From Eubacteriales bacterium (GTDB taxonomy: Bacteria; Bacillota; Clostridia; Oscillospirales; CAG-272), in NCBI GenBank assembly GCA_045594445.1, contig JAZNYL010000020.1, forward strand, positions 1 to 54,311: a DNA stretch of 54,311 nucleotides, in the 5' to 3' direction. The position numbers and the translations under genes were made by a program. The notes under the pieces are model-generated. The model was not told the DNA's origin and did not search any database. It saw only the letters and a list, made by a program, of their open reading frames with translations. The first letter of the stretch is position 1. Each line of letters starts with the position of its first letter. Below are positions 1 to 54,311 of the stretch, in pieces.

Positions 1-1
1 A

Positions 2-604
2 AAGGAGTACCGCGAGGCATACAATATGTTCTGCTGTTCGGGCATACTCTTCAACCACGAATCGGAACGAAGAGCAGAGACCTTTGTAACACGCAAGATT
101 ACACTTGCCGCAGCCCGAATAGCACAAGGCAAACAGGAAAAGCTCTATTTGGGCAACCTATCGTCACTGCGCGACTGGGGCTATGCCAAGGACTACGTTG
201 AGTGTATGTGGCTTATGCTTCAGAACGACAAGCCCGAGGACTTCGTGATTGCCACCGGCGAGCAGCATTCGGTACGGGAGTTCTGCTACTATGCATTCAA
301 GCATGTAGGCATTGAACTGGAGTTCAAGGGAGAGGGCGCCGACGAGAAGGGTATCGACAAGTCCACCGGCAAGGTACTCATAGAGGTATCCCCCGATTTC
401 TACCGCCCGACCGATGTAGTGAACCTGTGGGGCGACCCGTCAAAGGCCCGCAAGAAACTCGGATGGAACCCGCAGAAAACCACATTCGAGCAGCTTGTAA
501 AGATTATGGTCGACTCCGATATGGCAAAGGTTGCAATAGAGAAGGCCGGTGACAAGATAAGGATGAACCTTGCCGAGTATCTCGAACGTGGTATCGTAAA
601 ATAA
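2..604 (+). CDS. gmd: GDP-mannose 4,6-dehydratase, 5'-partial (start lies upstream of window)
   Basis: Frame is open from base 2 ([21 protein letters not shown]...). Gmd motifs [48 protein letters not shown]. Confidence 0.95.
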
Positions 605-609
605 AGAAT

Positions 610-1188
610 ATGGAAAAGGATTCAAAGATATACGTTGCCGGACATAGAGGCATGGTAGGCTCGGCAATAGTACGTGAATTGCAGAGACAAGGCTATACAA
701 ATATCATAACACGCACGCATAGCCAGCTCGACCTTTGCCGTCAGGAACAGGTAGAGCAATTCTTCGCTACCGAAAAGCCCGAATATGTATTCCTGGCCGC
801 AGCTAAAGTGGGCGGCATCATCGCCAACCACACTGCGCTTGCCGATTTTATGTACGACAATATGATGCTTGAGATGAATGTGATTAATGCAGCATGGCGC
901 AACGGTTGCAAGAAGCTGGAGTTCCTGGGCTCGTCGTGCATCTACCCGCGTATGGCACCACAGCCAATGAAGGAGAGTTGCCTGCTGACATCGGAACTTG
1001 AACCCACCAACGAGGCATACGCGCTTGCGAAGATTTCGGGGTTGAAATATTGCGAGTATCTCAACCGCCAGTATGGCACCGACTACATAAGCGTTATGCC
1101 CACCAACCTCTATGGCCCCAACGACAACTACCACCCCACTCACATAGCTTGTACTACGCCGTGCGCAAACAAATCAACCATATGCTGA
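610..1188 (+). pseudogene. fcl: GDP-L-fucose synthase, 3'-truncated (homology ends at ~1143)
   Basis: [47 protein letters not shown]. The expected continuation (SHVLPAL... and ~130 more aa) is replaced by 14 unrelated codons and a stop. Confidence 0.9.
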
Positions 1189-1451
1189 AGCATGAACCAA
1201 ATACTTCGGTATCAAAGATATGTGGATTGCTGGCTGAAATGAAGTCCTATGCAAAAGCGTATGACGAGATTGTTTTCAAAAAGCCGGGAATTTACAAATA
1301 TTCGGCACCTTGGTTCGATCACATTGAAGAAAATACGCGAGAGTGGCTTGGGAATGAAGGTGAGCCGATGACGCAGGATTTTTATAGATATCTTGAAGAG
1401 GCGCAGTTTGATTATCTTCGCAATCACGAAAAATTTCTTGATTTGAAATAA
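1143..1451 (+). pseudogene. 3' fragment of an unidentified gene (no native start)
   Basis: About 100 protein-like codons ending TAA at 1451, followed by a terminator. The frame upstream of ~1143 is an out-of-frame reading of fcl. Confidence 0.55.
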
Positions 1452-1464
1452 ACCAAATAAGTTG

Positions 1465-1505
1465 AGCAGGAGCCTGTTTGCATGCATTCGGGTTCCTGCT
1501 TTTTT
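1465..1505 (+). terminator. Rho-independent terminator
   Basis: AGCAGGAGCC...GGTTCCTGCT stem followed by a T run. Confidence 0.75.
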
Positions 1506-1511
1506 CAAGAC

Positions 1512-1787
1512 GTGAAAGAGCGTCCGAGTGATGCATCTCACCCACCGCAACCGCGTCAGTCAATCGCTCCAAGTATTCGCGATTTACTTCCGCTGCGGTC
1601 CCCCCTCTCCCGCGGAGAGGGCTTTTTGTGAGCATCCGTCTTACTCGATTTTCCAAAACAAGGCAGCCATGATCAGCCCTCTCCGCGGGAGAGGGGGGAC
1701 CGCAGCGGAGATAATTCGAGGCGACTGAGCCGAGAATAATCGACGCGGTTGCGGTGGGTGAGATTCATCTTGCGGACGCTCTTTCAC
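1512..1787. repeat. Inverted pair of ~112-bp REP-like units (REPIN-like), CCCTCTCC/GGAGAGGG family
   Basis: 1512-1623 is an imperfect reverse complement of 1675-1787 (GTGAAAGAGCGTCCG...TCCGCTGCGGTCCCCCCTCTCCCGCGGAGAGGGCT), with a 51-bp spacer. Confidence 0.9.
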
Positions 1788-1872
1788 CAAAACTGCATAT
1801 GAAAAAGCCACCATATTGATGGCAATTTTCATTCATTGACTGTCTTATATATGAATCGAAAAGAGGGAATTA

Positions 1873-2592
1873 TCAAAACACCATCGCCAGCACCGCAAGG
1901 TGCAGGGGATAGAACGCGTAAAAGCCGTACTTGACCACCGCTGCCCACACCTTGCTCTTGGGCTTGGGGCCTATCTCTCCGTTATAGAACACCATGGGAA
2001 TAAACGCGGCTGCTGCAAAGATGCCGCGTTGATAGACAGGCTGGTCCCACGCGCCTGTGGTCAGTTGATATCGGAATGCAAACAGCATGGCAATCGGGCA
2101 CCACGCCCATTTTGCGTCTGCCGTGACGTATAAAAGCAGCATCAGCGCAATACCCATCCAACCGTAATCCACGCCCGCAAGGTCGGCCACGTAGACCACC
2201 GCAAGGCTTGCCACACACAGCAAAAGGGAATAGCACCACCAAGCTTTTTGCTTCTTTTTCGCAATTCTCTTGCCGAGATCAAGCAGCCACATGGCGCAAA
2301 GGCCTGCCGAGAGCGTAAACAGAATATTCAGGTGATCCCATTTCCACCACGTATCGTCAAAGCAGAAGGTGTAGATCGGCTGCGTGACTACCGCGAATGC
2401 CAAAAGTCGCACAAGGTACTTCCATCTTGAGCGGGTGTGCACAAATCCCTGCACCAGCATAAACGCGTACAAAGGGAAGGATACACGACCGATCATGCGC
2501 CAGATCTCCCAACCGGGGAACTCTCCAACCGCTGCCGTATGGTCGATCAGCATAGTCACCACGGCAATGATTTTGATCCAAAATATACTCAC
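1873..2592 (-). CDS. TraX-family membrane protein (putative acyltransferase)
   Basis: IKIIAVVTMLIDH, IGRVSFPLYAFMLVQGF.HT, NILFTL, DYGW.G, FYAFYPLHL motifs; many TM segments; GGAGGTG RBS. Confidence 0.88.
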   Translation of the reverse strand: MSIFWIKIIAVVTMLIDHTAAVGEFPGWEIWRMIGRVSFPLYAFMLVQGFVHTRSRWKYLVRLLAFAVVTQPIYTFCFDDTWWKWDHLNILFTLSAGLCAMWLLDLGKRIAKKKQKAWWCYSLLLCVASLAVVYVADLAGVDYGWMGIALMLLLYVTADAKWAWCPIAMLFAFRYQLTTGAWDQPVYQRGIFAAAAFIPMVFYNGEIGPKPKSKVWAAVVKYGFYAFYPLHLAVLAMVF

Positions 2593-2667
2593 ACCGTCAC
2601 CTCCGTTCTATCTGTATTCATTATAGCACAAATCCGAAAAAAACTGTTCGTTTTTTGCAAAAAAATA

Positions 2668-2696
2668 TTGCAAACCGGCATTTACTGTAGTATAAT
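2668..2696 (+). promoter_or_regulatory. sigma-A promoter for the XRE-regulator operon
   Basis: TTGCAA-17bp-TATAAT. Confidence 0.6.
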
Positions 2697-2734
2697 AAAA
2701 TAGTAAATAGAAATTACCTTTAAGGAGTGAAAGC

Positions 2735-3628
2735 ATGAACATCGGGGAGAAAATCAAGAATCTTCGGATGTCCAAAATGATCACCCAGCAGGAGCTTGCG
2801 GGGGATTTTATCACGCGCAATATGCTCTCGCGCATTGAGCACGGCGCGGCGCTGCCGTCCTTGCCCACCGTGGTGTATCTTGCCAACCGCTTGGGCGTGC
2901 CTGCGGGTTTTTTGCTGGCAGAGGAGGAGAACGAATTTCTGTATCAGAAAATCCGCCACATGCCCAATATCCGCAGAGCCTATAAAATGGGCGACTTTCG
3001 CATCTGCCGTCATATCTGTGAGTCGGTCTTGTCCGAATCGGATGACGAAATTGCGCTGCTCATGGCGGAATGTGCCCTGGAGATCGCCAAGGAGGAGTTT
3101 TTGACGGGGAACTTGCACAACGCCTGCTATTGGCTGGACGCTGCTCTGCGCGATGCGGATCAGACAACCTACTATACGGGGCACATCACCGCCCCCGCCA
3201 TCGTATATTTTCGCTATATGCGCAGCATTTCGGTCTCGCTGACCTCTTATGAGGCCGAGAACCTTTTGCCCGGAGAGCGCGATTTTTCCGCGTGGCAGGA
3301 AACCTTTTGCCGCTATATTCTGATCATGGAGCAGCTGGAAAACCTTGCTCCCTTGCATCATTTTGACGGTGATTCTCCGCTTGAAAGACATCTGACCCTG
3401 CATATCGAGGCCACTGAGCGCAAAAATGCAGGCGACTTTGCGGGCGCGTATGCGATTCTGCAAAAGATCCTTGCGGACGAGGATGCTCCCGTACCCGTGC
3501 TGCTTTATCGCGTGCTGCACGATATGGAGACCTGCTGCAAGGCGTTGGACGACTATAAGGGTGCTTACGATCATTCGTTGCATAAGCTTTCGGTGCAGGA
3601 AAAACTGCTTGCGGAGAGCACGGTATGA
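2735..3628 (+). CDS. XRE-family HTH regulator with helical (TPR-like) C-terminal domain
   Basis: IGEKIKNLRMSKMITQQELAGDFITRNMLSRIEHGAALPS HTH; AAGGAG RBS. Confidence 0.85.
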   Translation: MNIGEKIKNLRMSKMITQQELAGDFITRNMLSRIEHGAALPSLPTVVYLANRLGVPAGFLLAEEENEFLYQKIRHMPNIRRAYKMGDFRICRHICESVLSESDDEIALLMAECALEIAKEEFLTGNLHNACYWLDAALRDADQTTYYTGHITAPAIVYFRYMRSISVSLTSYEAENLLPGERDFSAWQETFCRYILIMEQLENLAPLHHFDGDSPLERHLTLHIEATERKNAGDFAGAYAILQKILADEDAPVPVLLYRVLHDMETCCKALDDYKGAYDHSLHKLSVQEKLLAESTV

Positions 3629-3954
3629 GAAAAGCTTGTATCGTTTTGCTGCTTGTGCTGCTTACCTTTGCTGCTTGCACCGATCAAAGTGGCATAGAGG
3701 TCGTAAACGGAGAGACGTTGAGCCCCGAGGAGCAGCAATCCTTATATGAGGCTCGCCAAGAGCAGGAAAGTGCACCCGAAATCGTTGTCAAAGGAACGGT
3801 GTACTGGTCAAATGGCGGCACGAAATATCATAAGGACCGGAATTGCAGTTATTTGAAGAATGCGGAGCAAATAAAATCGGGAACGGCTGCCGAGGCGGCC
3901 AATCACGGCGCAAGCGGACCTTGCTCGCGCTGTATTGGAGGAAAGGGCGAATGA
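3625..3954 (+). CDS. Small lipoprotein with C-terminal His/Cys metal-binding motif
   Basis: Lipobox FAAC; VYWSNGGTKYH...C...PCSRC; ATGA overlaps with both neighbours. Confidence 0.75.
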   Translation: MRKACIVLLLVLLTFAACTDQSGIEVVNGETLSPEEQQSLYEARQEQESAPEIVVKGTVYWSNGGTKYHKDRNCSYLKNAEQIKSGTAAEAANHGASGPCSRCIGGKGE

Positions 3955-5144
3955 GCAATCATCAAATCAGAATCAAACCCGCAAGTGCAGCGGATATTGC
4001 GGCCATCATGCGGGTATTTGACCAGGCGCGCGCAGCCATTGCGGCGCTCGGCATTGACCAATGGCAGGACGGATATCCCACCGAGGCGCATATTGGGGAC
4101 GATATCGAAAAGGCTTACGGCTTTGTGCTTTGCGTGGGGGGCTGCGTGCAGGGATACTTTGCCATGATCCCGGACGGAGAGCCTACGTATGACAAGATTT
4201 ACGAGGGGAAATGGATCACCAACGGTGCGTACATGACCGTGCATCGCGTGGCCATGTCGGACGCCATGCGAGGCCGTGGCGGCGCTGCCGAGGCCATGAA
4301 GTATGCCGTCGGACGCGCGTTGCGTGTGGGCATGGAATCCGTTCGCATCGACACGCATCACGGCAACGTCCGTATGCGAAAATTCCTTGAAAAGCAAGGC
4401 TTTTTGCCATGCGGTACCATCTTTCTTGCAAGCGGCGCTACGCGTCTTGCTTACGAGATGGATCTGCGTCCCGTGCTCAAAAAAGCCCCCGTCGTGCTTT
4501 ACGAGGACAGAAATATTCTGATCTGCGAAAAGCCTGTCGGCCAGCCCAGCCAGCCCGATCCCGCACACGCGGACGGCTCGGATCTGCTTTCCTGCATTGC
4601 CGCGTGGAGAGAAGCCTGCGGGTATTCTCCCGAGATCTATCTGGTGCACAGATTGGACACCGCCACGGGCGGCGCGATCCTGTACGCCAAGGATAAACAA
4701 AGCGCCGCAAGGCTTGGCGGTATGGTGGTGGGCAAACAGATCCACAAGCAATATCTGGCTGTGGTGCACGGCGTGCTTGCGCAGACCGAGGGTAGCATGA
4801 CCGATCTTTTGTACCACGACAAGGCCAAGAATAAGGCCTTTGCGGTCAGCTCGGCGCGCAAGGGCGTTAAGGAGGCAAGGCTATCTTATCGCGTGCTTGC
4901 GCAAAAGGACGAGGCCAGCCTGGTCGAGGTCACGCTGGAAACGGGGCGAACGCATCAGATCCGCGCTCAATTCTCACACGCGGGGCATCCGCTGCTTGGC
5001 GACGGCAAATACGGCAGCCGCGAAAAGGGCTGTACCACCGCTTTGTGGGCAACGCGCCTTTGCGTGACACACCCGCAAACCGGCAAAGAGGTTGAGGTGC
5101 AGAGCACACCGACCGGGGGATACCCTTGGAATTTGTTTGATTAG
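3951..5144 (+). CDS. GNAT acetyltransferase fused to RluA-family pseudouridine synthase
   Basis: N-terminal GIDQWQDGYP...VHRVAM...RGRG...RIDTH..N..M..F.EKQGF (GNAT); C-terminal LYEDR...KPVG...VHRLD...GRTHQIR...GHPLLGDGKYG (RluA). Start set at ATG 3951 with GGAGG/AAGGG upstream. Confidence 0.88.
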   Translation: MSNHQIRIKPASAADIAAIMRVFDQARAAIAALGIDQWQDGYPTEAHIGDDIEKAYGFVLCVGGCVQGYFAMIPDGEPTYDKIYEGKWITNGAYMTVHRVAMSDAMRGRGGAAEAMKYAVGRALRVGMESVRIDTHHGNVRMRKFLEKQGFLPCGTIFLASGATRLAYEMDLRPVLKKAPVVLYEDRNILICEKPVGQPSQPDPAHADGSDLLSCIAAWREACGYSPEIYLVHRLDTATGGAILYAKDKQSAARLGGMVVGKQIHKQYLAVVHGVLAQTEGSMTDLLYHDKAKNKAFAVSSARKGVKEARLSYRVLAQKDEASLVEVTLETGRTHQIRAQFSHAGHPLLGDGKYGSREKGCTTALWATRLCVTHPQTGKEVEVQSTPTGGYPWNLFD

Positions 5145-5158
5145 ATCGGAGGTAAGAT

Positions 5159-6481
5159 ATGGCATTTCCGAAGGATTTTTTATGGGGCTGCGCTACAAGC
5201 GCAGGGCAGATTGAGGGCGGCGCACTTGCCGATGGCCGTACCCCCAGCATCTGGGATACTATGGCGCAAAAGCCGGGCAAGATTTTTGGCGGCCACACGC
5301 CCGAGGTGGCTTGCGACAGCTATCACCGCTTTGACCGCGATCTGAAGAATTTGTGCGATCTCGGCGTCAATGCTTACCGTATGTCAATTTCCTGGTCGCG
5401 CGTGATGCCGCAAGGCACGGGGCAAGTCAACCAAGTCGGCATAGACTATTACAGACGCGCCTTTGAGCAGCTGCTCGCGCATGGCATTACGCCAAGCGTG
5501 ACGCTGTACCATTGGGATCTGCCGCAGGTGCTTGAGGAAAAGGGCGGTTGGGTAAATCGCGACTCGATTGAGTGGTTTGGCGAGTATGCCGACAAGATGT
5601 TTGCCGCTTACGGTGACATTGTGCCCATGTGGGCCACCGTCAACGAGCCGATCGCCACCTACGTCGGCTATGCGCTTGGCGGCTTTGCACCGGGGCATAC
5701 CAACGAGGTCTGGGGCAACCAGGCGCGCCACAATATTCTTGTCGCACACGGGAAAGGCGTGCAGGCCTTTCGCGCACACAATCTGACCGATGCCAAGATC
5801 GGTGCTGTCATTGATATTTGGAAGAGACATGCGCTGACCGACTCGCCCGAGGATATTGCGCTGATGATCGATCAGGACGAGCGCAACTGGAAGTTCTATT
5901 GCGATCCGCTTTACGCGGGGCGTTACAGCGACTATATCCTGGAGCACCTGGAGCGCGAGGGCACGCTGATGCAGATCGCGCCCGAGGACTACGCAATGAT
6001 GAGCCAAAAAACAGATTATTTTGGTTTGAACGTATATAATCGCGTTCCCGTGACACATAATCAAAAGGTACAGGCCGATTTCTCACAGGGCGGCAACTTC
6101 CTTAATAACCGCACAGAGTATTACCCCAAGGCCGTTTACGATGCCATCGTGATGCTTAAGGATATGTACGCCTTGGATATTCCGTTCTATATCACCGAAA
6201 ACGGCACGTATTTCGAGGGCGACGAGCCCGTGGGTACAGACGGCATGATTCAAGATAACGACCGCGTTCGCTACGTGCAGGGCTTTTTGGAATACGTGGA
6301 AAAGGCGATCGACGAGGGCTATGACGTGCGCGGCTACTTCCTTTGGAGTCTGATGGACAACTTTGAGTGGAGCGCAGGCTATAACTTCAAGTTCGGCATC
6401 ATGTCCTGTGACCGAGAGGGGAATACCGCTTGGAAGAAGAGCGCGCATTTCTACCGCGATTTTATCAAAAAACATCGTTAA
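5159..6481 (+). CDS. GH1 beta-glucosidase
   Basis: FLWGCATSAGQIEG, TLYHWDLP, catalytic TVNEP and ITENG, WSLMDNFEW. Confidence 0.95.
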   Translation: MAFPKDFLWGCATSAGQIEGGALADGRTPSIWDTMAQKPGKIFGGHTPEVACDSYHRFDRDLKNLCDLGVNAYRMSISWSRVMPQGTGQVNQVGIDYYRRAFEQLLAHGITPSVTLYHWDLPQVLEEKGGWVNRDSIEWFGEYADKMFAAYGDIVPMWATVNEPIATYVGYALGGFAPGHTNEVWGNQARHNILVAHGKGVQAFRAHNLTDAKIGAVIDIWKRHALTDSPEDIALMIDQDERNWKFYCDPLYAGRYSDYILEHLEREGTLMQIAPEDYAMMSQKTDYFGLNVYNRVPVTHNQKVQADFSQGGNFLNNRTEYYPKAVYDAIVMLKDMYALDIPFYITENGTYFEGDEPVGTDGMIQDNDRVRYVQGFLEYVEKAIDEGYDVRGYFLWSLMDNFEWSAGYNFKFGIMSCDREGNTAWKKSAHFYRDFIKKHR

Positions 6482-6572
6482 TAGAAAAAATTTTCAAAAA
6501 ACGAAACTTTTCGCCAATTTTGGCGTCTGTATAAGTGAAGGCATTTTTTCAGCAGCTTCGGAGGTGATTACA

Positions 6573-6851
6573 TTGAAACACAAAATGAGTAAGATTTGGG
6601 GAGCAATTTGTTCGGTTTGGGCAAGCACGGCAAGTATATTGACCGTTCATGCAGCCGAGCAGGGAACCGAGGCAGGGTCATCCTCCGGTCTGATGTCCAC
6701 CATGGACGCGCTGCAAAAGGTGAGCATTGTGATCATTATCATCGCGGCTGTACTGCTGCTGGCATTCTATATTGCCAAAATGGTTCTCAGGAAAATGCAC
6801 GTTCCGCCGGAAGTCAAGCCGGAGGAAAGGATTGATCAGAACAAAGAGTAA
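6573..6851 (+). CDS. Small exported/membrane protein (92 aa)
   Basis: GGAGGTG RBS then TTG at 6573; signal-like N-terminus ending VHA, one TM helix, charged tail. Confidence 0.6.
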   Translation: MKHKMSKIWGAICSVWASTASILTVHAAEQGTEAGSSSGLMSTMDALQKVSIVIIIIAAVLLLAFYIAKMVLRKMHVPPEVKPEERIDQNKE

Positions 6852-6863
6852 AGAAAAGAGAAG

Positions 6864-7020
6864 CAGCCCGGAGGCTGACGAATTAGCGGAGAAATTCGCA
6901 CAAAACAAGGATTGTATCACGTGGATACAATCCTTGTCTGCGCTAACTGAATATTTGTGTTAAAAAACAGGGCTGCCTTGGCAAGGTAGCCCTGTTTCAA
7001 ATCTGATTTCGTGAATTCTA
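6864..7020. repeat. Solo MITE-end-like motif plus two strong hairpins
   Basis: CAGCCCGGAGGCTGACGAATTAGCGGAGAAA resembles the MITE terminus; perfect 14-bp stem 6905-6937; stem 6965-6997. Confidence 0.55.
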
Positions 7021-7367
7021 CAGCCCCATGGAGCTGCGGAATAAGCGGGAAAAGCGCAATACCCCTCGTGTCATCCTGAGCGGAGAAAACATCCCGGGTG
7101 GATGTTTTCGTAGTCGAACTTTCAAAAATCTGCAACAAATTGCTGATTTTTGAAAGTCAAAACGCTTGCAGCGTTTTGAGGATCTACGAGGGGCAACGTC
7201 ATTCGCCCGTAAATCCCGACACTGTGTGTCGCGCTCCGCGTTCGACTCCACTACGTTCCGCTCAGGATGACACGGGCAGGGCTGCGCATCATAATAACCG
7301 AAATCAGAAGCCATCAAAGACTTCTGCTTTTTCGTTATTTTCCGCTAAAATTTCAGCCCCGGGGCTG
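7021..7367 (+). mobile_element. ~345-bp non-autonomous MITE/REP-like element, copy 1
   Basis: Palindromic CAGCCC..GGGCTG-type ends; 18-bp inverted repeat CGTGTCATCCTGAGCGGA (7067-7084 / 7257-7274); homologous to 25476-25815 and, inverted, to 41215-41564. Confidence 0.85.
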
Positions 7368-7391
7368 CTCTTTTATTTTTGTCCTTTGCTT

Positions 7392-9161
7392 TCAGATTCT
7401 CGTATCCCACATGCCGCAGAAGGAGTCGATGGGGTCCTTGCCGCGGAAATCACCGGTTACAAGAGCATCCACAAGTGCGTCCATGGTATCGTCGTTGGAA
7501 TCGTATGCGTTGATATAGGTGCGCAGCATGGGGCAATCGGCAAGCATGGTGGGCTTGTTGACGCTGATGCCGACCACGGGCAATTCGTGCACGTACCACG
7601 GGATCTCACCGCCGCCCTTGGAAAGGCCAAAGGTGGGATGGCCGTTCATGACGTCAAAGAGGGAGATGACCATGTCCTGCTGCTCAACAAAGTCGGCAAT
7701 TGAATGCTTGCCTGCGAAATAGAGGTTCAGGCTGGGCTTTTCGCCTCTTGCAATCATGGCCTTGATCTTGTCCAGAGGGCTTTCGTAAATGAATACCTCA
7801 AAGCCCTTTTCCTGCAGTCTTTCCTGCAGCTTCTGCGCAGGCGTCTTTCTCTGCATGCCGCCGCCCATTGCCATGGCTGCAAGTGCCATCAGAGGATTTT
7901 CCGGCCCCTTGATGGGAACGATCATAATTCTCTTGGTTTTTTCGGGGGAGAGGGGCAGAACGTCCTTGTCCAACTCTTTGACCAGCGTGATCGCATCACG
8001 GCTGATCTTGGGAGAGTAGGTTCTGTATTCGGGATTATAAAGCACGCTTTGCATTTGCTCCGGTGAGGGGCACAGTTCCTCGGGGGATTTTTTGTTCAGG
8101 CCCATGTGTGCCTTCAGACCGAGAATTCTGGAAAGAGCCTCGGTCATGCGCTCCTCGGAGATCGTGCCGTTCTTGTAAGCCTCGAGCATGGTGTTGTAGT
8201 CCTCGTCGGGATCATTGAAGAACAAGAACATATCGCAGCCTGCGTTGATGGCAAGGGGCAGCATTTCGGCTCTCTTCATGCGGTTGGTCATGGCAACCAT
8301 GTGAGAGGCGTCGGTAACCACCATGCCGTTAAAGCCGAGCTCGCCGCGCAAAAGGTCGGTCATGATCTCGCGGCACAGCGTAGCGGGCAGCATTTCTTCT
8401 TCGGTGATGCCGGGCTTGACGTCCTTTAAGAATTCGGGCATGAGAATATGACCGCCCATGATGGCGTCAAGACCGCCGTCGATCAGCGTCTTGTATACGT
8501 GTCCGTAGGTCTCCATCCACTTGTCGTGGTGAAAGCTGTTGACGTTGTTGGAGATGTGTGCGTCGCGGTAATCCTGACCGTTGCCGGGGAAATGCTTGGC
8601 CGTGGCAGCCACGCCGGGAGTGTTATGAATGCCGTCCATGTAGGCCTTGCCCATTGCGGCAACGCGGTCGGGATCGTTACCGAAGGCACGGGAGAGCACC
8701 TCCTCGCACTCGTGGTTATAAAGGATGTCTACAACGGGTGCGAACGCCATGTTGCAGCCGGTTGCTGCGATCTGCGCACCCGAGACCTCACCCATTGCAT
8801 AGGCGTATTCGGTCTTGCCGGTTGCACCCACCTTGATGCCTGCGCCAACTGCCGTGCCGTCGGGGCAAACGCCGTCGCCGCCCTTTTCGGGGTTGCACGC
8901 GATGAATACGGGGATCTTTGCATACTTTTGCAGGATCTTGTTTTGCTCCAGCACCTTCGCACCGGGCATGCCGTTATAGCGGCAGCCGCCCAGATGGAAT
9001 TTTTCCATGAGCTCCTTGAGGTACTCCTCGTCCTGGCTTGCGGTCAGCTGGAAGAACAGCTGTCCAACCTTTTCTTCGGCCGTCATGCCTGCGATGGTGC
9101 TTTCTACCCACGCCACGTCCTCGTCGGACAGGTAAAAGGGCTTTGCTTTGAGATTGATCAT
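7392..9161 (-). CDS. GH3 glycoside hydrolase (NagZ-like; possible glycoside phosphorylase)
   Basis: MTAEEKVGQLF, FAPVVD, RAFG, KHFPGNGQDYRDAH, LLRGELGFNGMVVTDASHM, AINAGCDMFL. Confidence 0.92.
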   Translation of the reverse strand: MINLKAKPFYLSDEDVAWVESTIAGMTAEEKVGQLFFQLTASQDEEYLKELMEKFHLGGCRYNGMPGAKVLEQNKILQKYAKIPVFIACNPEKGGDGVCPDGTAVGAGIKVGATGKTEYAYAMGEVSGAQIAATGCNMAFAPVVDILYNHECEEVLSRAFGNDPDRVAAMGKAYMDGIHNTPGVAATAKHFPGNGQDYRDAHISNNVNSFHHDKWMETYGHVYKTLIDGGLDAIMGGHILMPEFLKDVKPGITEEEMLPATLCREIMTDLLRGELGFNGMVVTDASHMVAMTNRMKRAEMLPLAINAGCDMFLFFNDPDEDYNTMLEAYKNGTISEERMTEALSRILGLKAHMGLNKKSPEELCPSPEQMQSVLYNPEYRTYSPKISRDAITLVKELDKDVLPLSPEKTKRIMIVPIKGPENPLMALAAMAMGGGMQRKTPAQKLQERLQEKGFEVFIYESPLDKIKAMIARGEKPSLNLYFAGKHSIADFVEQQDMVISLFDVMNGHPTFGLSKGGGEIPWYVHELPVVGISVNKPTMLADCPMLRTYINAYDSNDDTMDALVDALVTGDFRGKDPIDSFCGMWDTRI

Positions 9162-9179
9162 GTATATTTCTCCTTCAAT

Positions 9180-10025
9180 TTAATTTTCACCTAAATTCTG
9201 ATAGAACGCGCGACGCTTTGCGTCTGCGTAGTCGCCGCTGTACGAGCCGCTTTGCAGGTGCTGCGCCCCTGCGTCGATAAATTCCTGCCAACTTGCCTTC
9301 TCGGCCTTGACCAAGATAGGGTAGAAGTGCACGCCGTTTTTCTCAGCGGCGGCCAGATCACCGGGGGCATCGCCGCACATCAGCACGCAAGATTTGTCAT
9401 AGCCCTGCTCCAGAAGCTTTTGAATGCAATAGGCCTTGCTGCCGTCGTTTTGCGAGCAAACAACGTCCACGTAGTCAAGCAGACCGTGCTCCTGCCACTC
9501 GGCCAGCACCGCGTCGAGGTTCGCGCTGGACACGATGGCCACGTCGGCAAAGGTGTGCGCGTGCGCAAGTGCTTCCTTGACCAAGGGAAAGGGCTGCTTG
9601 AGGTCGTCCGGCAAAGCCGTGATAGCCTTGTTGACCGCTATGCTCCAGGCAAGCGCCTTGGCAAACACGCGTTTGTCCGGGAACTGTTCGATCATGCGGC
9701 CAAGGGCTGCGTTTGAAAGCTCGGGGCTGTGCTCGGCCCAGCCCGTAAGATCGTCAATGCCGTCAATGGGCGTATAGCGCGTATGGATCTCGCCAAGCGC
9801 CTGTGCCAGTCCCTTGAAGCGGTTGATACCGCGCGTGACGGTATAGAGATTGATCTCGTTCCAGCGATCAAGGATGTCCTTGCGCCACGCGTCAAGTCCC
9901 CATTCGTCCACCATGCAAGGGCCGAAGCAGCGAAAATGCTTGATGTCCATGGTGTCCATGGCGCAGCCGTCGCTGTCCACGCACACAAGGTAGGGCTTTT
10001 GCTTTGCAAATTCAGTCAAAGTCAT
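9180..10025 (-). CDS. HAD-superfamily hydrolase
   Basis: Motif I CVDSDGC, motif II VSS, K, motif IV GDAPGD. Start moved to ATG 10025 (GAAAGGA RBS). Confidence 0.88.
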   Translation of the reverse strand: MTLTEFAKQKPYLVCVDSDGCAMDTMDIKHFRCFGPCMVDEWGLDAWRKDILDRWNEINLYTVTRGINRFKGLAQALGEIHTRYTPIDGIDDLTGWAEHSPELSNAALGRMIEQFPDKRVFAKALAWSIAVNKAITALPDDLKQPFPLVKEALAHAHTFADVAIVSSANLDAVLAEWQEHGLLDYVDVVCSQNDGSKAYCIQKLLEQGYDKSCVLMCGDAPGDLAAAEKNGVHFYPILVKAEKASWQEFIDAGAQHLQSGSYSGDYADAKRRAFYQNLGEN

Positions 10026-10152
10026 AAAAACTGTCCTTTCATGTGCACATACTGCATCCATTATACATAAATATTGAGCAAATTGCAAGAGGAAAAGCGC
10101 GGGCTTGTGTAAAAGTTTTTGCAAAACGAACAAAAAACAGATGCTTTTGCGA

Positions 10153-10181
10153 TTGACACGGAATGGGATTTATAGTAAAAT
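10153..10181 (+). promoter_or_regulatory. sigma-A promoter
   Basis: TTGACA-17bp-TAAAAT. Confidence 0.7.
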
Positions 10182-10212
10182 AGAGGTAATCTACCCGAAA
10201 GGAATTTATTTT

Positions 10213-13200
10213 ATGAAGCTGACAAGACTGATTTTGTTGCTCCTGTCCTTTACCTTGCTGCTGGGCACCTGCATGGTGTCCTGCTCCAAAAAGGGAGGCG
10301 AGACGGACGAGACCACTCCCGGCACGGAACCCGATCCCGAGCAGGGAACCGGTCCCGGCACGGAAACCGAGCCCGGTGTTGACGATCCCGGGTACGTAGA
10401 GCCGGTTATCACGGGGCCGTATGCCGACACCATCATGCAGGCCAACCGTCTGGCTGACGGCGTGCAGGCATACTATTCCACGCCTGCAAGACTTGGTTAT
10501 CGCATTGAAAACCAAAATATGCGCCTGGAATACAACCTTTCTTCCGCCGACTCCATGCAGGTCACCTCTCTGACAAATGCCGAGGGCGGCGTGTATCTGG
10601 AAAATACCATGGACGTCTATATTACCATGGAGGACGGCAAGACCTATCTTGCATCCGAGTCCACCGCCGCACCGTATGCAAATATCTATCGCATGAGCTA
10701 CTATTACTATGATGCGCACATCATGGGTCAGAATTTCATGGGCGGTGCTGCCGTAACGGATCAGATGGAGTTTGCGATCAGCAAAGGGAATATGCGATAC
10801 CACGATGTGACCGATTTCCGCGTTTCGGACGGAGTGATCTCCTATACCGTGGAGGGCTTTGATCCGTACGTTTATACGGTCAGGAACACCACGAAAAAGG
10901 GGCTTTCCTATCCTGCAGAGCAGTTCAATGCCGTGCAATTTTCGGTCAAGACCGCTGCCACCTCGGGTGAGCTGTACTATATTGCGGGCGACCGTACGGG
11001 GCACAATGCAGAGCAGTGCGTGCGCTTTAACCTTTTGGGGAACGATGAATGGAACACGTATACACTGGTGCTGAGCAATGCCGTTGACTATACGGGGGAC
11101 GTTACCTCCTTGCGCTTTGATATCGGCGGTTCCGGTCAGGCGGTACAGATCAAGGATATCAAGGCGGTCAATCTGGATATGTCCGCACCCGCCGTGCTGC
11201 TGGACAGAACCTTCCATACCTATTCGGACAAAATGAATCAGGTGCTGCACTTTGTGGCAACCGAATACGTCACGGGGATCGAAAGTCTTGGTATGATCAC
11301 CGATATCCCTGCAGACAAGGTACAAAAGTTGATCGTCAAGGACAAGAACGGCACGCACGATTCTCTTGACGGTGTGGATTTTGACAGCTGTGAATACGTG
11401 GGCTTTGACATTAAGGATGCAGGCATCCTCGGCTTTATCCTGCTGCCGCACGAAACAAGCGGACGCTTGGAGGTCACCTTGGCGGATGGCACTTATACCG
11501 TGACGCAGAGCGCGAGACCCGAGGGCGGTGAGTTGCGCGCGAACCCCGATTCCACCGCGGACGATTTCTATATGGGTCACCGACTCTATACCGACGAAAG
11601 CCACAGCTTTGATGCCTTTCTGACCGAGGCCGAATTTGAACGCAATCCCTTGCAGGATATCAGGTCGGACGCTTATCTCGGCTACGACGCACTCAGAGGC
11701 GCATACTGCTTCGGCATTGGCGGCACCGGCTTTAACGATCCCTTCTTCTCGGAGCAGAACCGCCACTATACTGCCGATATTTCGATCACGGCAGGCGAGA
11801 GCGACCGCAACGTTTACGTATATACCCAAACCTCAAGCGGATGTGCTGAAAACGCGCTGATCCTTGGCAAGAACGATATGCTCCTGCCCATTCCGGTCAT
11901 GATCTGCAAGAACTTCAAGGGTGAGAATGAGGAGCCGATCTTTGATCCGGGGGACCCCTCGTATTCCGAGACCTATTTCCCGATCTCGCTTAAGGCAGGG
12001 GAGACGGTGGAGCTGACCGTGCTCAATCTGTATATGAACTGGGGACAGATCCCCTTAAAGCAGCTGTCCTCCATTCAGTTCTTCTGGCCCTACTATCATC
12101 TGTCTCTGGGCACGACCGAGACCAGCTGCATCTGCCCCATGTACGGTGCACGCGATCTGTGGACCTTGCCCGACTTCCGCTCCATGTCCATGCCTTATTG
12201 GTTTGAGCTGCCCAAGGGCGAGGGATATGACAACCAGCCCCAGCATACCCACGGCGGCTTCCAGTATTTTTTGCAGTACACGGATGCCGAGGGCAACCAC
12301 GTAGCGACCGAAAATTATCACAATGATATTATTTCCTCCGGCCCGGTTTATACCGACGTCAAGATGGATTATATCTCGGACGACGGAAAGATCAAGGTTT
12401 CGTACAACCACGTGGAGCTGCCCGAGACCGACGAGCTGCGCGCTTATTACGAGATCAATTACGAGGTGCTTGAGGATATCAGCATTGCCGATTTTGCAAA
12501 GGATTTCTCGTTCTACTCCTTTGAGGGCTACGCGGGCGCGTACGCCAAGATCGGCTACCTCGATCAGAACAACAAGGCCGTGCAGGGAACCGTCAACGCC
12601 TCTGCCGACCCTGAGGTGATCAGACTTGGCAGCGAGTATCCTTACGTGGCGCTCTACGATCTGAAGGCCACGGCAGCGGATTGGGAAAAGAACAACGTCA
12701 ACCTTGGCGTAGTGGTCTACGATTCCGAAATGACCATCGGAGGTCAGAAGTGCGACGCGGGCTTTGTCGCGGTCGGCAAGAATTCCAAGTATAGCTTGTC
12801 TTTGGATCTCGCAAACGTCACGCTCAAGAAGGGCGATACCATGAAGCTTTGCCTGATCATTTCCCCTTGGGGCTTCTATACCTCGACTGACGATTCCAAC
12901 GTGCAGGCAATCCGCGAGAATACCTGTATAAACGGCGTCAAACTGAGTGTGCAGGACGGTGAGGATATGAATAGCGTATTCGTGCCGAGTGTCAAGTCGA
13001 CCAGCGGCAAGAGCGCGGAGTTTACCATTTCCGGTGGCTCGAATAATAAGGCCGTGCGTGTGTATGGCTTTGAAAAGCTGACAGCTCCCGTCATTTACGA
13101 AAAGGTAAACGGTGAGTGGACAGAGCTGACCGTCAACTCCTCCAAAACCCCCGACAGCAAGGGATATGCGCACTATTACGACGGCTATGCCGTATATTAC

Positions 13201-13899
13201 GACCGCAACGGCACGTATTCGTATGCGTTTGCGTTCAATATGGACGGCGCAGAGAGCCGCACCTTCAAGGTGGTCTGCGAGAATGATTTTGAGTCCTGGC
13301 CCGAAACCGAACAGAATCCCGAGCAGGGAAGTGAACAGGGAACACCCACCCCACCTCCCACCTTTGAGACCTGCGTGGATGCTTCGAGCGGCTATACCGT
13401 TTCGGACGTTCGCTTTACCGCGTTCATTGACTTTATCAACGGCGTGGGCGACGGCGACGGCGCGTACAATTCACGCGGCAGCAGCTCGGATAAGGGCTTG
13501 GATATCCTTGATTACAATGCCTCCACCGTGGACGGCGGCAAGCTTGCAATTGCGGGCTGGGCCGTGGCACGCGGCGGTATTCAGACCTATATGTGGTCGG
13601 CGGACGGCGGCAAGACCTGGCAGGAATGCTCGCTGTACGGTCGCGGATCATTTGGTACGCTGACCGAGGGAAGCGGTATTGCCAACGCGGGCAATAGCTT
13701 CTTCGGAGGCTCGTATGACGTCATGGAGCATCCCGATAAGATCGTATTCCAGGGCAACGAGGGTGTCCCCTCGGGCGTATGCGCCGATCTGGGTGCGTAT
13801 TCCGGTCAGGTTGTGGACGTGATCTTTGCCATCGTGCCAAACGACCAACCCCAAGGACTTTGCCCGATCGTTTTGATCACGGGAGTCAGCGTGGAATAA
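10213..13899 (+). CDS. Large (1228 aa) surface lipoprotein of unknown function
   Basis: Signal peptide with lipobox MVSC, Pro/Gly/Thr/Glu linker, acidic aromatic-rich body, second linker, C-terminal domain with Asp-box SADGGKTW. Confidence 0.8.
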   Translation: MKLTRLILLLLSFTLLLGTCMVSCSKKGGETDETTPGTEPDPEQGTGPGTETEPGVDDPGYVEPVITGPYADTIMQANRLADGVQAYYSTPARLGYRIENQNMRLEYNLSSADSMQVTSLTNAEGGVYLENTMDVYITMEDGKTYLASESTAAPYANIYRMSYYYYDAHIMGQNFMGGAAVTDQMEFAISKGNMRYHDVTDFRVSDGVISYTVEGFDPYVYTVRNTTKKGLSYPAEQFNAVQFSVKTAATSGELYYIAGDRTGHNAEQCVRFNLLGNDEWNTYTLVLSNAVDYTGDVTSLRFDIGGSGQAVQIKDIKAVNLDMSAPAVLLDRTFHTYSDKMNQVLHFVATEYVTGIESLGMITDIPADKVQKLIVKDKNGTHDSLDGVDFDSCEYVGFDIKDAGILGFILLPHETSGRLEVTLADGTYTVTQSARPEGGELRANPDSTADDFYMGHRLYTDESHSFDAFLTEAEFERNPLQDIRSDAYLGYDALRGAYCFGIGGTGFNDPFFSEQNRHYTADISITAGESDRNVYVYTQTSSGCAENALILGKNDMLLPIPVMICKNFKGENEEPIFDPGDPSYSETYFPISLKAGETVELTVLNLYMNWGQIPLKQLSSIQFFWPYYHLSLGTTETSCICPMYGARDLWTLPDFRSMSMPYWFELPKGEGYDNQPQHTHGGFQYFLQYTDAEGNHVATENYHNDIISSGPVYTDVKMDYISDDGKIKVSYNHVELPETDELRAYYEINYEVLEDISIADFAKDFSFYSFEGYAGAYAKIGYLDQNNKAVQGTVNASADPEVIRLGSEYPYVALYDLKATAADWEKNNVNLGVVVYDSEMTIGGQKCDAGFVAVGKNSKYSLSLDLANVTLKKGDTMKLCLIISPWGFYTSTDDSNVQAIRENTCINGVKLSVQDGEDMNSVFVPSVKSTSGKSAEFTISGGSNNKAVRVYGFEKLTAPVIYEKVNGEWTELTVNSSKTPDSKGYAHYYDGYAVYYDRNGTYSYAFAFNMDGAESRTFKVVCENDFESWPETEQNPEQGSEQGTPTPPPTFETCVDASSGYTVSDVRFTAFIDFINGVGDGDGAYNSRGSSSDKGLDILDYNASTVDGGKLAIAGWAVARGGIQTYMWSADGGKTWQECSLYGRGSFGTLTEGSGIANAGNSFFGGSYDVMEHPDKIVFQGNEGVPSGVCADLGAYSGQVVDVIFAIVPNDQPQGLCPIVLITGVSVE

Positions 13900-13987
13900 A
13901 AAAAGAAAACCGCTCAAAGCGTGATGTTCTTATCGGAGAAATCATAGCACAACTTTCCCCCATTTGATCCGCAGAAAACAAATAATG

Positions 13988-14018
13988 AACCCCGACAGAT
14001 TCAAGGTCTGTCGGGGTT
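13988..14018. terminator. Hairpin between convergent genes (probable bidirectional terminator)
   Basis: AACCCCGACAGA...TCTGTCGGGGTT. Confidence 0.7.
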
Positions 14019-14022
14019 ATTC

Positions 14023-14289
14023 TTATTTTTCTTTAGCGAGGATTTCTTTTGCTTTGCTACGTGTTATATAATCAACTCTATCAGATTTTAAAATAATTTC
14101 TAAAGCATCCATATGTCTATTCTCTCTAAAAATTCGTTGTGCATGTCCGGTTCGAGTGCTTTTTGCTTTGTCCGTATAATCTTCCTCAAACATAGAAACA
14201 CATTCGTCTCTACTTAAATTCTTGAAATTATAGTAGTACTTTACAAATGTGGACTTCCCAACACTATTTAATACTCTGATCAAATCCAT
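14023..14289 (-). CDS. AT-rich hypothetical protein (88 aa), probably horizontally acquired
   Basis: AAAGAGG RBS; roughly 30% GC by hand count, far below the flanking genes; protein-like helical sequence. Confidence 0.75.
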   Translation of the reverse strand: MDLIRVLNSVGKSTFVKYYYNFKNLSRDECVSMFEEDYTDKAKSTRTGHAQRIFRENRHMDALEIILKSDRVDYITRSKAKEILAKEK

Positions 14290-14396
14290 AATATACCTCT
14301 TTCGTCTAATTGTTTTTACCTTTTTATCGCCAGTTTCGCCTTTGTATTACAAAGGCTTCGGGCAAAGCCCATAACCCCTACGGTTGCATATATCTT

Positions 14397-14585
14397 AAGG
14401 CTCCCTCCGGGAGGGAGCTGGCGCCGTAGGCGACTGAGGGAGAGCGCGTTACTATAAAGTCAATCCAAACTCAAAGTCACGCAGGCTCCTTCCACCGCTA
14501 ACGCGGTCCCCCTCCCTCTCGGAGGGAGGCTTTTCACTAATCCCATTATACAACAAATCGGCAGAGAAAACAAGTTCTCTGCCGA
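14397..14585. repeat. REP-like inverted doublet (same family as 1512-1787) with trailing hairpin
   Basis: AAGGCTCCCTCCGGGAGGGAGC ... GCGGTCCCCCTCCCTCTCGGAGGGAGGCTT; shares AGGCGACTGAG and GCGGTCCCCC with 1512-1787; hairpin 14558-14585. Confidence 0.8.
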
Positions 14586-14650
14586 AATTTTGTGCTTGCC
14601 AATCCTCCGTTAAGAATAACAGCGAAAATGAGCGGTTCTGTTTTTTATTC

Positions 14651-14768
14651 AATGCAGAATTATGAATGCAGAATGCAGAATTGCGGTAGGAAAACCGCCC
14701 ATTCGGGCGGTTTTCCTGATTATTTTATTGTGAATTCTGCGCTCTGCGTTCTTCACTCTTTACTCTTT
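14651..14768. repeat. Inverted heptamer arrays (AATGCAG)n around a terminator-like hairpin
   Basis: 5 units at 14651-14685, hairpin 14688-14717, 5 degenerate ATTCTGC units at 14734-14768. Confidence 0.75.
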
Positions 14769-15657
14769 ACGCGTTCTTCAAAAACTCGTCCACTTCCTCG
14801 GCAGAGGGCACGCTGGGTGCTGCACCCGGACGGGAGACCGCAATCGCGCTTGCCGCACTTGCGCGGCGAATCGCCTCGGCAGGGGAGACGCCCATGCTGA
14901 TCGCGTGAATGAAAAATCCGGTAAAGGTGTCGCCTGCGGCGGTGGTGTCTACTGCCTTGACGGGATAAATGCCGTGAGAGATACGCTGCGTGCCGTCGTC
15001 GTAAATGCAGCCGTCCTTGCCAAGCGTCAGAACCACACGCATGTCGGGATAAGCCTGACGGATGGCGTTGAGAATATTGTCGGGGGCGTCGTAGCCGGTC
15101 AGCTGCTTGCCCTCGGTCTCGTTGAGCAACAGGTAATCCACCTTGCCAAGTCCTGCAGCAACCAGACTCAGATCAAAGGGAGAGGGATTGAGCACCACAA
15201 TCATGCCCTTGGCCTTGGCGGCTGAAATCAGGTGCGCAAGCCCCGAGATCTCGTTTTGCAGCACCAGCCAGTCGCCTGCGTCAAAATCTGCAAGCACGCG
15301 GTCAATAAACTCCTCGTCGTTGCAGCGGTTTGCGCCGCCGAACAGCAAAATGCAGTTGCGCCCCTTGGGGTCAACCTGAATGATGGCGTGACCGGTGGGA
15401 GTATCCACTTCTCTTGTGTAGCGCACGTCCACGCCTGCGCTTTGCAGCATATCGGTCAGCATGCCTCCCTCGGGACCCACGCTGCCTGCGTGGTAGGTGC
15501 ATGCGCCCGCGCGTGCAAGCGCGACCGACTGGTTGAGCCCTTTGCCGCCGCAAAAGGTGTTACGCACGCCGGATGCCAGCGTCTCGCCCTCGGCCACGAA
15601 GTGGTCAACCGAGTATACGTAGTCCAAATTCAAAGAACCGAAATTCAGAATTTTCAT
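14767..15657 (-). CDS. rbsK: Ribokinase (PfkB family)
   Basis: GSLNLD, GGKGLNQ, NETE, TLGKDG, VDTTAAGDTF. Start at ATG 15657 (GGAGG RBS). Confidence 0.9.
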   Translation of the reverse strand: MKILNFGSLNLDYVYSVDHFVAEGETLASGVRNTFCGGKGLNQSVALARAGACTYHAGSVGPEGGMLTDMLQSAGVDVRYTREVDTPTGHAIIQVDPKGRNCILLFGGANRCNDEEFIDRVLADFDAGDWLVLQNEISGLAHLISAAKAKGMIVVLNPSPFDLSLVAAGLGKVDYLLLNETEGKQLTGYDAPDNILNAIRQAYPDMRVVLTLGKDGCIYDDGTQRISHGIYPVKAVDTTAAGDTFTGFFIHAISMGVSPAEAIRRASAASAIAVSRPGAAPSVPSAEEVDEFLKNA

Positions 15658-15673
15658 AGTAACCTCCATTATG

Positions 15674-16705
15674 TTAAGAGCAAATCAGTTTTTCTAAAGG
15701 AGCATAGCTTTTTGCGCCCGACTTGAGCTCGCTGTCGGCCAAGGCGGCGGCGCGGACGGTGGCGTTCATGCGCTCCACCGAGACGTTGCGCAGACTTTTG
15801 AGATAGCGGGCAAGCTTGTATTCGTTCATTTTTAGCTGTGCGGCAATCTCGGGTGCGGAGTAGCCCTTTTCGTAAAGGGTTTTGATCATCAGCATCTCTG
15901 CGTAAATGCCGATCACCTCGCCCATGATGATCACGGGATCAATGCGGCGGAACTTCAAATCGTCCAGAATCTGCAAAGCATCTGCGCGCCTGCCCTCGGA
16001 AATGGCGTTCGCAAAAGCAAAAGCACCGTATTCATTGGCAGGTGTGGCCACGGCCCTGACGTCGTTTTCGGTCACCTCGGTTTTGCCGTGGGCAAGGGCA
16101 TAGCAAGCGATCTTGTCGATCTCGGATGCAAGAGAGAACATGTCGCGTCCGCAGTATTCGATGGTGTAGGTCGCCACGGGGGCGGATGCTTGCGCGCCGT
16201 GTGCGGCGTAATGCTTTTGCGCCCAGGCTGCCAGCTTTGCGGGGGTGGAACGCTCAAATTGCACGGGAACGGCCACCTCGCTGAGTGCTTTGAGCTGTGC
16301 GGAGGGACGCTTGGGCAGCGAGCCCGGATCAAAGCCGTCCTGCGCGGTGGTAATGATCAGCGTGTTGTAATCGTAATCCTCCAGCGTGCCGAGCACGGTG
16401 CAAAGCTCGGAAAAGTCGGCCTGCTTGATGCCCACAAGGTCAAGGTTTTGCAAAATGATCAGCTTGCGCTCTGCCATCATGGGCGGAGGGGCAAGCACGT
16501 CGAGCAGCTTGTCCGCGTTGTATTCGCGGCCGTCTATGACGGCATAATTGAAAATGTCAAACGCGGGATCGCCGCCAAGCGTGGCGCGGGCTTGCTTGAG
16601 CGCGGCGTTTTTGAGGTAGTCCTCCTCACCAAAGAAAAAATAACAAGGGCGCGCCTCTCCTTTGATCTCGCGGCGAAAATCCGCCTCTTTGATGATCTCA
16701 TTCAT
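15674..16705 (-). CDS. holA: DNA polymerase III delta subunit
   Basis: YFFFGEEDYL, PPMMAERKLII, LASEIDKIACY, ADSELKSG; 343 aa. Confidence 0.9.
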   Translation of the reverse strand: MNEIIKEADFRREIKGEARPCYFFFGEEDYLKNAALKQARATLGGDPAFDIFNYAVIDGREYNADKLLDVLAPPPMMAERKLIILQNLDLVGIKQADFSELCTVLGTLEDYDYNTLIITTAQDGFDPGSLPKRPSAQLKALSEVAVPVQFERSTPAKLAAWAQKHYAAHGAQASAPVATYTIEYCGRDMFSLASEIDKIACYALAHGKTEVTENDVRAVATPANEYGAFAFANAISEGRRADALQILDDLKFRRIDPVIIMGEVIGIYAEMLMIKTLYEKGYSAPEIAAQLKMNEYKLARYLKSLRNVSVERMNATVRAAALADSELKSGAKSYAPLEKLICS

Positions 16706-16738
16706 GCTGCACCCTCCTTTTTCATTGACGTTAGCACT

Positions 16739-16767
16739 ATTATATCACCTTTTTTTCTGCAAGTCAA
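16739..16767 (-). promoter_or_regulatory. sigma-A promoter of holA-rbsK
   Basis: Minus strand TTGACT-17bp-TATAAT with extended TG. Confidence 0.7.
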
Positions 16768-16850
16768 TGAAAATTGCACAATGCAGCGTGCAAAATGCAA
16801 AATGACTGAACTTGTCAGGTTGTGGATATGTAATTTGGTATATGGTGCTA

Positions 16851-16879
16851 TTGACGCTGCAGCGTATTTGTGGTATAAT
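16851..16879 (+). promoter_or_regulatory. sigma-A promoter of the MATE gene
   Basis: TTGACG-17bp-TATAAT with extended TG. Confidence 0.7.
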
Positions 16880-16925
16880 GAAATTTAGTGTGAATTTTCC
16901 AAAGAAAGACGAAGGAAGTTAAAAA

Positions 16926-18392
16926 TTGGCAGAAAAAATCGTAAGAGAGAATAAAATGGGCACCATGCCCGTCACGCGTTTGCTTTTGAATATGTCGTTG
17001 CCCATGATCGCATCCATGCTGGTGCAGGCGTTTTACAACGTGGTGGACACCATGTTCGTGTCCTATATCCCGTACGAGGGCGACGGTGCGTCTCCCGCAG
17101 TGGCGGCACTGAGCATTGCCTTTATCGTACAGAATTTGCAAATTGCCGTAGGCGTGGGCACGGGCGTTGGCGTCAATGCGCTGATCTCGCAAAATCTGGG
17201 CAAAAGGGATTTTAAAACCGCAAACGCCATTGCGGCCAACGGCATGTTTTTGGCTGCCTGCAGCTACGTGCTGTTTTTGCTGCTGGGCATTTTTGCGGTC
17301 AAGCCGTTCATGCAGCTCATGAACCAATCTGACCCCGCCGTGGTTGAGGCAGGCGTGACGTATCTGTCCATTTGCCTGATCTTCTCGTTTGGCTCGTGCG
17401 CGCAGCTCATGATTGAAAAGCTGATGCAGTCCTCGGGACGCACCATGCTCTCCATGTATACGCAAGGCCTTGGCGCCATTATCAATATCTTGCTGGACCC
17501 GTTTTTTATTCTGGAGGGCGGCACGCCCTTGTTCGGCGGTGCGATCACCATGCCCTTTGGCCTCGGTCTTGGCGTTGCGGGCGCTGCCATTGCCACCGTG
17601 TTGGGCCAGATCGCGTCTGCAATCTTCGGTATCATCATCAACCACAAGCTCAATCGCGACGTTCACCTGACCTTCCGGGGCTTCAAGCCGGACTGGAGAC
17701 TGATCAAGGAGATCTACGTGATCGGCGTGCCTTCCATTATCATGGGCTCGATCGGTTCTGTTATGACGGGCGGACTCAATCTGATCTTCAACGGCTTTGG
17801 TGCCATGACCACTGCCGCGCAGAACGTCATGGGTATTTATTTCAAGCTGCAGAGCTTTGTGTTCATGCCTGTGTTCGGTCTCAATAACGGTCTGATCCCC
17901 ATCGTGGGCTATAACTACGGTGCACAGAAGCGAAAGAGAATTGTACGTGTGGCCATCGTGTCCTGTGCGTTTGCCGTGACCTTTATGACCGTCGGCCTTG
18001 TACTGATGCAGGTGATCCCGGATAAGATGCTGGCTATTTTCAACGTGGCCGAGAGCGCGCCCGAAATGCGCATCGGGGTGCAGGCGCTGCGCACCATTTC
18101 GCTCAGCTTTATCTTTGCAGGCGTGTCCATCACCATAGGCGGCGTGTTCAGCGCGTTCGGCAAGAGCCTGTTTTCCATGTTCGTTTCGATCGCGCGTCAG
18201 ATGGTGGTGCTTTTGCCCGTGGCGTTTTTGCTGGCGCAAACCGAGGACGGCCTGATGGCTATCTGGTGGGCGTTCCCCATCGCCGAGGTGATGTCCATAC
18301 TGGTAAGCGTGGTATTTCTGCTGATTTTGTGGAACAAAACCATCAAAAAGCTGCCGGATGACGGCCCCGTGGTCCGCGTGGAAGATATGTAA
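16926..18392 (+). CDS. MATE-family efflux transporter
   Basis: MSLPMIASMLVQAFYNVVDT, NILLDPFFI, GVAGAAIATV, GYNYGA; about 12 TM. Confidence 0.93.
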   Translation: MAEKIVRENKMGTMPVTRLLLNMSLPMIASMLVQAFYNVVDTMFVSYIPYEGDGASPAVAALSIAFIVQNLQIAVGVGTGVGVNALISQNLGKRDFKTANAIAANGMFLAACSYVLFLLLGIFAVKPFMQLMNQSDPAVVEAGVTYLSICLIFSFGSCAQLMIEKLMQSSGRTMLSMYTQGLGAIINILLDPFFILEGGTPLFGGAITMPFGLGLGVAGAAIATVLGQIASAIFGIIINHKLNRDVHLTFRGFKPDWRLIKEIYVIGVPSIIMGSIGSVMTGGLNLIFNGFGAMTTAAQNVMGIYFKLQSFVFMPVFGLNNGLIPIVGYNYGAQKRKRIVRVAIVSCAFAVTFMTVGLVLMQVIPDKMLAIFNVAESAPEMRIGVQALRTISLSFIFAGVSITIGGVFSAFGKSLFSMFVSIARQMVVLLPVAFLLAQTEDGLMAIWWAFPIAEVMSILVSVVFLLILWNKTIKKLPDDGPVVRVEDM

Positions 18393-18435
18393 GTGGGAAA
18401 AAAGAGAAAAATCTTTTGAAATTTTCAAAAAACAC

Positions 18436-18465
18436 TTGACAATTTGCGCGTTTTGTGTTTATAAT
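18436..18465 (+). promoter_or_regulatory. sigma-A promoter of the rpmH operon
   Basis: TTGACA-18bp-TATAAT. Confidence 0.75.
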
Positions 18466-18547
18466 ATATGATGTCATTGTGTAAAAGCGAAAATGTCGGC
18501 TGTGAAACGATACGCTTCCGATATTGATCAGCAAGGAGGTGCCAAAC

Positions 18548-18682
18548 ATGCTTAGAACTTATCAACCTAAAAAGCGTCAGAGAAAGAAGGAGCACGGTTT
18601 CAGAAAGAGAATGAAGACCGCTGACGGCAGAAACGTTCTCAAGAGACGTCGTGCAAAGGGCAGAAAGAGACTGACATACTGA
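18548..18682 (+). CDS. rpmH: 50S ribosomal protein L34 (absent from the ORF track)
   Basis: Hand translation [44 protein letters not shown]; AAGGAGGT RBS. Confidence 0.98.
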
Positions 18683-18838
18683 TTTTCTACGGAAGATCAC
18701 ACATAAAAACCGCCGATGACCTACACATCACAGAATGAGTCATCGGGGTTTTTTTGCGAATAGCAGAATTAAACCATTAAAAAACTTACGGAAAAACGAT
18801 CGCCGCACAAAAGACACAAAGACAAGGGGGAATACAGG

Positions 18839-19228
18839 GTGAAGGAAACCGCAATTAAAGAAAATCACCTGTATCTGAAGGCATTCAGACAAGGCGGACG
18901 CTTTGTGGGCAGGACGGTTGCCGTCTACGTCCTCAAGGATTATGCTGCCAAGCGGCTGATGCTGGCACATCCCGAAAAGAAATACGTCAACAGACTGGGG
19001 CTTTCGGTCACCAAAAAGGTGGGTGGAGCGGTCGGACGCAACCGCGCCAAGCGCATTATCCGCGCGGCGTACAGGGAGCTGATCGGCAAAAAGCCGATCA
19101 AGACGGGATTTCTGATCGTGATCAGCGCAAAGCCCGAGATCGGGGGCAAGACCTCGAAAGAGGTGTATGCAGATCTGTCGCGCGCCATGCAAAAGCTGGA
19201 TATGTATGCTCAAAAGGAGCCCCGATGA
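18839..19228 (+). CDS. rnpA: Ribonuclease P protein component
   Basis: RLGLSVTKKVGGAVGRNRAKRIIR; synteny with rpmH. Confidence 0.96.
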   Translation: MKETAIKENHLYLKAFRQGGRFVGRTVAVYVLKDYAAKRLMLAHPEKKYVNRLGLSVTKKVGGAVGRNRAKRIIRAAYRELIGKKPIKTGFLIVISAKPEIGGKTSKEVYADLSRAMQKLDMYAQKEPR

Positions 19229-19521
19229 ATTATTTATGCAGATTACTCATTCGCTTTTACAGAAAATTTTTATCCCCGCTCAAGCCGCATCCCACGTGTA
19301 GGTTTACGCCTACGTGTTCCGCCTACGCTCTTGAAGCGTATACACATCGTGGCTTTGTCGCAGCCTCGCTCTTGACGGCGTGGAGAATTCTGCGGTGCAA
19401 TCCGTGTTGCCCTGCAGGATACGATCCCGTGCCTATGACGGGCTTTAAGACTATGGGATGGCGGTACAAAAAACCGAAAAAATCTGAGGGAGATAGTAGT
19501 GACGACGAGTTTGGTCTGTGA
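19225..19521 (+). CDS. yidD: Membrane protein insertion efficiency factor
   Basis: CRFTPTCSAYA...RILRCNP...GYDPVP. Confidence 0.95.
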   Translation: MNYLCRLLIRFYRKFLSPLKPHPTCRFTPTCSAYALEAYTHRGFVAASLLTAWRILRCNPCCPAGYDPVPMTGFKTMGWRYKKPKKSEGDSSDDEFGL

Positions 19522-19648
19522 CCGAACGGCCCCCGCTTTGCCGGATTCCCGCAAGGTATGTGGGCGAAATATCCCTAAAGAAGGCGAGAAGCCTTCACAA
19601 ATACGTGAGAGGAATTCTTTACCCTTTGAGGTTAAAGAGAGGAAAAAC

Positions 19649-21424
19649 ATGACTATGAACAATCGAGACGTTAAGTCTGTGTTTGTAAAACTGATTGCCG
19701 GCCTGATGCTGGCGTTCGTATTGGTCAGCGTTGCAGCTCCCGTTGCGTTTGCAGAAGAAACCACCACAGAGCAGAGCACCGAGGCCGAGACCTCTGCTCC
19801 CGAAGCATCCGAGTCCACCTCGGCTCTTTCCAAGGACTTGATCGGCGATCTTGGCACCATGCTGGTTGCCAACGATGCAGCCCGCCAGCTTTTCCTGGCT
19901 GCCTGCGGCTATAACGCCCAGGGCGCTTATCTGAAGTATAAGGGCGGCTACCTCAACGACAAGGGCGACTTTGCCTTTGACAGCACGCTGAGCATTGAGG
20001 AAGGCTACGAGGTGATCGAGAGCTGGGACGAAGCAAAGGTTTACGCGCTGGAGATCCTGCGCGATGCCTCCAAGAACGCCAAAAAGGAGGTCGCCGTTCC
20101 CGACAGCCTGACCGAGGCAGATGCCAAGGCCATCATCGAGATCATGCAGACCGAGATCGATCTGGAAAACAACGGTAACTTCTTAGATGCCATTCTGCGC
20201 GCTATCGGCTTTGCGCTCAACTGGGCAACCAAGTATCTGACCTTCGGTACCAACAACTATATTCTGTCTCTTTTGTATTTTGGTCTGGTAGTGGAAATTC
20301 TCATGCTGCCCTTTGCAATCTCGCAGCAGAAGAACATGATCAAGCAGGCAAAGCTGCGTCCCAAGGAAATGGCGATCCGCAAGCGTTATGCCGGCAGAAA
20401 CGACCAGGCAACCATGCAAAAGGTCAATCAGGAGATCCAGGAGCTGTACCAGAAGGAGAATTACAACCCCATGAGCGGTTGTCTGCCTCTGCTGATCCAG
20501 CTGCCCGTGGTCATGGCACTGTACTACGTGGTCATTGACCCCGCGTTCTACGTGCTCGGACAGGCTAAGGCATTTTCTTCTGCCATTGCGCAGTATTTTA
20601 CCACCTCGGCAGCAGCGGGCGGCTTTGGCGGCACGCTGAATTCTGACAGAGGTACCATTGAGATCCTTTCCAAGCTCGGCGAGCAGGGTATTGATGCTTT
20701 TGAGAGCCTGAAGAGCTTTGCATACTTCTCCAATGCAGAGGAGTGCTTTGACGCACTGCAGGAGATCGTTACCGCAGGCATCCCCAGCTTCAGCATCGGT
20801 AGCTGGAACATGGGTCTGACCCCCTGGTCGGCTGTCACAAGCGGCGGCGAATTCTTTGCAGGCCACTGGTGGCTGCTGCTCGTACCCGTGCTGACCTTCG
20901 TGGTCTACTTCGGCTCCATGAAGATCAACAGAAAGCTGACCTACCAGCCCACCACCGCAGCAAACGACAAGGCAACCGGCTGCTCCAACAGCATGATGGA
21001 CTTCATGATGCCCCTGATGTCGGTTTATATCGCGTTCATCGTGCCCGCAGCAGTTGGCATTTACTGGATGTTCAAGAGCGTGCTTGGTACGCTCAAGCAG
21101 CTGATTATGAAGAAGGCAATGCCTCTGCCCACCTTCACGGATGCAGATTACAAGGCAGCCGAGAAGGAGCTGTACGGCAAGAATCCCAAGCCGCCTAAGG
21201 CAGCAAGCAGCGGCACCAGAAATCCCAACGTCAGATCGTTGCACCACATTGACGACGATGAATACGACGCAAAGGGTAATTATATCGGTCGCCCCGAAAC
21301 CACCGAGGCAGAGGGTGAGAAGGCTGAGAACAAGAACCAAAAGGCACCTGCAATGGCAGAGCCGCTCAAGGACGAGTCGGATAAGAACGAGAAGAACGAC
21401 GTATCCGATGATCAAAATTCATAA
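19649..21424 (+). CDS. yidC: YidC/Oxa1 membrane protein insertase with long N-terminal extension
   Basis: LMLPFAISQQK, QELYQKENYNPMSGCLPLLIQLP, PAAVGIYW. Start ATG 19649 (GAGAGG RBS). Confidence 0.93.
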   Translation: MTMNNRDVKSVFVKLIAGLMLAFVLVSVAAPVAFAEETTTEQSTEAETSAPEASESTSALSKDLIGDLGTMLVANDAARQLFLAACGYNAQGAYLKYKGGYLNDKGDFAFDSTLSIEEGYEVIESWDEAKVYALEILRDASKNAKKEVAVPDSLTEADAKAIIEIMQTEIDLENNGNFLDAILRAIGFALNWATKYLTFGTNNYILSLLYFGLVVEILMLPFAISQQKNMIKQAKLRPKEMAIRKRYAGRNDQATMQKVNQEIQELYQKENYNPMSGCLPLLIQLPVVMALYYVVIDPAFYVLGQAKAFSSAIAQYFTTSAAAGGFGGTLNSDRGTIEILSKLGEQGIDAFESLKSFAYFSNAEECFDALQEIVTAGIPSFSIGSWNMGLTPWSAVTSGGEFFAGHWWLLLVPVLTFVVYFGSMKINRKLTYQPTTAANDKATGCSNSMMDFMMPLMSVYIAFIVPAAVGIYWMFKSVLGTLKQLIMKKAMPLPTFTDADYKAAEKELYGKNPKPPKAASSGTRNPNVRSLHHIDDDEYDAKGNYIGRPETTEAEGEKAENKNQKAPAMAEPLKDESDKNEKNDVSDDQNS

Positions 21425-21445
21425 GACTGACAAGAGGATATAATT

Positions 21446-22138
21446 GTGAGAAAAGAAACTGTTGTAAGCGCAAAGACCATAGAAGAGGCCGTTGCAAAGG
21501 CAGTGGCCGAGCTTGGTGCCGGCAGCGCAGAAGAGATTGAATATACCGTTCTGGAGGAGCCCAAAAAGGGCTTGTTCGGCATCGGTGCAGTTCCCGCAAA
21601 GATCAGTGCAAGCTACACCCTGGGCGGTGAATATCTGGCTCTGGAATTTTTGCAGAAGCTGGTTGCCAACATGCAGCTGGATCTGAAGGTTACCCTGAGT
21701 GACGGCAACAACGACGATAAGGTCATCAATATTGACGGTGAGAACGCAGGCGTTCTGATCGGACACCACGGTGACACGCTGGATACTCTGCAGAATCTGG
21801 CAAACCTGGCTGCCAACAAGAAGGAAGAGGGCGTCAAGAGAGAATACGTCAAGATTACTGTTGACGTTGAGGGCTACCGCGCAAAGCGCGAGATGACTCT
21901 GCGTGCTCTGGCAAGAAGAATGGCAGATAAGGTACTCAAGTACAAGAAGAGCGTTATGCTCGAGCCCATGAATCCTTACGAGAGAAGAATCATTCACTCC
22001 GAGATTCAGCACATTGAGGGCGTTTCCACCAACTCGATCGGCTCGGAAAACAACCGTAAGATCGTGATCTACCTGGAGGAAAAGCAGCCCAAGAAGGGCA
22101 AGGGCGAGGAGTTCGCATCCTTTAGCGAAGAGTATTGA
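21446..22138 (+). CDS. jag: Jag/EloR (KhpB) RNA-binding protein
   Basis: Jag_N (KKGLFGIG), KH (GVLIGHHGDTLD), R3H (MNPYERRIIH). Confidence 0.95.
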   Translation: MRKETVVSAKTIEEAVAKAVAELGAGSAEEIEYTVLEEPKKGLFGIGAVPAKISASYTLGGEYLALEFLQKLVANMQLDLKVTLSDGNNDDKVINIDGENAGVLIGHHGDTLDTLQNLANLAANKKEEGVKREYVKITVDVEGYRAKREMTLRALARRMADKVLKYKKSVMLEPMNPYERRIIHSEIQHIEGVSTNSIGSENNRKIVIYLEEKQPKKGKGEEFASFSEEY

Positions 22139-22156
22139 TACAATATTGATAAAAAG

Positions 22157-22191
22157 AAAACCACCGCGACGAAACGTCGCGGTGGTTTTTT
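22157..22191 (+). terminator. Rho-independent terminator
   Basis: AAAACCACCGCGACG-AAA-CGTCGCGGTGGTTTTTT. Confidence 0.9.
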
Positions 22192-22285
22192 GTAGGGTAG
22201 GCTTGCTTTCGCCGCATCACCCTCCTGCTTGTAGGGGCTGACGTCCTTGACAGCCCGCCCTGTAGGGCAGGGGCTTGCTCCTGCC
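22192..22285 (+). repeat. Three tandem GTAG-type REP hairpins
   Basis: GTAGGG at 22192, 22231 and 22262, each followed by a GC-rich stem (the first is degenerate). Confidence 0.7.
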
Positions 22286-22300
22286 GTGGGAAGGTCACGT

Positions 22301-22429
22301 GCGTAAGGGACTCAGAACCCATATTTGCGCCAAAAGGCGCAGAAGCTCCTTGGGTAACCTGCGCAAATCTGCATATCGCGTCGCATAAGCGACGCTTATG
22401 CGGGGGTTCTGAGTTGTGAAGCGGCGGAA
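22301..22429 (-). repeat. Structured element ending in a duplicate of the tRNA-Arg T-arm/3' region
   Basis: GCGTAAGGGACTCAGAACCC (22301-22320) vs tRNA GCGTAAGGGACTC-GAACCC (22480-22498); 22311-22320 pairs with 22404-22413. Confidence 0.65.
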
Positions 22430-22472
22430 AGAAAAAGGATAGGGAGTCCTAAGGACTCCCTATCCTTTTTCT
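22430..22472 (-). terminator. tRNA terminator (perfect 21-bp-arm palindrome)
   Basis: AGAAAAAGGATAGGGAGTCCT-A-AGGACTCCCTATCCTTTTTCT. Confidence 0.85.
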
Positions 22473-22549
22473 TGGCGCGGCGTAAGGGACTCGAACCCCC
22501 GACCTTTTGGTTCGTAGCCAAACACTCTATCCAGCTGAGCTAACGCCGC
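22473..22549 (-). tRNA. tRNA-Arg (anticodon ACG)
   Basis: GCGGCGTTAGCTCAGCTGGATAGAGTGTTTGGCTACGAACCAAAAGGTCGGGGGTTCGAGTCCCTTACGCCGCGCCA; cloverleaf with encoded CCA; promoter TTGACA-18-TATGAT at 22606-22577. Confidence 0.97.
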
Positions 22550-22737
22550 AAGCCATACGCTTTCGCGTACCCATATATCATAGCACAAGCAACGGGTGTT
22601 TGTCAAGTACTTTTCTTCAAAAAAACTTGAAAAAATTGCACAAAAATCGGAGCCAAACTTCGTGATTTCCTCGCCTTGTCAACCATTTGATTTTATGTTA
22701 TACTGAAAAAAACGCTTTGCATGCAAGGAGGAATCCT

Positions 22738-23541
22738 ATGAATATCAATGATTTTTACGCAACACCTGACGAAAAGCCGCTGGATCGCCTGGTCAATGAC
22801 GGTGGATTCGTGGGCATTTTCCGCACCATCGGTTGCATTGGTGACAGTCTTTCCTCGGGAGAACTGGAATCCATGACCGAGGATGGCCAGCGCGGCTACC
22901 ACGATCTTTACGACATCTCCTGGGGGCAATTCATCGCGCGCATGGCAGGCACCAAGGTATATAATTTCTCCCGCGGCGGCATGACCGCGCGCGAATATCT
23001 GCAATCCTTTGGCGAGGCCAACGGCTTCTGGAATCCGGAGCTTGCTTGTCAGTGCTATATTATGGCGCTGGGCTGCAACGATCTGTGGGGACTTGGTTTA
23101 CCCGTCGGCTCGGTGGAGGACATCAACCGCGAGGACTACACCAAAAACGCGCCCACCTTTGCAGGTGAGTTTGCTGCCGTGATGCAGAGATACAAGCAGA
23201 TCCAGCCCAAGGCGAAGTTCTTCCTTGTCACCATGCCGAAGACGCCTCACCATGGCGCAGAAGCTGAGGCAAAGGCAGACGCACAGCAGAAATTGATGTA
23301 CGATCTGGCAGAGTATTTTGACAACACCTACGTGATCGACCTGCGCGAGTACGGCCCCGTGTACGACCAGAAATTCTACGATCATTTCTGGATCGGCGGC
23401 CACCTCAACGCGCAAGGATACTTGCTGACCGCACGTATGATCGTTTCTTATATGGACTACATTATTCGCCACAATCCCGAGGATTTCCGCCAGGTCGGAT
23501 TTATCGGTACGGGGCATTACTTCCACGGACTGAAGTGGTAA
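22738..23541 (+). CDS. SGNH/GDSL hydrolase (esterase)
   Basis: IGDSLSSG (block I), RGG, LGCND, GGHLNAQGY. Start ATG 22738 (AAGGAGG RBS). Confidence 0.85.
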   Translation: MNINDFYATPDEKPLDRLVNDGGFVGIFRTIGCIGDSLSSGELESMTEDGQRGYHDLYDISWGQFIARMAGTKVYNFSRGGMTAREYLQSFGEANGFWNPELACQCYIMALGCNDLWGLGLPVGSVEDINREDYTKNAPTFAGEFAAVMQRYKQIQPKAKFFLVTMPKTPHHGAEAEAKADAQQKLMYDLAEYFDNTYVIDLREYGPVYDQKFYDHFWIGGHLNAQGYLLTARMIVSYMDYIIRHNPEDFRQVGFIGTGHYFHGLKW

Positions 23542-23562
23542 TTGCGTGAAAGGAGATCCTGA

Positions 23563-25404
23563 ATGAAAAAAACACTGTCAATGCTTTTGGCGATGCTGAT
23601 GCCGTTCGGCTGCCTTGCGGCTTGCGCGCCCGCGGTTGATCCCGGTCCTCAAACCGAGCCCGAGATTACGACCGAACCTAAGATTACGACCGAGCCCGAG
23701 CAGACCGCCGAGCCCGAAGAGACTGTGCCGGACACCGGCTATCCCGTGGATCTGTTTGAGATCGGCGGAGTGGCGTTTTCCGAGTTCTCTTTGTTCGTGC
23801 AGCCGGATGCTGCCGAGGGCATTACCCTGGTGGTGAACTATCTGCTTAAGTATGCCGAAGAGGCAACGGGGCACAAGCTGACCGTGACCGATGACGCATC
23901 GACCGAGCATCTGATCGTGATCGGCAAGACTGATCTTGACACCGAAGGCATCAAGAACGCGCGCTCTCAGATCAAGAACGACGGCTACGCGATCTTAGAG
24001 GAGGGCGGAAAGCTGTTTATTACGGGCAAAGACACTTCGGGAACCGTGTACGGCGTGGTCACTTTTATGGAGAATTACCTTGGTGTGCGCTATTATGCCA
24101 CCGACTTTATCCACGTTCGTGACAATCCCGTCGTGCGCATTCCTGCGGATTATTGCGAGGTTTACAGCCCCGCTTTCCTGATGCGCGATACCTTTTGGCA
24201 CGACGTCAGCCAGAATCAGGAGCATGCCATCTGGCTCAAGGATAACAGCGGCTACCTGCCTGAGATGGAGGGCGGTATCAGCTATGCGGGTCCGTTCGTG
24301 CATACGCTGGGTGAGCTGTCGGGCGGAACGCACGAGGTGGGCAAGCAGCCCTGTCTGACTGATGAGACGGTATATCGCATCGTGCTTCGCAACGTCAAGA
24401 CCTGGCTGCGCAACAATCCGTATGCCAAGATCATCTCTGTCTCGCAGAACGACTCTGCCGCCCAGCATCTCGGCTGCCAATGCGAGAACTGCAAGGCGAT
24501 CGATGAGCGTGAAGGCACGCCCATGGGCTCGCTACTGACCTTTGTCAACCGCATCGCAAACGATATCAAGGAAGAATTCCCGGACGTTTACGTGGACACG
24601 CTTGCGTATCGCTATACCCGCAAGGCACCCAAGACCATCAAGCCTGCGGACAACGTCATCATCCGTCTTTGCTCGATTGAGTGCTGCTTCGGCCATCCTC
24701 TGTCGGACGAGAGTTGTGCGCACAACATCGAGTTCAAGAAGGATATCGAGGAGTGGAGCGCGATTTGCGATAACCTCTATATCTGGGACTATACCACCAA
24801 CTTTATGACCTATCTCTCCCCGTTCCCCAACCTGGGCGTGCTGCGTGAGAACGTCAAGTTCTATAAGGATCACCACGTCATCGGTATGTTCGAGCAGGGC
24901 AACTATCAGTCCACCTCGGGCGAATTCGGTGAGCTGCGCGCTTACCTGATTGCAAAGCTGCTCTGGAATCCCGACATGAGCGAGGAGGAGTACAACCGCC
25001 ACATGAACGAGTTCCTGGAGGACTACTACGGTGCGGGCTGGCGGCATATCCGCGCGTATATCGACATGACCACCGAGGCTGCAGCCAAGTGCGAGGTCGG
25101 TATTTACGATACGGTCAGACACATGATGCAGCAGGGCATGAGCAACGATGAAATGATCGCCTTTGGCGAGGACGTTGTGGACATGTGGGAAAAGGCGTAT
25201 GAGGAGGCTAATGCCGAGGTGCATAAGGCGCACGTGGAAAAGTCCATGGTGCAGGCGTATTTCGTCGGTCAGCTCAGAGGAAAGAACCGCAAGGAGTACG
25301 TCACCAGAATGTACGAGATCTGCGAAAAGTACGGTATCACGCATTTCCGCGAGGGTGCGCTCATTGATTTCTCACAGAAGGGCAAGCCGGGGTCACTCGG
25401 ATAA
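23563..25404 (+). CDS. DUF4838-like lipoprotein
   Basis: Lipobox LAAC; 18-bp TEPxxT repeats (~23653-23718); NDGY...GTVYGV GH20b-like N-domain; QPCLTD, SVSQND, CQCENC, TLAY, YIWDY, YLIAKLLWNP, YYG motifs. Confidence 0.78.
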   Translation: MKKTLSMLLAMLMPFGCLAACAPAVDPGPQTEPEITTEPKITTEPEQTAEPEETVPDTGYPVDLFEIGGVAFSEFSLFVQPDAAEGITLVVNYLLKYAEEATGHKLTVTDDASTEHLIVIGKTDLDTEGIKNARSQIKNDGYAILEEGGKLFITGKDTSGTVYGVVTFMENYLGVRYYATDFIHVRDNPVVRIPADYCEVYSPAFLMRDTFWHDVSQNQEHAIWLKDNSGYLPEMEGGISYAGPFVHTLGELSGGTHEVGKQPCLTDETVYRIVLRNVKTWLRNNPYAKIISVSQNDSAAQHLGCQCENCKAIDEREGTPMGSLLTFVNRIANDIKEEFPDVYVDTLAYRYTRKAPKTIKPADNVIIRLCSIECCFGHPLSDESCAHNIEFKKDIEEWSAICDNLYIWDYTTNFMTYLSPFPNLGVLRENVKFYKDHHVIGMFEQGNYQSTSGEFGELRAYLIAKLLWNPDMSEEEYNRHMNEFLEDYYGAGWRHIRAYIDMTTEAAAKCEVGIYDTVRHMMQQGMSNDEMIAFGEDVVDMWEKAYEEANAEVHKAHVEKSMVQAYFVGQLRGKNRKEYVTRMYEICEKYGITHFREGALIDFSQKGKPGSLG

Positions 25405-25433
25405 GCAGCAGAAAATCGCGATAAAAATAAACC

Positions 25434-25458
25434 GTAGGGCGGGGGCTTTGCTCCCGCC
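25434..25458 (+). repeat. GTAG-type REP
   Basis: GTAGGGCGGGGGCTTTGCTCCCGCC. Confidence 0.7.
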
Positions 25459-25475
25459 TTGCGAATTGTTAAAAA

Positions 25476-25815
25476 CAGCCCGATGGGGCTGCGAAATTAG
25501 CGGAAAAAGTGCAATATCCCTCGTGTCATCCTGAGCGAACAAACATCCCGGTGCGGATGTTTGTGAGTCGAACTTTCAAAAATCTGCAACAAATTGCTGA
25601 TTTTTGAAAGGCAAAACGTGGTACACGTTTTGAGGATTTACGAGGGTGGGTACGTTGCGCCCGTAGATATTTCGACTTCGCAAACAATACTCAATTGTTT
25701 GCTTCGCTCAGGATGACACGGGCGGGGTTGCGCATCATAAAAACCGAAAGCAGAATCCTTCATCAAAGACCTCTGCTTTCGTTTTTTTCGCTTATTTCTC
25801 AGCCCGATGGGGCTG
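25476..25815 (+). mobile_element. MITE/REP-like element, copy 2
   Basis: CAGCCCGATGGGGCTG at both ends; IR CGTGTCATCCTGAGCGAA 25522-25539 / 25703-25720; same internal hairpins as copy 1. Confidence 0.85.
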
Positions 25816-25950
25816 TTTTTCTTTTCGGAAAATTGTAAATTTTTTTCTTTGGATGTAGAAATTGTGCAGCATGCCCTCAAAGCCCTTGAAAAGTATAAAG
25901 AAAATATGCTATAATGTCTGTATATTGTTTTGAAAGGAAGTAAACCAAAT

Positions 25951-26961
25951 ATGAACACCGAAAGCCAAAAAAACACTCCCGCCCTTTCTCCCGAAATGCA
26001 GGCCGCACACCAAAAGGTCATGGCTGCCATCTCCGAGGTGGAAAAGGTCATCGTTGGCAAGAGAAATGAGATCATCATGCTCATGACCGCCATGCTCTCC
26101 GGCTCTCACGTGCTGATTGAGGACGTACCCGGTACGGGTAAGACCACGCTGGCGTCTGCGCTGGCAAAGACCACCGGCCTTTCCTTCAAGCGCGCACAGT
26201 TCACCCCCGACGTTATGGCTTCCGACATCACCGGTTTCCACATCTATAACAGACAAAAGGAAGAGTTTGAATTCCGCACCGGCCTTGTCATGTGTAATCT
26301 GCTGCTGGCAGACGAGATCAACCGTGCCAGCCCCAAGACGCAGTCTGCGCTGCTTGAGGCAATGGAAGAGAACAAGGTTTCGGTTGACGGCGAGACCATG
26401 GCCGTACCGGATCCCTTTATGGTAATCGCAACCCAGAACCCCACCGGCTACGTGGGTACTTATCCGCTGCCCGAGGCACAGCTTGACCGTTTTGCGCTCA
26501 AGATCTTTATGGGCTACCCCAGCGCGCAGGAGGAGATCAACATCATCAAGGCGCGCCGCGACCACAGCCCTCTGGACGAGGTCAACGCGGTGCTCAGCGT
26601 AGAGGAGATCCGCGCGATCCGTGAGCTGGTTACTACGGTAGAGATCAACGACGAGCTGTATAAGTACATGGTAGACCTGATCGGCGCTACCAGAAAGCAT
26701 CCCTCTCTGGCGCTTGGCGCATCCCCCCGTGCAACCGTTGCGCTGATGCACCTGGTTCGCGCGTATGCGTTCCTGCGCGGCAGAGATTACGTGCTGCCCG
26801 ATGATATTGCTGCCATCTTCCGCGCGGCGATCGGCCACCGTCTGATGCTCAAGCAGGAGGCAAAGCTCAATCATATCACGGCAAACGACGTCCTTGGCGA
26901 GATTCTGCGTACGACCGAAGTGCCTTATAAGGGCAAAAGAGAAAATAAGACCACCGTTTAA
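25951..26961 (+). CDS. moxR: MoxR-family AAA+ ATPase
   Basis: HVLIEDVPGTGKT, QFTPDVMASDITG, LLADEINRASPKTQSALLEAMEE, ATQNP, GTYPLPEAQLDRF, GASPR; promoter TTGAAA-18-TATAAT at 25886-25915. Confidence 0.96.
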   Translation: MNTESQKNTPALSPEMQAAHQKVMAAISEVEKVIVGKRNEIIMLMTAMLSGSHVLIEDVPGTGKTTLASALAKTTGLSFKRAQFTPDVMASDITGFHIYNRQKEEFEFRTGLVMCNLLLADEINRASPKTQSALLEAMEENKVSVDGETMAVPDPFMVIATQNPTGYVGTYPLPEAQLDRFALKIFMGYPSAQEEINIIKARRDHSPLDEVNAVLSVEEIRAIRELVTTVEINDELYKYMVDLIGATRKHPSLALGASPRATVALMHLVRAYAFLRGRDYVLPDDIAAIFRAAIGHRLMLKQEAKLNHITANDVLGEILRTTEVPYKGKRENKTTV

Positions 26962-26982
26962 TTTACGCTAAGGAGAATTTTG

Positions 26983-29367
26983 ATGGAACAGTCCAAACTC
27001 TGTCCCCGATGCGGCAAAAGCATTCCTGCGGGTAAGACGTACTGCCTCAGCTGCGGTGCGACGGTGGCGGTCAAATGCCCCGATTGCGGCAAGATATTGC
27101 CGCTGAACCCCAAGGTATGCGACGGTTGCGGACATTCGTTTGTTCGAAAGACGGTCAAAGCAAAGAAAAAGGCAAAGCCTGTGGACTATGCCAAGCTGTA
27201 TCGCATTTTGCTTTGGGTGCTTTCGGGCATTCTGATCGTCTGTCAGATCGTATTTGTCTGCCTGGACGCCATTCGTCTTGCGGTTCCGGACGTGCTGGAT
27301 CTGCATGCGAGCGGCATGGGATTATTCGCTTATTTCTCGGGAGGGGAATTGGCAGGACTTGAGGAGTACCTTAGCCTGTTCAAGATGTCCGAGGAAGATA
27401 TCATCGGCGCGCTGCTTGGCCTTCAGGCCGCGGGCGTGCTGTATTTTGCCGCGCTGATCTGCGCGCTGATCTATGCGCTGATCGCGGGCTTCAACCTCTT
27501 TAGCCTTGGCCCCAAGAGCGTCAAGCAAATGACGCGCTGGGCGGGCATCGTTGCAGGACTTGATCTGCTTGCAAGCGTGCTTTGCATCGCTTGCGGTGCA
27601 GGACTTGCTTCGCGCCTGCGTGCGGTGGAAAAGTACGCAGAGGACGGCATTACGCATACGAGCGTGACGGCCTTTGTATTGATTCCCGCGCTGCTGCTGT
27701 TCGGCACTCTGCTGGTGCTGTACCTGATCTATTACAAGAAGCAGCAGGCAGGTTCCAAGGAAAAGAATCTCAAGGAGATCTTTGTCAACGAAACTACGGT
27801 TGCGCTGGCATCCAAGATCCGTCTGCCATCCACCAAACGCGAGCGCGAGGCTTACGCGCGCGGCAAGGATATGGGCAAGAGAGGCGCCACCATTGGTCTG
27901 ACCAAGAATTTCTGGTGGTATCTGGCCATTCTGGGTGCCGTGCTGATCTTTACGCAGGCGCTCAATAACCCATTTTCGCATATTCTGTTCGTTTTCCTGG
28001 TGCTTTTGTTGCCCGTGCTGTTCCTTTATATGCTGACTGCCAAAATGGCTCTCAACGTATATATGATGTCGGACGCGGCCACCGTGGAAAAGAACCAGCC
28101 CTATACGTATCATTTCCGTGTCAATAACAGCTCCATTTTCGCCTATCCATTCGTGGAGGCAATGATGTGGCTGCCGCAGGCAAACAGCGTGCGCTGCACG
28201 CTGCGTACGGTACGTCTCTCCATGTCGCCCTTTGCAAGCTACGACGTGGGCAACGAGATCCGCTTCCGCTTCCGCGGCACGTACGATATCGGCGTCAAGT
28301 GCTTTTACGTATACGATTTCTTCCGTCTGATGCGCGTGCGCGTGGACGTGGAGAATTACAATCAGGTCTACGTCCTGCCCAGAAAGCTGAATCTGGATGA
28401 GGCTGCCGCGCAGGCAATCTCGGACAGCGTGGCAAGAACGGTGCGCTCACCCATCTCCTACGACCGTCTGGAGGTCAGCGACATCCGCGATTACCGCATG
28501 GGTGACTCGCTCAAGAGCATTCACTGGAAGCTTTCGTCCAAGAGCGAGCAGATGATCGTCAAGGAGTACAACACCGGTACTGCCAACATCACCAACGTGT
28601 ATTGCGATCTGGCGCGCACCTTCCCGGATGCACCTCCCGAGGCGCAAACGCCCGAGCAGATGACGCGCAAGCAGATCAAGGCGCAGAAAAAGGCTGAAAA
28701 GCTGCAGTATGCGTCGGCTTTGGCGGTAGCCAAGGATCAAGGATTGAAAATGAGCCGCGAGCAAAAGGCCAAGCTGCGCGAGGATATTCATGCGTCTGCC
28801 GAGGAAAAGAGAGCTGCGCAGCAGATTCCTGTCGAAGAAGACGAAAACCTGCTTGCATCCGAGCTTTACTATGAGGATATGAACGAATATCTGGCGGACG
28901 GAGTGGTTGAGCTGACCGTGGCCGTGCTGCTGGAGGAATTCCGCAACGGAAAAATTGTCAACCTGATGTGGTTTGACCGTCGCAACGAGGCAGGCGCGTA
29001 TTGTGTCACGCTGCACGGCAAGGAGGATTTTGAGCTGATCTTCCGCGAATTTGCCACAGCGCCCCTGTGTGCTCCCGAGGATACCGTGGCAAGACTTTGC
29101 GCCATGGCGGCCGAGACGCAGAGCACCAAGCAGATTTTCGTCACGGGTGCCATGGATCGCTCGTCGGTCAGCGCACTGTGTTCGATTCCCGGTATGACCG
29201 AGGGCGCAACCTTCGGCTCGTCGCAGGTCATGCTGTATAACCCCGAGGAGCGATTTGCCAACCGCACGCAAAGAATGCGCTATATCGAGGGCTGCCGCGC
29301 GCAGCTGGCCGAGAATGGCCTTGTGCTGGTGACGGGCAGATTGCCCGAGCAAAATGAGGGGAGGTGA
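26983..29367 (+). CDS. DUF58 protein with N-terminal double zinc ribbon and multiple TM helices
   Basis: Four CxxC pairs; hydrophobic segments; RGTYDIG...YDFF...VYVLP...IRDYRMGDSLKSIHWKLSSKSEQMIVKEY. Confidence 0.88.
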   Translation: MEQSKLCPRCGKSIPAGKTYCLSCGATVAVKCPDCGKILPLNPKVCDGCGHSFVRKTVKAKKKAKPVDYAKLYRILLWVLSGILIVCQIVFVCLDAIRLAVPDVLDLHASGMGLFAYFSGGELAGLEEYLSLFKMSEEDIIGALLGLQAAGVLYFAALICALIYALIAGFNLFSLGPKSVKQMTRWAGIVAGLDLLASVLCIACGAGLASRLRAVEKYAEDGITHTSVTAFVLIPALLLFGTLLVLYLIYYKKQQAGSKEKNLKEIFVNETTVALASKIRLPSTKREREAYARGKDMGKRGATIGLTKNFWWYLAILGAVLIFTQALNNPFSHILFVFLVLLLPVLFLYMLTAKMALNVYMMSDAATVEKNQPYTYHFRVNNSSIFAYPFVEAMMWLPQANSVRCTLRTVRLSMSPFASYDVGNEIRFRFRGTYDIGVKCFYVYDFFRLMRVRVDVENYNQVYVLPRKLNLDEAAAQAISDSVARTVRSPISYDRLEVSDIRDYRMGDSLKSIHWKLSSKSEQMIVKEYNTGTANITNVYCDLARTFPDAPPEAQTPEQMTRKQIKAQKKAEKLQYASALAVAKDQGLKMSREQKAKLREDIHASAEEKRAAQQIPVEEDENLLASELYYEDMNEYLADGVVELTVAVLLEEFRNGKIVNLMWFDRRNEAGAYCVTLHGKEDFELIFREFATAPLCAPEDTVARLCAMAAETQSTKQIFVTGAMDRSSVSALCSIPGMTEGATFGSSQVMLYNPEERFANRTQRMRYIEGCRAQLAENGLVLVTGRLPEQNEGR

Positions 29368-29372
29368 GCGGC

Positions 29373-32300
29373 ATGGCAAAAAAAGAGAAAAAAGTCAAGG
29401 CGAAAAAGCAGCCTAAGCAGAAAAAGCAGGTGCCGCTGATTCCCGAGCATCAAAGACCTTTGATCTGTCCGCCCGACCAGGCGGGAAGAGGACTGCGCAC
29501 GCGTATTCTGGGATATGTCTGCCGCTGCCTTGTAGTCATGTGCCTCTGCTGGGCGCTGATGATGTTCTTTGGCGGTGCGTTTACCGGCTCGTACGGCTTC
29601 TGGGTAGGCGTTTCCGAGTTTACCATGCTGGGGCTTGCGCTGTTTGCAACGGCCGTGTTCGGCTTGATTTGCTATAACCGCTATACCGCGCTTGGCGGTC
29701 TTGCGCTGGGTGCTGCGGGCATTGCAATCCTCTCTCCCAACGTCGTGCAGGGCGTGCTGGCACTTTACAACGGCTTTTTGTGCCGCCTGTATCTGTCCAG
29801 ATTTACGTTGTATCTGTCAAATCTCGGTATCGGCGTGCCGAATCTGACCTCGGGCGAGTCGCTGGCGGGGTATTACCTTGAAAAGCTGACCGCTTACGGT
29901 GCGGACGGTATGCTGGTCATGGCGTTGGTGCTGTCGGCTGTATTCGTTCCGCTGATCGCCAAGCGCACGCGTCCCGTGCTGCCCACCATTACCTGCCTTG
30001 TGGTCATCGTGCCCGTATGCGTGTTCAACATCGCATCCAGCGGCCTTGGCGCAGGTATGCTGATCGCGTCGGTGGCTGCCGTGCTGGTCATGTGGGCATA
30101 CGACAAAATGTTCCGCCGCGCGGTGGATGCCAACCAGTACGATACCAAGCTGCAAATGTTTGCAGAGCAGGATAAACCCGAATATCCCGAGGAATATCTG
30201 CAGAAAAAGCGCGAGAAGGCTGAGAAAAAGCTGCAAAAGAAGCTGGCTCGCGAGCAAAAGAAGCAAAATAAGAAAAAAGATAAGACCGTTGACGAGGAAA
30301 TCTCCTCCTACTTTGAGGCTCCCAAGAAAAAGGTCAAGGTCAAAAAGCCGCGCCTGACAGAGCAAGAGAAAAAGGCGCTCAAGCAGCAAAAGAAGCAGCA
30401 GAAGCTACACCAAAAGGAAGTGCAAAAGCAGGTGCGTGCGGCACGCCGCTACGAGCAGGTGACCGATAGCGCCAAGAGCGCGATGGGCGGCTTTGCGGCT
30501 GCCATCATGCTGGCGGTTTGCGTCATTGTGATCATCGTGCCCGCGCTGACCATCAAAAAGCACATGGTCATTGAGCTTTTGGATGAAAAGATCTCGTATG
30601 CGCGCGCGTACGTGACCGCTGCGCTGATGGGCGACGACGAACGTCTGGACGAGCTGGAATACGAGCTGGAGAACGACAACTTTACGCCGCATTCCACCGA
30701 GCTTGAGCACATTACCTTTGACGGCACGCAGCTGTTCTTTATTGAATCGCAGTATCCGGCTAACCTGTATTTGCGCGGTTGGATCGGCGTGGATTACATG
30801 GATGGCGCGTGGTATCCCGCGCAGTCCTCGGACGACGAGGAAAATCCGAGTGCGTTTGATGCGTGGAGAGATTTATACGGCATCAGGCAGCATCCTTCGG
30901 ATCAGATGTTTTACGATTTCTACAAGCTCTCGCATCCCGAGCTTGAGATGTTTGATCCGGGCTACGACTTTTTGAATAAGTACCACAAGGAAGCAGATCT
31001 TGGATTTGTGGCGATGCGCGTGCACATGCGTCGCGTCAACAGCTATTCGTCGCTTCTGTATCTGCCCAGCGTATTTGATCAGAGCCGAGGGCTGTACGGC
31101 TACGGCAACAACGAGCCGAGTGAGCACAGCTTTGTCAACTACTTTGACGGCGTGCTGACCGGCCGTGATTTTGCCGAGAGCGGAACCAAGTACAGCGCCA
31201 TGACCTTTGCACCCATCAAGACCGACAAGGATTGGATCGGCATTCTGGGTGCGGATATTGCGGAGTATAATCTGCAAAAGGAACTGATATTGGCGTATAA
31301 TTCCTACGAGGTGGTGGAGCTTTCGTACGGAACCGACGTCAATACCACGTATTCTGTTAAGGTTGAAGAAGACGTTCCCGCAAGAGGCTTTACCACCATC
31401 AGCTACCGCAGAAGCGGCAAGGTGGTTGCATCCTTTATTCATGAGAGCGAAAGCGTCAGGTATCTGACGCAGGATAAGATGATTATCCTGACCGATGCGG
31501 ATGGCGCCGAATACGTCATTGAGCTGGACAGCAACTATAAGGTGGAGAGCGTCAGCACCCAAAACGAGCAGTCGCTTTTGCACCGCTACGTTACGGGCAA
31601 GGACTCCGATAAGCGCGAGATCGACCGCATTTTGCTTGGCGGCGACCTTGACGACCAGGAGGACGACACCAACTATACCGATTACGTGTACGCGTACTAT
31701 ACCGGTAAGAGCGAGAGCAAGATCTTAGCCGAGCTTGCCGACAAAATCTACCGTGAGGCGACCTACAAGGTCAAGGAAGAAACGGGCGAGTTTGAGCACG
31801 TCGAGGCTGTGACGCACGAGGAATACAGACTTGTGGAAGCCGTCGCCGATCTGGATTGGTCGGGGCAGACCGTTTACTATACCAAGGAAATCCTGGTGGA
31901 TGAAAACGGCGAAGAGATCGGGGAGGAATACCTTCCTGCCGAGGTCTTTGATGAGAATATGGTATGGGCAGGCCTGCTTTACCGGGTTGTGACCGTGGTA
32001 GACGAGGAGGCTTACGACGAGCCGATCTACGCCATTACCGAATACCCCTATGATTTCACATCTGCGGCAATGCCAAACGCGACGTTTGCATCTGCGGCAA
32101 TGCAGAGAAACGATCTTGTCAGAGCGGTCATTGATTATATCATCGAGGATATGGGCTGCACGTATACGCTGACGCCCGACCTTGCGCTGGTCAATGCGGA
32201 TCTTGACGGTGTGGAGAATTTCCTGACCAATACCAAAGAGGGATATTGCGTGCAGTTTGCTTCTGCCGCAGCGCTGATTCTGCGTGAATACGGCATTCCC

Positions 32301-33191
32301 ACGAGATATGTCGAGGGTTATATTGCTTGCGATTTCAATACCAACAGCAGCATCGACAGAGTTGCCAGATCCGCAACCTACGTGCACGACTATGAGGCGC
32401 ATGCGTGGATCGAGGTATTCTTTGACGGCATCGGCTGGGTGCAGTACGAGTGCACGCCCGCTTACTATGCGGGTATGTACGGCGGCATGGGCAGCAGCGA
32501 GAGCGAGGAGGGAAGCGCCTCCACGCCTCCTCCTTCGATCAAGGATGAGATCGAGGATATCGTCAACGCTCCCGACGAAGAGGACGAGGATCAGATGAGT
32601 GAGGAAGAGCTGGCAGAGGAAATGCAGCGTCGCTCGGTCATCATCGCGTCCATCGTGTTTGTCTCGGTGGTAGTTGTGGTTGGCGGCGTGATCGGAGTGC
32701 TCTCCTGGCTCAAGAACCGTGCATCTGCTGCGGAATATAAGAAGAACAGCGCAGTGGATACCGTTCTTTCGGATCATTTCGGTCAGAATACGAGCGAGGA
32801 CGATCGCCGTGAGCTGAGCTACACGGTCATTGACGCGCTGCACAATATTCTGGATATCTACGGGCTCTCTCCCGAGCCGGGAGAATTCAAGGATGAGTAC
32901 GCACGCAGACTGGCATACGAGCTTGAGGATATTCTCGGCCGCTCGCCCGAATACGAGGAGCAGGTCGAAGAGGTTGATCCGAACGCACCCCCTGCGCAAG
33001 AGCTGCCCGTCAGCCCGCACAGATTCGGAGAGATCATGGATGCCATTGCCGCCGAGGAATTCGGTCACGGTATGAGCATCGCACAGATGAAGCAGGTTGC
33101 TGCTCTGTATAAGGACCTGCGCGCAAACGTGCACAAGCGCGTGCCGTTTGGCAGACGCATGGTTCTGCGCTACTTCAAGAACAGACTGTAA
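29373..33191 (+). CDS. Membrane-anchored transglutaminase-like protein (TgpA-like)
   Basis: N-terminal TM bundle; KEGYCVQFASAAALILREYGIPTRYVEGY...HAWIEVFFDGIGWVQYECTP; C-terminal TM. ATG 29373 after GGAGGTG. Confidence 0.9.
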   Translation: MAKKEKKVKAKKQPKQKKQVPLIPEHQRPLICPPDQAGRGLRTRILGYVCRCLVVMCLCWALMMFFGGAFTGSYGFWVGVSEFTMLGLALFATAVFGLICYNRYTALGGLALGAAGIAILSPNVVQGVLALYNGFLCRLYLSRFTLYLSNLGIGVPNLTSGESLAGYYLEKLTAYGADGMLVMALVLSAVFVPLIAKRTRPVLPTITCLVVIVPVCVFNIASSGLGAGMLIASVAAVLVMWAYDKMFRRAVDANQYDTKLQMFAEQDKPEYPEEYLQKKREKAEKKLQKKLAREQKKQNKKKDKTVDEEISSYFEAPKKKVKVKKPRLTEQEKKALKQQKKQQKLHQKEVQKQVRAARRYEQVTDSAKSAMGGFAAAIMLAVCVIVIIVPALTIKKHMVIELLDEKISYARAYVTAALMGDDERLDELEYELENDNFTPHSTELEHITFDGTQLFFIESQYPANLYLRGWIGVDYMDGAWYPAQSSDDEENPSAFDAWRDLYGIRQHPSDQMFYDFYKLSHPELEMFDPGYDFLNKYHKEADLGFVAMRVHMRRVNSYSSLLYLPSVFDQSRGLYGYGNNEPSEHSFVNYFDGVLTGRDFAESGTKYSAMTFAPIKTDKDWIGILGADIAEYNLQKELILAYNSYEVVELSYGTDVNTTYSVKVEEDVPARGFTTISYRRSGKVVASFIHESESVRYLTQDKMIILTDADGAEYVIELDSNYKVESVSTQNEQSLLHRYVTGKDSDKREIDRILLGGDLDDQEDDTNYTDYVYAYYTGKSESKILAELADKIYREATYKVKEETGEFEHVEAVTHEEYRLVEAVADLDWSGQTVYYTKEILVDENGEEIGEEYLPAEVFDENMVWAGLLYRVVTVVDEEAYDEPIYAITEYPYDFTSAAMPNATFASAAMQRNDLVRAVIDYIIEDMGCTYTLTPDLALVNADLDGVENFLTNTKEGYCVQFASAAALILREYGIPTRYVEGYIACDFNTNSSIDRVARSATYVHDYEAHAWIEVFFDGIGWVQYECTPAYYAGMYGGMGSSESEEGSASTPPPSIKDEIEDIVNAPDEEDEDQMSEEELAEEMQRRSVIIASIVFVSVVVVVGGVIGVLSWLKNRASAAEYKKNSAVDTVLSDHFGQNTSEDDRRELSYTVIDALHNILDIYGLSPEPGEFKDEYARRLAYELEDILGRSPEYEEQVEEVDPNAPPAQELPVSPHRFGEIMDAIAAEEFGHGMSIAQMKQVAALYKDLRANVHKRVPFGRRMVLRYFKNRL

Positions 33192-33203
33192 ATGCAACAA
33201 TAC

Positions 33204-33227
33204 GTAGGGCGGGGGCTCGCTCTCGCC
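33204..33227 (+). repeat. GTAG-type REP
   Basis: GTAGGGCGGGGGCTCGCTCTCGCC. Confidence 0.65.
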
Positions 33228-33247
33228 TTCGTGCAGCACAAGTGTTT

Positions 33248-33308
33248 GAAAACCCTTGCGAAAGCAGGGGTTTTCTTCTTGACAGGCAAGATGATTTTAT
33301 GGTATACT
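33248..33308 (+). promoter_or_regulatory. Terminator hairpin abutting the sigma-A promoter of lipoprotein 1
   Basis: Hairpin 33248-33275; TTGACA (33279)-18bp-TATACT (33303), extended TG. Confidence 0.8.
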
Positions 33309-33336
33309 GATAAAAACGACTCAAGGAGAAGTGCTG

Positions 33337-34821
33337 ATGAAACGCATCATTTCGTTGTTTCTGTTATTGGCAACGCTGCTTATGGCTCTTGCTGCTTGTG
33401 CCGAGGGAGATACCTCACAGCAAAATACCGACACCACCGCCGCCGAGGAGAGCACCGAGCCCGCGCAGTTGGATGCCATTCCCGAGGATCTGAAATATAA
33501 CGGCGAGGAGATCGTGATCTTAAGCCGCGCCAAGCAGGGCTGGACGCAGGACGAGATTGCGGTGCCCGAGCTCAATTCCGAGCCGGTCAACGATGCGATT
33601 TTCAATCGAAACATTACGGTGTTTGACCGACTCAACGTCAGTATCGTATCTGCTCCCATTGAGGATCCCGACGAATACAAGCCCATTACCGAGATTGAGA
33701 GCATTGTCAAGGCGGGATCGTCGGATTACGACCTGGTCGCATCCGCTTGCTACACCACCATGCCCTCTGTGCTCAAGGGAACGTTTTACGACCTGACTGA
33801 GCTTGAGTACCTGGATCTTTCGCGTGATTACTGGATGCAGAGCTACAACGAGCTGATCTCCTACGGACAGAGCCAGTATACCGCCACGGGCATGATCGCG
33901 CTCTCTACCTATCGCTTTGCCTTTGTCACCATGTTCAACAAGAATCTGTTTGATAACAAAAACGTTCCGTACCTGTACGATGCGGTCAGCAGCGGCGAGT
34001 GGACGCTGGATTATCAGGCCTCGCTGGCAGCGGATTTTTACCAGGACCTAAACGGTAACGGCAGACATGACGAGGCGGATCTGTTCGGCTTTATCTCTTG
34101 CCCGGGACTGAGCACCGACCCTTATTGGAGCTCGTGCAACATGCCCATCCTGGAAAAGAACGATGCGGGCGAATACGTCTGGGTGCTGGACGTCGGACAC
34201 GTGTCGGACGTGGTGGATAAGCTTTTGATCCTGTTCTATGATTGCGGCGGCACCTACCTTTACAAGGAGGAGGCAAGCAATACCGAGCAGGACGAGATTC
34301 GTCGGATGTTTGCTGAGGGTCACAGCGCGATGACCACGCTGCGCCTGATTGCCGTGGAGCAGCCCGACGTGCGCGACATGGAGCAGATGTACGGCATCGT
34401 GCCCATGCCCAAGTTCGACGAGGCTCAAGAGGACTACGGAACGCTGATGCACGACCAGTTTACGGTATTTTGTGTGCCTGTCTCGGCAGCCAAGGATAAG
34501 CTTGAGATGATCGGCGCAACGCTTGAGGTCATGGCCTCCGAGTCGCAAAGAACAGTCAAGCCCGCGTATTATGAGATCGCGCTCAAGCGCAAGTATATGA
34601 GCGACCCCATCGCGTGGGAGATGCTGGATCTCACCTTTGACAGAATGATCACGGATGCAGGCGTGGTTTACGGCCTCTCGCTGAATTTCCCGCATCATAT
34701 GCTGCGCACCATCGTAAACGGCAAAAAGAACAATGCGTCCTCCAAGTTTGCAAGCGTGGCAAAATCGTGCAAGAGATCTCTGATCAAGCTGCAGGGCAAG
34801 CTGGAAAAGCTGGAGGAATGA
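33337..34821 (+). CDS. Extracellular solute-binding-like lipoprotein, paralog 1 of 5
   Basis: Lipobox LAAC; YLDLS..YW, GEWTLD, DLNGNG Ca-loop, YGIVPMPKFDE, KPAYYEIALK; 494 aa. Confidence 0.85.
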   Translation: MKRIISLFLLLATLLMALAACAEGDTSQQNTDTTAAEESTEPAQLDAIPEDLKYNGEEIVILSRAKQGWTQDEIAVPELNSEPVNDAIFNRNITVFDRLNVSIVSAPIEDPDEYKPITEIESIVKAGSSDYDLVASACYTTMPSVLKGTFYDLTELEYLDLSRDYWMQSYNELISYGQSQYTATGMIALSTYRFAFVTMFNKNLFDNKNVPYLYDAVSSGEWTLDYQASLAADFYQDLNGNGRHDEADLFGFISCPGLSTDPYWSSCNMPILEKNDAGEYVWVLDVGHVSDVVDKLLILFYDCGGTYLYKEEASNTEQDEIRRMFAEGHSAMTTLRLIAVEQPDVRDMEQMYGIVPMPKFDEAQEDYGTLMHDQFTVFCVPVSAAKDKLEMIGATLEVMASESQRTVKPAYYEIALKRKYMSDPIAWEMLDLTFDRMITDAGVVYGLSLNFPHHMLRTIVNGKKNNASSKFASVAKSCKRSLIKLQGKLEKLEE

Positions 34822-34833
34822 TCAAATAAACCT

Positions 34834-34897
34834 AAGCGACCACCGGGAACGGCGGTCGCTTTTTTCTCTTGACAAAGTCAAGAGAAAGTGGTATAAT
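34834..34897 (+). promoter_or_regulatory. Terminator + sigma-A promoter of lipoprotein 2
   Basis: Hairpin 34834-34865; TTGACA (34869)-17bp-TATAAT (34892); 11-bp inverted repeat over the -35. Confidence 0.85.
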
Positions 34898-34931
34898 CTG
34901 CCCATAATAGAAATTGTTGGAGAGAAAAAGT

Positions 34932-36416
34932 ATGAAAAAGACAATTGCAATGCTGCTTGCGCTGCTGACGCTGATCGCGTTGTTGGCCGCTTGCGTGGAC
35001 ACACCGAATGAACAAGACGGCGAAACCTCAGCCGGAGAAGAGACCACTGAGCAGGATGCACGTCTGGACGCCATTCCCGAGGATTTGAAATTCAACGGCG
35101 AGGACGTGGTGATCCTGAGCCGCGGTGTGCAGAAGTATACCGTGGATGAGATCGCTGTGCCCGAGCTCACTTCCGATCCTGTCAACGATGCGGTATTCAA
35201 TCGTAACATTGTGGTCGGTGACCGTTTGAACGTTAAGATCGTGTCCCAACCGCTTGAGGATTCCGACCCGTTCAAAACGGTGGCGGAGATCGAGCGCGTG
35301 GTCAAGGCGGGCAGCGATGATTACGATCTGTTCGCCGGTGCGTGCTATGCAACCTTGCCCGCAGCACTTGGCGGCACCTTCTACGATCTGCGCGATCTGG
35401 AATATCTGGATCTTTCGCAGAGCTACTGGATGCAGGACTACAATGATACGATCTCCTATGGTGACAGCCAATATACCGCTACGGGTATGATTGCACTCTC
35501 TACCTACCGTCTGGCAATTGTCACGCTGTTCAATAAGAAGCTGTTTGACGATAAGAGCCTGCCTTACCTGTACGAGGCGGTAGAGAACAACGAATGGACG
35601 CTGGACTACCATGCTTCTCTCGTTGAGGACTTCTACCAGGATCTCAACGGTGACGGAAAGCATGACGAGGATGACTTGTTCGGTCTTGTGACCAGCGCCG
35701 TAATCAACGTAGACGCTTATTGGAGCGCATGCGATATCGCTTTGGTAGATAAGGATGCGGACGGCGCCTATACCTGGGCACTGGATACCGAAAAGCTCTC
35801 CAACGCGGTAGATAAGCTTTTGCTTCTGATCCACGAAAGCGGCGGTACCTATCTCTGCAAGGAGACTGAGGGCAGCTCCGCTCAGCCTGCGATCCGCGAG
35901 ATGTTTGCAGAGGGCAGAGCCGCTACCTCCACGCTGCGTCTGCTGGCTGTTGAGCTGGATGAGATTCGCAATATGCAAGAGGAGTACGGCATCGTGCCCA
36001 TGCCCAAGTACGACGAGCTGCAGAAGAATTATCAAACGCAGATGCACGACCAGTTCACGGTATTTGCAATTCCCTCATCGGCTGCCCAGAGCAAGATAGA
36101 GATGATCGGCGCTGTCATGGAGGTCATGGCATCCGAGAACCTTCGTATGGTCAAGCCCGCGTACTATGAGATCGCACTCAAGAGAAAGTACATGAGCGAC
36201 CCGATTGCATGGGATATGCTGGATATGGCATTTGAGCACGTAATCGTGGATGCAGGCGTGATTTATGCCGATTCGCTGGAATATCCTCACCATCACCTGC
36301 GCACTATGATCGAGAATAAGAACAACAGTGTGGCTTCGACCTTTGGTATGTCCAAGAATAAGATGAATAAGCAGCTTGCCAAGATCGTTAATAAGATGGA
36401 GAATCTGGAAGGATGA
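34932..36416 (+). CDS. Solute-binding-like lipoprotein, paralog 2 of 5
   Basis: Same conserved blocks; lipobox LAAC; 494 aa. Confidence 0.85.
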   Translation: MKKTIAMLLALLTLIALLAACVDTPNEQDGETSAGEETTEQDARLDAIPEDLKFNGEDVVILSRGVQKYTVDEIAVPELTSDPVNDAVFNRNIVVGDRLNVKIVSQPLEDSDPFKTVAEIERVVKAGSDDYDLFAGACYATLPAALGGTFYDLRDLEYLDLSQSYWMQDYNDTISYGDSQYTATGMIALSTYRLAIVTLFNKKLFDDKSLPYLYEAVENNEWTLDYHASLVEDFYQDLNGDGKHDEDDLFGLVTSAVINVDAYWSACDIALVDKDADGAYTWALDTEKLSNAVDKLLLLIHESGGTYLCKETEGSSAQPAIREMFAEGRAATSTLRLLAVELDEIRNMQEEYGIVPMPKYDELQKNYQTQMHDQFTVFAIPSSAAQSKIEMIGAVMEVMASENLRMVKPAYYEIALKRKYMSDPIAWDMLDMAFEHVIVDAGVIYADSLEYPHHHLRTMIENKNNSVASTFGMSKNKMNKQLAKIVNKMENLEG

Positions 36417-36438
36417 TCTGATCCCCGTATGAACGAGG

Positions 36439-36508
36439 GCCGCGCGCAGCAATTTCGCTGAGCGCGGCTTTTTTTGCCTTGACAAAGCGGGGAGTTGTAT
36501 GCTATACT
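36439..36508 (+). promoter_or_regulatory. Terminator + sigma-A promoter of lipoprotein 3
   Basis: Hairpin 36439-36475; TTGACA (36479)-18bp-TATACT (36503). Confidence 0.85.
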
Positions 36509-36540
36509 GAGAATATCATAAAGAAAAGGAAAGCCGAGAA

Positions 36541-38025
36541 ATGAAAAGATTTTTGACAGTATTGCTTGTTTTAGTGACCCTGCTTTCTACCCTGGCTGCT
36601 TGTGTGGATGCGCCCGTTGAGGAGGGCGGAACCGACGGCTCTGCCGTTGAGGAAACCACTGAGCTGTTGTACTTGGACAATCTTCCCGAGGATCTCAAGT
36701 TTAACGGGGAGGATATCGTGATCCTGAACCGCGCGCTGCAAGGATGGACGGCAGACGAGGTTGCCGTGCCCGAGCTCAATTCCGAGCCTGTGAACGACGC
36801 CATGTTCAACAGAAACGTGGCAATTGCCGACAGACTGAAGCTCAATATTGTCTCCGCTGCCCTGCAAGATCCGAGTGAGCAGCTGCCGATCGACGAGATC
36901 AAGCGTGCCGTCAAGGCCGGATCGGATGAGTACGACATGGTGGCTGCAGCCGCGTATGTGACCGCACCTGCCGTAGTGGAGGGCACGTTTATCGACCTGA
37001 CACAGTTGAATTACCTGGATCTTTCGCAGGATTACTGGATGCAGGATTATAACGAGGCGATTTCGTATCAGGGCATGCAGCATACTGCAACGGGTATGAT
37101 TGCGCTGTCCACCTATCGCTTTGTCTTTGTGACCATGTTCAATAAGGATGAATTTGACAACAAGAGCGTGCCGTACCTGTACGATGCGGTCTCCGATGGC
37201 GAATGGACGCTGGATTACCAGGCGACGCTTGCTGAGGATTTTTATCAGGACATCAACGGCTCTGGTAAAGCAGACGAGGGCGATTTCTACGGCTTTGTGT
37301 CCTGCTGGGGCATTAGTGTGGACGGATACTGGGCGTCCTGCGATTTGCCTATCGTGCAAAAGAACGAGGACGGTGAATACACGTACGTGCTGGATCTGGA
37401 GCGTTATTCCAACGTCATGGATAAAGTGCTGTATCTGTTTTACGGATACAATGGCACCGACATACACAGCCCGATTACGTACAACGTCGAGCAGGATAAT
37501 ATGAGAGAGATCTTTTCCCGCGGCGAGTGTGCCATGATCACGCTGCGTCTGATGGCGGTAGAGCAGCCGGACGTGCGTAATATGGAGCAGGCATACGGTA
37601 TCGTGCCAATGCCCAAATATGATGCTGCGCAGCCCGAATACGGCTCGGTCATGCACGACCAGTTCACGGTGTTCTCGGTTCCTGCATCGGCTGCTTCGGG
37701 CAAGTACGATATGATCGGTGCTGCCATGGAGGCTATGGCCTCCGAGTCCTTGCGGCTGGTACGCCCTGCATATTATGAGATCGCACTCAAGCGCAAGTAT
37801 ATGAGCGACCCTGTGGCGTGGGATATGCTGGATCTGATCTTCGCAGTCATGCGTACTGACCCTTCGTTTGTGTATATTACTTACATGGGCAGCCCGCATC
37901 ACACCATGCGTAATATCGCGCAAAGCAAGAAAAATACGGTTGCATCCTCGTGCAAAAAGCTGAACAATACCGTTTCCAGGCAGATCACCAAGCTGCAAAA
38001 AAAGCTGGAGAATTTAGCTGACTGA
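36541..38025 (+). CDS. Solute-binding-like lipoprotein, paralog 3 of 5
   Basis: Same conserved blocks; lipobox LAAC; 494 aa. Confidence 0.85.
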   Translation: MKRFLTVLLVLVTLLSTLAACVDAPVEEGGTDGSAVEETTELLYLDNLPEDLKFNGEDIVILNRALQGWTADEVAVPELNSEPVNDAMFNRNVAIADRLKLNIVSAALQDPSEQLPIDEIKRAVKAGSDEYDMVAAAAYVTAPAVVEGTFIDLTQLNYLDLSQDYWMQDYNEAISYQGMQHTATGMIALSTYRFVFVTMFNKDEFDNKSVPYLYDAVSDGEWTLDYQATLAEDFYQDINGSGKADEGDFYGFVSCWGISVDGYWASCDLPIVQKNEDGEYTYVLDLERYSNVMDKVLYLFYGYNGTDIHSPITYNVEQDNMREIFSRGECAMITLRLMAVEQPDVRNMEQAYGIVPMPKYDAAQPEYGSVMHDQFTVFSVPASAASGKYDMIGAAMEAMASESLRLVRPAYYEIALKRKYMSDPVAWDMLDLIFAVMRTDPSFVYITYMGSPHHTMRNIAQSKKNTVASSCKKLNNTVSRQITKLQKKLENLAD

Positions 38026-38037
38026 TCAAACCGAATG

Positions 38038-38105
38038 AAAAAGTGGCAAGCTCACAGAAGTTTGCCACTTTTTTCTTGACAAAGCAAGCTTTATTATGAT
38101 ATACT
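38038..38105 (+). promoter_or_regulatory. Terminator + sigma-A promoter of lipoprotein 4
   Basis: Hairpin 38038-38074; TTGACA (38076)-18bp-TATACT (38100). Confidence 0.85.
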
Positions 38106-38139
38106 GAGGACAACGAACAAGAAAGAGAGTGTGACCCCG

Positions 38140-39618
38140 ATGAAAAAATTTTTAGCATTGCTTCTCGTTTTCGCCACACTGATCTCTGTGCTGGTCGCCT
38201 GTGCGGACACAGGGGACGAGCAGGCGGAGGATTCAACGGTTGCCGAGGAGAACACCGAGCTTTTGCAGCTGGATAATATTCCGGACAGTCTGAAATATGA
38301 CGGTGAGGAGGTTACCATTGTCAGCCGTGCGTTCCTTGGCTGGACCTGGGATGAGGTCGCCGTACCCGAGCTGAACTCCGAGCCGGTCAACGACGCCGTT
38401 TTTAACAGAAACGTGACAGTCGGGGACAGACTTGGCATCAATATCGTTTCTCATGCCATTGACGATGCAGATCAGGCAAAGCCGATCGCAGAGGTGCAGC
38501 GCGCCGTGCTGGCGGGCTCTGCCGAGTTCGACCTGCTGGCGGGTGCTGCTTATCTTGTGCTGCAGGAGTCTTTGGAGGGTCTGTTCTGCGATATGACGCA
38601 GCTGGATTACCTGGATCTTTCGCAGGAATATTGGATGCAGGATTATAATAATGTGATCTCTTATCACGACAGGCAGTACAGCGCAACCGGTATGATCGCG
38701 CTGTCCACCTACCGCTTTGCTTTCGTGACGCTGTTCAATAAGAATCAGTTTGACAATAAGAACGTGCCCTACCTGTACGAGGCGGTCAATAACGGCGAAT
38801 GGACGCTGGACTATCAGTCTGTGCTCGCCGAGGACTTTTATCAGGACCTGAACGGTGACGGCAAAAAGGACGAGGACGATTTCTACGGTCTGATCACCTC
38901 TCCCTATATCAGCACCGACCCCTATTGGGCATCCTGCGATCTGACCCTGGTGGAAAAGAACGCGGACGGCGAATATGAATACGTGCTGGATTCGGCAAGA
39001 CTGTCCGATGCGACCGACAAGATCCTGCAGCTGTTCTATGAGAGCGGCACTTACGTGTATCCGCACACCAACTACGACGCTGAGCAGGACGATATCCGCA
39101 TTGCGTTTGCAAAAGGCAACGGTGCGATGTGCACCACCCGTCTTGTTGCGGTCGAGCAGGCAGACGTGCGTAATATGGAGGAGCAGTACGGTATCGTGCC
39201 CATGCCCAAATTCAATCAGGAGCAGGAGAAGTACGGCACGCTGATGCACGACCAGTTCACGGTATATGCCATCCCCGCTACGGCAGACGCAACCAGATTC
39301 GATATGCTGGGTGCGGTGCTGGAGGTCATGGCTTCCGAGTCCTTGCGTCAGGTCAAGCCCGCGTATTACGAGATCGCGCTCAAGCGTAAGTACATGAGTG
39401 ACCCGGTCGCGTGGGAGATGCTGGATATGATTTTCGACACGGTCAGGATCGACGCGGGCATCGTGTACACCAACGCACTGGGCAACCCGCACGACCAGCT
39501 GCGACAGATCATTACCTCCAAGAAGAACACGGTTGCTTCCAGGTATAAGAAAATGGATAAAACGGTGGCAAAGAATCTGTCCAAGATGGAAAAGAAATTT
39601 GAAAAGCTGGAGCAGTAA
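38140..39618 (+). CDS. Solute-binding-like lipoprotein, paralog 4 of 5
   Basis: Same conserved blocks; lipobox LVAC; 492 aa. Confidence 0.85.
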   Translation: MKKFLALLLVFATLISVLVACADTGDEQAEDSTVAEENTELLQLDNIPDSLKYDGEEVTIVSRAFLGWTWDEVAVPELNSEPVNDAVFNRNVTVGDRLGINIVSHAIDDADQAKPIAEVQRAVLAGSAEFDLLAGAAYLVLQESLEGLFCDMTQLDYLDLSQEYWMQDYNNVISYHDRQYSATGMIALSTYRFAFVTLFNKNQFDNKNVPYLYEAVNNGEWTLDYQSVLAEDFYQDLNGDGKKDEDDFYGLITSPYISTDPYWASCDLTLVEKNADGEYEYVLDSARLSDATDKILQLFYESGTYVYPHTNYDAEQDDIRIAFAKGNGAMCTTRLVAVEQADVRNMEEQYGIVPMPKFNQEQEKYGTLMHDQFTVYAIPATADATRFDMLGAVLEVMASESLRQVKPAYYEIALKRKYMSDPVAWEMLDMIFDTVRIDAGIVYTNALGNPHDQLRQIITSKKNTVASRYKKMDKTVAKNLSKMEKKFEKLEQ

Positions 39619-39625
39619 GAAAAGC

Positions 39626-39687
39626 AGCGGAGTGGTGTGAAGCCACTCCGCTTTTTTCTTGACAAAGTTACAAGGATATGTTATACT
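39626..39687 (+). promoter_or_regulatory. Terminator + sigma-A promoter of lipoprotein 5
   Basis: Hairpin 39626-39657; TTGACA (39659)-17bp-TATACT (39682). Confidence 0.85.
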
Positions 39688-39720
39688 GAATTCAATTCAT
39701 TATGAAAGAGAGTGACTGCC

Positions 39721-41193
39721 ATGAAAAAGCTTTTCGCATTACTCCTGTTGCTTGCAACCATGCTTTCGCTGCTTGCTGCCTGTGTGGATCCCGGCGAGCA
39801 AGAAGAACAGACGTCGGCTTCTGCCGAGTCGGCCGAAACTGCTTTCCTGGACGCCGTACCGGATGAGTTGGACTTTGACGGAGACGACGTCGTCATCATC
39901 AGCCGTGCACTGCAGGGCTGGACGTGGGATGAGGTTTCGGTTCCCGAGCTCAATTCCGAGCCGGTCAACGATGCCATCTATAACCGCAATCTCGTAGTCA
40001 ACGATCGCCTGGGCGTCAATATCGTGTCCCATGCCCTGGACGATCCCAGCCCCGAGCCGCCCGTACAGGCGGTACGTGACGCCGTGCTGGCGGGATCGGA
40101 CGAGTACGATCTGCTGGCGGGTGCGTGCTACCTGGTGATGTATACCACGCTGGAGGGCAACTTCCGCGATCTGACCCAGATGACGTATCTGGACCTGTCG
40201 CAGAACTATTGGACGCAGGATTATAACAACACCCTGTCCTATGACGGCAGACAATACAGTGCAACGGGTATGATTGCACTCTCAAACTACCGCTTTGCGT
40301 TCGTGACCGCGTTCAACAAGACCGCGTTTGATGACAGAAGCCTGCCGTACCTGTACGAGGCGGTTGAGAGCGGTGAGTGGACGCTGGACTATCAGGCAAC
40401 GCTGTCGGAAAACTTTTACCGTGACCTCAACGGTAACGGAGAGGCGGACAAGGATGACTTTTACGGTCTGATCACCTCTTCGGGTATCAGCACCGACCCC
40501 TATTGGGTGTCCTGTGATATTTCGCTGCTGGAAAAGAATCCCGACGGCGAATACGAATACGTGCTGGATCTGCAGAAGCTGTCGGATGCGACCGATAAAA
40601 TTTTGAATCTGTATTACGAGAGCGGCTCTTACGTATATGCCGGTGACGATGCCGATACCGAGCAGGACGAGCTCCGCCGCGATTTCACGGCAGGCAAGGC
40701 GGCGATGATCACCACGCGTCTGGTTGCGGTCGAGCAGGCAGACGTGCGTAACATGAAGGATCCGTACGGCATCGTGCCTATGCCCAAGTTTGACAAGGCG
40801 CAAAAGGACTACGGCACGCTTCAGCACGACCAGATCACGGTGTACGGCATTCCCGTAACAGTCGCGGAGAACAGAGTCGAGATGCTGGGTGCAGTGCTTG
40901 AGGTCATGGCCTCGGAGAGTGCACGCACGGTCAAACCTGCGTATTATGAGGTTGCGCTCAAGCGTAAGTATATGAGTGACCCTGTTGCGTGGGAAATGCT
41001 GGATAAGATCTTTGATACCGTCCGCATCGACGCGGGTGTCGTGTACGTTTCGGTTATCGGCGGACCGCACGCGCTGCTGCGCGACATTGCCGCATCCAAG
41101 CAGAATACCGTGTCCTCCACGTATTCCAAGCTTGCCAAGAGCATCCGAAAGTCCTTGGATGAGATGCACGAGAAGCTGGATGAGCTGCAATAA
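39721..41193 (+). CDS. Solute-binding-like lipoprotein, paralog 5 of 5
   Basis: Same conserved blocks; lipobox LAAC; 490 aa. Confidence 0.85.
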   Translation: MKKLFALLLLLATMLSLLAACVDPGEQEEQTSASAESAETAFLDAVPDELDFDGDDVVIISRALQGWTWDEVSVPELNSEPVNDAIYNRNLVVNDRLGVNIVSHALDDPSPEPPVQAVRDAVLAGSDEYDLLAGACYLVMYTTLEGNFRDLTQMTYLDLSQNYWTQDYNNTLSYDGRQYSATGMIALSNYRFAFVTAFNKTAFDDRSLPYLYEAVESGEWTLDYQATLSENFYRDLNGNGEADKDDFYGLITSSGISTDPYWVSCDISLLEKNPDGEYEYVLDLQKLSDATDKILNLYYESGSYVYAGDDADTEQDELRRDFTAGKAAMITTRLVAVEQADVRNMKDPYGIVPMPKFDKAQKDYGTLQHDQITVYGIPVTVAENRVEMLGAVLEVMASESARTVKPAYYEVALKRKYMSDPVAWEMLDKIFDTVRIDAGVVYVSVIGGPHALLRDIAASKQNTVSSTYSKLAKSIRKSLDEMHEKLDELQ

Positions 41194-41214
41194 ATGCAAA
41201 ATGAATAAGAAAAA

Positions 41215-41564
41215 CAGCCCGATGGGGCGTGAAAAATTAGCGGCCGAATAAATAAAAGCAGAAGTCAGAGATGGCTTCTGCTTTTGGCTTTTATGATGCA
41301 CAACTCCGCCCGTGTCATCCTGAGCGGAACGAAGTGGAGTCGAACGCGGAGCGCGACACGGAGTGTCGGGATTTACGGGCGAATGATGTTGCCCCTCGTA
41401 GATCCTCAAAACGCTGCAAGCGTTTTGACTTTCAAAAATCAGCAATTTGTTGCAGATTTTTGAAAGTTCGACTACGAAAACATCCACACGGGATGTTTTC
41501 TCCGCTCAGGATGACACGAGGGGGATTGCGCTTTTCCCGCTTATTCCGCAGCCCCATGGGGCTG
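41215..41564 (-). mobile_element. MITE/REP-like element, copy 3 (inverted)
   Basis: Reverse complement closely matches 7021-7367; IR 41311-41328 / 41501-41518. Confidence 0.88.
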
Positions 41565-41574
41565 CTTTTTATTT

Positions 41575-41964
41575 TTACTCCGCGGTCAACGTCACGGTCA
41601 ATTCAAATGCATCGCCAAAATGATATTCCTCGGAATCCTTGGCAAAGCCCTCGGGCACGCTGACGATGGTGATATGGAAATTGCTCTCTGCCTCGGTCAG
41701 GGTGACAACGCCCTCGGCGTTTGTGGTCATGGGCATGCGGCAGCCGTTATCGTCGCAGAACTGGACACCAACGCCGGATACGGGCGCACCGCTCGGATCA
41801 AGCACGGTGACAGTATAGGTGACGTTGCTGTCGGCATTTTGCTCTGTACCTTCTCCCTCGGGCGCGGGAGCATCGCAGCCGATCAGCAAAAGAGAGAGCG
41901 AAAGCAGCAGCGCAAGTGAGAGCAGCGCGGATTTTGTGATGGTTTTCATATTCAGATATTTCAT
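41575..41964 (-). CDS. Small lipoprotein with a beta-sandwich (carboxypeptidase-regulatory/Cna-like) domain
   Basis: Lipobox LIGC; YTVTVLDPSGAPVSGVGVQFC...C...TTNAEG...VPEGF. Start may be 41949. Confidence 0.75.
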   Translation of the reverse strand: MKYLNMKTITKSALLSLALLLSLSLLLIGCDAPAPEGEGTEQNADSNVTYTVTVLDPSGAPVSGVGVQFCDDNGCRMPMTTNAEGVVTLTEAESNFHITIVSVPEGFAKDSEEYHFGDAFELTVTLTAE

Positions 41965-42002
41965 ATATATTTCCTCTTTTCGGTCAAATGGATGATGGGA
42001 TA

Positions 42003-42031
42003 ATTATAGCATAATGGCACGAAGTTGTCAA
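42003..42031 (-). promoter_or_regulatory. Consensus sigma-A promoter
   Basis: Minus strand TTGACA-17bp-TATAAT with extended TG. Confidence 0.85.
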
Positions 42032-42080
42032 GCAAAGAGCCCCGCCTCCACGGAATGAATTAGGGTATGTGACATTGAGA

Positions 42081-42315
42081 AAACCCTCTCCGTTCTTTTT
42101 GAGCAAAGAGGCCCAAAGAAGAACATATTTGCTTCGCAAATTAAACGCCGAAAAAAGCTTCGCCTCTGCGGAGGCGACGAGGGCGCTGCCGGTTGACTTT
42201 TGGATGCTGAATTTTGATGAAATTCAGCATCGGGTGGCGTCACTTACACTCGAAAGTATAACGACATTCACACGCCACCATGCTTTTCTGAAAAGGCTCG
42301 ACCCAAACTTTCATC
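42081..42315. repeat. Multi-hairpin intergenic element (single copy in window)
   Basis: Stems at 42127-42141, 42160-42177, 42203-42231, 42233-42279, 42283-42295. Confidence 0.5.
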
Positions 42316-42333
42316 CTGTTGGAGTGAACCAAC

Positions 42334-42363
42334 AGAAAAACACCGCCCGAGCGGTGTTTTTCT
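42334..42363 (-). terminator. pyk terminator
   Basis: AGAAAAACACCGC-CCGA-GCGGTGTTTTTCT. Confidence 0.85.
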
Positions 42364-42377
42364 TTCATTTACTCAAA

Positions 42378-43796
42378 TCAATAAATCTGCTCAACCTTGA
42401 TCAAGCTGGTCTTGCCCGATACGCCCGTGGTGTCGCCACCCGTGATCACGATGCTGTCACCCTTCTCCATCGGCAGCAGCTTGGGTGCCATCTTGGTTGC
42501 CGTGTAGAACAACACGTCGGTCGAGGGGTACTTCTCGCACAGCGCGGGTGTCACACCCCAGGAAAGCGCCAGCTTGCGGTAGGTGTTCTCGTCGGTGGTC
42601 AGACCAATGATATCCACGGGGCAGCGGAAACGCGAAACCATGCGCGCGGTCATACCCGAAAGCGAGCAGGCCACGATGGCCTTTGCGCCAATGTCGATCG
42701 CCACCGCACAGGTTGCGTGCGAAATGGCGTCTACCGTGTTCTTGATTCTGAACTCGGTGCCGTAGAAAATGTCGGTATAATCAATGTTATTCTCGGTGGT
42801 CTCCGCGATCTTGGACATGACCTGCACCGTCTGCACGGGGTACTTACCCATAGCAGTCTCACCCGACAGCATGATAGCGCTGGTACCGTCGTAAACTGCG
42901 TTTGCAACGTCCGAAATCTCAGCTCTGGTGGGTCTGGGATTATAGATCATGCTCTCAAGCATCTCGGTTGCGGTAATGACTCGCTTGCCAAGCATTCTGC
43001 ACTTGGTGATCAGCGTCTTCTGCATTGCGGGCAGCTGCTCAAACGGCACTTCCACACCCATATCGCCGCGCGCGACCATAATGCCGTCGCAAACCTCGCA
43101 GATTTCTTCAATGTGGTCGTATCCCGACTGGTTCTCGATCTTGGCGATCAGATCCACCTTGCCCTCGCCGCCGATTTCGGCAAGGAAATTGTGCACGTCG
43201 ATCAGATCCTGCTTGCAGGAAACGAACGAGCACGCAATGAAATCCACGCCGTTCTTGATGCCGAACGCAATATCCGACTTATCCTGATCCGAAAGGTACT
43301 TCTGCTTCATGACCTTGCCGGGGAAGCTCATGCTCTTGCGGTTGGAAAGCTCTCCGCCGCAAACCACGCGGCAATGGATATTCTTTCCCTCAATTTCTTC
43401 CACGTGGAAGATGAGCAGACCGTTGTTGAGCAGGATGGTGTCACCGGGTACCAGCTCGTGCACCAGCTCCGCATAGCTGACCGACACGATGCTGTCGTTG
43501 CCCTCCACCTCTTCGGTGGTAAAGGTGAATTTCTGTCCATCTGCCAGCGTTACACTGCCATTCTCAAAGGTCTTGATACGGTATTCGGGACCCTTGGTGT
43601 CCAGCATAATGGCAATGGGCATGTCCAGCTCGGATCTCACCTTTTTGATGCTGTCTATTCTTAATTGATGATCTTCGTGTGTATTATGGGAAAAGTTGAG
43701 TCTGGCTACGTTCATACCGGCCTTGCAAAGGCCCTTCAAAGTATCCTCATCTTGCGTTGCAGGTCCGATGGTGCAAATAATTTTCGTTTTGCGCAT
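42378..43796 (-). CDS. pyk: Pyruvate kinase
   Basis: MRKTKIICTIGP, ARLNFSH, DTKGPE, IAKIEN, MVARGDMGVE, ATEMLESM, MLSGETA. ATG 43796 after GGAGG; promoter TTGCAA-17-TATAAT at 43853-43825. Confidence 0.97.
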   Translation of the reverse strand: MRKTKIICTIGPATQDEDTLKGLCKAGMNVARLNFSHNTHEDHQLRIDSIKKVRSELDMPIAIMLDTKGPEYRIKTFENGSVTLADGQKFTFTTEEVEGNDSIVSVSYAELVHELVPGDTILLNNGLLIFHVEEIEGKNIHCRVVCGGELSNRKSMSFPGKVMKQKYLSDQDKSDIAFGIKNGVDFIACSFVSCKQDLIDVHNFLAEIGGEGKVDLIAKIENQSGYDHIEEICEVCDGIMVARGDMGVEVPFEQLPAMQKTLITKCRMLGKRVITATEMLESMIYNPRPTRAEISDVANAVYDGTSAIMLSGETAMGKYPVQTVQVMSKIAETTENNIDYTDIFYGTEFRIKNTVDAISHATCAVAIDIGAKAIVACSLSGMTARMVSRFRCPVDIIGLTTDENTYRKLALSWGVTPALCEKYPSTDVLFYTATKMAPKLLPMEKGDSIVITGGDTTGVSGKTSLIKVEQIY

Positions 43797-44012
43797 ATTA
43801 ACCTCCACAATATATTCTGAATTTATTATAACACACGCCATACGCCTTTGCAAGGGCAAATCCCATCTTTTTACTGAAATTTATGCGTCCTTGCATGGGG
43901 CAAATTGTCGAATTTCCGTATATACTGCAATATAAAAGTGCGGGCGACTAAACGGATGCGTGCGCGGCAACAATGAAAATACATCACACCAACATATACA
44001 GGAGGCAGGACC

Positions 44013-44417
44013 ATGATGACCGTAAAACGCGGTGATATTTATTACGCAGATCTCTCGCCCGTGGTGGGCTCGGAGCAAGGGGGGCTTCGCCCCGTGCTGA
44101 TCATACAAAACGACGTGGGAAACAAGTACAGCCCCACCGTGATCGCCGCGGCGATCCCCTCGCGCATGGGTAAGACAAAGCTGCCCACACACATTGACAT
44201 ATACGCCGATAAGGCAGGGCTGGCCAAGGATTCGATCATTCTGCTGGAGCAGATCCGCACGCTTGATAAGCGCAGACTCAAGGAAAAAATGGGGCACTTG
44301 GACGAGAGCGCCATGCTTCGCGTGGACAACGCCATTGCCATCAGCTTTGGCCTTGGCACGGGAAACGGCGCCGCCGTGGCGTCCAAAGACCCCTCCGAAG
44401 GTCAGCCTATCGGTTAA
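44013..44417 (+). CDS. ndoA: PemK/MazF-family endoribonuclease (EndoA-like), no adjacent antitoxin
   Basis: [33 protein letters not shown]...KLPTHI...[14 protein letters not shown]. Confidence 0.92.
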
Positions 44418-44505
44418 AAATTTATGAAAATACAGATTTGCTATTGATTTTAAGCATACTTTATGGTAAAATAACGGTAGTATTTTTTACCGGAGGACAT
44501 CCAAA

Positions 44506-45441
44506 ATGGCACTTGTAACAACGACAGAAATGTTCAAGAAGGCTTACCGCGGCGGCTACGCCATCGGCGCTTTCAACATCAACAACATGGAAATTATCCA
44601 GGCGATCACCGAGGCAGCAAGAGAAGAAAACTCTCCCGTTATTCTGCAGGTCTCCGCAGGCGCACGTAAGTACGCAAAGCACGAATACCTCATGGGCCTT
44701 GCGCAGGCTGCTATCCGTGACACCGATATTGATCTGGCCCTTCACCTGGACCACGGCGCAGATTTCGAGATCTGCAAGGCTTGCATCGACGGCGGCTTTA
44801 CCTCCGTTATGATCGACGGCTCTCACCACTCCTTTGAGGACAACATCGCGCTGACCCGCAAGGTCGTTGAGTACGCACACGCACACGGCGTTGTGGTTGA
44901 GGGTGAGCTTGGTAAGCTGGCCGGCATTGAGGACGACGTCAAGGTCAAGGCAGAGGACGCTATGTTCACCAACCCCGACGAGGTTGAGGAATTCGTCACC
45001 CGCACAGGCGTTGACTCCCTGGCAATCGCCATCGGCACCAGCCACGGTGCATATAAGTTCAAGCCCGGCACCAAGCCTCAGCTCCGCTTTGACGTGCTGG
45101 AGGAGATCTCCAAGAGACTGCCCGAGTTCCCCATCGTTCTGCACGGTGCTTCTTCCGTTCCTCAGGAGTACGTTCGTGAGATCAACGCGCTCGGTGGCAA
45201 CCTGCCCGACGCGATCGGTATCCCCGAGGATATGCTGCGCCAGGCTGCTTCTATGGCAGTTTGCAAGATCAACATCGACTCGGATATCCGTCTGGCTATG
45301 ACCGCAGGCATCCGCCGCGTGCTCGTAGAGCAGCCCGACGTCTTTGACCCCCGCAGCTACCTGACCGTCGCACGCAGCGAGGTTAAGAAGATGGTTCAGC
45401 ACAAGATCAGAAACGTGCTGGGCTCCTCTAACACCCTTTAA
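44506..45441 (+). CDS. fba: Class II fructose-1,6-bisphosphate aldolase
   Basis: AIGAFN, LHLDHG, FTSVMIDGS, VEGELG, AIGTSHGAYK, IVLHGAS, KINIDSD. Confidence 0.97.
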   Translation: MALVTTTEMFKKAYRGGYAIGAFNINNMEIIQAITEAAREENSPVILQVSAGARKYAKHEYLMGLAQAAIRDTDIDLALHLDHGADFEICKACIDGGFTSVMIDGSHHSFEDNIALTRKVVEYAHAHGVVVEGELGKLAGIEDDVKVKAEDAMFTNPDEVEEFVTRTGVDSLAIAIGTSHGAYKFKPGTKPQLRFDVLEEISKRLPEFPIVLHGASSVPQEYVREINALGGNLPDAIGIPEDMLRQAASMAVCKINIDSDIRLAMTAGIRRVLVEQPDVFDPRSYLTVARSEVKKMVQHKIRNVLGSSNTL

Positions 45442-45453
45442 TTCGACCACACC

Positions 45454-45487
45454 GGAGCTGTCTTTGTCTATAAGGCAGCTCCTTTTT
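45454..45487 (+). terminator. fba terminator
   Basis: GGAGCTGTCTT...AAGGCAGCTCC-TTTTT. Confidence 0.75.
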
Positions 45488-45497
45488 GGAGGTATCC

Positions 45498-46232
45498 ATG
45501 AAACATACCGAGCATTTTTTAACCAAATGGCACGACACCGATCCCGATCTGATCATTCGCCCCTCGCAGGTGCTGATGTATATGCAGGAGTGCGCAAACA
45601 GACAGTGCCGCGCGATCGACCTGGACCTTGACGAGATCCACCAGCGCGACGGCATCGGCTTTATCATGAGCCGCATTCAGGTCAGCATCGACGCGCCTCT
45701 GCCGCCCTATGTCCGCATCTGGGCCAACACGTGGTGTCCGCCATCGCGCTCCTATTCCTTCAACCGTTGCTTTGAAATTGAATACGACGGCAAGGTCTAC
45801 GCCCGCGCAACCTCCGAATGGGCCTTGGTCAATCTTAAGGACCGCACCTTTATCAAGTCCGAGGACTTCCCCGCGGCATCCCGGTTCCCCTCGGATGAAA
45901 TGATTGACAAAAACGAGCTGCCCCGCCGCGTGCGCATTTCCTCGTCCATCCCCTTGACCGAGGTTGGCACGCGCGAAATCCGCTATTCCGATCTGGATTA
46001 CAACATGCACATGAACAACACCAAGTACCCCGATATGCTGTGCGATTACGTACCGGATATGCTTGGAAAATTCGTCAGTGGCTTTTCGCTCTCCTACCTG
46101 CACGAGGCCGCTTACGGTGACGTGCTGACCGTATACCGCGCAGAGAGCGAGAACGGCTATTGGTTCCGCCTGATCAACCAGGACGGCAAGACCTGCATGG
46201 AAGCGGAGCTGTATTTGAAAAACATGGAATAA
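45498..46232 (+). CDS. Acyl-ACP thioesterase family protein
   Basis: MQECA, ATSEWALV, RYSDLDYNMHMNNTKY, YLHEA; ATG 45498 after GGAGG. Confidence 0.88.
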   Translation: MKHTEHFLTKWHDTDPDLIIRPSQVLMYMQECANRQCRAIDLDLDEIHQRDGIGFIMSRIQVSIDAPLPPYVRIWANTWCPPSRSYSFNRCFEIEYDGKVYARATSEWALVNLKDRTFIKSEDFPAASRFPSDEMIDKNELPRRVRISSSIPLTEVGTREIRYSDLDYNMHMNNTKYPDMLCDYVPDMLGKFVSGFSLSYLHEAAYGDVLTVYRAESENGYWFRLINQDGKTCMEAELYLKNME

Positions 46233-46239
46233 AAATTCT

Positions 46240-46269
46240 GGAATCCCTTTCTGCAAGGGATTCCTTTTT
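46240..46269 (+). terminator. Terminator
   Basis: GGAATCCCTT...AAGGGATTCC-TTTTT. Confidence 0.8.
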
Positions 46270-46278
46270 GTTGAAGAA

Positions 46279-46391
46279 GGCGACGAGGAGCAAGCCCCTC
46301 CCCTACGCGACAAAGGCAAAGCAATTTTACCCAAAACAGGAATCATCCGTAAAATATCAGGTCGTAGGGGAGGGGCTTGCTCCTCCTCGCC
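46279..46391. repeat. Inverted pair of GTAG-type REPs
   Basis: 46279-46307 is the reverse complement of 46363-46391 (CGTAGGGGAGGGGCTTGCTCCTCsTCGCC) with 1 mismatch. Confidence 0.85.
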
Positions 46392-46407
46392 TGCAACAAC
46401 ATCATAT

Positions 46408-46447
46408 AAACCACCCCTTTGGCATCGTGTGATACCAAAGGGGTTTT
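46408..46447 (-). terminator. Terminator of the ABC operon
   Basis: ACCCCTTTGGCATC...GATACCAAAGGGGT stem. Confidence 0.7.
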
Positions 46448-46464
46448 CATGTAAATATTGTTTT

Positions 46465-48285
46465 TTATTCTTTCTTGTCCAGCACGATCTGCGTTTGCTC
46501 GTCCTCATACTGACGGGTATAGAGGCGGTAATAATACCCCTTGGCCGCCATCAGTTCGGCGTGGCTGCCGCGCTCGATAATTTTTCCGTCCTTGACGGCC
46601 AAGATGATATCGGCCTGACGGATGGTGGAAAGTCTGTGCGCGATAATAAAGCAGGTGCGCCCAAGGCTAACGCGCTCGGTGGCGCGCTGGATCAGCTGCT
46701 CGGTATGGCTATCCACCGACGAGGTGGCCTCGTCCAGCACCAGAATAGACGGATTTGCCAGCATGACGCGCGCAAACGACAAAAGCTGCTTTTCGCCCGT
46801 GGAAAGAAGATCACCGCCCTCGCCCACGTCGCTCTCCAATCCCTTGCCCATGCGCTCGACAATTTTCCAAGCGTCAATCTCGCGCAAGGCGGCCTCCATC
46901 TCCTCTTCGGTGGCGTTCGGGTTCCCGTAGCGCAAATTCTCTGCAACGCTGCCCGAGAACAGATGCGGCGTTTGCAGCACGTAGCCAAGTGAGGAATGCA
47001 GCCACAACTGGCTTCTCTCTCTTGCGTCACGGCCGTCGATCAGCACTCTGCCCTTGGTGGGATCGTAGAAACGGCAAACCAGGTTGACCAGCGTGGATTT
47101 TCCCGCACCCGTCTCGCCCACGATTGCCACGTTGGTGCCCTTTGGCACGTGCAGATCAAAGTTTTCAAGCACCCATTCGTTGCCGTCCGGGTACATAAAC
47201 GAAACGTCCTCAAACGTAATATCACCCTGCAAGGGCTCCCAGTTTTCTTTCTTGGGATGGAAGGTATCTCCGTATTTTTCCACAACCTCGGCACTGTCCG
47301 GCACGTCGGATTCTGTTTCCAGAATCTTGGACACGCGCTCCATGTTGACACGCACAAAGATCATGTCGGCCATAGCGTTGACTACCCATTGCACCTGCTC
47401 CATGACGTTCATGGCGTAGGTCATGAATACCGAGAGCTTGGCCAGCAGCTCCACGTCCTGTTGTGCAAGCACGCCGCCGCGCCACAGCACGAGCGCCAGC
47501 GCCATAGAGGTGGAGAATGCGATCAGGCAGATAAAGCTTGCGCGCACGCGTGCGGTCAGCACAGCGGTACGGCGCATTTTGCCGGTCAGCTCAAAAAAGC
47601 TCTTGCGCATCTTACCCTCTGCGCCCAGTACGCGAACCGTGCGCGAGCCGGTAATGCTTTCGTTGAACTTACCCGAAATCTGCGAATTGAGCTCTCGCAC
47701 CTCGCTATTCAGCGTACGCAATCTGCGCTCAAACAGCGCCGCGCCAAGCGCGATGACGGGTACGATGACCATGACGCACAACGCCAGCTTCCAATCCTTG
47801 ATAAACATGACTACGGCTGCGCCGATCAGATACGACAAATTCCACACGCCGCTCATAAAATCCCAAGCGACCACGCCGCCGATACGGCTGGTATCGCTCA
47901 TGATGCGTGAGTGCAGATATCCCACGCTGTTCTGGTTAAAGAACGAGAACGACAGCGACTGCAAATGCTTGAAGCACGCGCCGCGCATATCCTTGGCGAT
48001 CAGCACCTCAATGCGACCGGTCTGATAGGACGAGATAAAATCTGCCACAATGCGCGAAAGCAAAAACAGCGCGTAAAGCAGGCAGAATAAGCCAAGTCCG
48101 GAAACCGTACCCGGCAAAATGAAATTGGCAATGGCGTACTCCTGAAACAAGGGCAGGCAGATATCCACCACGCCGCTGAACACGCCAAGCAGTAAAATCA
48201 CGCCAAATACCCACAAATAGGGCTTGAAGAATGCAATGACCTTGGGGTACGGCAATCCCTTGCGCTTGATTTGCTCTTTTTTCAT
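46465..48285 (-). CDS. ABC exporter, fused permease/ATPase, subunit B
   Basis: TMD + GETGAGKST, degenerate signature LSTGEKQ, ILVLDEA, IAHR; ATG 48285 overlaps the upstream stop. Confidence 0.93.
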   Translation of the reverse strand: MKKEQIKRKGLPYPKVIAFFKPYLWVFGVILLLGVFSGVVDICLPLFQEYAIANFILPGTVSGLGLFCLLYALFLLSRIVADFISSYQTGRIEVLIAKDMRGACFKHLQSLSFSFFNQNSVGYLHSRIMSDTSRIGGVVAWDFMSGVWNLSYLIGAAVVMFIKDWKLALCVMVIVPVIALGAALFERRLRTLNSEVRELNSQISGKFNESITGSRTVRVLGAEGKMRKSFFELTGKMRRTAVLTARVRASFICLIAFSTSMALALVLWRGGVLAQQDVELLAKLSVFMTYAMNVMEQVQWVVNAMADMIFVRVNMERVSKILETESDVPDSAEVVEKYGDTFHPKKENWEPLQGDITFEDVSFMYPDGNEWVLENFDLHVPKGTNVAIVGETGAGKSTLVNLVCRFYDPTKGRVLIDGRDARERSQLWLHSSLGYVLQTPHLFSGSVAENLRYGNPNATEEEMEAALREIDAWKIVERMGKGLESDVGEGGDLLSTGEKQLLSFARVMLANPSILVLDEATSSVDSHTEQLIQRATERVSLGRTCFIIAHRLSTIRQADIILAVKDGKIIERGSHAELMAAKGYYYRLYTRQYEDEQTQIVLDKKE

Positions 48286-50129
48286 GCCGTCACCTCCCCG
48301 TCGTCGGTACTCCCGGTGCTCTGCACCGCCTCGTCTCTTCCCTGCATTGCGCACACGCGGCTGTAAATGCCGCCCGCGGCAACAAGCTCTTCATGCGTGC
48401 CCATTTCTGCCACGCGTCCCTCGTCCAGCACCACAATGCTGTCCGCATGCGAGAGCGTGGTGATGCGGTGCGAGATCAGAATGACCGTGCAGCCCTCAAA
48501 CTCGCGGCGCAGCGCGCGACGAATGGTGGCGTCGGTCTCGCTGTCCACGGCAGACAGAGAATCGTCGAAGATCATAATATCGGGGCGCGTTGCCAGCATT
48601 CTGGCAATCGAGCACCGCTGCTTTTGTCCGCCGGAAAGCGTCACGCCGCGCTCGCCGACAAAGGTTTCGTATCCTTCCTTGAATTCCGAAACCGCGCCGT
48701 CAAAGCACGCAACGCCTGCTGCGTAGCGAACCTTTTCCATATTCACACCCTCGGTGCCCATGCAGATATTCTCTGCAATCGTGCCCGAGAACAAATACGT
48801 ATCCTGCAGCACGTATCCCACGCGACGGTGCAGCTCTGCGCGCTCAATCTGCGCAATCGGCACACCGCCTATGGTGATCGAGCCATCCTCCAGCTCGTAA
48901 AGTCGGTCCAAAAGCCCCATCAGGGTGCTCTTACCCGATCCGGTACCGCCCATGATGCCGATCACGCTGCCGCCCTTGACCGTAAAGGACACGTCCTCCA
49001 GAATCTGCGCGCCCTCCGCCTCGTAGCGGAAATTGACGTGATCGAACACGATATCGCCCTTGAAATCGGCAGTGCTGACCTGCTCGGTCTGCTGCTCGGG
49101 CGCAGTATTGAGAATATCGTTGATTCTGCCAAGTGCCACGCCTGCCTTACTCATTTCGGACACGATTCTGCCAAGTGAGCGCACCGGCCACAGCATCATG
49201 GCGTTATAGGTTACGAACGCCAAGAGGTCTCCCAGCTCCATGCCCTGCGTAACGCACAGATACGTGCCGATGCCAAGCACGGCCAGCACCTGCATGCCCG
49301 AGAAAAAGTCGCCGATGATCCAGAACCATGTAAACAGCCAGGTCAGGCGCACGTTGCGGTCACCATATTCCTTGTTTTTCTTATCAAATTTTTCAATCTC
49401 GCTTCTCTCGCGGCCAAAGGCACGCACCACGCGCACGCCGGTCAGATTTTCCTGCGTGATCGAGGAAAGCTCTGCCTCGCAGATATCGCAAGCCTCAAAA
49501 TGCTTGCTGATCTGCGCACGGAACACCAGCGAATAGGTCAGTACGATGGGCACGAATGCCAGAGGAACCAGCGCAAGCAGCGGATTCATGACAAACATGA
49601 CGGTCAGCGATACCGCCAGTAAAATCATGACGCGGAACAAAGGCACCAGCTGCTCTGCCACGAAATTCTTGACCATTTCCACGTCCGAGGTGGAGCGTTG
49701 GATCAAATCACCCGTTTTATTCTGCGAATAAAAGCTTTGCGGCAGGCGTCCGATATGCGAAAACAGATCGTCACGAATGGTTTTGACCATGCTCTCGCCG
49801 CCCAGATTATTGAAATACATATTACCGAAGCGGCAAGCAACCGAGGCAGCGCCCGTCACGATGACGGCAATGGCCACCAGCCATAATTTATCCTGCAGGA
49901 ACGCAATCAGCGCGGGCACGTCCACAAGCGGCTCCAAAAACGCGGGCAGCTCAAGTTCGTTGCCCGAGAGCAGATTGTCCACGGTAAAGTTGACGATCTG
50001 CGGTGCGACCATCTCAAGTCCCGTCATGGCAAAGGCACACAGAATGCCCAGCGCAAACCAATGGCGGCTTGTTCGCAAAAAACGCCAAAGTCGCGCGGCC
50101 TTGCCGTACGCCTTATGTTGTGTTTCCAT
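48282..50129 (-). CDS. ABC exporter, fused permease/ATPase, subunit A
   Basis: TMD + GGTGSGKST, LSGGQKQ, degenerate Walker B IFDDS; ATG 50129 after GAAAGGA. Confidence 0.93.
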   Translation of the reverse strand: METQHKAYGKAARLWRFLRTSRHWFALGILCAFAMTGLEMVAPQIVNFTVDNLLSGNELELPAFLEPLVDVPALIAFLQDKLWLVAIAVIVTGAASVACRFGNMYFNNLGGESMVKTIRDDLFSHIGRLPQSFYSQNKTGDLIQRSTSDVEMVKNFVAEQLVPLFRVMILLAVSLTVMFVMNPLLALVPLAFVPIVLTYSLVFRAQISKHFEACDICEAELSSITQENLTGVRVVRAFGRERSEIEKFDKKNKEYGDRNVRLTWLFTWFWIIGDFFSGMQVLAVLGIGTYLCVTQGMELGDLLAFVTYNAMMLWPVRSLGRIVSEMSKAGVALGRINDILNTAPEQQTEQVSTADFKGDIVFDHVNFRYEAEGAQILEDVSFTVKGGSVIGIMGGTGSGKSTLMGLLDRLYELEDGSITIGGVPIAQIERAELHRRVGYVLQDTYLFSGTIAENICMGTEGVNMEKVRYAAGVACFDGAVSEFKEGYETFVGERGVTLSGGQKQRCSIARMLATRPDIMIFDDSLSAVDSETDATIRRALRREFEGCTVILISHRITTLSHADSIVVLDEGRVAEMGTHEELVAAGGIYSRVCAMQGRDEAVQSTGSTDDGEVTA

Positions 50130-50159
50130 ATTATCACATCCTTTCTGATTCGTTCTTTT

Positions 50160-50183
50160 GCAGGGGAGGATATCCTCCCCTAC
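50160..50183 (-). repeat. GTAG-type REP
   Basis: Minus strand GTAGGGGAGGATATCCTCCCCTGC. Confidence 0.65.
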
Positions 50184-50193
50184 AAGCATTCAT

Positions 50194-50889
50194 TTAGTTT
50201 TCTGCCTGCGCAAACGGACAAATATCCCCAAGCGGGCATTGGTCGCACTTGGGTGCTCTTGCCGTGCAATAGTCGCGGCCAAACTGTACCGCGCGATGGC
50301 AAAAATCGCTCTGATCCGCGGGCTCGACGTACATATCCAGTATCTTTTCCACCTTGTGCGGATCCTTCAGCGTGGTGGGATACGCGCCCAGCCTGCCGCC
50401 GATGCAGATCAGATGCGTATCGGCCACGATGCCCGGAATGCCGTAAATATCCCCAAGCAGCAGATTGGCAATCTTGCGTCCCACGCCGGGAAAGGTCAGC
50501 AGCACCTCGCGGTCGGCGGGCACTCTGCCGCCGTACTCGTTGACCAGCATCGCGCACGAGTCCTTGATATTGCTTGCCTTTGCGCGATAAAAGCCGCAGG
50601 AATGCACCATTTTCTCCAAGTCCTCAAGCGGCGCTTCAGCTACCGCCCGGGCTGTGGGATAAGCTGCAAACAGCTCACGGCAAACGATATTGACTCTGGC
50701 ATCCGTGCATTGCGCCGACAATCTGCCCATGATCAAAAGTCGCCAGCCGTCGTCCGCGGGGTCGGGCGCATCGGTTCTCCACTCCAGCGCGCACTCCGCA
50801 CCGGGGTAGATTTCGGCAAGTCTTTTTGAAACCTCGGAGAATCTTGCCTTGGTCTCTTTATATTGCTTTGTTCTTTTCAGGTTTTTCAT
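50194..50889 (-). CDS. nth: Endonuclease III
   Basis: LSAQCTDARVN, HhH FPGVGRKIAN, ADTH, [4Fe-4S] C-x6-C-x2-C-x5-C. Confidence 0.95.
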   Translation of the reverse strand: MKNLKRTKQYKETKARFSEVSKRLAEIYPGAECALEWRTDAPDPADDGWRLLIMGRLSAQCTDARVNIVCRELFAAYPTARAVAEAPLEDLEKMVHSCGFYRAKASNIKDSCAMLVNEYGGRVPADREVLLTFPGVGRKIANLLLGDIYGIPGIVADTHLICIGGRLGAYPTTLKDPHKVEKILDMYVEPADQSDFCHRAVQFGRDYCTARAPKCDQCPLGDICPFAQAEN

Positions 50890-50974
50890 TTTTTCCTTTC
50901 AACAAAGCGTGGGAAAACCGACCCTATCTTACAAAGGTCGATTTTCCCCACTCTTTTATGTCATTTTTAAAGGA

Positions 50975-52798
50975 TCAATCCTCGATGGGATACTTTTCCT
51001 TGTATTCCTGGTATCTGCGGTCAAACTCGGGGTTGCCGTGCTTAAGATCGTACAGATACTTATGCATATCGAGCGCCTTTTCCTTGGAAAGCTCCAGCAT
51101 GCAGCCTGCGATATTGGAGCAATGGTCGGCAACGCGTTCGCAGTTGGTCAAAAGGTCAGAGAGAATGAAGCCCATTTCCATGGTGCACTCATTGTTCTGC
51201 AGACGCACGATGTGGTGCAGCTTGATGGCGTCACGCAAGTCGTCAATGACCTCCTCTAAAGGCTCAACGGATGCGGCCATGTTAAAGTCGTCGTTGATAA
51301 AGCCCTCACGCGCGTTCCAAAGCACCTCGCGCACAGCGGCAACCATGGTGTTGATCTCCTTTTGTGCGGCGGGAGAGAATTGAATCTGCTTATCCTTCAT
51401 TTCTTCAACCGACTCCACAATGTTCACTGCGTGGTCGGAAATGCGCTCAAAGTCACCGATCAGATGCAAGAGCTTGGTGATCTCTCTCGAGCCCTCGCCC
51501 GAGCTGTTCTTTGCAGCCAGCTTGACCAGGTACGAGCCGATCTTATCCTCCATCTTGTCCACGTCGTCCTCGCACTTGCGTATAAGGTCCGCAGACTTGG
51601 CATCATAATTGCTAAGCAGCATCAGCGCGCGGTCCATCGCGTCACAGGAAGCAACTGCCATCTTACGTGCAGCAACCTCTGCCTGCTCTACTGCAACTGC
51701 AGGAGTGATGAACAGACGCTCGTCCAGCATAATGCCGTCCTCGTCCTTCTTTTTCTTGGAGGTCTCGGGAACGGATACGGTTGCCAGCTTGACAAGCAGA
51801 TTGGTGAACGGGAACATAATAATGACGGCAATGATCTTGAATACGGTATGAATGAGAGCGATATCCCACATGTTGGTGGTGATATTCTTGAGGCCAAAAT
51901 CGAAGATCGCATCCAGAATGTAATAACCGCTGAGCACAACGAGCACCGAGATAATATTGAAATACAGATGCACGAGCGCCGCTCTCTTACCGTTCTTGGA
52001 AGAGCCCATGGACGAAAGCATGGCGGTGACGCAAGTACCGATATTCTGACCCATGACAATCGGGATGGCGATGCCGTAAGAGATCGCGCCCGATGCGGTC
52101 AGCGCCTGCAAAATACCAACGGATGCAGAGGAGGACTGTACGATAGCGGTCAGCACGGTACCTGCCAGGACGCCAAGGAAGGGATTTTCAAACATAACCA
52201 GCAGCTGGCCAAACTCGGGAATGGACTTGAATACGGCGACCGCGTCCGACATGATATTCATGCCCGTCATCAGCACGCCAAAGCCCAAAAGGATAAAGCC
52301 GACCTGCTTATATCTGTTTTTCTTTGCAAACATGCAGAACACAATGCCGATCAAGGCAAGGATGGGCATCCAGAAATCGGGCTTGAGATACTGAAGTCCT
52401 GCCATAATCCCCTCAGCACCCGCAACCTCCATACCGGTCATAGCGGTCAGCCATGCGGTGATCGCGGTACCTACGTTAGCTCCCAGAATGACGCCTACGG
52501 CCTGCGCCAGCGTCATGGTTGCGGAGTTGACAAAGCCCACGACCATCACCGTGGTGGCAGAGGACGACTGAATGATCAGCGTCACGCCAAGGCCGAGCAA
52601 AAAGCCCTTGAATTTGTTGGAGGTCATTTTGCCGAGAATGATCTTGAGGCGGTTGCCCGCGCACTTTTTCAGACCATCGCCCATGACGTCCATACCGAAC
52701 AAGAACAGTGCAAGACCAAGCAGCAGGTTGAGCACCATAAAGACGTCAACACTCTCGTGCGTCAGCACAGCCTGCAGATTGTTCAACAAATTTTGCAT
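50975..52798 (-). CDS. Na/Pi cotransporter family protein with PhoU-like C-terminal domains
   Basis: Two QSSSA repeats, GANVGT/GQNIGT, DFERISDHAVN and NCERVADHCSN. Confidence 0.94.
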   Translation of the reverse strand: MQNLLNNLQAVLTHESVDVFMVLNLLLGLALFLFGMDVMGDGLKKCAGNRLKIILGKMTSNKFKGFLLGLGVTLIIQSSSATTVMVVGFVNSATMTLAQAVGVILGANVGTAITAWLTAMTGMEVAGAEGIMAGLQYLKPDFWMPILALIGIVFCMFAKKNRYKQVGFILLGFGVLMTGMNIMSDAVAVFKSIPEFGQLLVMFENPFLGVLAGTVLTAIVQSSSASVGILQALTASGAISYGIAIPIVMGQNIGTCVTAMLSSMGSSKNGKRAALVHLYFNIISVLVVLSGYYILDAIFDFGLKNITTNMWDIALIHTVFKIIAVIIMFPFTNLLVKLATVSVPETSKKKKDEDGIMLDERLFITPAVAVEQAEVAARKMAVASCDAMDRALMLLSNYDAKSADLIRKCEDDVDKMEDKIGSYLVKLAAKNSSGEGSREITKLLHLIGDFERISDHAVNIVESVEEMKDKQIQFSPAAQKEINTMVAAVREVLWNAREGFINDDFNMAASVEPLEEVIDDLRDAIKLHHIVRLQNNECTMEMGFILSDLLTNCERVADHCSNIAGCMLELSKEKALDMHKYLYDLKHGNPEFDRRYQEYKEKYPIED

Positions 52799-52826
52799 TT
52801 TTGAGTCCTTTCCGATCCTTTGTAAA

Positions 52827-53486
52827 TCAGATCAACATTTGTCCGTTTATATTTAACTTGAATTGAAGTCCCAGCTTGTCCGCAGCCTTGCGGCACATGA
52901 TCATTCTGCCAAGGAAGATTTCAAAATACGACATGACCGAGGCAACGCTCGTATCGATATCCAAGGACAGCGTCACGGTTTTCTGCTCCTTATCCAGGGT
53001 AAGACGCGACATTTCCACCGAATAATTGACGCGGTCGTGAATGTCAAACGTGGCAATATCCCCGTTTCGAACGCGACTTCTCCTTACGTCCGACTTGTCC
53101 GCCAGAATCAAGGCAGCAGCCACGCCGTTAACCGGCACGCCCGTGCCCTCGTCGTGGTTTCCGATGGCGGTGACGATGGTGGCAATATCCTCGGGGGGCA
53201 TGTCCATATGGTCAAGCAGACGGAACGCCATCACCGCACCGCTCTGCGAGTGATCCACGCGATTGACCAAGTTGCCGATATCGTGCAGGTATCCCGCGAT
53301 CTTGGCAAGCTCGATCTCGTGCTCGTCGTATCCAAGCTCGGCAAGGATATATGCCGCCGTTTCGGATACGCGCGTGACGTGTGCAAAGCTGTGCTCGGTA
53401 AATCCGAGTGCACACAGTGACTCGTCCGCTCTTTGTATATAAGTTCTGATCTCCGGGCTATGCCGCAGCTGATCGTAAGTGATCAT
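52827..53486 (-). CDS. HD-domain phosphohydrolase
   Basis: TEHSFAH...YLHDIGN...IGNHDE...LILADKSD; promoter TTGACA-17-TAAAAT at 53547-53519. Confidence 0.9.
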   Translation of the reverse strand: MITYDQLRHSPEIRTYIQRADESLCALGFTEHSFAHVTRVSETAAYILAELGYDEHEIELAKIAGYLHDIGNLVNRVDHSQSGAVMAFRLLDHMDMPPEDIATIVTAIGNHDEGTGVPVNGVAAALILADKSDVRRSRVRNGDIATFDIHDRVNYSVEMSRLTLDKEQKTVTLSLDIDTSVASVMSYFEIFLGRMIMCRKAADKLGLQFKLNINGQMLI

Positions 53487-53595
53487 CCATTTCCTCCGTA
53501 AAATGCCTATTTGATTTTATTTTATCATATTATTGTATATTTGTCAATAATATTTTCAGTTGATAGAGTGTTACGCGCGGAGCATAACAAAAAAA

Positions 53596-53658
53596 GGAAA
53601 TCCGCTCATGCGAGCGGATTTTCCACCATAATTCTGCATTCTGCATTCTGCATTTGCA
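53596..53658 (-). repeat. (AATGCAG)n heptamer array + terminator hairpin, same family as 14651-14717
   Basis: ATTCTGC x3 at 53631-53651; hairpin GGAAATCCGCTC...GAGCGGATTTTCC with a T tail on the minus strand. Confidence 0.75.
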
Positions 53659-53679
53659 TAAAACGTAATGCGTCTCGCA

Positions 53680-54311
53680 TTACGTTTTATGTAAGGGGCT
53701 CCATTTCCCTTTTTTGAAATAGACCGAGAACATACAGAACAGCGCAAGGTTATGCGCGATCATGCAAGCCCATGCGGCCACCAGCGTGGGATTGGGCAGC
53801 AGCATCAGGCACAAAAACGTGCCCAGAATTCTCATGCCCCACATACCGATGACGTTGAATACAAACGGCGTTTTGGTGTTGCCCACGCCCTGCATCATAC
53901 CCTCGGTGATGATGGTGACGCCGTAGAACGGCTCGGACAAGGCCACCATGCGCAAAACGGTGGTGCCAAGTGAAATGACCAGCGGGTCTTTGGAGAAGAT
54001 GCGCAGCATATACGGCGCAAGCAGGAACAAAAGCCCGCCTGAGACAATCATGAGCAGCACCTCGCAGACCAGCATCAGCCTGCCGAGATCCTTTAATTTT
54101 TCCTTGTCCTTTGCGCCGACGCAGTTGCCTGCCAGCGTGGCGGCAGCGGCCTGCATGCCAAAGCCGGGGATATAGAACGCGGACTCCACCGTGTTGGCAA
54201 AGCCGTGCGCGGCGGTGGAAACGTCGCCAAGCGAATTGATCATGGACGCGAACACCACATAGCCAAGCGAGGTGGCAAATCTTTGCGCCATATTGGGCAT
54301 GGCCACCTTCA
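53680..54311 (-). CDS. MATE-family efflux transporter, 5'-partial
   Basis: AAHGFANTVESAFYIPGFG...AATLAGNCVGA...QGVGNTK; runs off the window end. Confidence 0.88.
   Translation of the reverse strand, partial: KVAMPNMAQRFATSLGYVVFASMINSLGDVSTAAHGFANTVESAFYIPGFGMQAAAATLAGNCVGAKDKEKLKDLGRLMLVCEVLLMIVSGGLLFLLAPYMLRIFSKDPLVISLGTTVLRMVALSEPFYGVTIITEGMMQGVGNTKTPFVFNVIGMWGMRILGTFLCLMLLPNPTLVAAWACMIAHNLALFCMFSVYFKKGKWSPLHKT

Follow-up and report, generated by a model that had tools for sequence, protein, structure and literature searches.

Several binding proteins are known to serve one ABC translocator, as do HisJ and ArgT and the OppA paralogs of Borrelia, and in Gram-positive bacteria binding proteins are usually anchored as lipoproteins. 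A separately encoded receptor acting on a common translocator is described for MppA, which uses OppBCDF (PMC3173086). A paper on MsmX describes ATPase sharing among the CUT1 importers of Firmicutes (PMC7658222). High receptor numbers are known from tripartite tricarboxylate transporter (TTT) systems: Bordetella pertussis has 76–79 Bug genes for two sets of tctAB (PMC5812351).

The gut and rumen Clostridia of the lineage studied here are uncultured, and their glycan uptake is read from annotation. We analyzed a window of 54,311 nucleotides (the whole stretch of DNA) from one such genome, which contains a tandem array of five lipoprotein genes that the existing annotation lists as “hypothetical”. 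We consider it moderately probable that these genes encode orphan carbohydrate receptors of the MalE/CUT1 fold, that they arose by local duplication, and that all of them supply one translocator whose genes lie elsewhere; a permease pair on a second contig, C105, is the best candidate.

Architecture of the array

The array comprises five paralogous ORFs arranged head to tail on the plus strand within 33337–41193 (Table 1). Their products of 490–494 aa and their start-to-start spacings of 1595, 1609, 1599, and 1581 bp agree with the first-pass annotation of this DNA, which had reported five paralogs of this length spaced by 1581–1609 bp. A DNA repeat family analysis likewise returned five copies, with 62–77% identity and a spacing of 1578–1609 bp. 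At the protein level, paralogs 2–5 share 58–62% identity with paralog 1, and the mean column identity of the five is 73%. In all five proteins, as read from the sequence, the motif L(A/V)AC closes a hydrophobic N-terminal signal peptide. The array adjoins no gene for an import permease, an importer ATPase, or a regulator. The sole ABC genes of the window (46465–48354 and 48282–50189, minus strand) encode fused ABC_membrane and ABC_tran domains of the exporter type, so the domain scan also supports the earlier statement that the window holds only an exporter-type ABC pair.

Table 1. Features of the five-gene array, in window coordinates; protein lengths are counted from the ATG 3′ of each ribosome-binding site.
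Feature	Position	Strand	Basis or value
Hairpin 3′ of the upstream transglutaminase-like gene; T-run abuts promoter 1	33248–33275	+	−20.0 kcal/mol, z −4.6
Promoter 1: TTGACA, 18 nt, TGgTATACT	33279–33308	+	11/12 with TG
Paralog 1, 494-aa lipoprotein, predicted MalE/CUT1-type binding-protein fold	33337–34821	+	ORF, alignment
Terminator hairpin 1; abuts promoter 2	34834–34861	+	−19.7 kcal/mol
Promoter 2: TTGACA, 17 nt, TGgTATAAT	34869–34897	+	12/12 with TG
Paralog 2, 494 aa	34932–36416	+	ORF, alignment
Terminator hairpin 2	36435–36472	+	−26.7 kcal/mol
Promoter 3: TTGACA, 18 nt, TGcTATACT	36479–36508	+	11/12 with TG
Paralog 3, 494 aa	36541–38025	+	ORF, alignment
Terminator hairpin 3	38040–38071	+	−17.5 kcal/mol
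Promoter 4: TTGACA, 18 nt, TGaTATACT	38076–38105	+	11/12 with TG
Paralog 4, 492 aa; copy used for the structure model	38140–39618	+	AlphaFold2 pLDDT 93, pTM 0.87
Terminator hairpin 4	39626–39652	+	−21.1 kcal/mol
Promoter 5: TTGACA, 17 nt, TGtTATACT	39659–39687	+	11/12 with TG
Paralog 5, 490 aa	39721–41193	+	ORF, alignment
Terminator hairpin 3′ of paralog 5	41253–41286	+	−20.7 kcal/mol, z −5.1

The five promoters share the pattern TTGACA, 17–18 nt, TGnTATA(A/C)T, with 11–12 of the 12 hexamer positions matched and the TG present in each. The array region contains 15 promoter-like sites, compared with 7.8 ± 2.6 in shuffled sequences. Five hairpins lie directly 5′ of the promoters, and a sixth follows gene 5. 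Their folding energies range from −17.5 to −26.7 kcal/mol (z −3.6 to −5.1), and only 0–1 of 200 shuffles fold as well. The T-runs of these hairpins abut the −35 box, with TTTTTTCTTGACAAAG forming the junction in units 2–5. Promoter scanning and folding thus reproduce an earlier observation, that in every unit the T tract of a hairpin runs into a near-consensus, TG-extended promoter.

Because the duplicated unit carries its own promoter and intrinsic terminator, each copy is probably transcribed alone, from a sigma-A-type promoter to that terminator. One study supplied two RNA libraries as assembled contigs, in which transcript ends are not resolvable. These contigs cover all five genes piecewise, and some of them bridge intergenic gaps of the array, three or more in all; either read-through or DNA present in the library could account for this. 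One RNA run leaves parts of the array uncovered, an uninformative observation that comes from assembled contigs only.

The near-consensus promoters are a genome-wide habit rather than a hallmark of the array, since the strict motif occurs at 112 sites in the genome and only 6 of these adjoin family genes. In related species, a promoter precedes 39 of 51 family genes, 27 of which also have a hairpin with a T-run. Some neighboring copies in other species lie only 13–35 nt apart or overlap, with neither promoter nor terminator between them. The cassette layout is therefore usual but not universal, as adjacent copies are operonic in some species. With their near-consensus promoters and efficient-looking terminators, the cassettes may serve as expression parts for this bacterial group.

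Predicted fold of the array proteins

Pfam and NCBIfam scans placed none of the five array proteins above cut-off. The best Pfam score among them was to SBP_bac_1 (E 0.2, 12.1 bits, against a gathering cut-off of 26), and no TctC-type family was listed. Profiles built from 5 and from 68 sequences had no significant match by sequence among solved structures; AbnE (6rjy) came closest, at E 0.015. Among 68 diverse family members, SBP_bac_1 was matched by 12 and SBP_bac_8 by 4 at E ≤ 0.01. In a protein atlas, a homolog matched only clusters named “hypothetical” or solute-binding, all from Bacillota.

The AlphaFold2 model of paralog 4, which is of high confidence, shows a complete two-lobe fold. 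Its best match among solved structures is the maltotriose-binding protein 4qrz (VIA-align Z 26.3, 361 aligned residues within 58–488), followed by CbpB (7x0i, Z 25.5), and SQBP and UgpB were matched as well. A Foldseek search with the same model returned sugar-binding proteins at E of about 1e-13. The lipobox cysteine is at least 90% conserved across the 68 relatives, and NCBIfam gives weak matches to lipoprotein signals. On this evidence, the array products are membrane-anchored lipoproteins with a MalE/CUT1 sugar-binding fold, as anticipated by their initial description as solute-binding-like lipoproteins.

A large family without adjoining permeases

A profile search identified 19 family genes on 10 contigs of this 2.37-Mb genome. 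The 16 matches to BPD_transp_1 (about eight pairs, all classes) lie on seven other contigs, and no contig carries both a family gene and such a match. The neighbors of the family genes are housekeeping or glycan-related genes, none of them a permease; some copies outside the array adjoin GH123, GH2, and GH77 genes. Using an alignment of the five array proteins, we found 46 related loci, and none (0/46) contains a permease homolog. Across relatives, the orthologous locus holds 3, 4, or 5 copies, or 2+3 copies split by an insertion, and in one species sugar-isomerase-like genes and an AraC regulator interrupt the array. The orthologous loci thus have neither adjoining permeases nor a fixed copy number, and the earlier view of these genes as orphans stands.

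The family is abundant in close relatives: all 15 same-genus genomes searched carry 14–20 copies. Two further genomes contain 31 family matches against 15 permease matches and 20 against 11 (G029 and G021, respectively). In genome G016 of a sister genus, which is 72% complete and the only representative of its genus in the sample, at least 150 family matches stand against 8 permease matches, and the family makes up about 9% of the assembly. In a class-wide search that scored seven candidates per genome, and hence gives a floor, at least 3 of 201 genomes have the family.

In the family tree, each array position groups on short branches with conserved orthologs from other species. The paralogs are old, about 40% different from one another, and show no homogenization. 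Such conservation argues against an array of variable surface antigens maintained for switching or for escape from immunity, a reading to which the tandem arrangement of the surface lipoproteins and the copy-number differences among species would lend some support. All five promoters are intact and near-consensus, and no invertible segments, simple repeats, or repeat elements were found flanking them. We regard the antigen reading as extremely improbable; the core observation of the first-pass annotation, orphan lipoproteins with a binding-protein fold, is confirmed, and its suggestion of variable surface proteins finds no support.

Binding proteins can also activate sensor kinases, as a paper on such systems describes (PMC11113362), and the array proteins could sense ligands and relay the signal to a kinase or chemoreceptor in the membrane instead of taking part in transport. 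The sequence read at the array promoters contains no obvious operator, which would fit this alternative. However, genes for kinases, response regulators, or chemoreceptors were found neither next to the 19 copies nor in those related loci that were examined, and the only regulator is the AraC gene within the insertion of one species. As 19 to 150 sensors would moreover require many partners, we consider a sensory role very unlikely.

A seven-gene cluster as the candidate partner

The nearest homologs of the family in distant Clostridia adjoin an unnamed cluster of seven genes, which encode, in order, a large SBP fusion, two permeases, a Yip1/NHL/TPR membrane protein, a DUF5696 protein, and two further permeases. 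The 30 cluster loci retrieved from other genomes all keep this arrangement. The cluster is also present in this genome, on a contig separate from that of the array genes. Of 200 genomes sampled at the class level, 51 have the cluster as judged by DUF5696; a full-text literature search for “DUF5696” returned no paper, and no published name for the cluster was found.

At the class level, 20 cluster loci were evaluable, and 9 of them have a family-like binding-protein gene at the flank. In seven of these nine, it lies directly 3′ of the last permease, while in locus L130 it precedes the large SBP fusion, beside the first permease pair. Generic SBP_bac_1 lipoproteins flank the cluster at two further loci, and no binding-protein gene adjoins it in the remaining 9 of the 20. 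For 8 of the 11 cluster-flanking proteins, the first match in this genome is to the 19 family genes (six match the family only, two have one weaker additional match), and a comparison of the flanking proteins with the canonical binding proteins of this genome gave no matches. The tree gives no sisterhood of the family and the flanking proteins, because a long-branch PotD-like outgroup falls between them. Within the order to which this genome belongs, none of 10 clusters keeps a flanking family-like gene, and the last permease pair is therefore left without an adjacent binding-protein gene. The family is lineage-specific and has probably left its ancestral place beside a transporter. The term “undescribed system” used at first is too strong for the proteins themselves, but it is fair for the scale of the family and for its likely partner cluster.

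Two possible sources of confusion at the cluster were ruled out. The family profile does not match the large SBP-fusion protein, which is thus not the source of the family, and the lipoprotein-like ORF that follows the last permease, where C105 begins, is low-complexity sequence behind a terminator and not a family gene.

Each of the 18 family-positive genomes with a completeness of 90% or more has a cluster-type DUF5696 match, which favors a partnership, although such co-occurrence counts overstate the link because related genomes are not independent. Genome G020 (94% complete) has neither the family nor DUF5696, yet it has 12 other permease matches. No cluster-type match was obtained in three family-positive genomes of 71–80% completeness (G002, G003, and G012) or in G016, in which an ortholog of the last permease was not found either (best E 1.7e-7). 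The cluster does not need the family, since five genomes have the cluster with the family absent at E ≤ 1e-20. A PTS_EIIC_2 membrane protein beside a G016 array was considered as a partner and rejected, as the single copy in this genome lies on a contig without a family gene.

The lack of a candidate translocator in G016 would suit surface proteins that no longer take part in transport and instead capture or adhere to glycans, holding polysaccharide for neighboring enzymes. Receptors also greatly exceed translocators in number, and several copies adjoin glycoside hydrolases or large secreted proteins of unknown family. Nevertheless, the modeled two-lobe fold is complete, the 68-sequence alignment retains many family-invariant residues, and the nearest homologs elsewhere are encoded within a transporter cluster. 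We therefore judge glycan capture without transport to be rather unlikely.

Proposed mechanism

The proposal that the array proteins are transport receptors gives the earlier inference of a partner encoded elsewhere a concrete candidate, drawn from the cluster-flanking homologs. Local tandem duplication of a unit consisting of promoter, gene, and intrinsic terminator would have produced the five-gene array. Each copy would most likely bind its own oligosaccharide outside the cell and pass it to one common translocator. The strongest candidate consists of the last two permeases of the seven-gene cluster (C105:718–2823; 327 and 368 aa), on which a binding protein of about 430 aa would dock. Energy may come from an unlinked MsmK/MalK-type ATPase (C85:15346–16470).

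The receptors could instead dock on a different CUT1 translocator, as the genome has other carbohydrate-type permease pairs: a MalF/MalG-like pair on C85 (with an amylase and MsmK), the first pair of the cluster, or a pair on C127. The position of the family-like gene in L130, next to the first pair and not after the last, would agree with such a choice. However, the C85 pair is adjoined by a binding protein of its own, as is the first cluster pair, and the family profile matches neither protein; the location directly after the last permease predominates among the flanked loci, and G020 keeps a MalF-like pair without any family member. A different translocator is accordingly an unlikely partner in our view.

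A broader form of the preferred model, in which the whole family docks on one permease pair of the cluster, is a possibility that we put forward tentatively. The cluster would then be a double-translocator machine with Yip1-domain and DUF5696 proteins, an arrangement for Gram-positive glycan uptake in which many receptors share one gate. The diet would be widened by duplicating small cassettes rather than whole transporters. If the model is correct, transporter counts badly understate substrate range, because specificity sits in dozens of unlinked receptor genes. It would also provide a first functional handle on the DUF5696 cluster.

Comparison with known systems

The array proteins share the fold of CUT1-type carbohydrate-binding proteins such as MalE, CbpB of Clostridium thermocellum (7x0i), and Atu4361 of Agrobacterium (4qrz), with the whole mature protein aligning at Z 25–26 over about 360 residues. 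Lipoprotein anchoring is common to both, and distant family members match SBP_bac_1 or SBP_bac_8. The array proteins differ in being about 100 residues longer than MalE, in having no Pfam or NCBIfam match above cut-off and no significant sequence match to solved structures, and in their genomic setting, as none of the 19 family genes of this genome has an adjoining permease or ATPase.

The logic proposed here, separate receptors docking on one translocator, is that of MppA with Opp, of HisJ/ArgT, and of the Borrelia OppA paralogs. In those systems, the receptors recognize peptides or amino acids and number two to five, whereas here tens to more than 100 sugar-type receptors would share a translocator. 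If many receptors do share one gate, the SusD expansion in Bacteroides, a comparison from general background, would be a functional analogue.

A close parallel in numbers is offered by Bordetella, whose Bug proteins are TctC-type orphan receptors in TTT systems and are likewise over-represented relative to their membrane components, most copies having no partner nearby. The corresponding counts are 19 family genes to 16 permease matches in this genome and at least 150 to 8 in G016. The Bug proteins serve secondary TTT transporters, are periplasmic, and bind carboxylates; the array family belongs to a different fold family, consists of Gram-positive lipoproteins with likely sugar ligands, and would work with an ATP-driven ABC partner. 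By analogy, many receptors feeding one translocator would be the ABC counterpart of the Bug proteins, extending to ABC transport a form of receptor excess for which the TTT systems of Bordetella are so far the best-known case. Unlike in the Bug case, an ancestral partner cluster can be named for the array family.

Array architecture

The window is contig C20 of a 2.37-Mb genome (127 contigs, 96.8% complete), and the records related to it are metagenome-assembled genomes recovered from the guts of ruminants and other animals and assigned to uncultured Clostridia, Eubacteriales and Oscillospiraceae. The five tandem genes of the array encode sugar-receptor-like lipoproteins of 494, 494, 494, 492 and 490 aa, counted from the ATG behind each ribosome-binding site, with start-to-start distances of 1595, 1609, 1599 and 1581 bp. 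Protein identity to copy 1 is 58–62%, and the DNA copies are 62–77% identical. Every gene is preceded by TTGACA, 17–18 nt and TGnTATA(A/C)T, with 11–12 of 12 hexamer positions matching. A hairpin (−17.5 to −26.7 kcal/mol) lies just 5′ of each promoter, its T-run abutting the −35 box, and a sixth hairpin follows gene 5. The sizes, spacing, promoters and hairpins reported in the first-pass annotation were all reproduced, as was its statement that the only ABC pair in the window is an exporter: the closest ABC genes, ~5 kb downstream, encode two fused exporter-type proteins.

Scanning the whole genome for the exact motif TTGACA-N14/15-TGnTATA(A/C)T yielded 112 sites, just six of which adjoin genes of the array's family. 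Consensus promoters are therefore a habit of the organism, whose promoters are unusually near consensus and carry an extended −10. Many of the 112 sites have A/T-rich tracts ahead of them. In related arrays, the strict promoter precedes 39 of 51 genes, and at 27 of these it is accompanied by the abutting hairpin with its T-run. Several adjacent pairs overlap or are separated by 13–35 nt containing neither element. The proposed self-contained cassette is thus the usual layout among relatives but not the only one. Contigs from two metatranscriptome libraries of one study cover the five array genes and some bridge intergenic gaps, although contigs cannot show RNA ends.

Features of the window, of other contigs of its genome (C85, C105, C127) and of one related locus (L073)
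Feature	Location	Strand	Remark
1264-aa ORF	10105-13899	+	no Pfam match at E ≤ 0.01
Three-gene operon	25930-33191		directly 5′ of array; conserved in all related species seen
Five-gene array	33248-41300	+	ORFs
Miniature repeat-like element, ~230 bp	41298-41531		just 3′ of array
129-aa lipoprotein	41575-41964	-	single Ig-like domain (Big_1/CarboxypepD_reg-like, below cut-off)
Promoter of 129-aa lipoprotein gene	42031-42003		perfect 12/12, extended −10
329-aa ORF	44461-45450	-	no Pfam match at E ≤ 0.01
329-aa ORF, adjacent	45519-46508	-	no Pfam match at E ≤ 0.01
MalF/MalG-like pair	C85		with amylase, own 575-aa binding protein, MsmK-like ATPase
Permease pair with ATPase	end of C127
Seven-gene cluster (locus L108)	C105:718-14967
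Insertion in orthologous array	L073:11047-17399		same-genus genome G001

The element just 3′ of the array is bounded by inverted sequences of 31 nt (GTCATCCTGAGCGG core, 84% complementary), which enclose a palindrome. Metagenome and RNA-library contigs reach 130–285x there, compared with about 5–15x on genes, and a large number of them end loosely. The element resembles a miniature repeat of wide distribution.

Fold and class of the array proteins

Searches of Pfam and NCBIfam with the array proteins gave nothing above cut-off (best SBP_bac_1, E 0.2), and a sequence search of solved structures gave no significant match. Among 68 diverse relatives, 12 reached SBP_bac_1 and four SBP_bac_8. Copy 4 was modelled with AlphaFold2 from 68 relatives (pLDDT 93, pTM 0.87). 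Over residues 58–488 the model aligns with ABC-importer proteins that bind sugars: 4qrz (Z 26.3), CbpB 7x0i (Z 25.5) and the sulfoquinovosyl- and glycerophosphodiester-binding proteins; the Foldseek E is about 1e-13. L(A/V)AC closes the signal peptide in all five proteins. Together, the fold matches, the Pfam matches of relatives and this motif place the array proteins in the CUT1 carbohydrate class as lipoprotein-type binding proteins that have diverged beyond the reach of the curated models. They share the fold and anchoring of CUT1 members, but neither a curated-profile match nor the gene neighbourhood, and putatively work as CUT1 binding proteins do.

Family size and orphan status

Searched against 1.84 billion cluster representatives, a family profile matched 9268 at E ≤ 1e-3, and 3727 with the threshold set to E ≤ 1e-30. 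Source names are few and read ‘hypothetical protein’, apart from one ‘extracellular solute-binding protein’. Exactly 19 full-length members, spread over 10 contigs, occur in the window's genome, and its 16 BPD_transp_1 permease matches lie on seven contigs, all different from these; the orphan status claimed in the first-pass annotation thus holds genome-wide. The 14 copies outside the array adjoin housekeeping genes, GH77/GH123/GH2 glycoside hydrolases or large secreted proteins assigned to no family, and none has a permease beside it.

Each of 15 other same-genus genomes searched has 14–20 copies. In other genomes of the order, family matches outnumber permease matches by 31 to 15 in G029, 20 to 11 in G021, 20 to 17 in both G010 and G008, and at least 150 to 8 in G016, of a sister genus. 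The G016 copies are intact lipoproteins, 28–70% identical, in tight, operon-like arrays (e.g. L119–L121) with gaps of −4 to 39 nt, apart from one 1.1-kb gap containing another gene; they make up about 9% of bases of a 2.5-Mb, 72% complete assembly. At the end of one G016 array stands a PTS_EIIC_2 membrane-protein gene, and two DUF5696-like genes (~630-aa reading frame) that also resemble GH101/GH129 enclose one family copy. Outside the order the family is rare, with at least 3 of 201 class-level genomes positive at E ≤ 1e-30 when seven candidates per genome were scored.

The orthologous locus and its history

Related species keep the upstream genes in synteny. One codes for a MoxR-type AAA ATPase, another for a 795-aa protein whose N-terminus bears a double zinc ribbon, and the third for a transglutaminase-like, multi-pass membrane protein of 1275 aa. 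At loci with complete downstream DNA, the orthologous array had five copies in L062, at least five in L064, four in L066 and L077, and three in L072, L084 and L085. On one further contig (L073/L083), two copies are followed by a 6.5-kb insertion and then three copies, one broken. The products encoded by the insertion are an Fe-ADH-like enzyme, three TIM-barrel proteins resembling xylose isomerase, a member of the SF0329 family and a divergent AraC regulator, with no permease among them; one array copy 3′ of the insertion has an in-frame TGA. None of 46 related loci contains a permease homolog and the copy number varies: neither the cognate permeases nor the fixed copy number that would have spoken against an amplified receptor repertoire was found. 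A Pot-type permease pair lies 3.7 kb from a family gene in L059, one of seven loci of relatives with one to five copies, and is homologous to a system with its own binding protein in the window's genome.

In a quick maximum-likelihood tree of 50 proteins, each window copy groups with the copies at its own position in other species; the split between copies 1 and 2 came later. The pattern is one of old duplication with subsequent gain and loss, not homogenisation. In a second tree, the five array copies form one clade (support 100), nested in a larger one that comprises all 19 copies of the genome (support 98).

A candidate partner translocator

Three loci of the window's genome encode translocators of carbohydrate type: the MalF/MalG-like pair on C85, the pair at the end of C127 and the seven-gene cluster on C105. 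The C105 cluster encodes, in order, a 1258-aa SBP_bac_8-domain protein, two permeases, a 717-aa NHL/TPR/Yip1 membrane protein, a 1427-aa DUF5696 protein and two further permeases, with no ATPase gene inside it. This order is the same in all 30 cluster loci from other genomes, 10 of the window's order and 20 drawn from the DUF5696-positive class-level genomes (51 of 200). A search of the main texts of papers gave none for ‘DUF5696’.

The decisive finding is that in both class-level genomes with a single family match, that gene lies directly 3′ of the cluster's last permease. With these two, 22 class-level cluster loci were collected, two of them truncated by the end of a contig. Of the 20 evaluable loci, nine have a family-like gene beside the cluster (seven directly 3′ of the last permease, one 1.4 kb after it and one before the first gene), two more have generic SBP_bac_1 lipoproteins (452–520 aa) at that place, and nine lack an adjacent binding-protein gene. 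Searched back against the window's genome, eight of the 11 flanking proteins match the 19 family genes first, six of them exclusively and two with one weaker extra match, and none matches its canonical binding proteins. In the window's own order, none of 10 clusters retains a binding-protein gene at that place: no receptor gene adjoins the last permease pair, while family members have multiplied at other loci.

A cluster-type DUF5696 match is present in every one of the 18 family-positive genomes whose completeness reaches 90%, although these genomes are related and not independent. G020 (94% complete) belongs to the taxonomic family of the window's genome; neither the receptor family nor DUF5696 occurs in it, yet it has 12 other permease matches. 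G026 carries six clusters without any family member, and may represent an alternative route in which the whole machine is duplicated.

Against this pairing, the last permease lacks an ortholog (best E 1.7e-7) in G016, the genome with the largest expansion (the sole one of its genus sampled, and incomplete), whose DUF5696 matches are weak paralogs that also resemble GH101/GH129 hydrolases. G002, G003 and G012 (71–80% complete) have no cluster-type match, and the nine class-level clusters lacking a neighbouring binding-protein gene likewise count against it. The second tree puts a long-branch PotD-like outgroup between the family and the cluster-flanking proteins, and their sisterhood is therefore not established. 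Ligand binding, docking and the transcript ends of the array are predictions. The first-pass annotation proposed either receptors serving a shared transporter or sensor encoded elsewhere or variable surface proteins. This interpretation is borne out in part and strengthened by a named candidate, the last permease pair of C105, with the pairing suggested by gene neighbourhood in distant genomes.

Comparison with known systems

A search of main texts yielded no publication describing a large family of orphan sugar receptors in Clostridia. Sharing of an ATPase by Firmicutes sugar importers has been described for MsmX (PMC7658222), and there is good documentation of single orphan receptors that use a distant ABC translocator, as MppA does with Opp (PMC3173086). 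Like the array family, the Bug proteins of Bordetella combine many orphan receptors with few membrane sets, 76–79 orphan TctC-type receptors against two sets (PMC5812351). The array family differs from them in transporter class, fold family and cell envelope.
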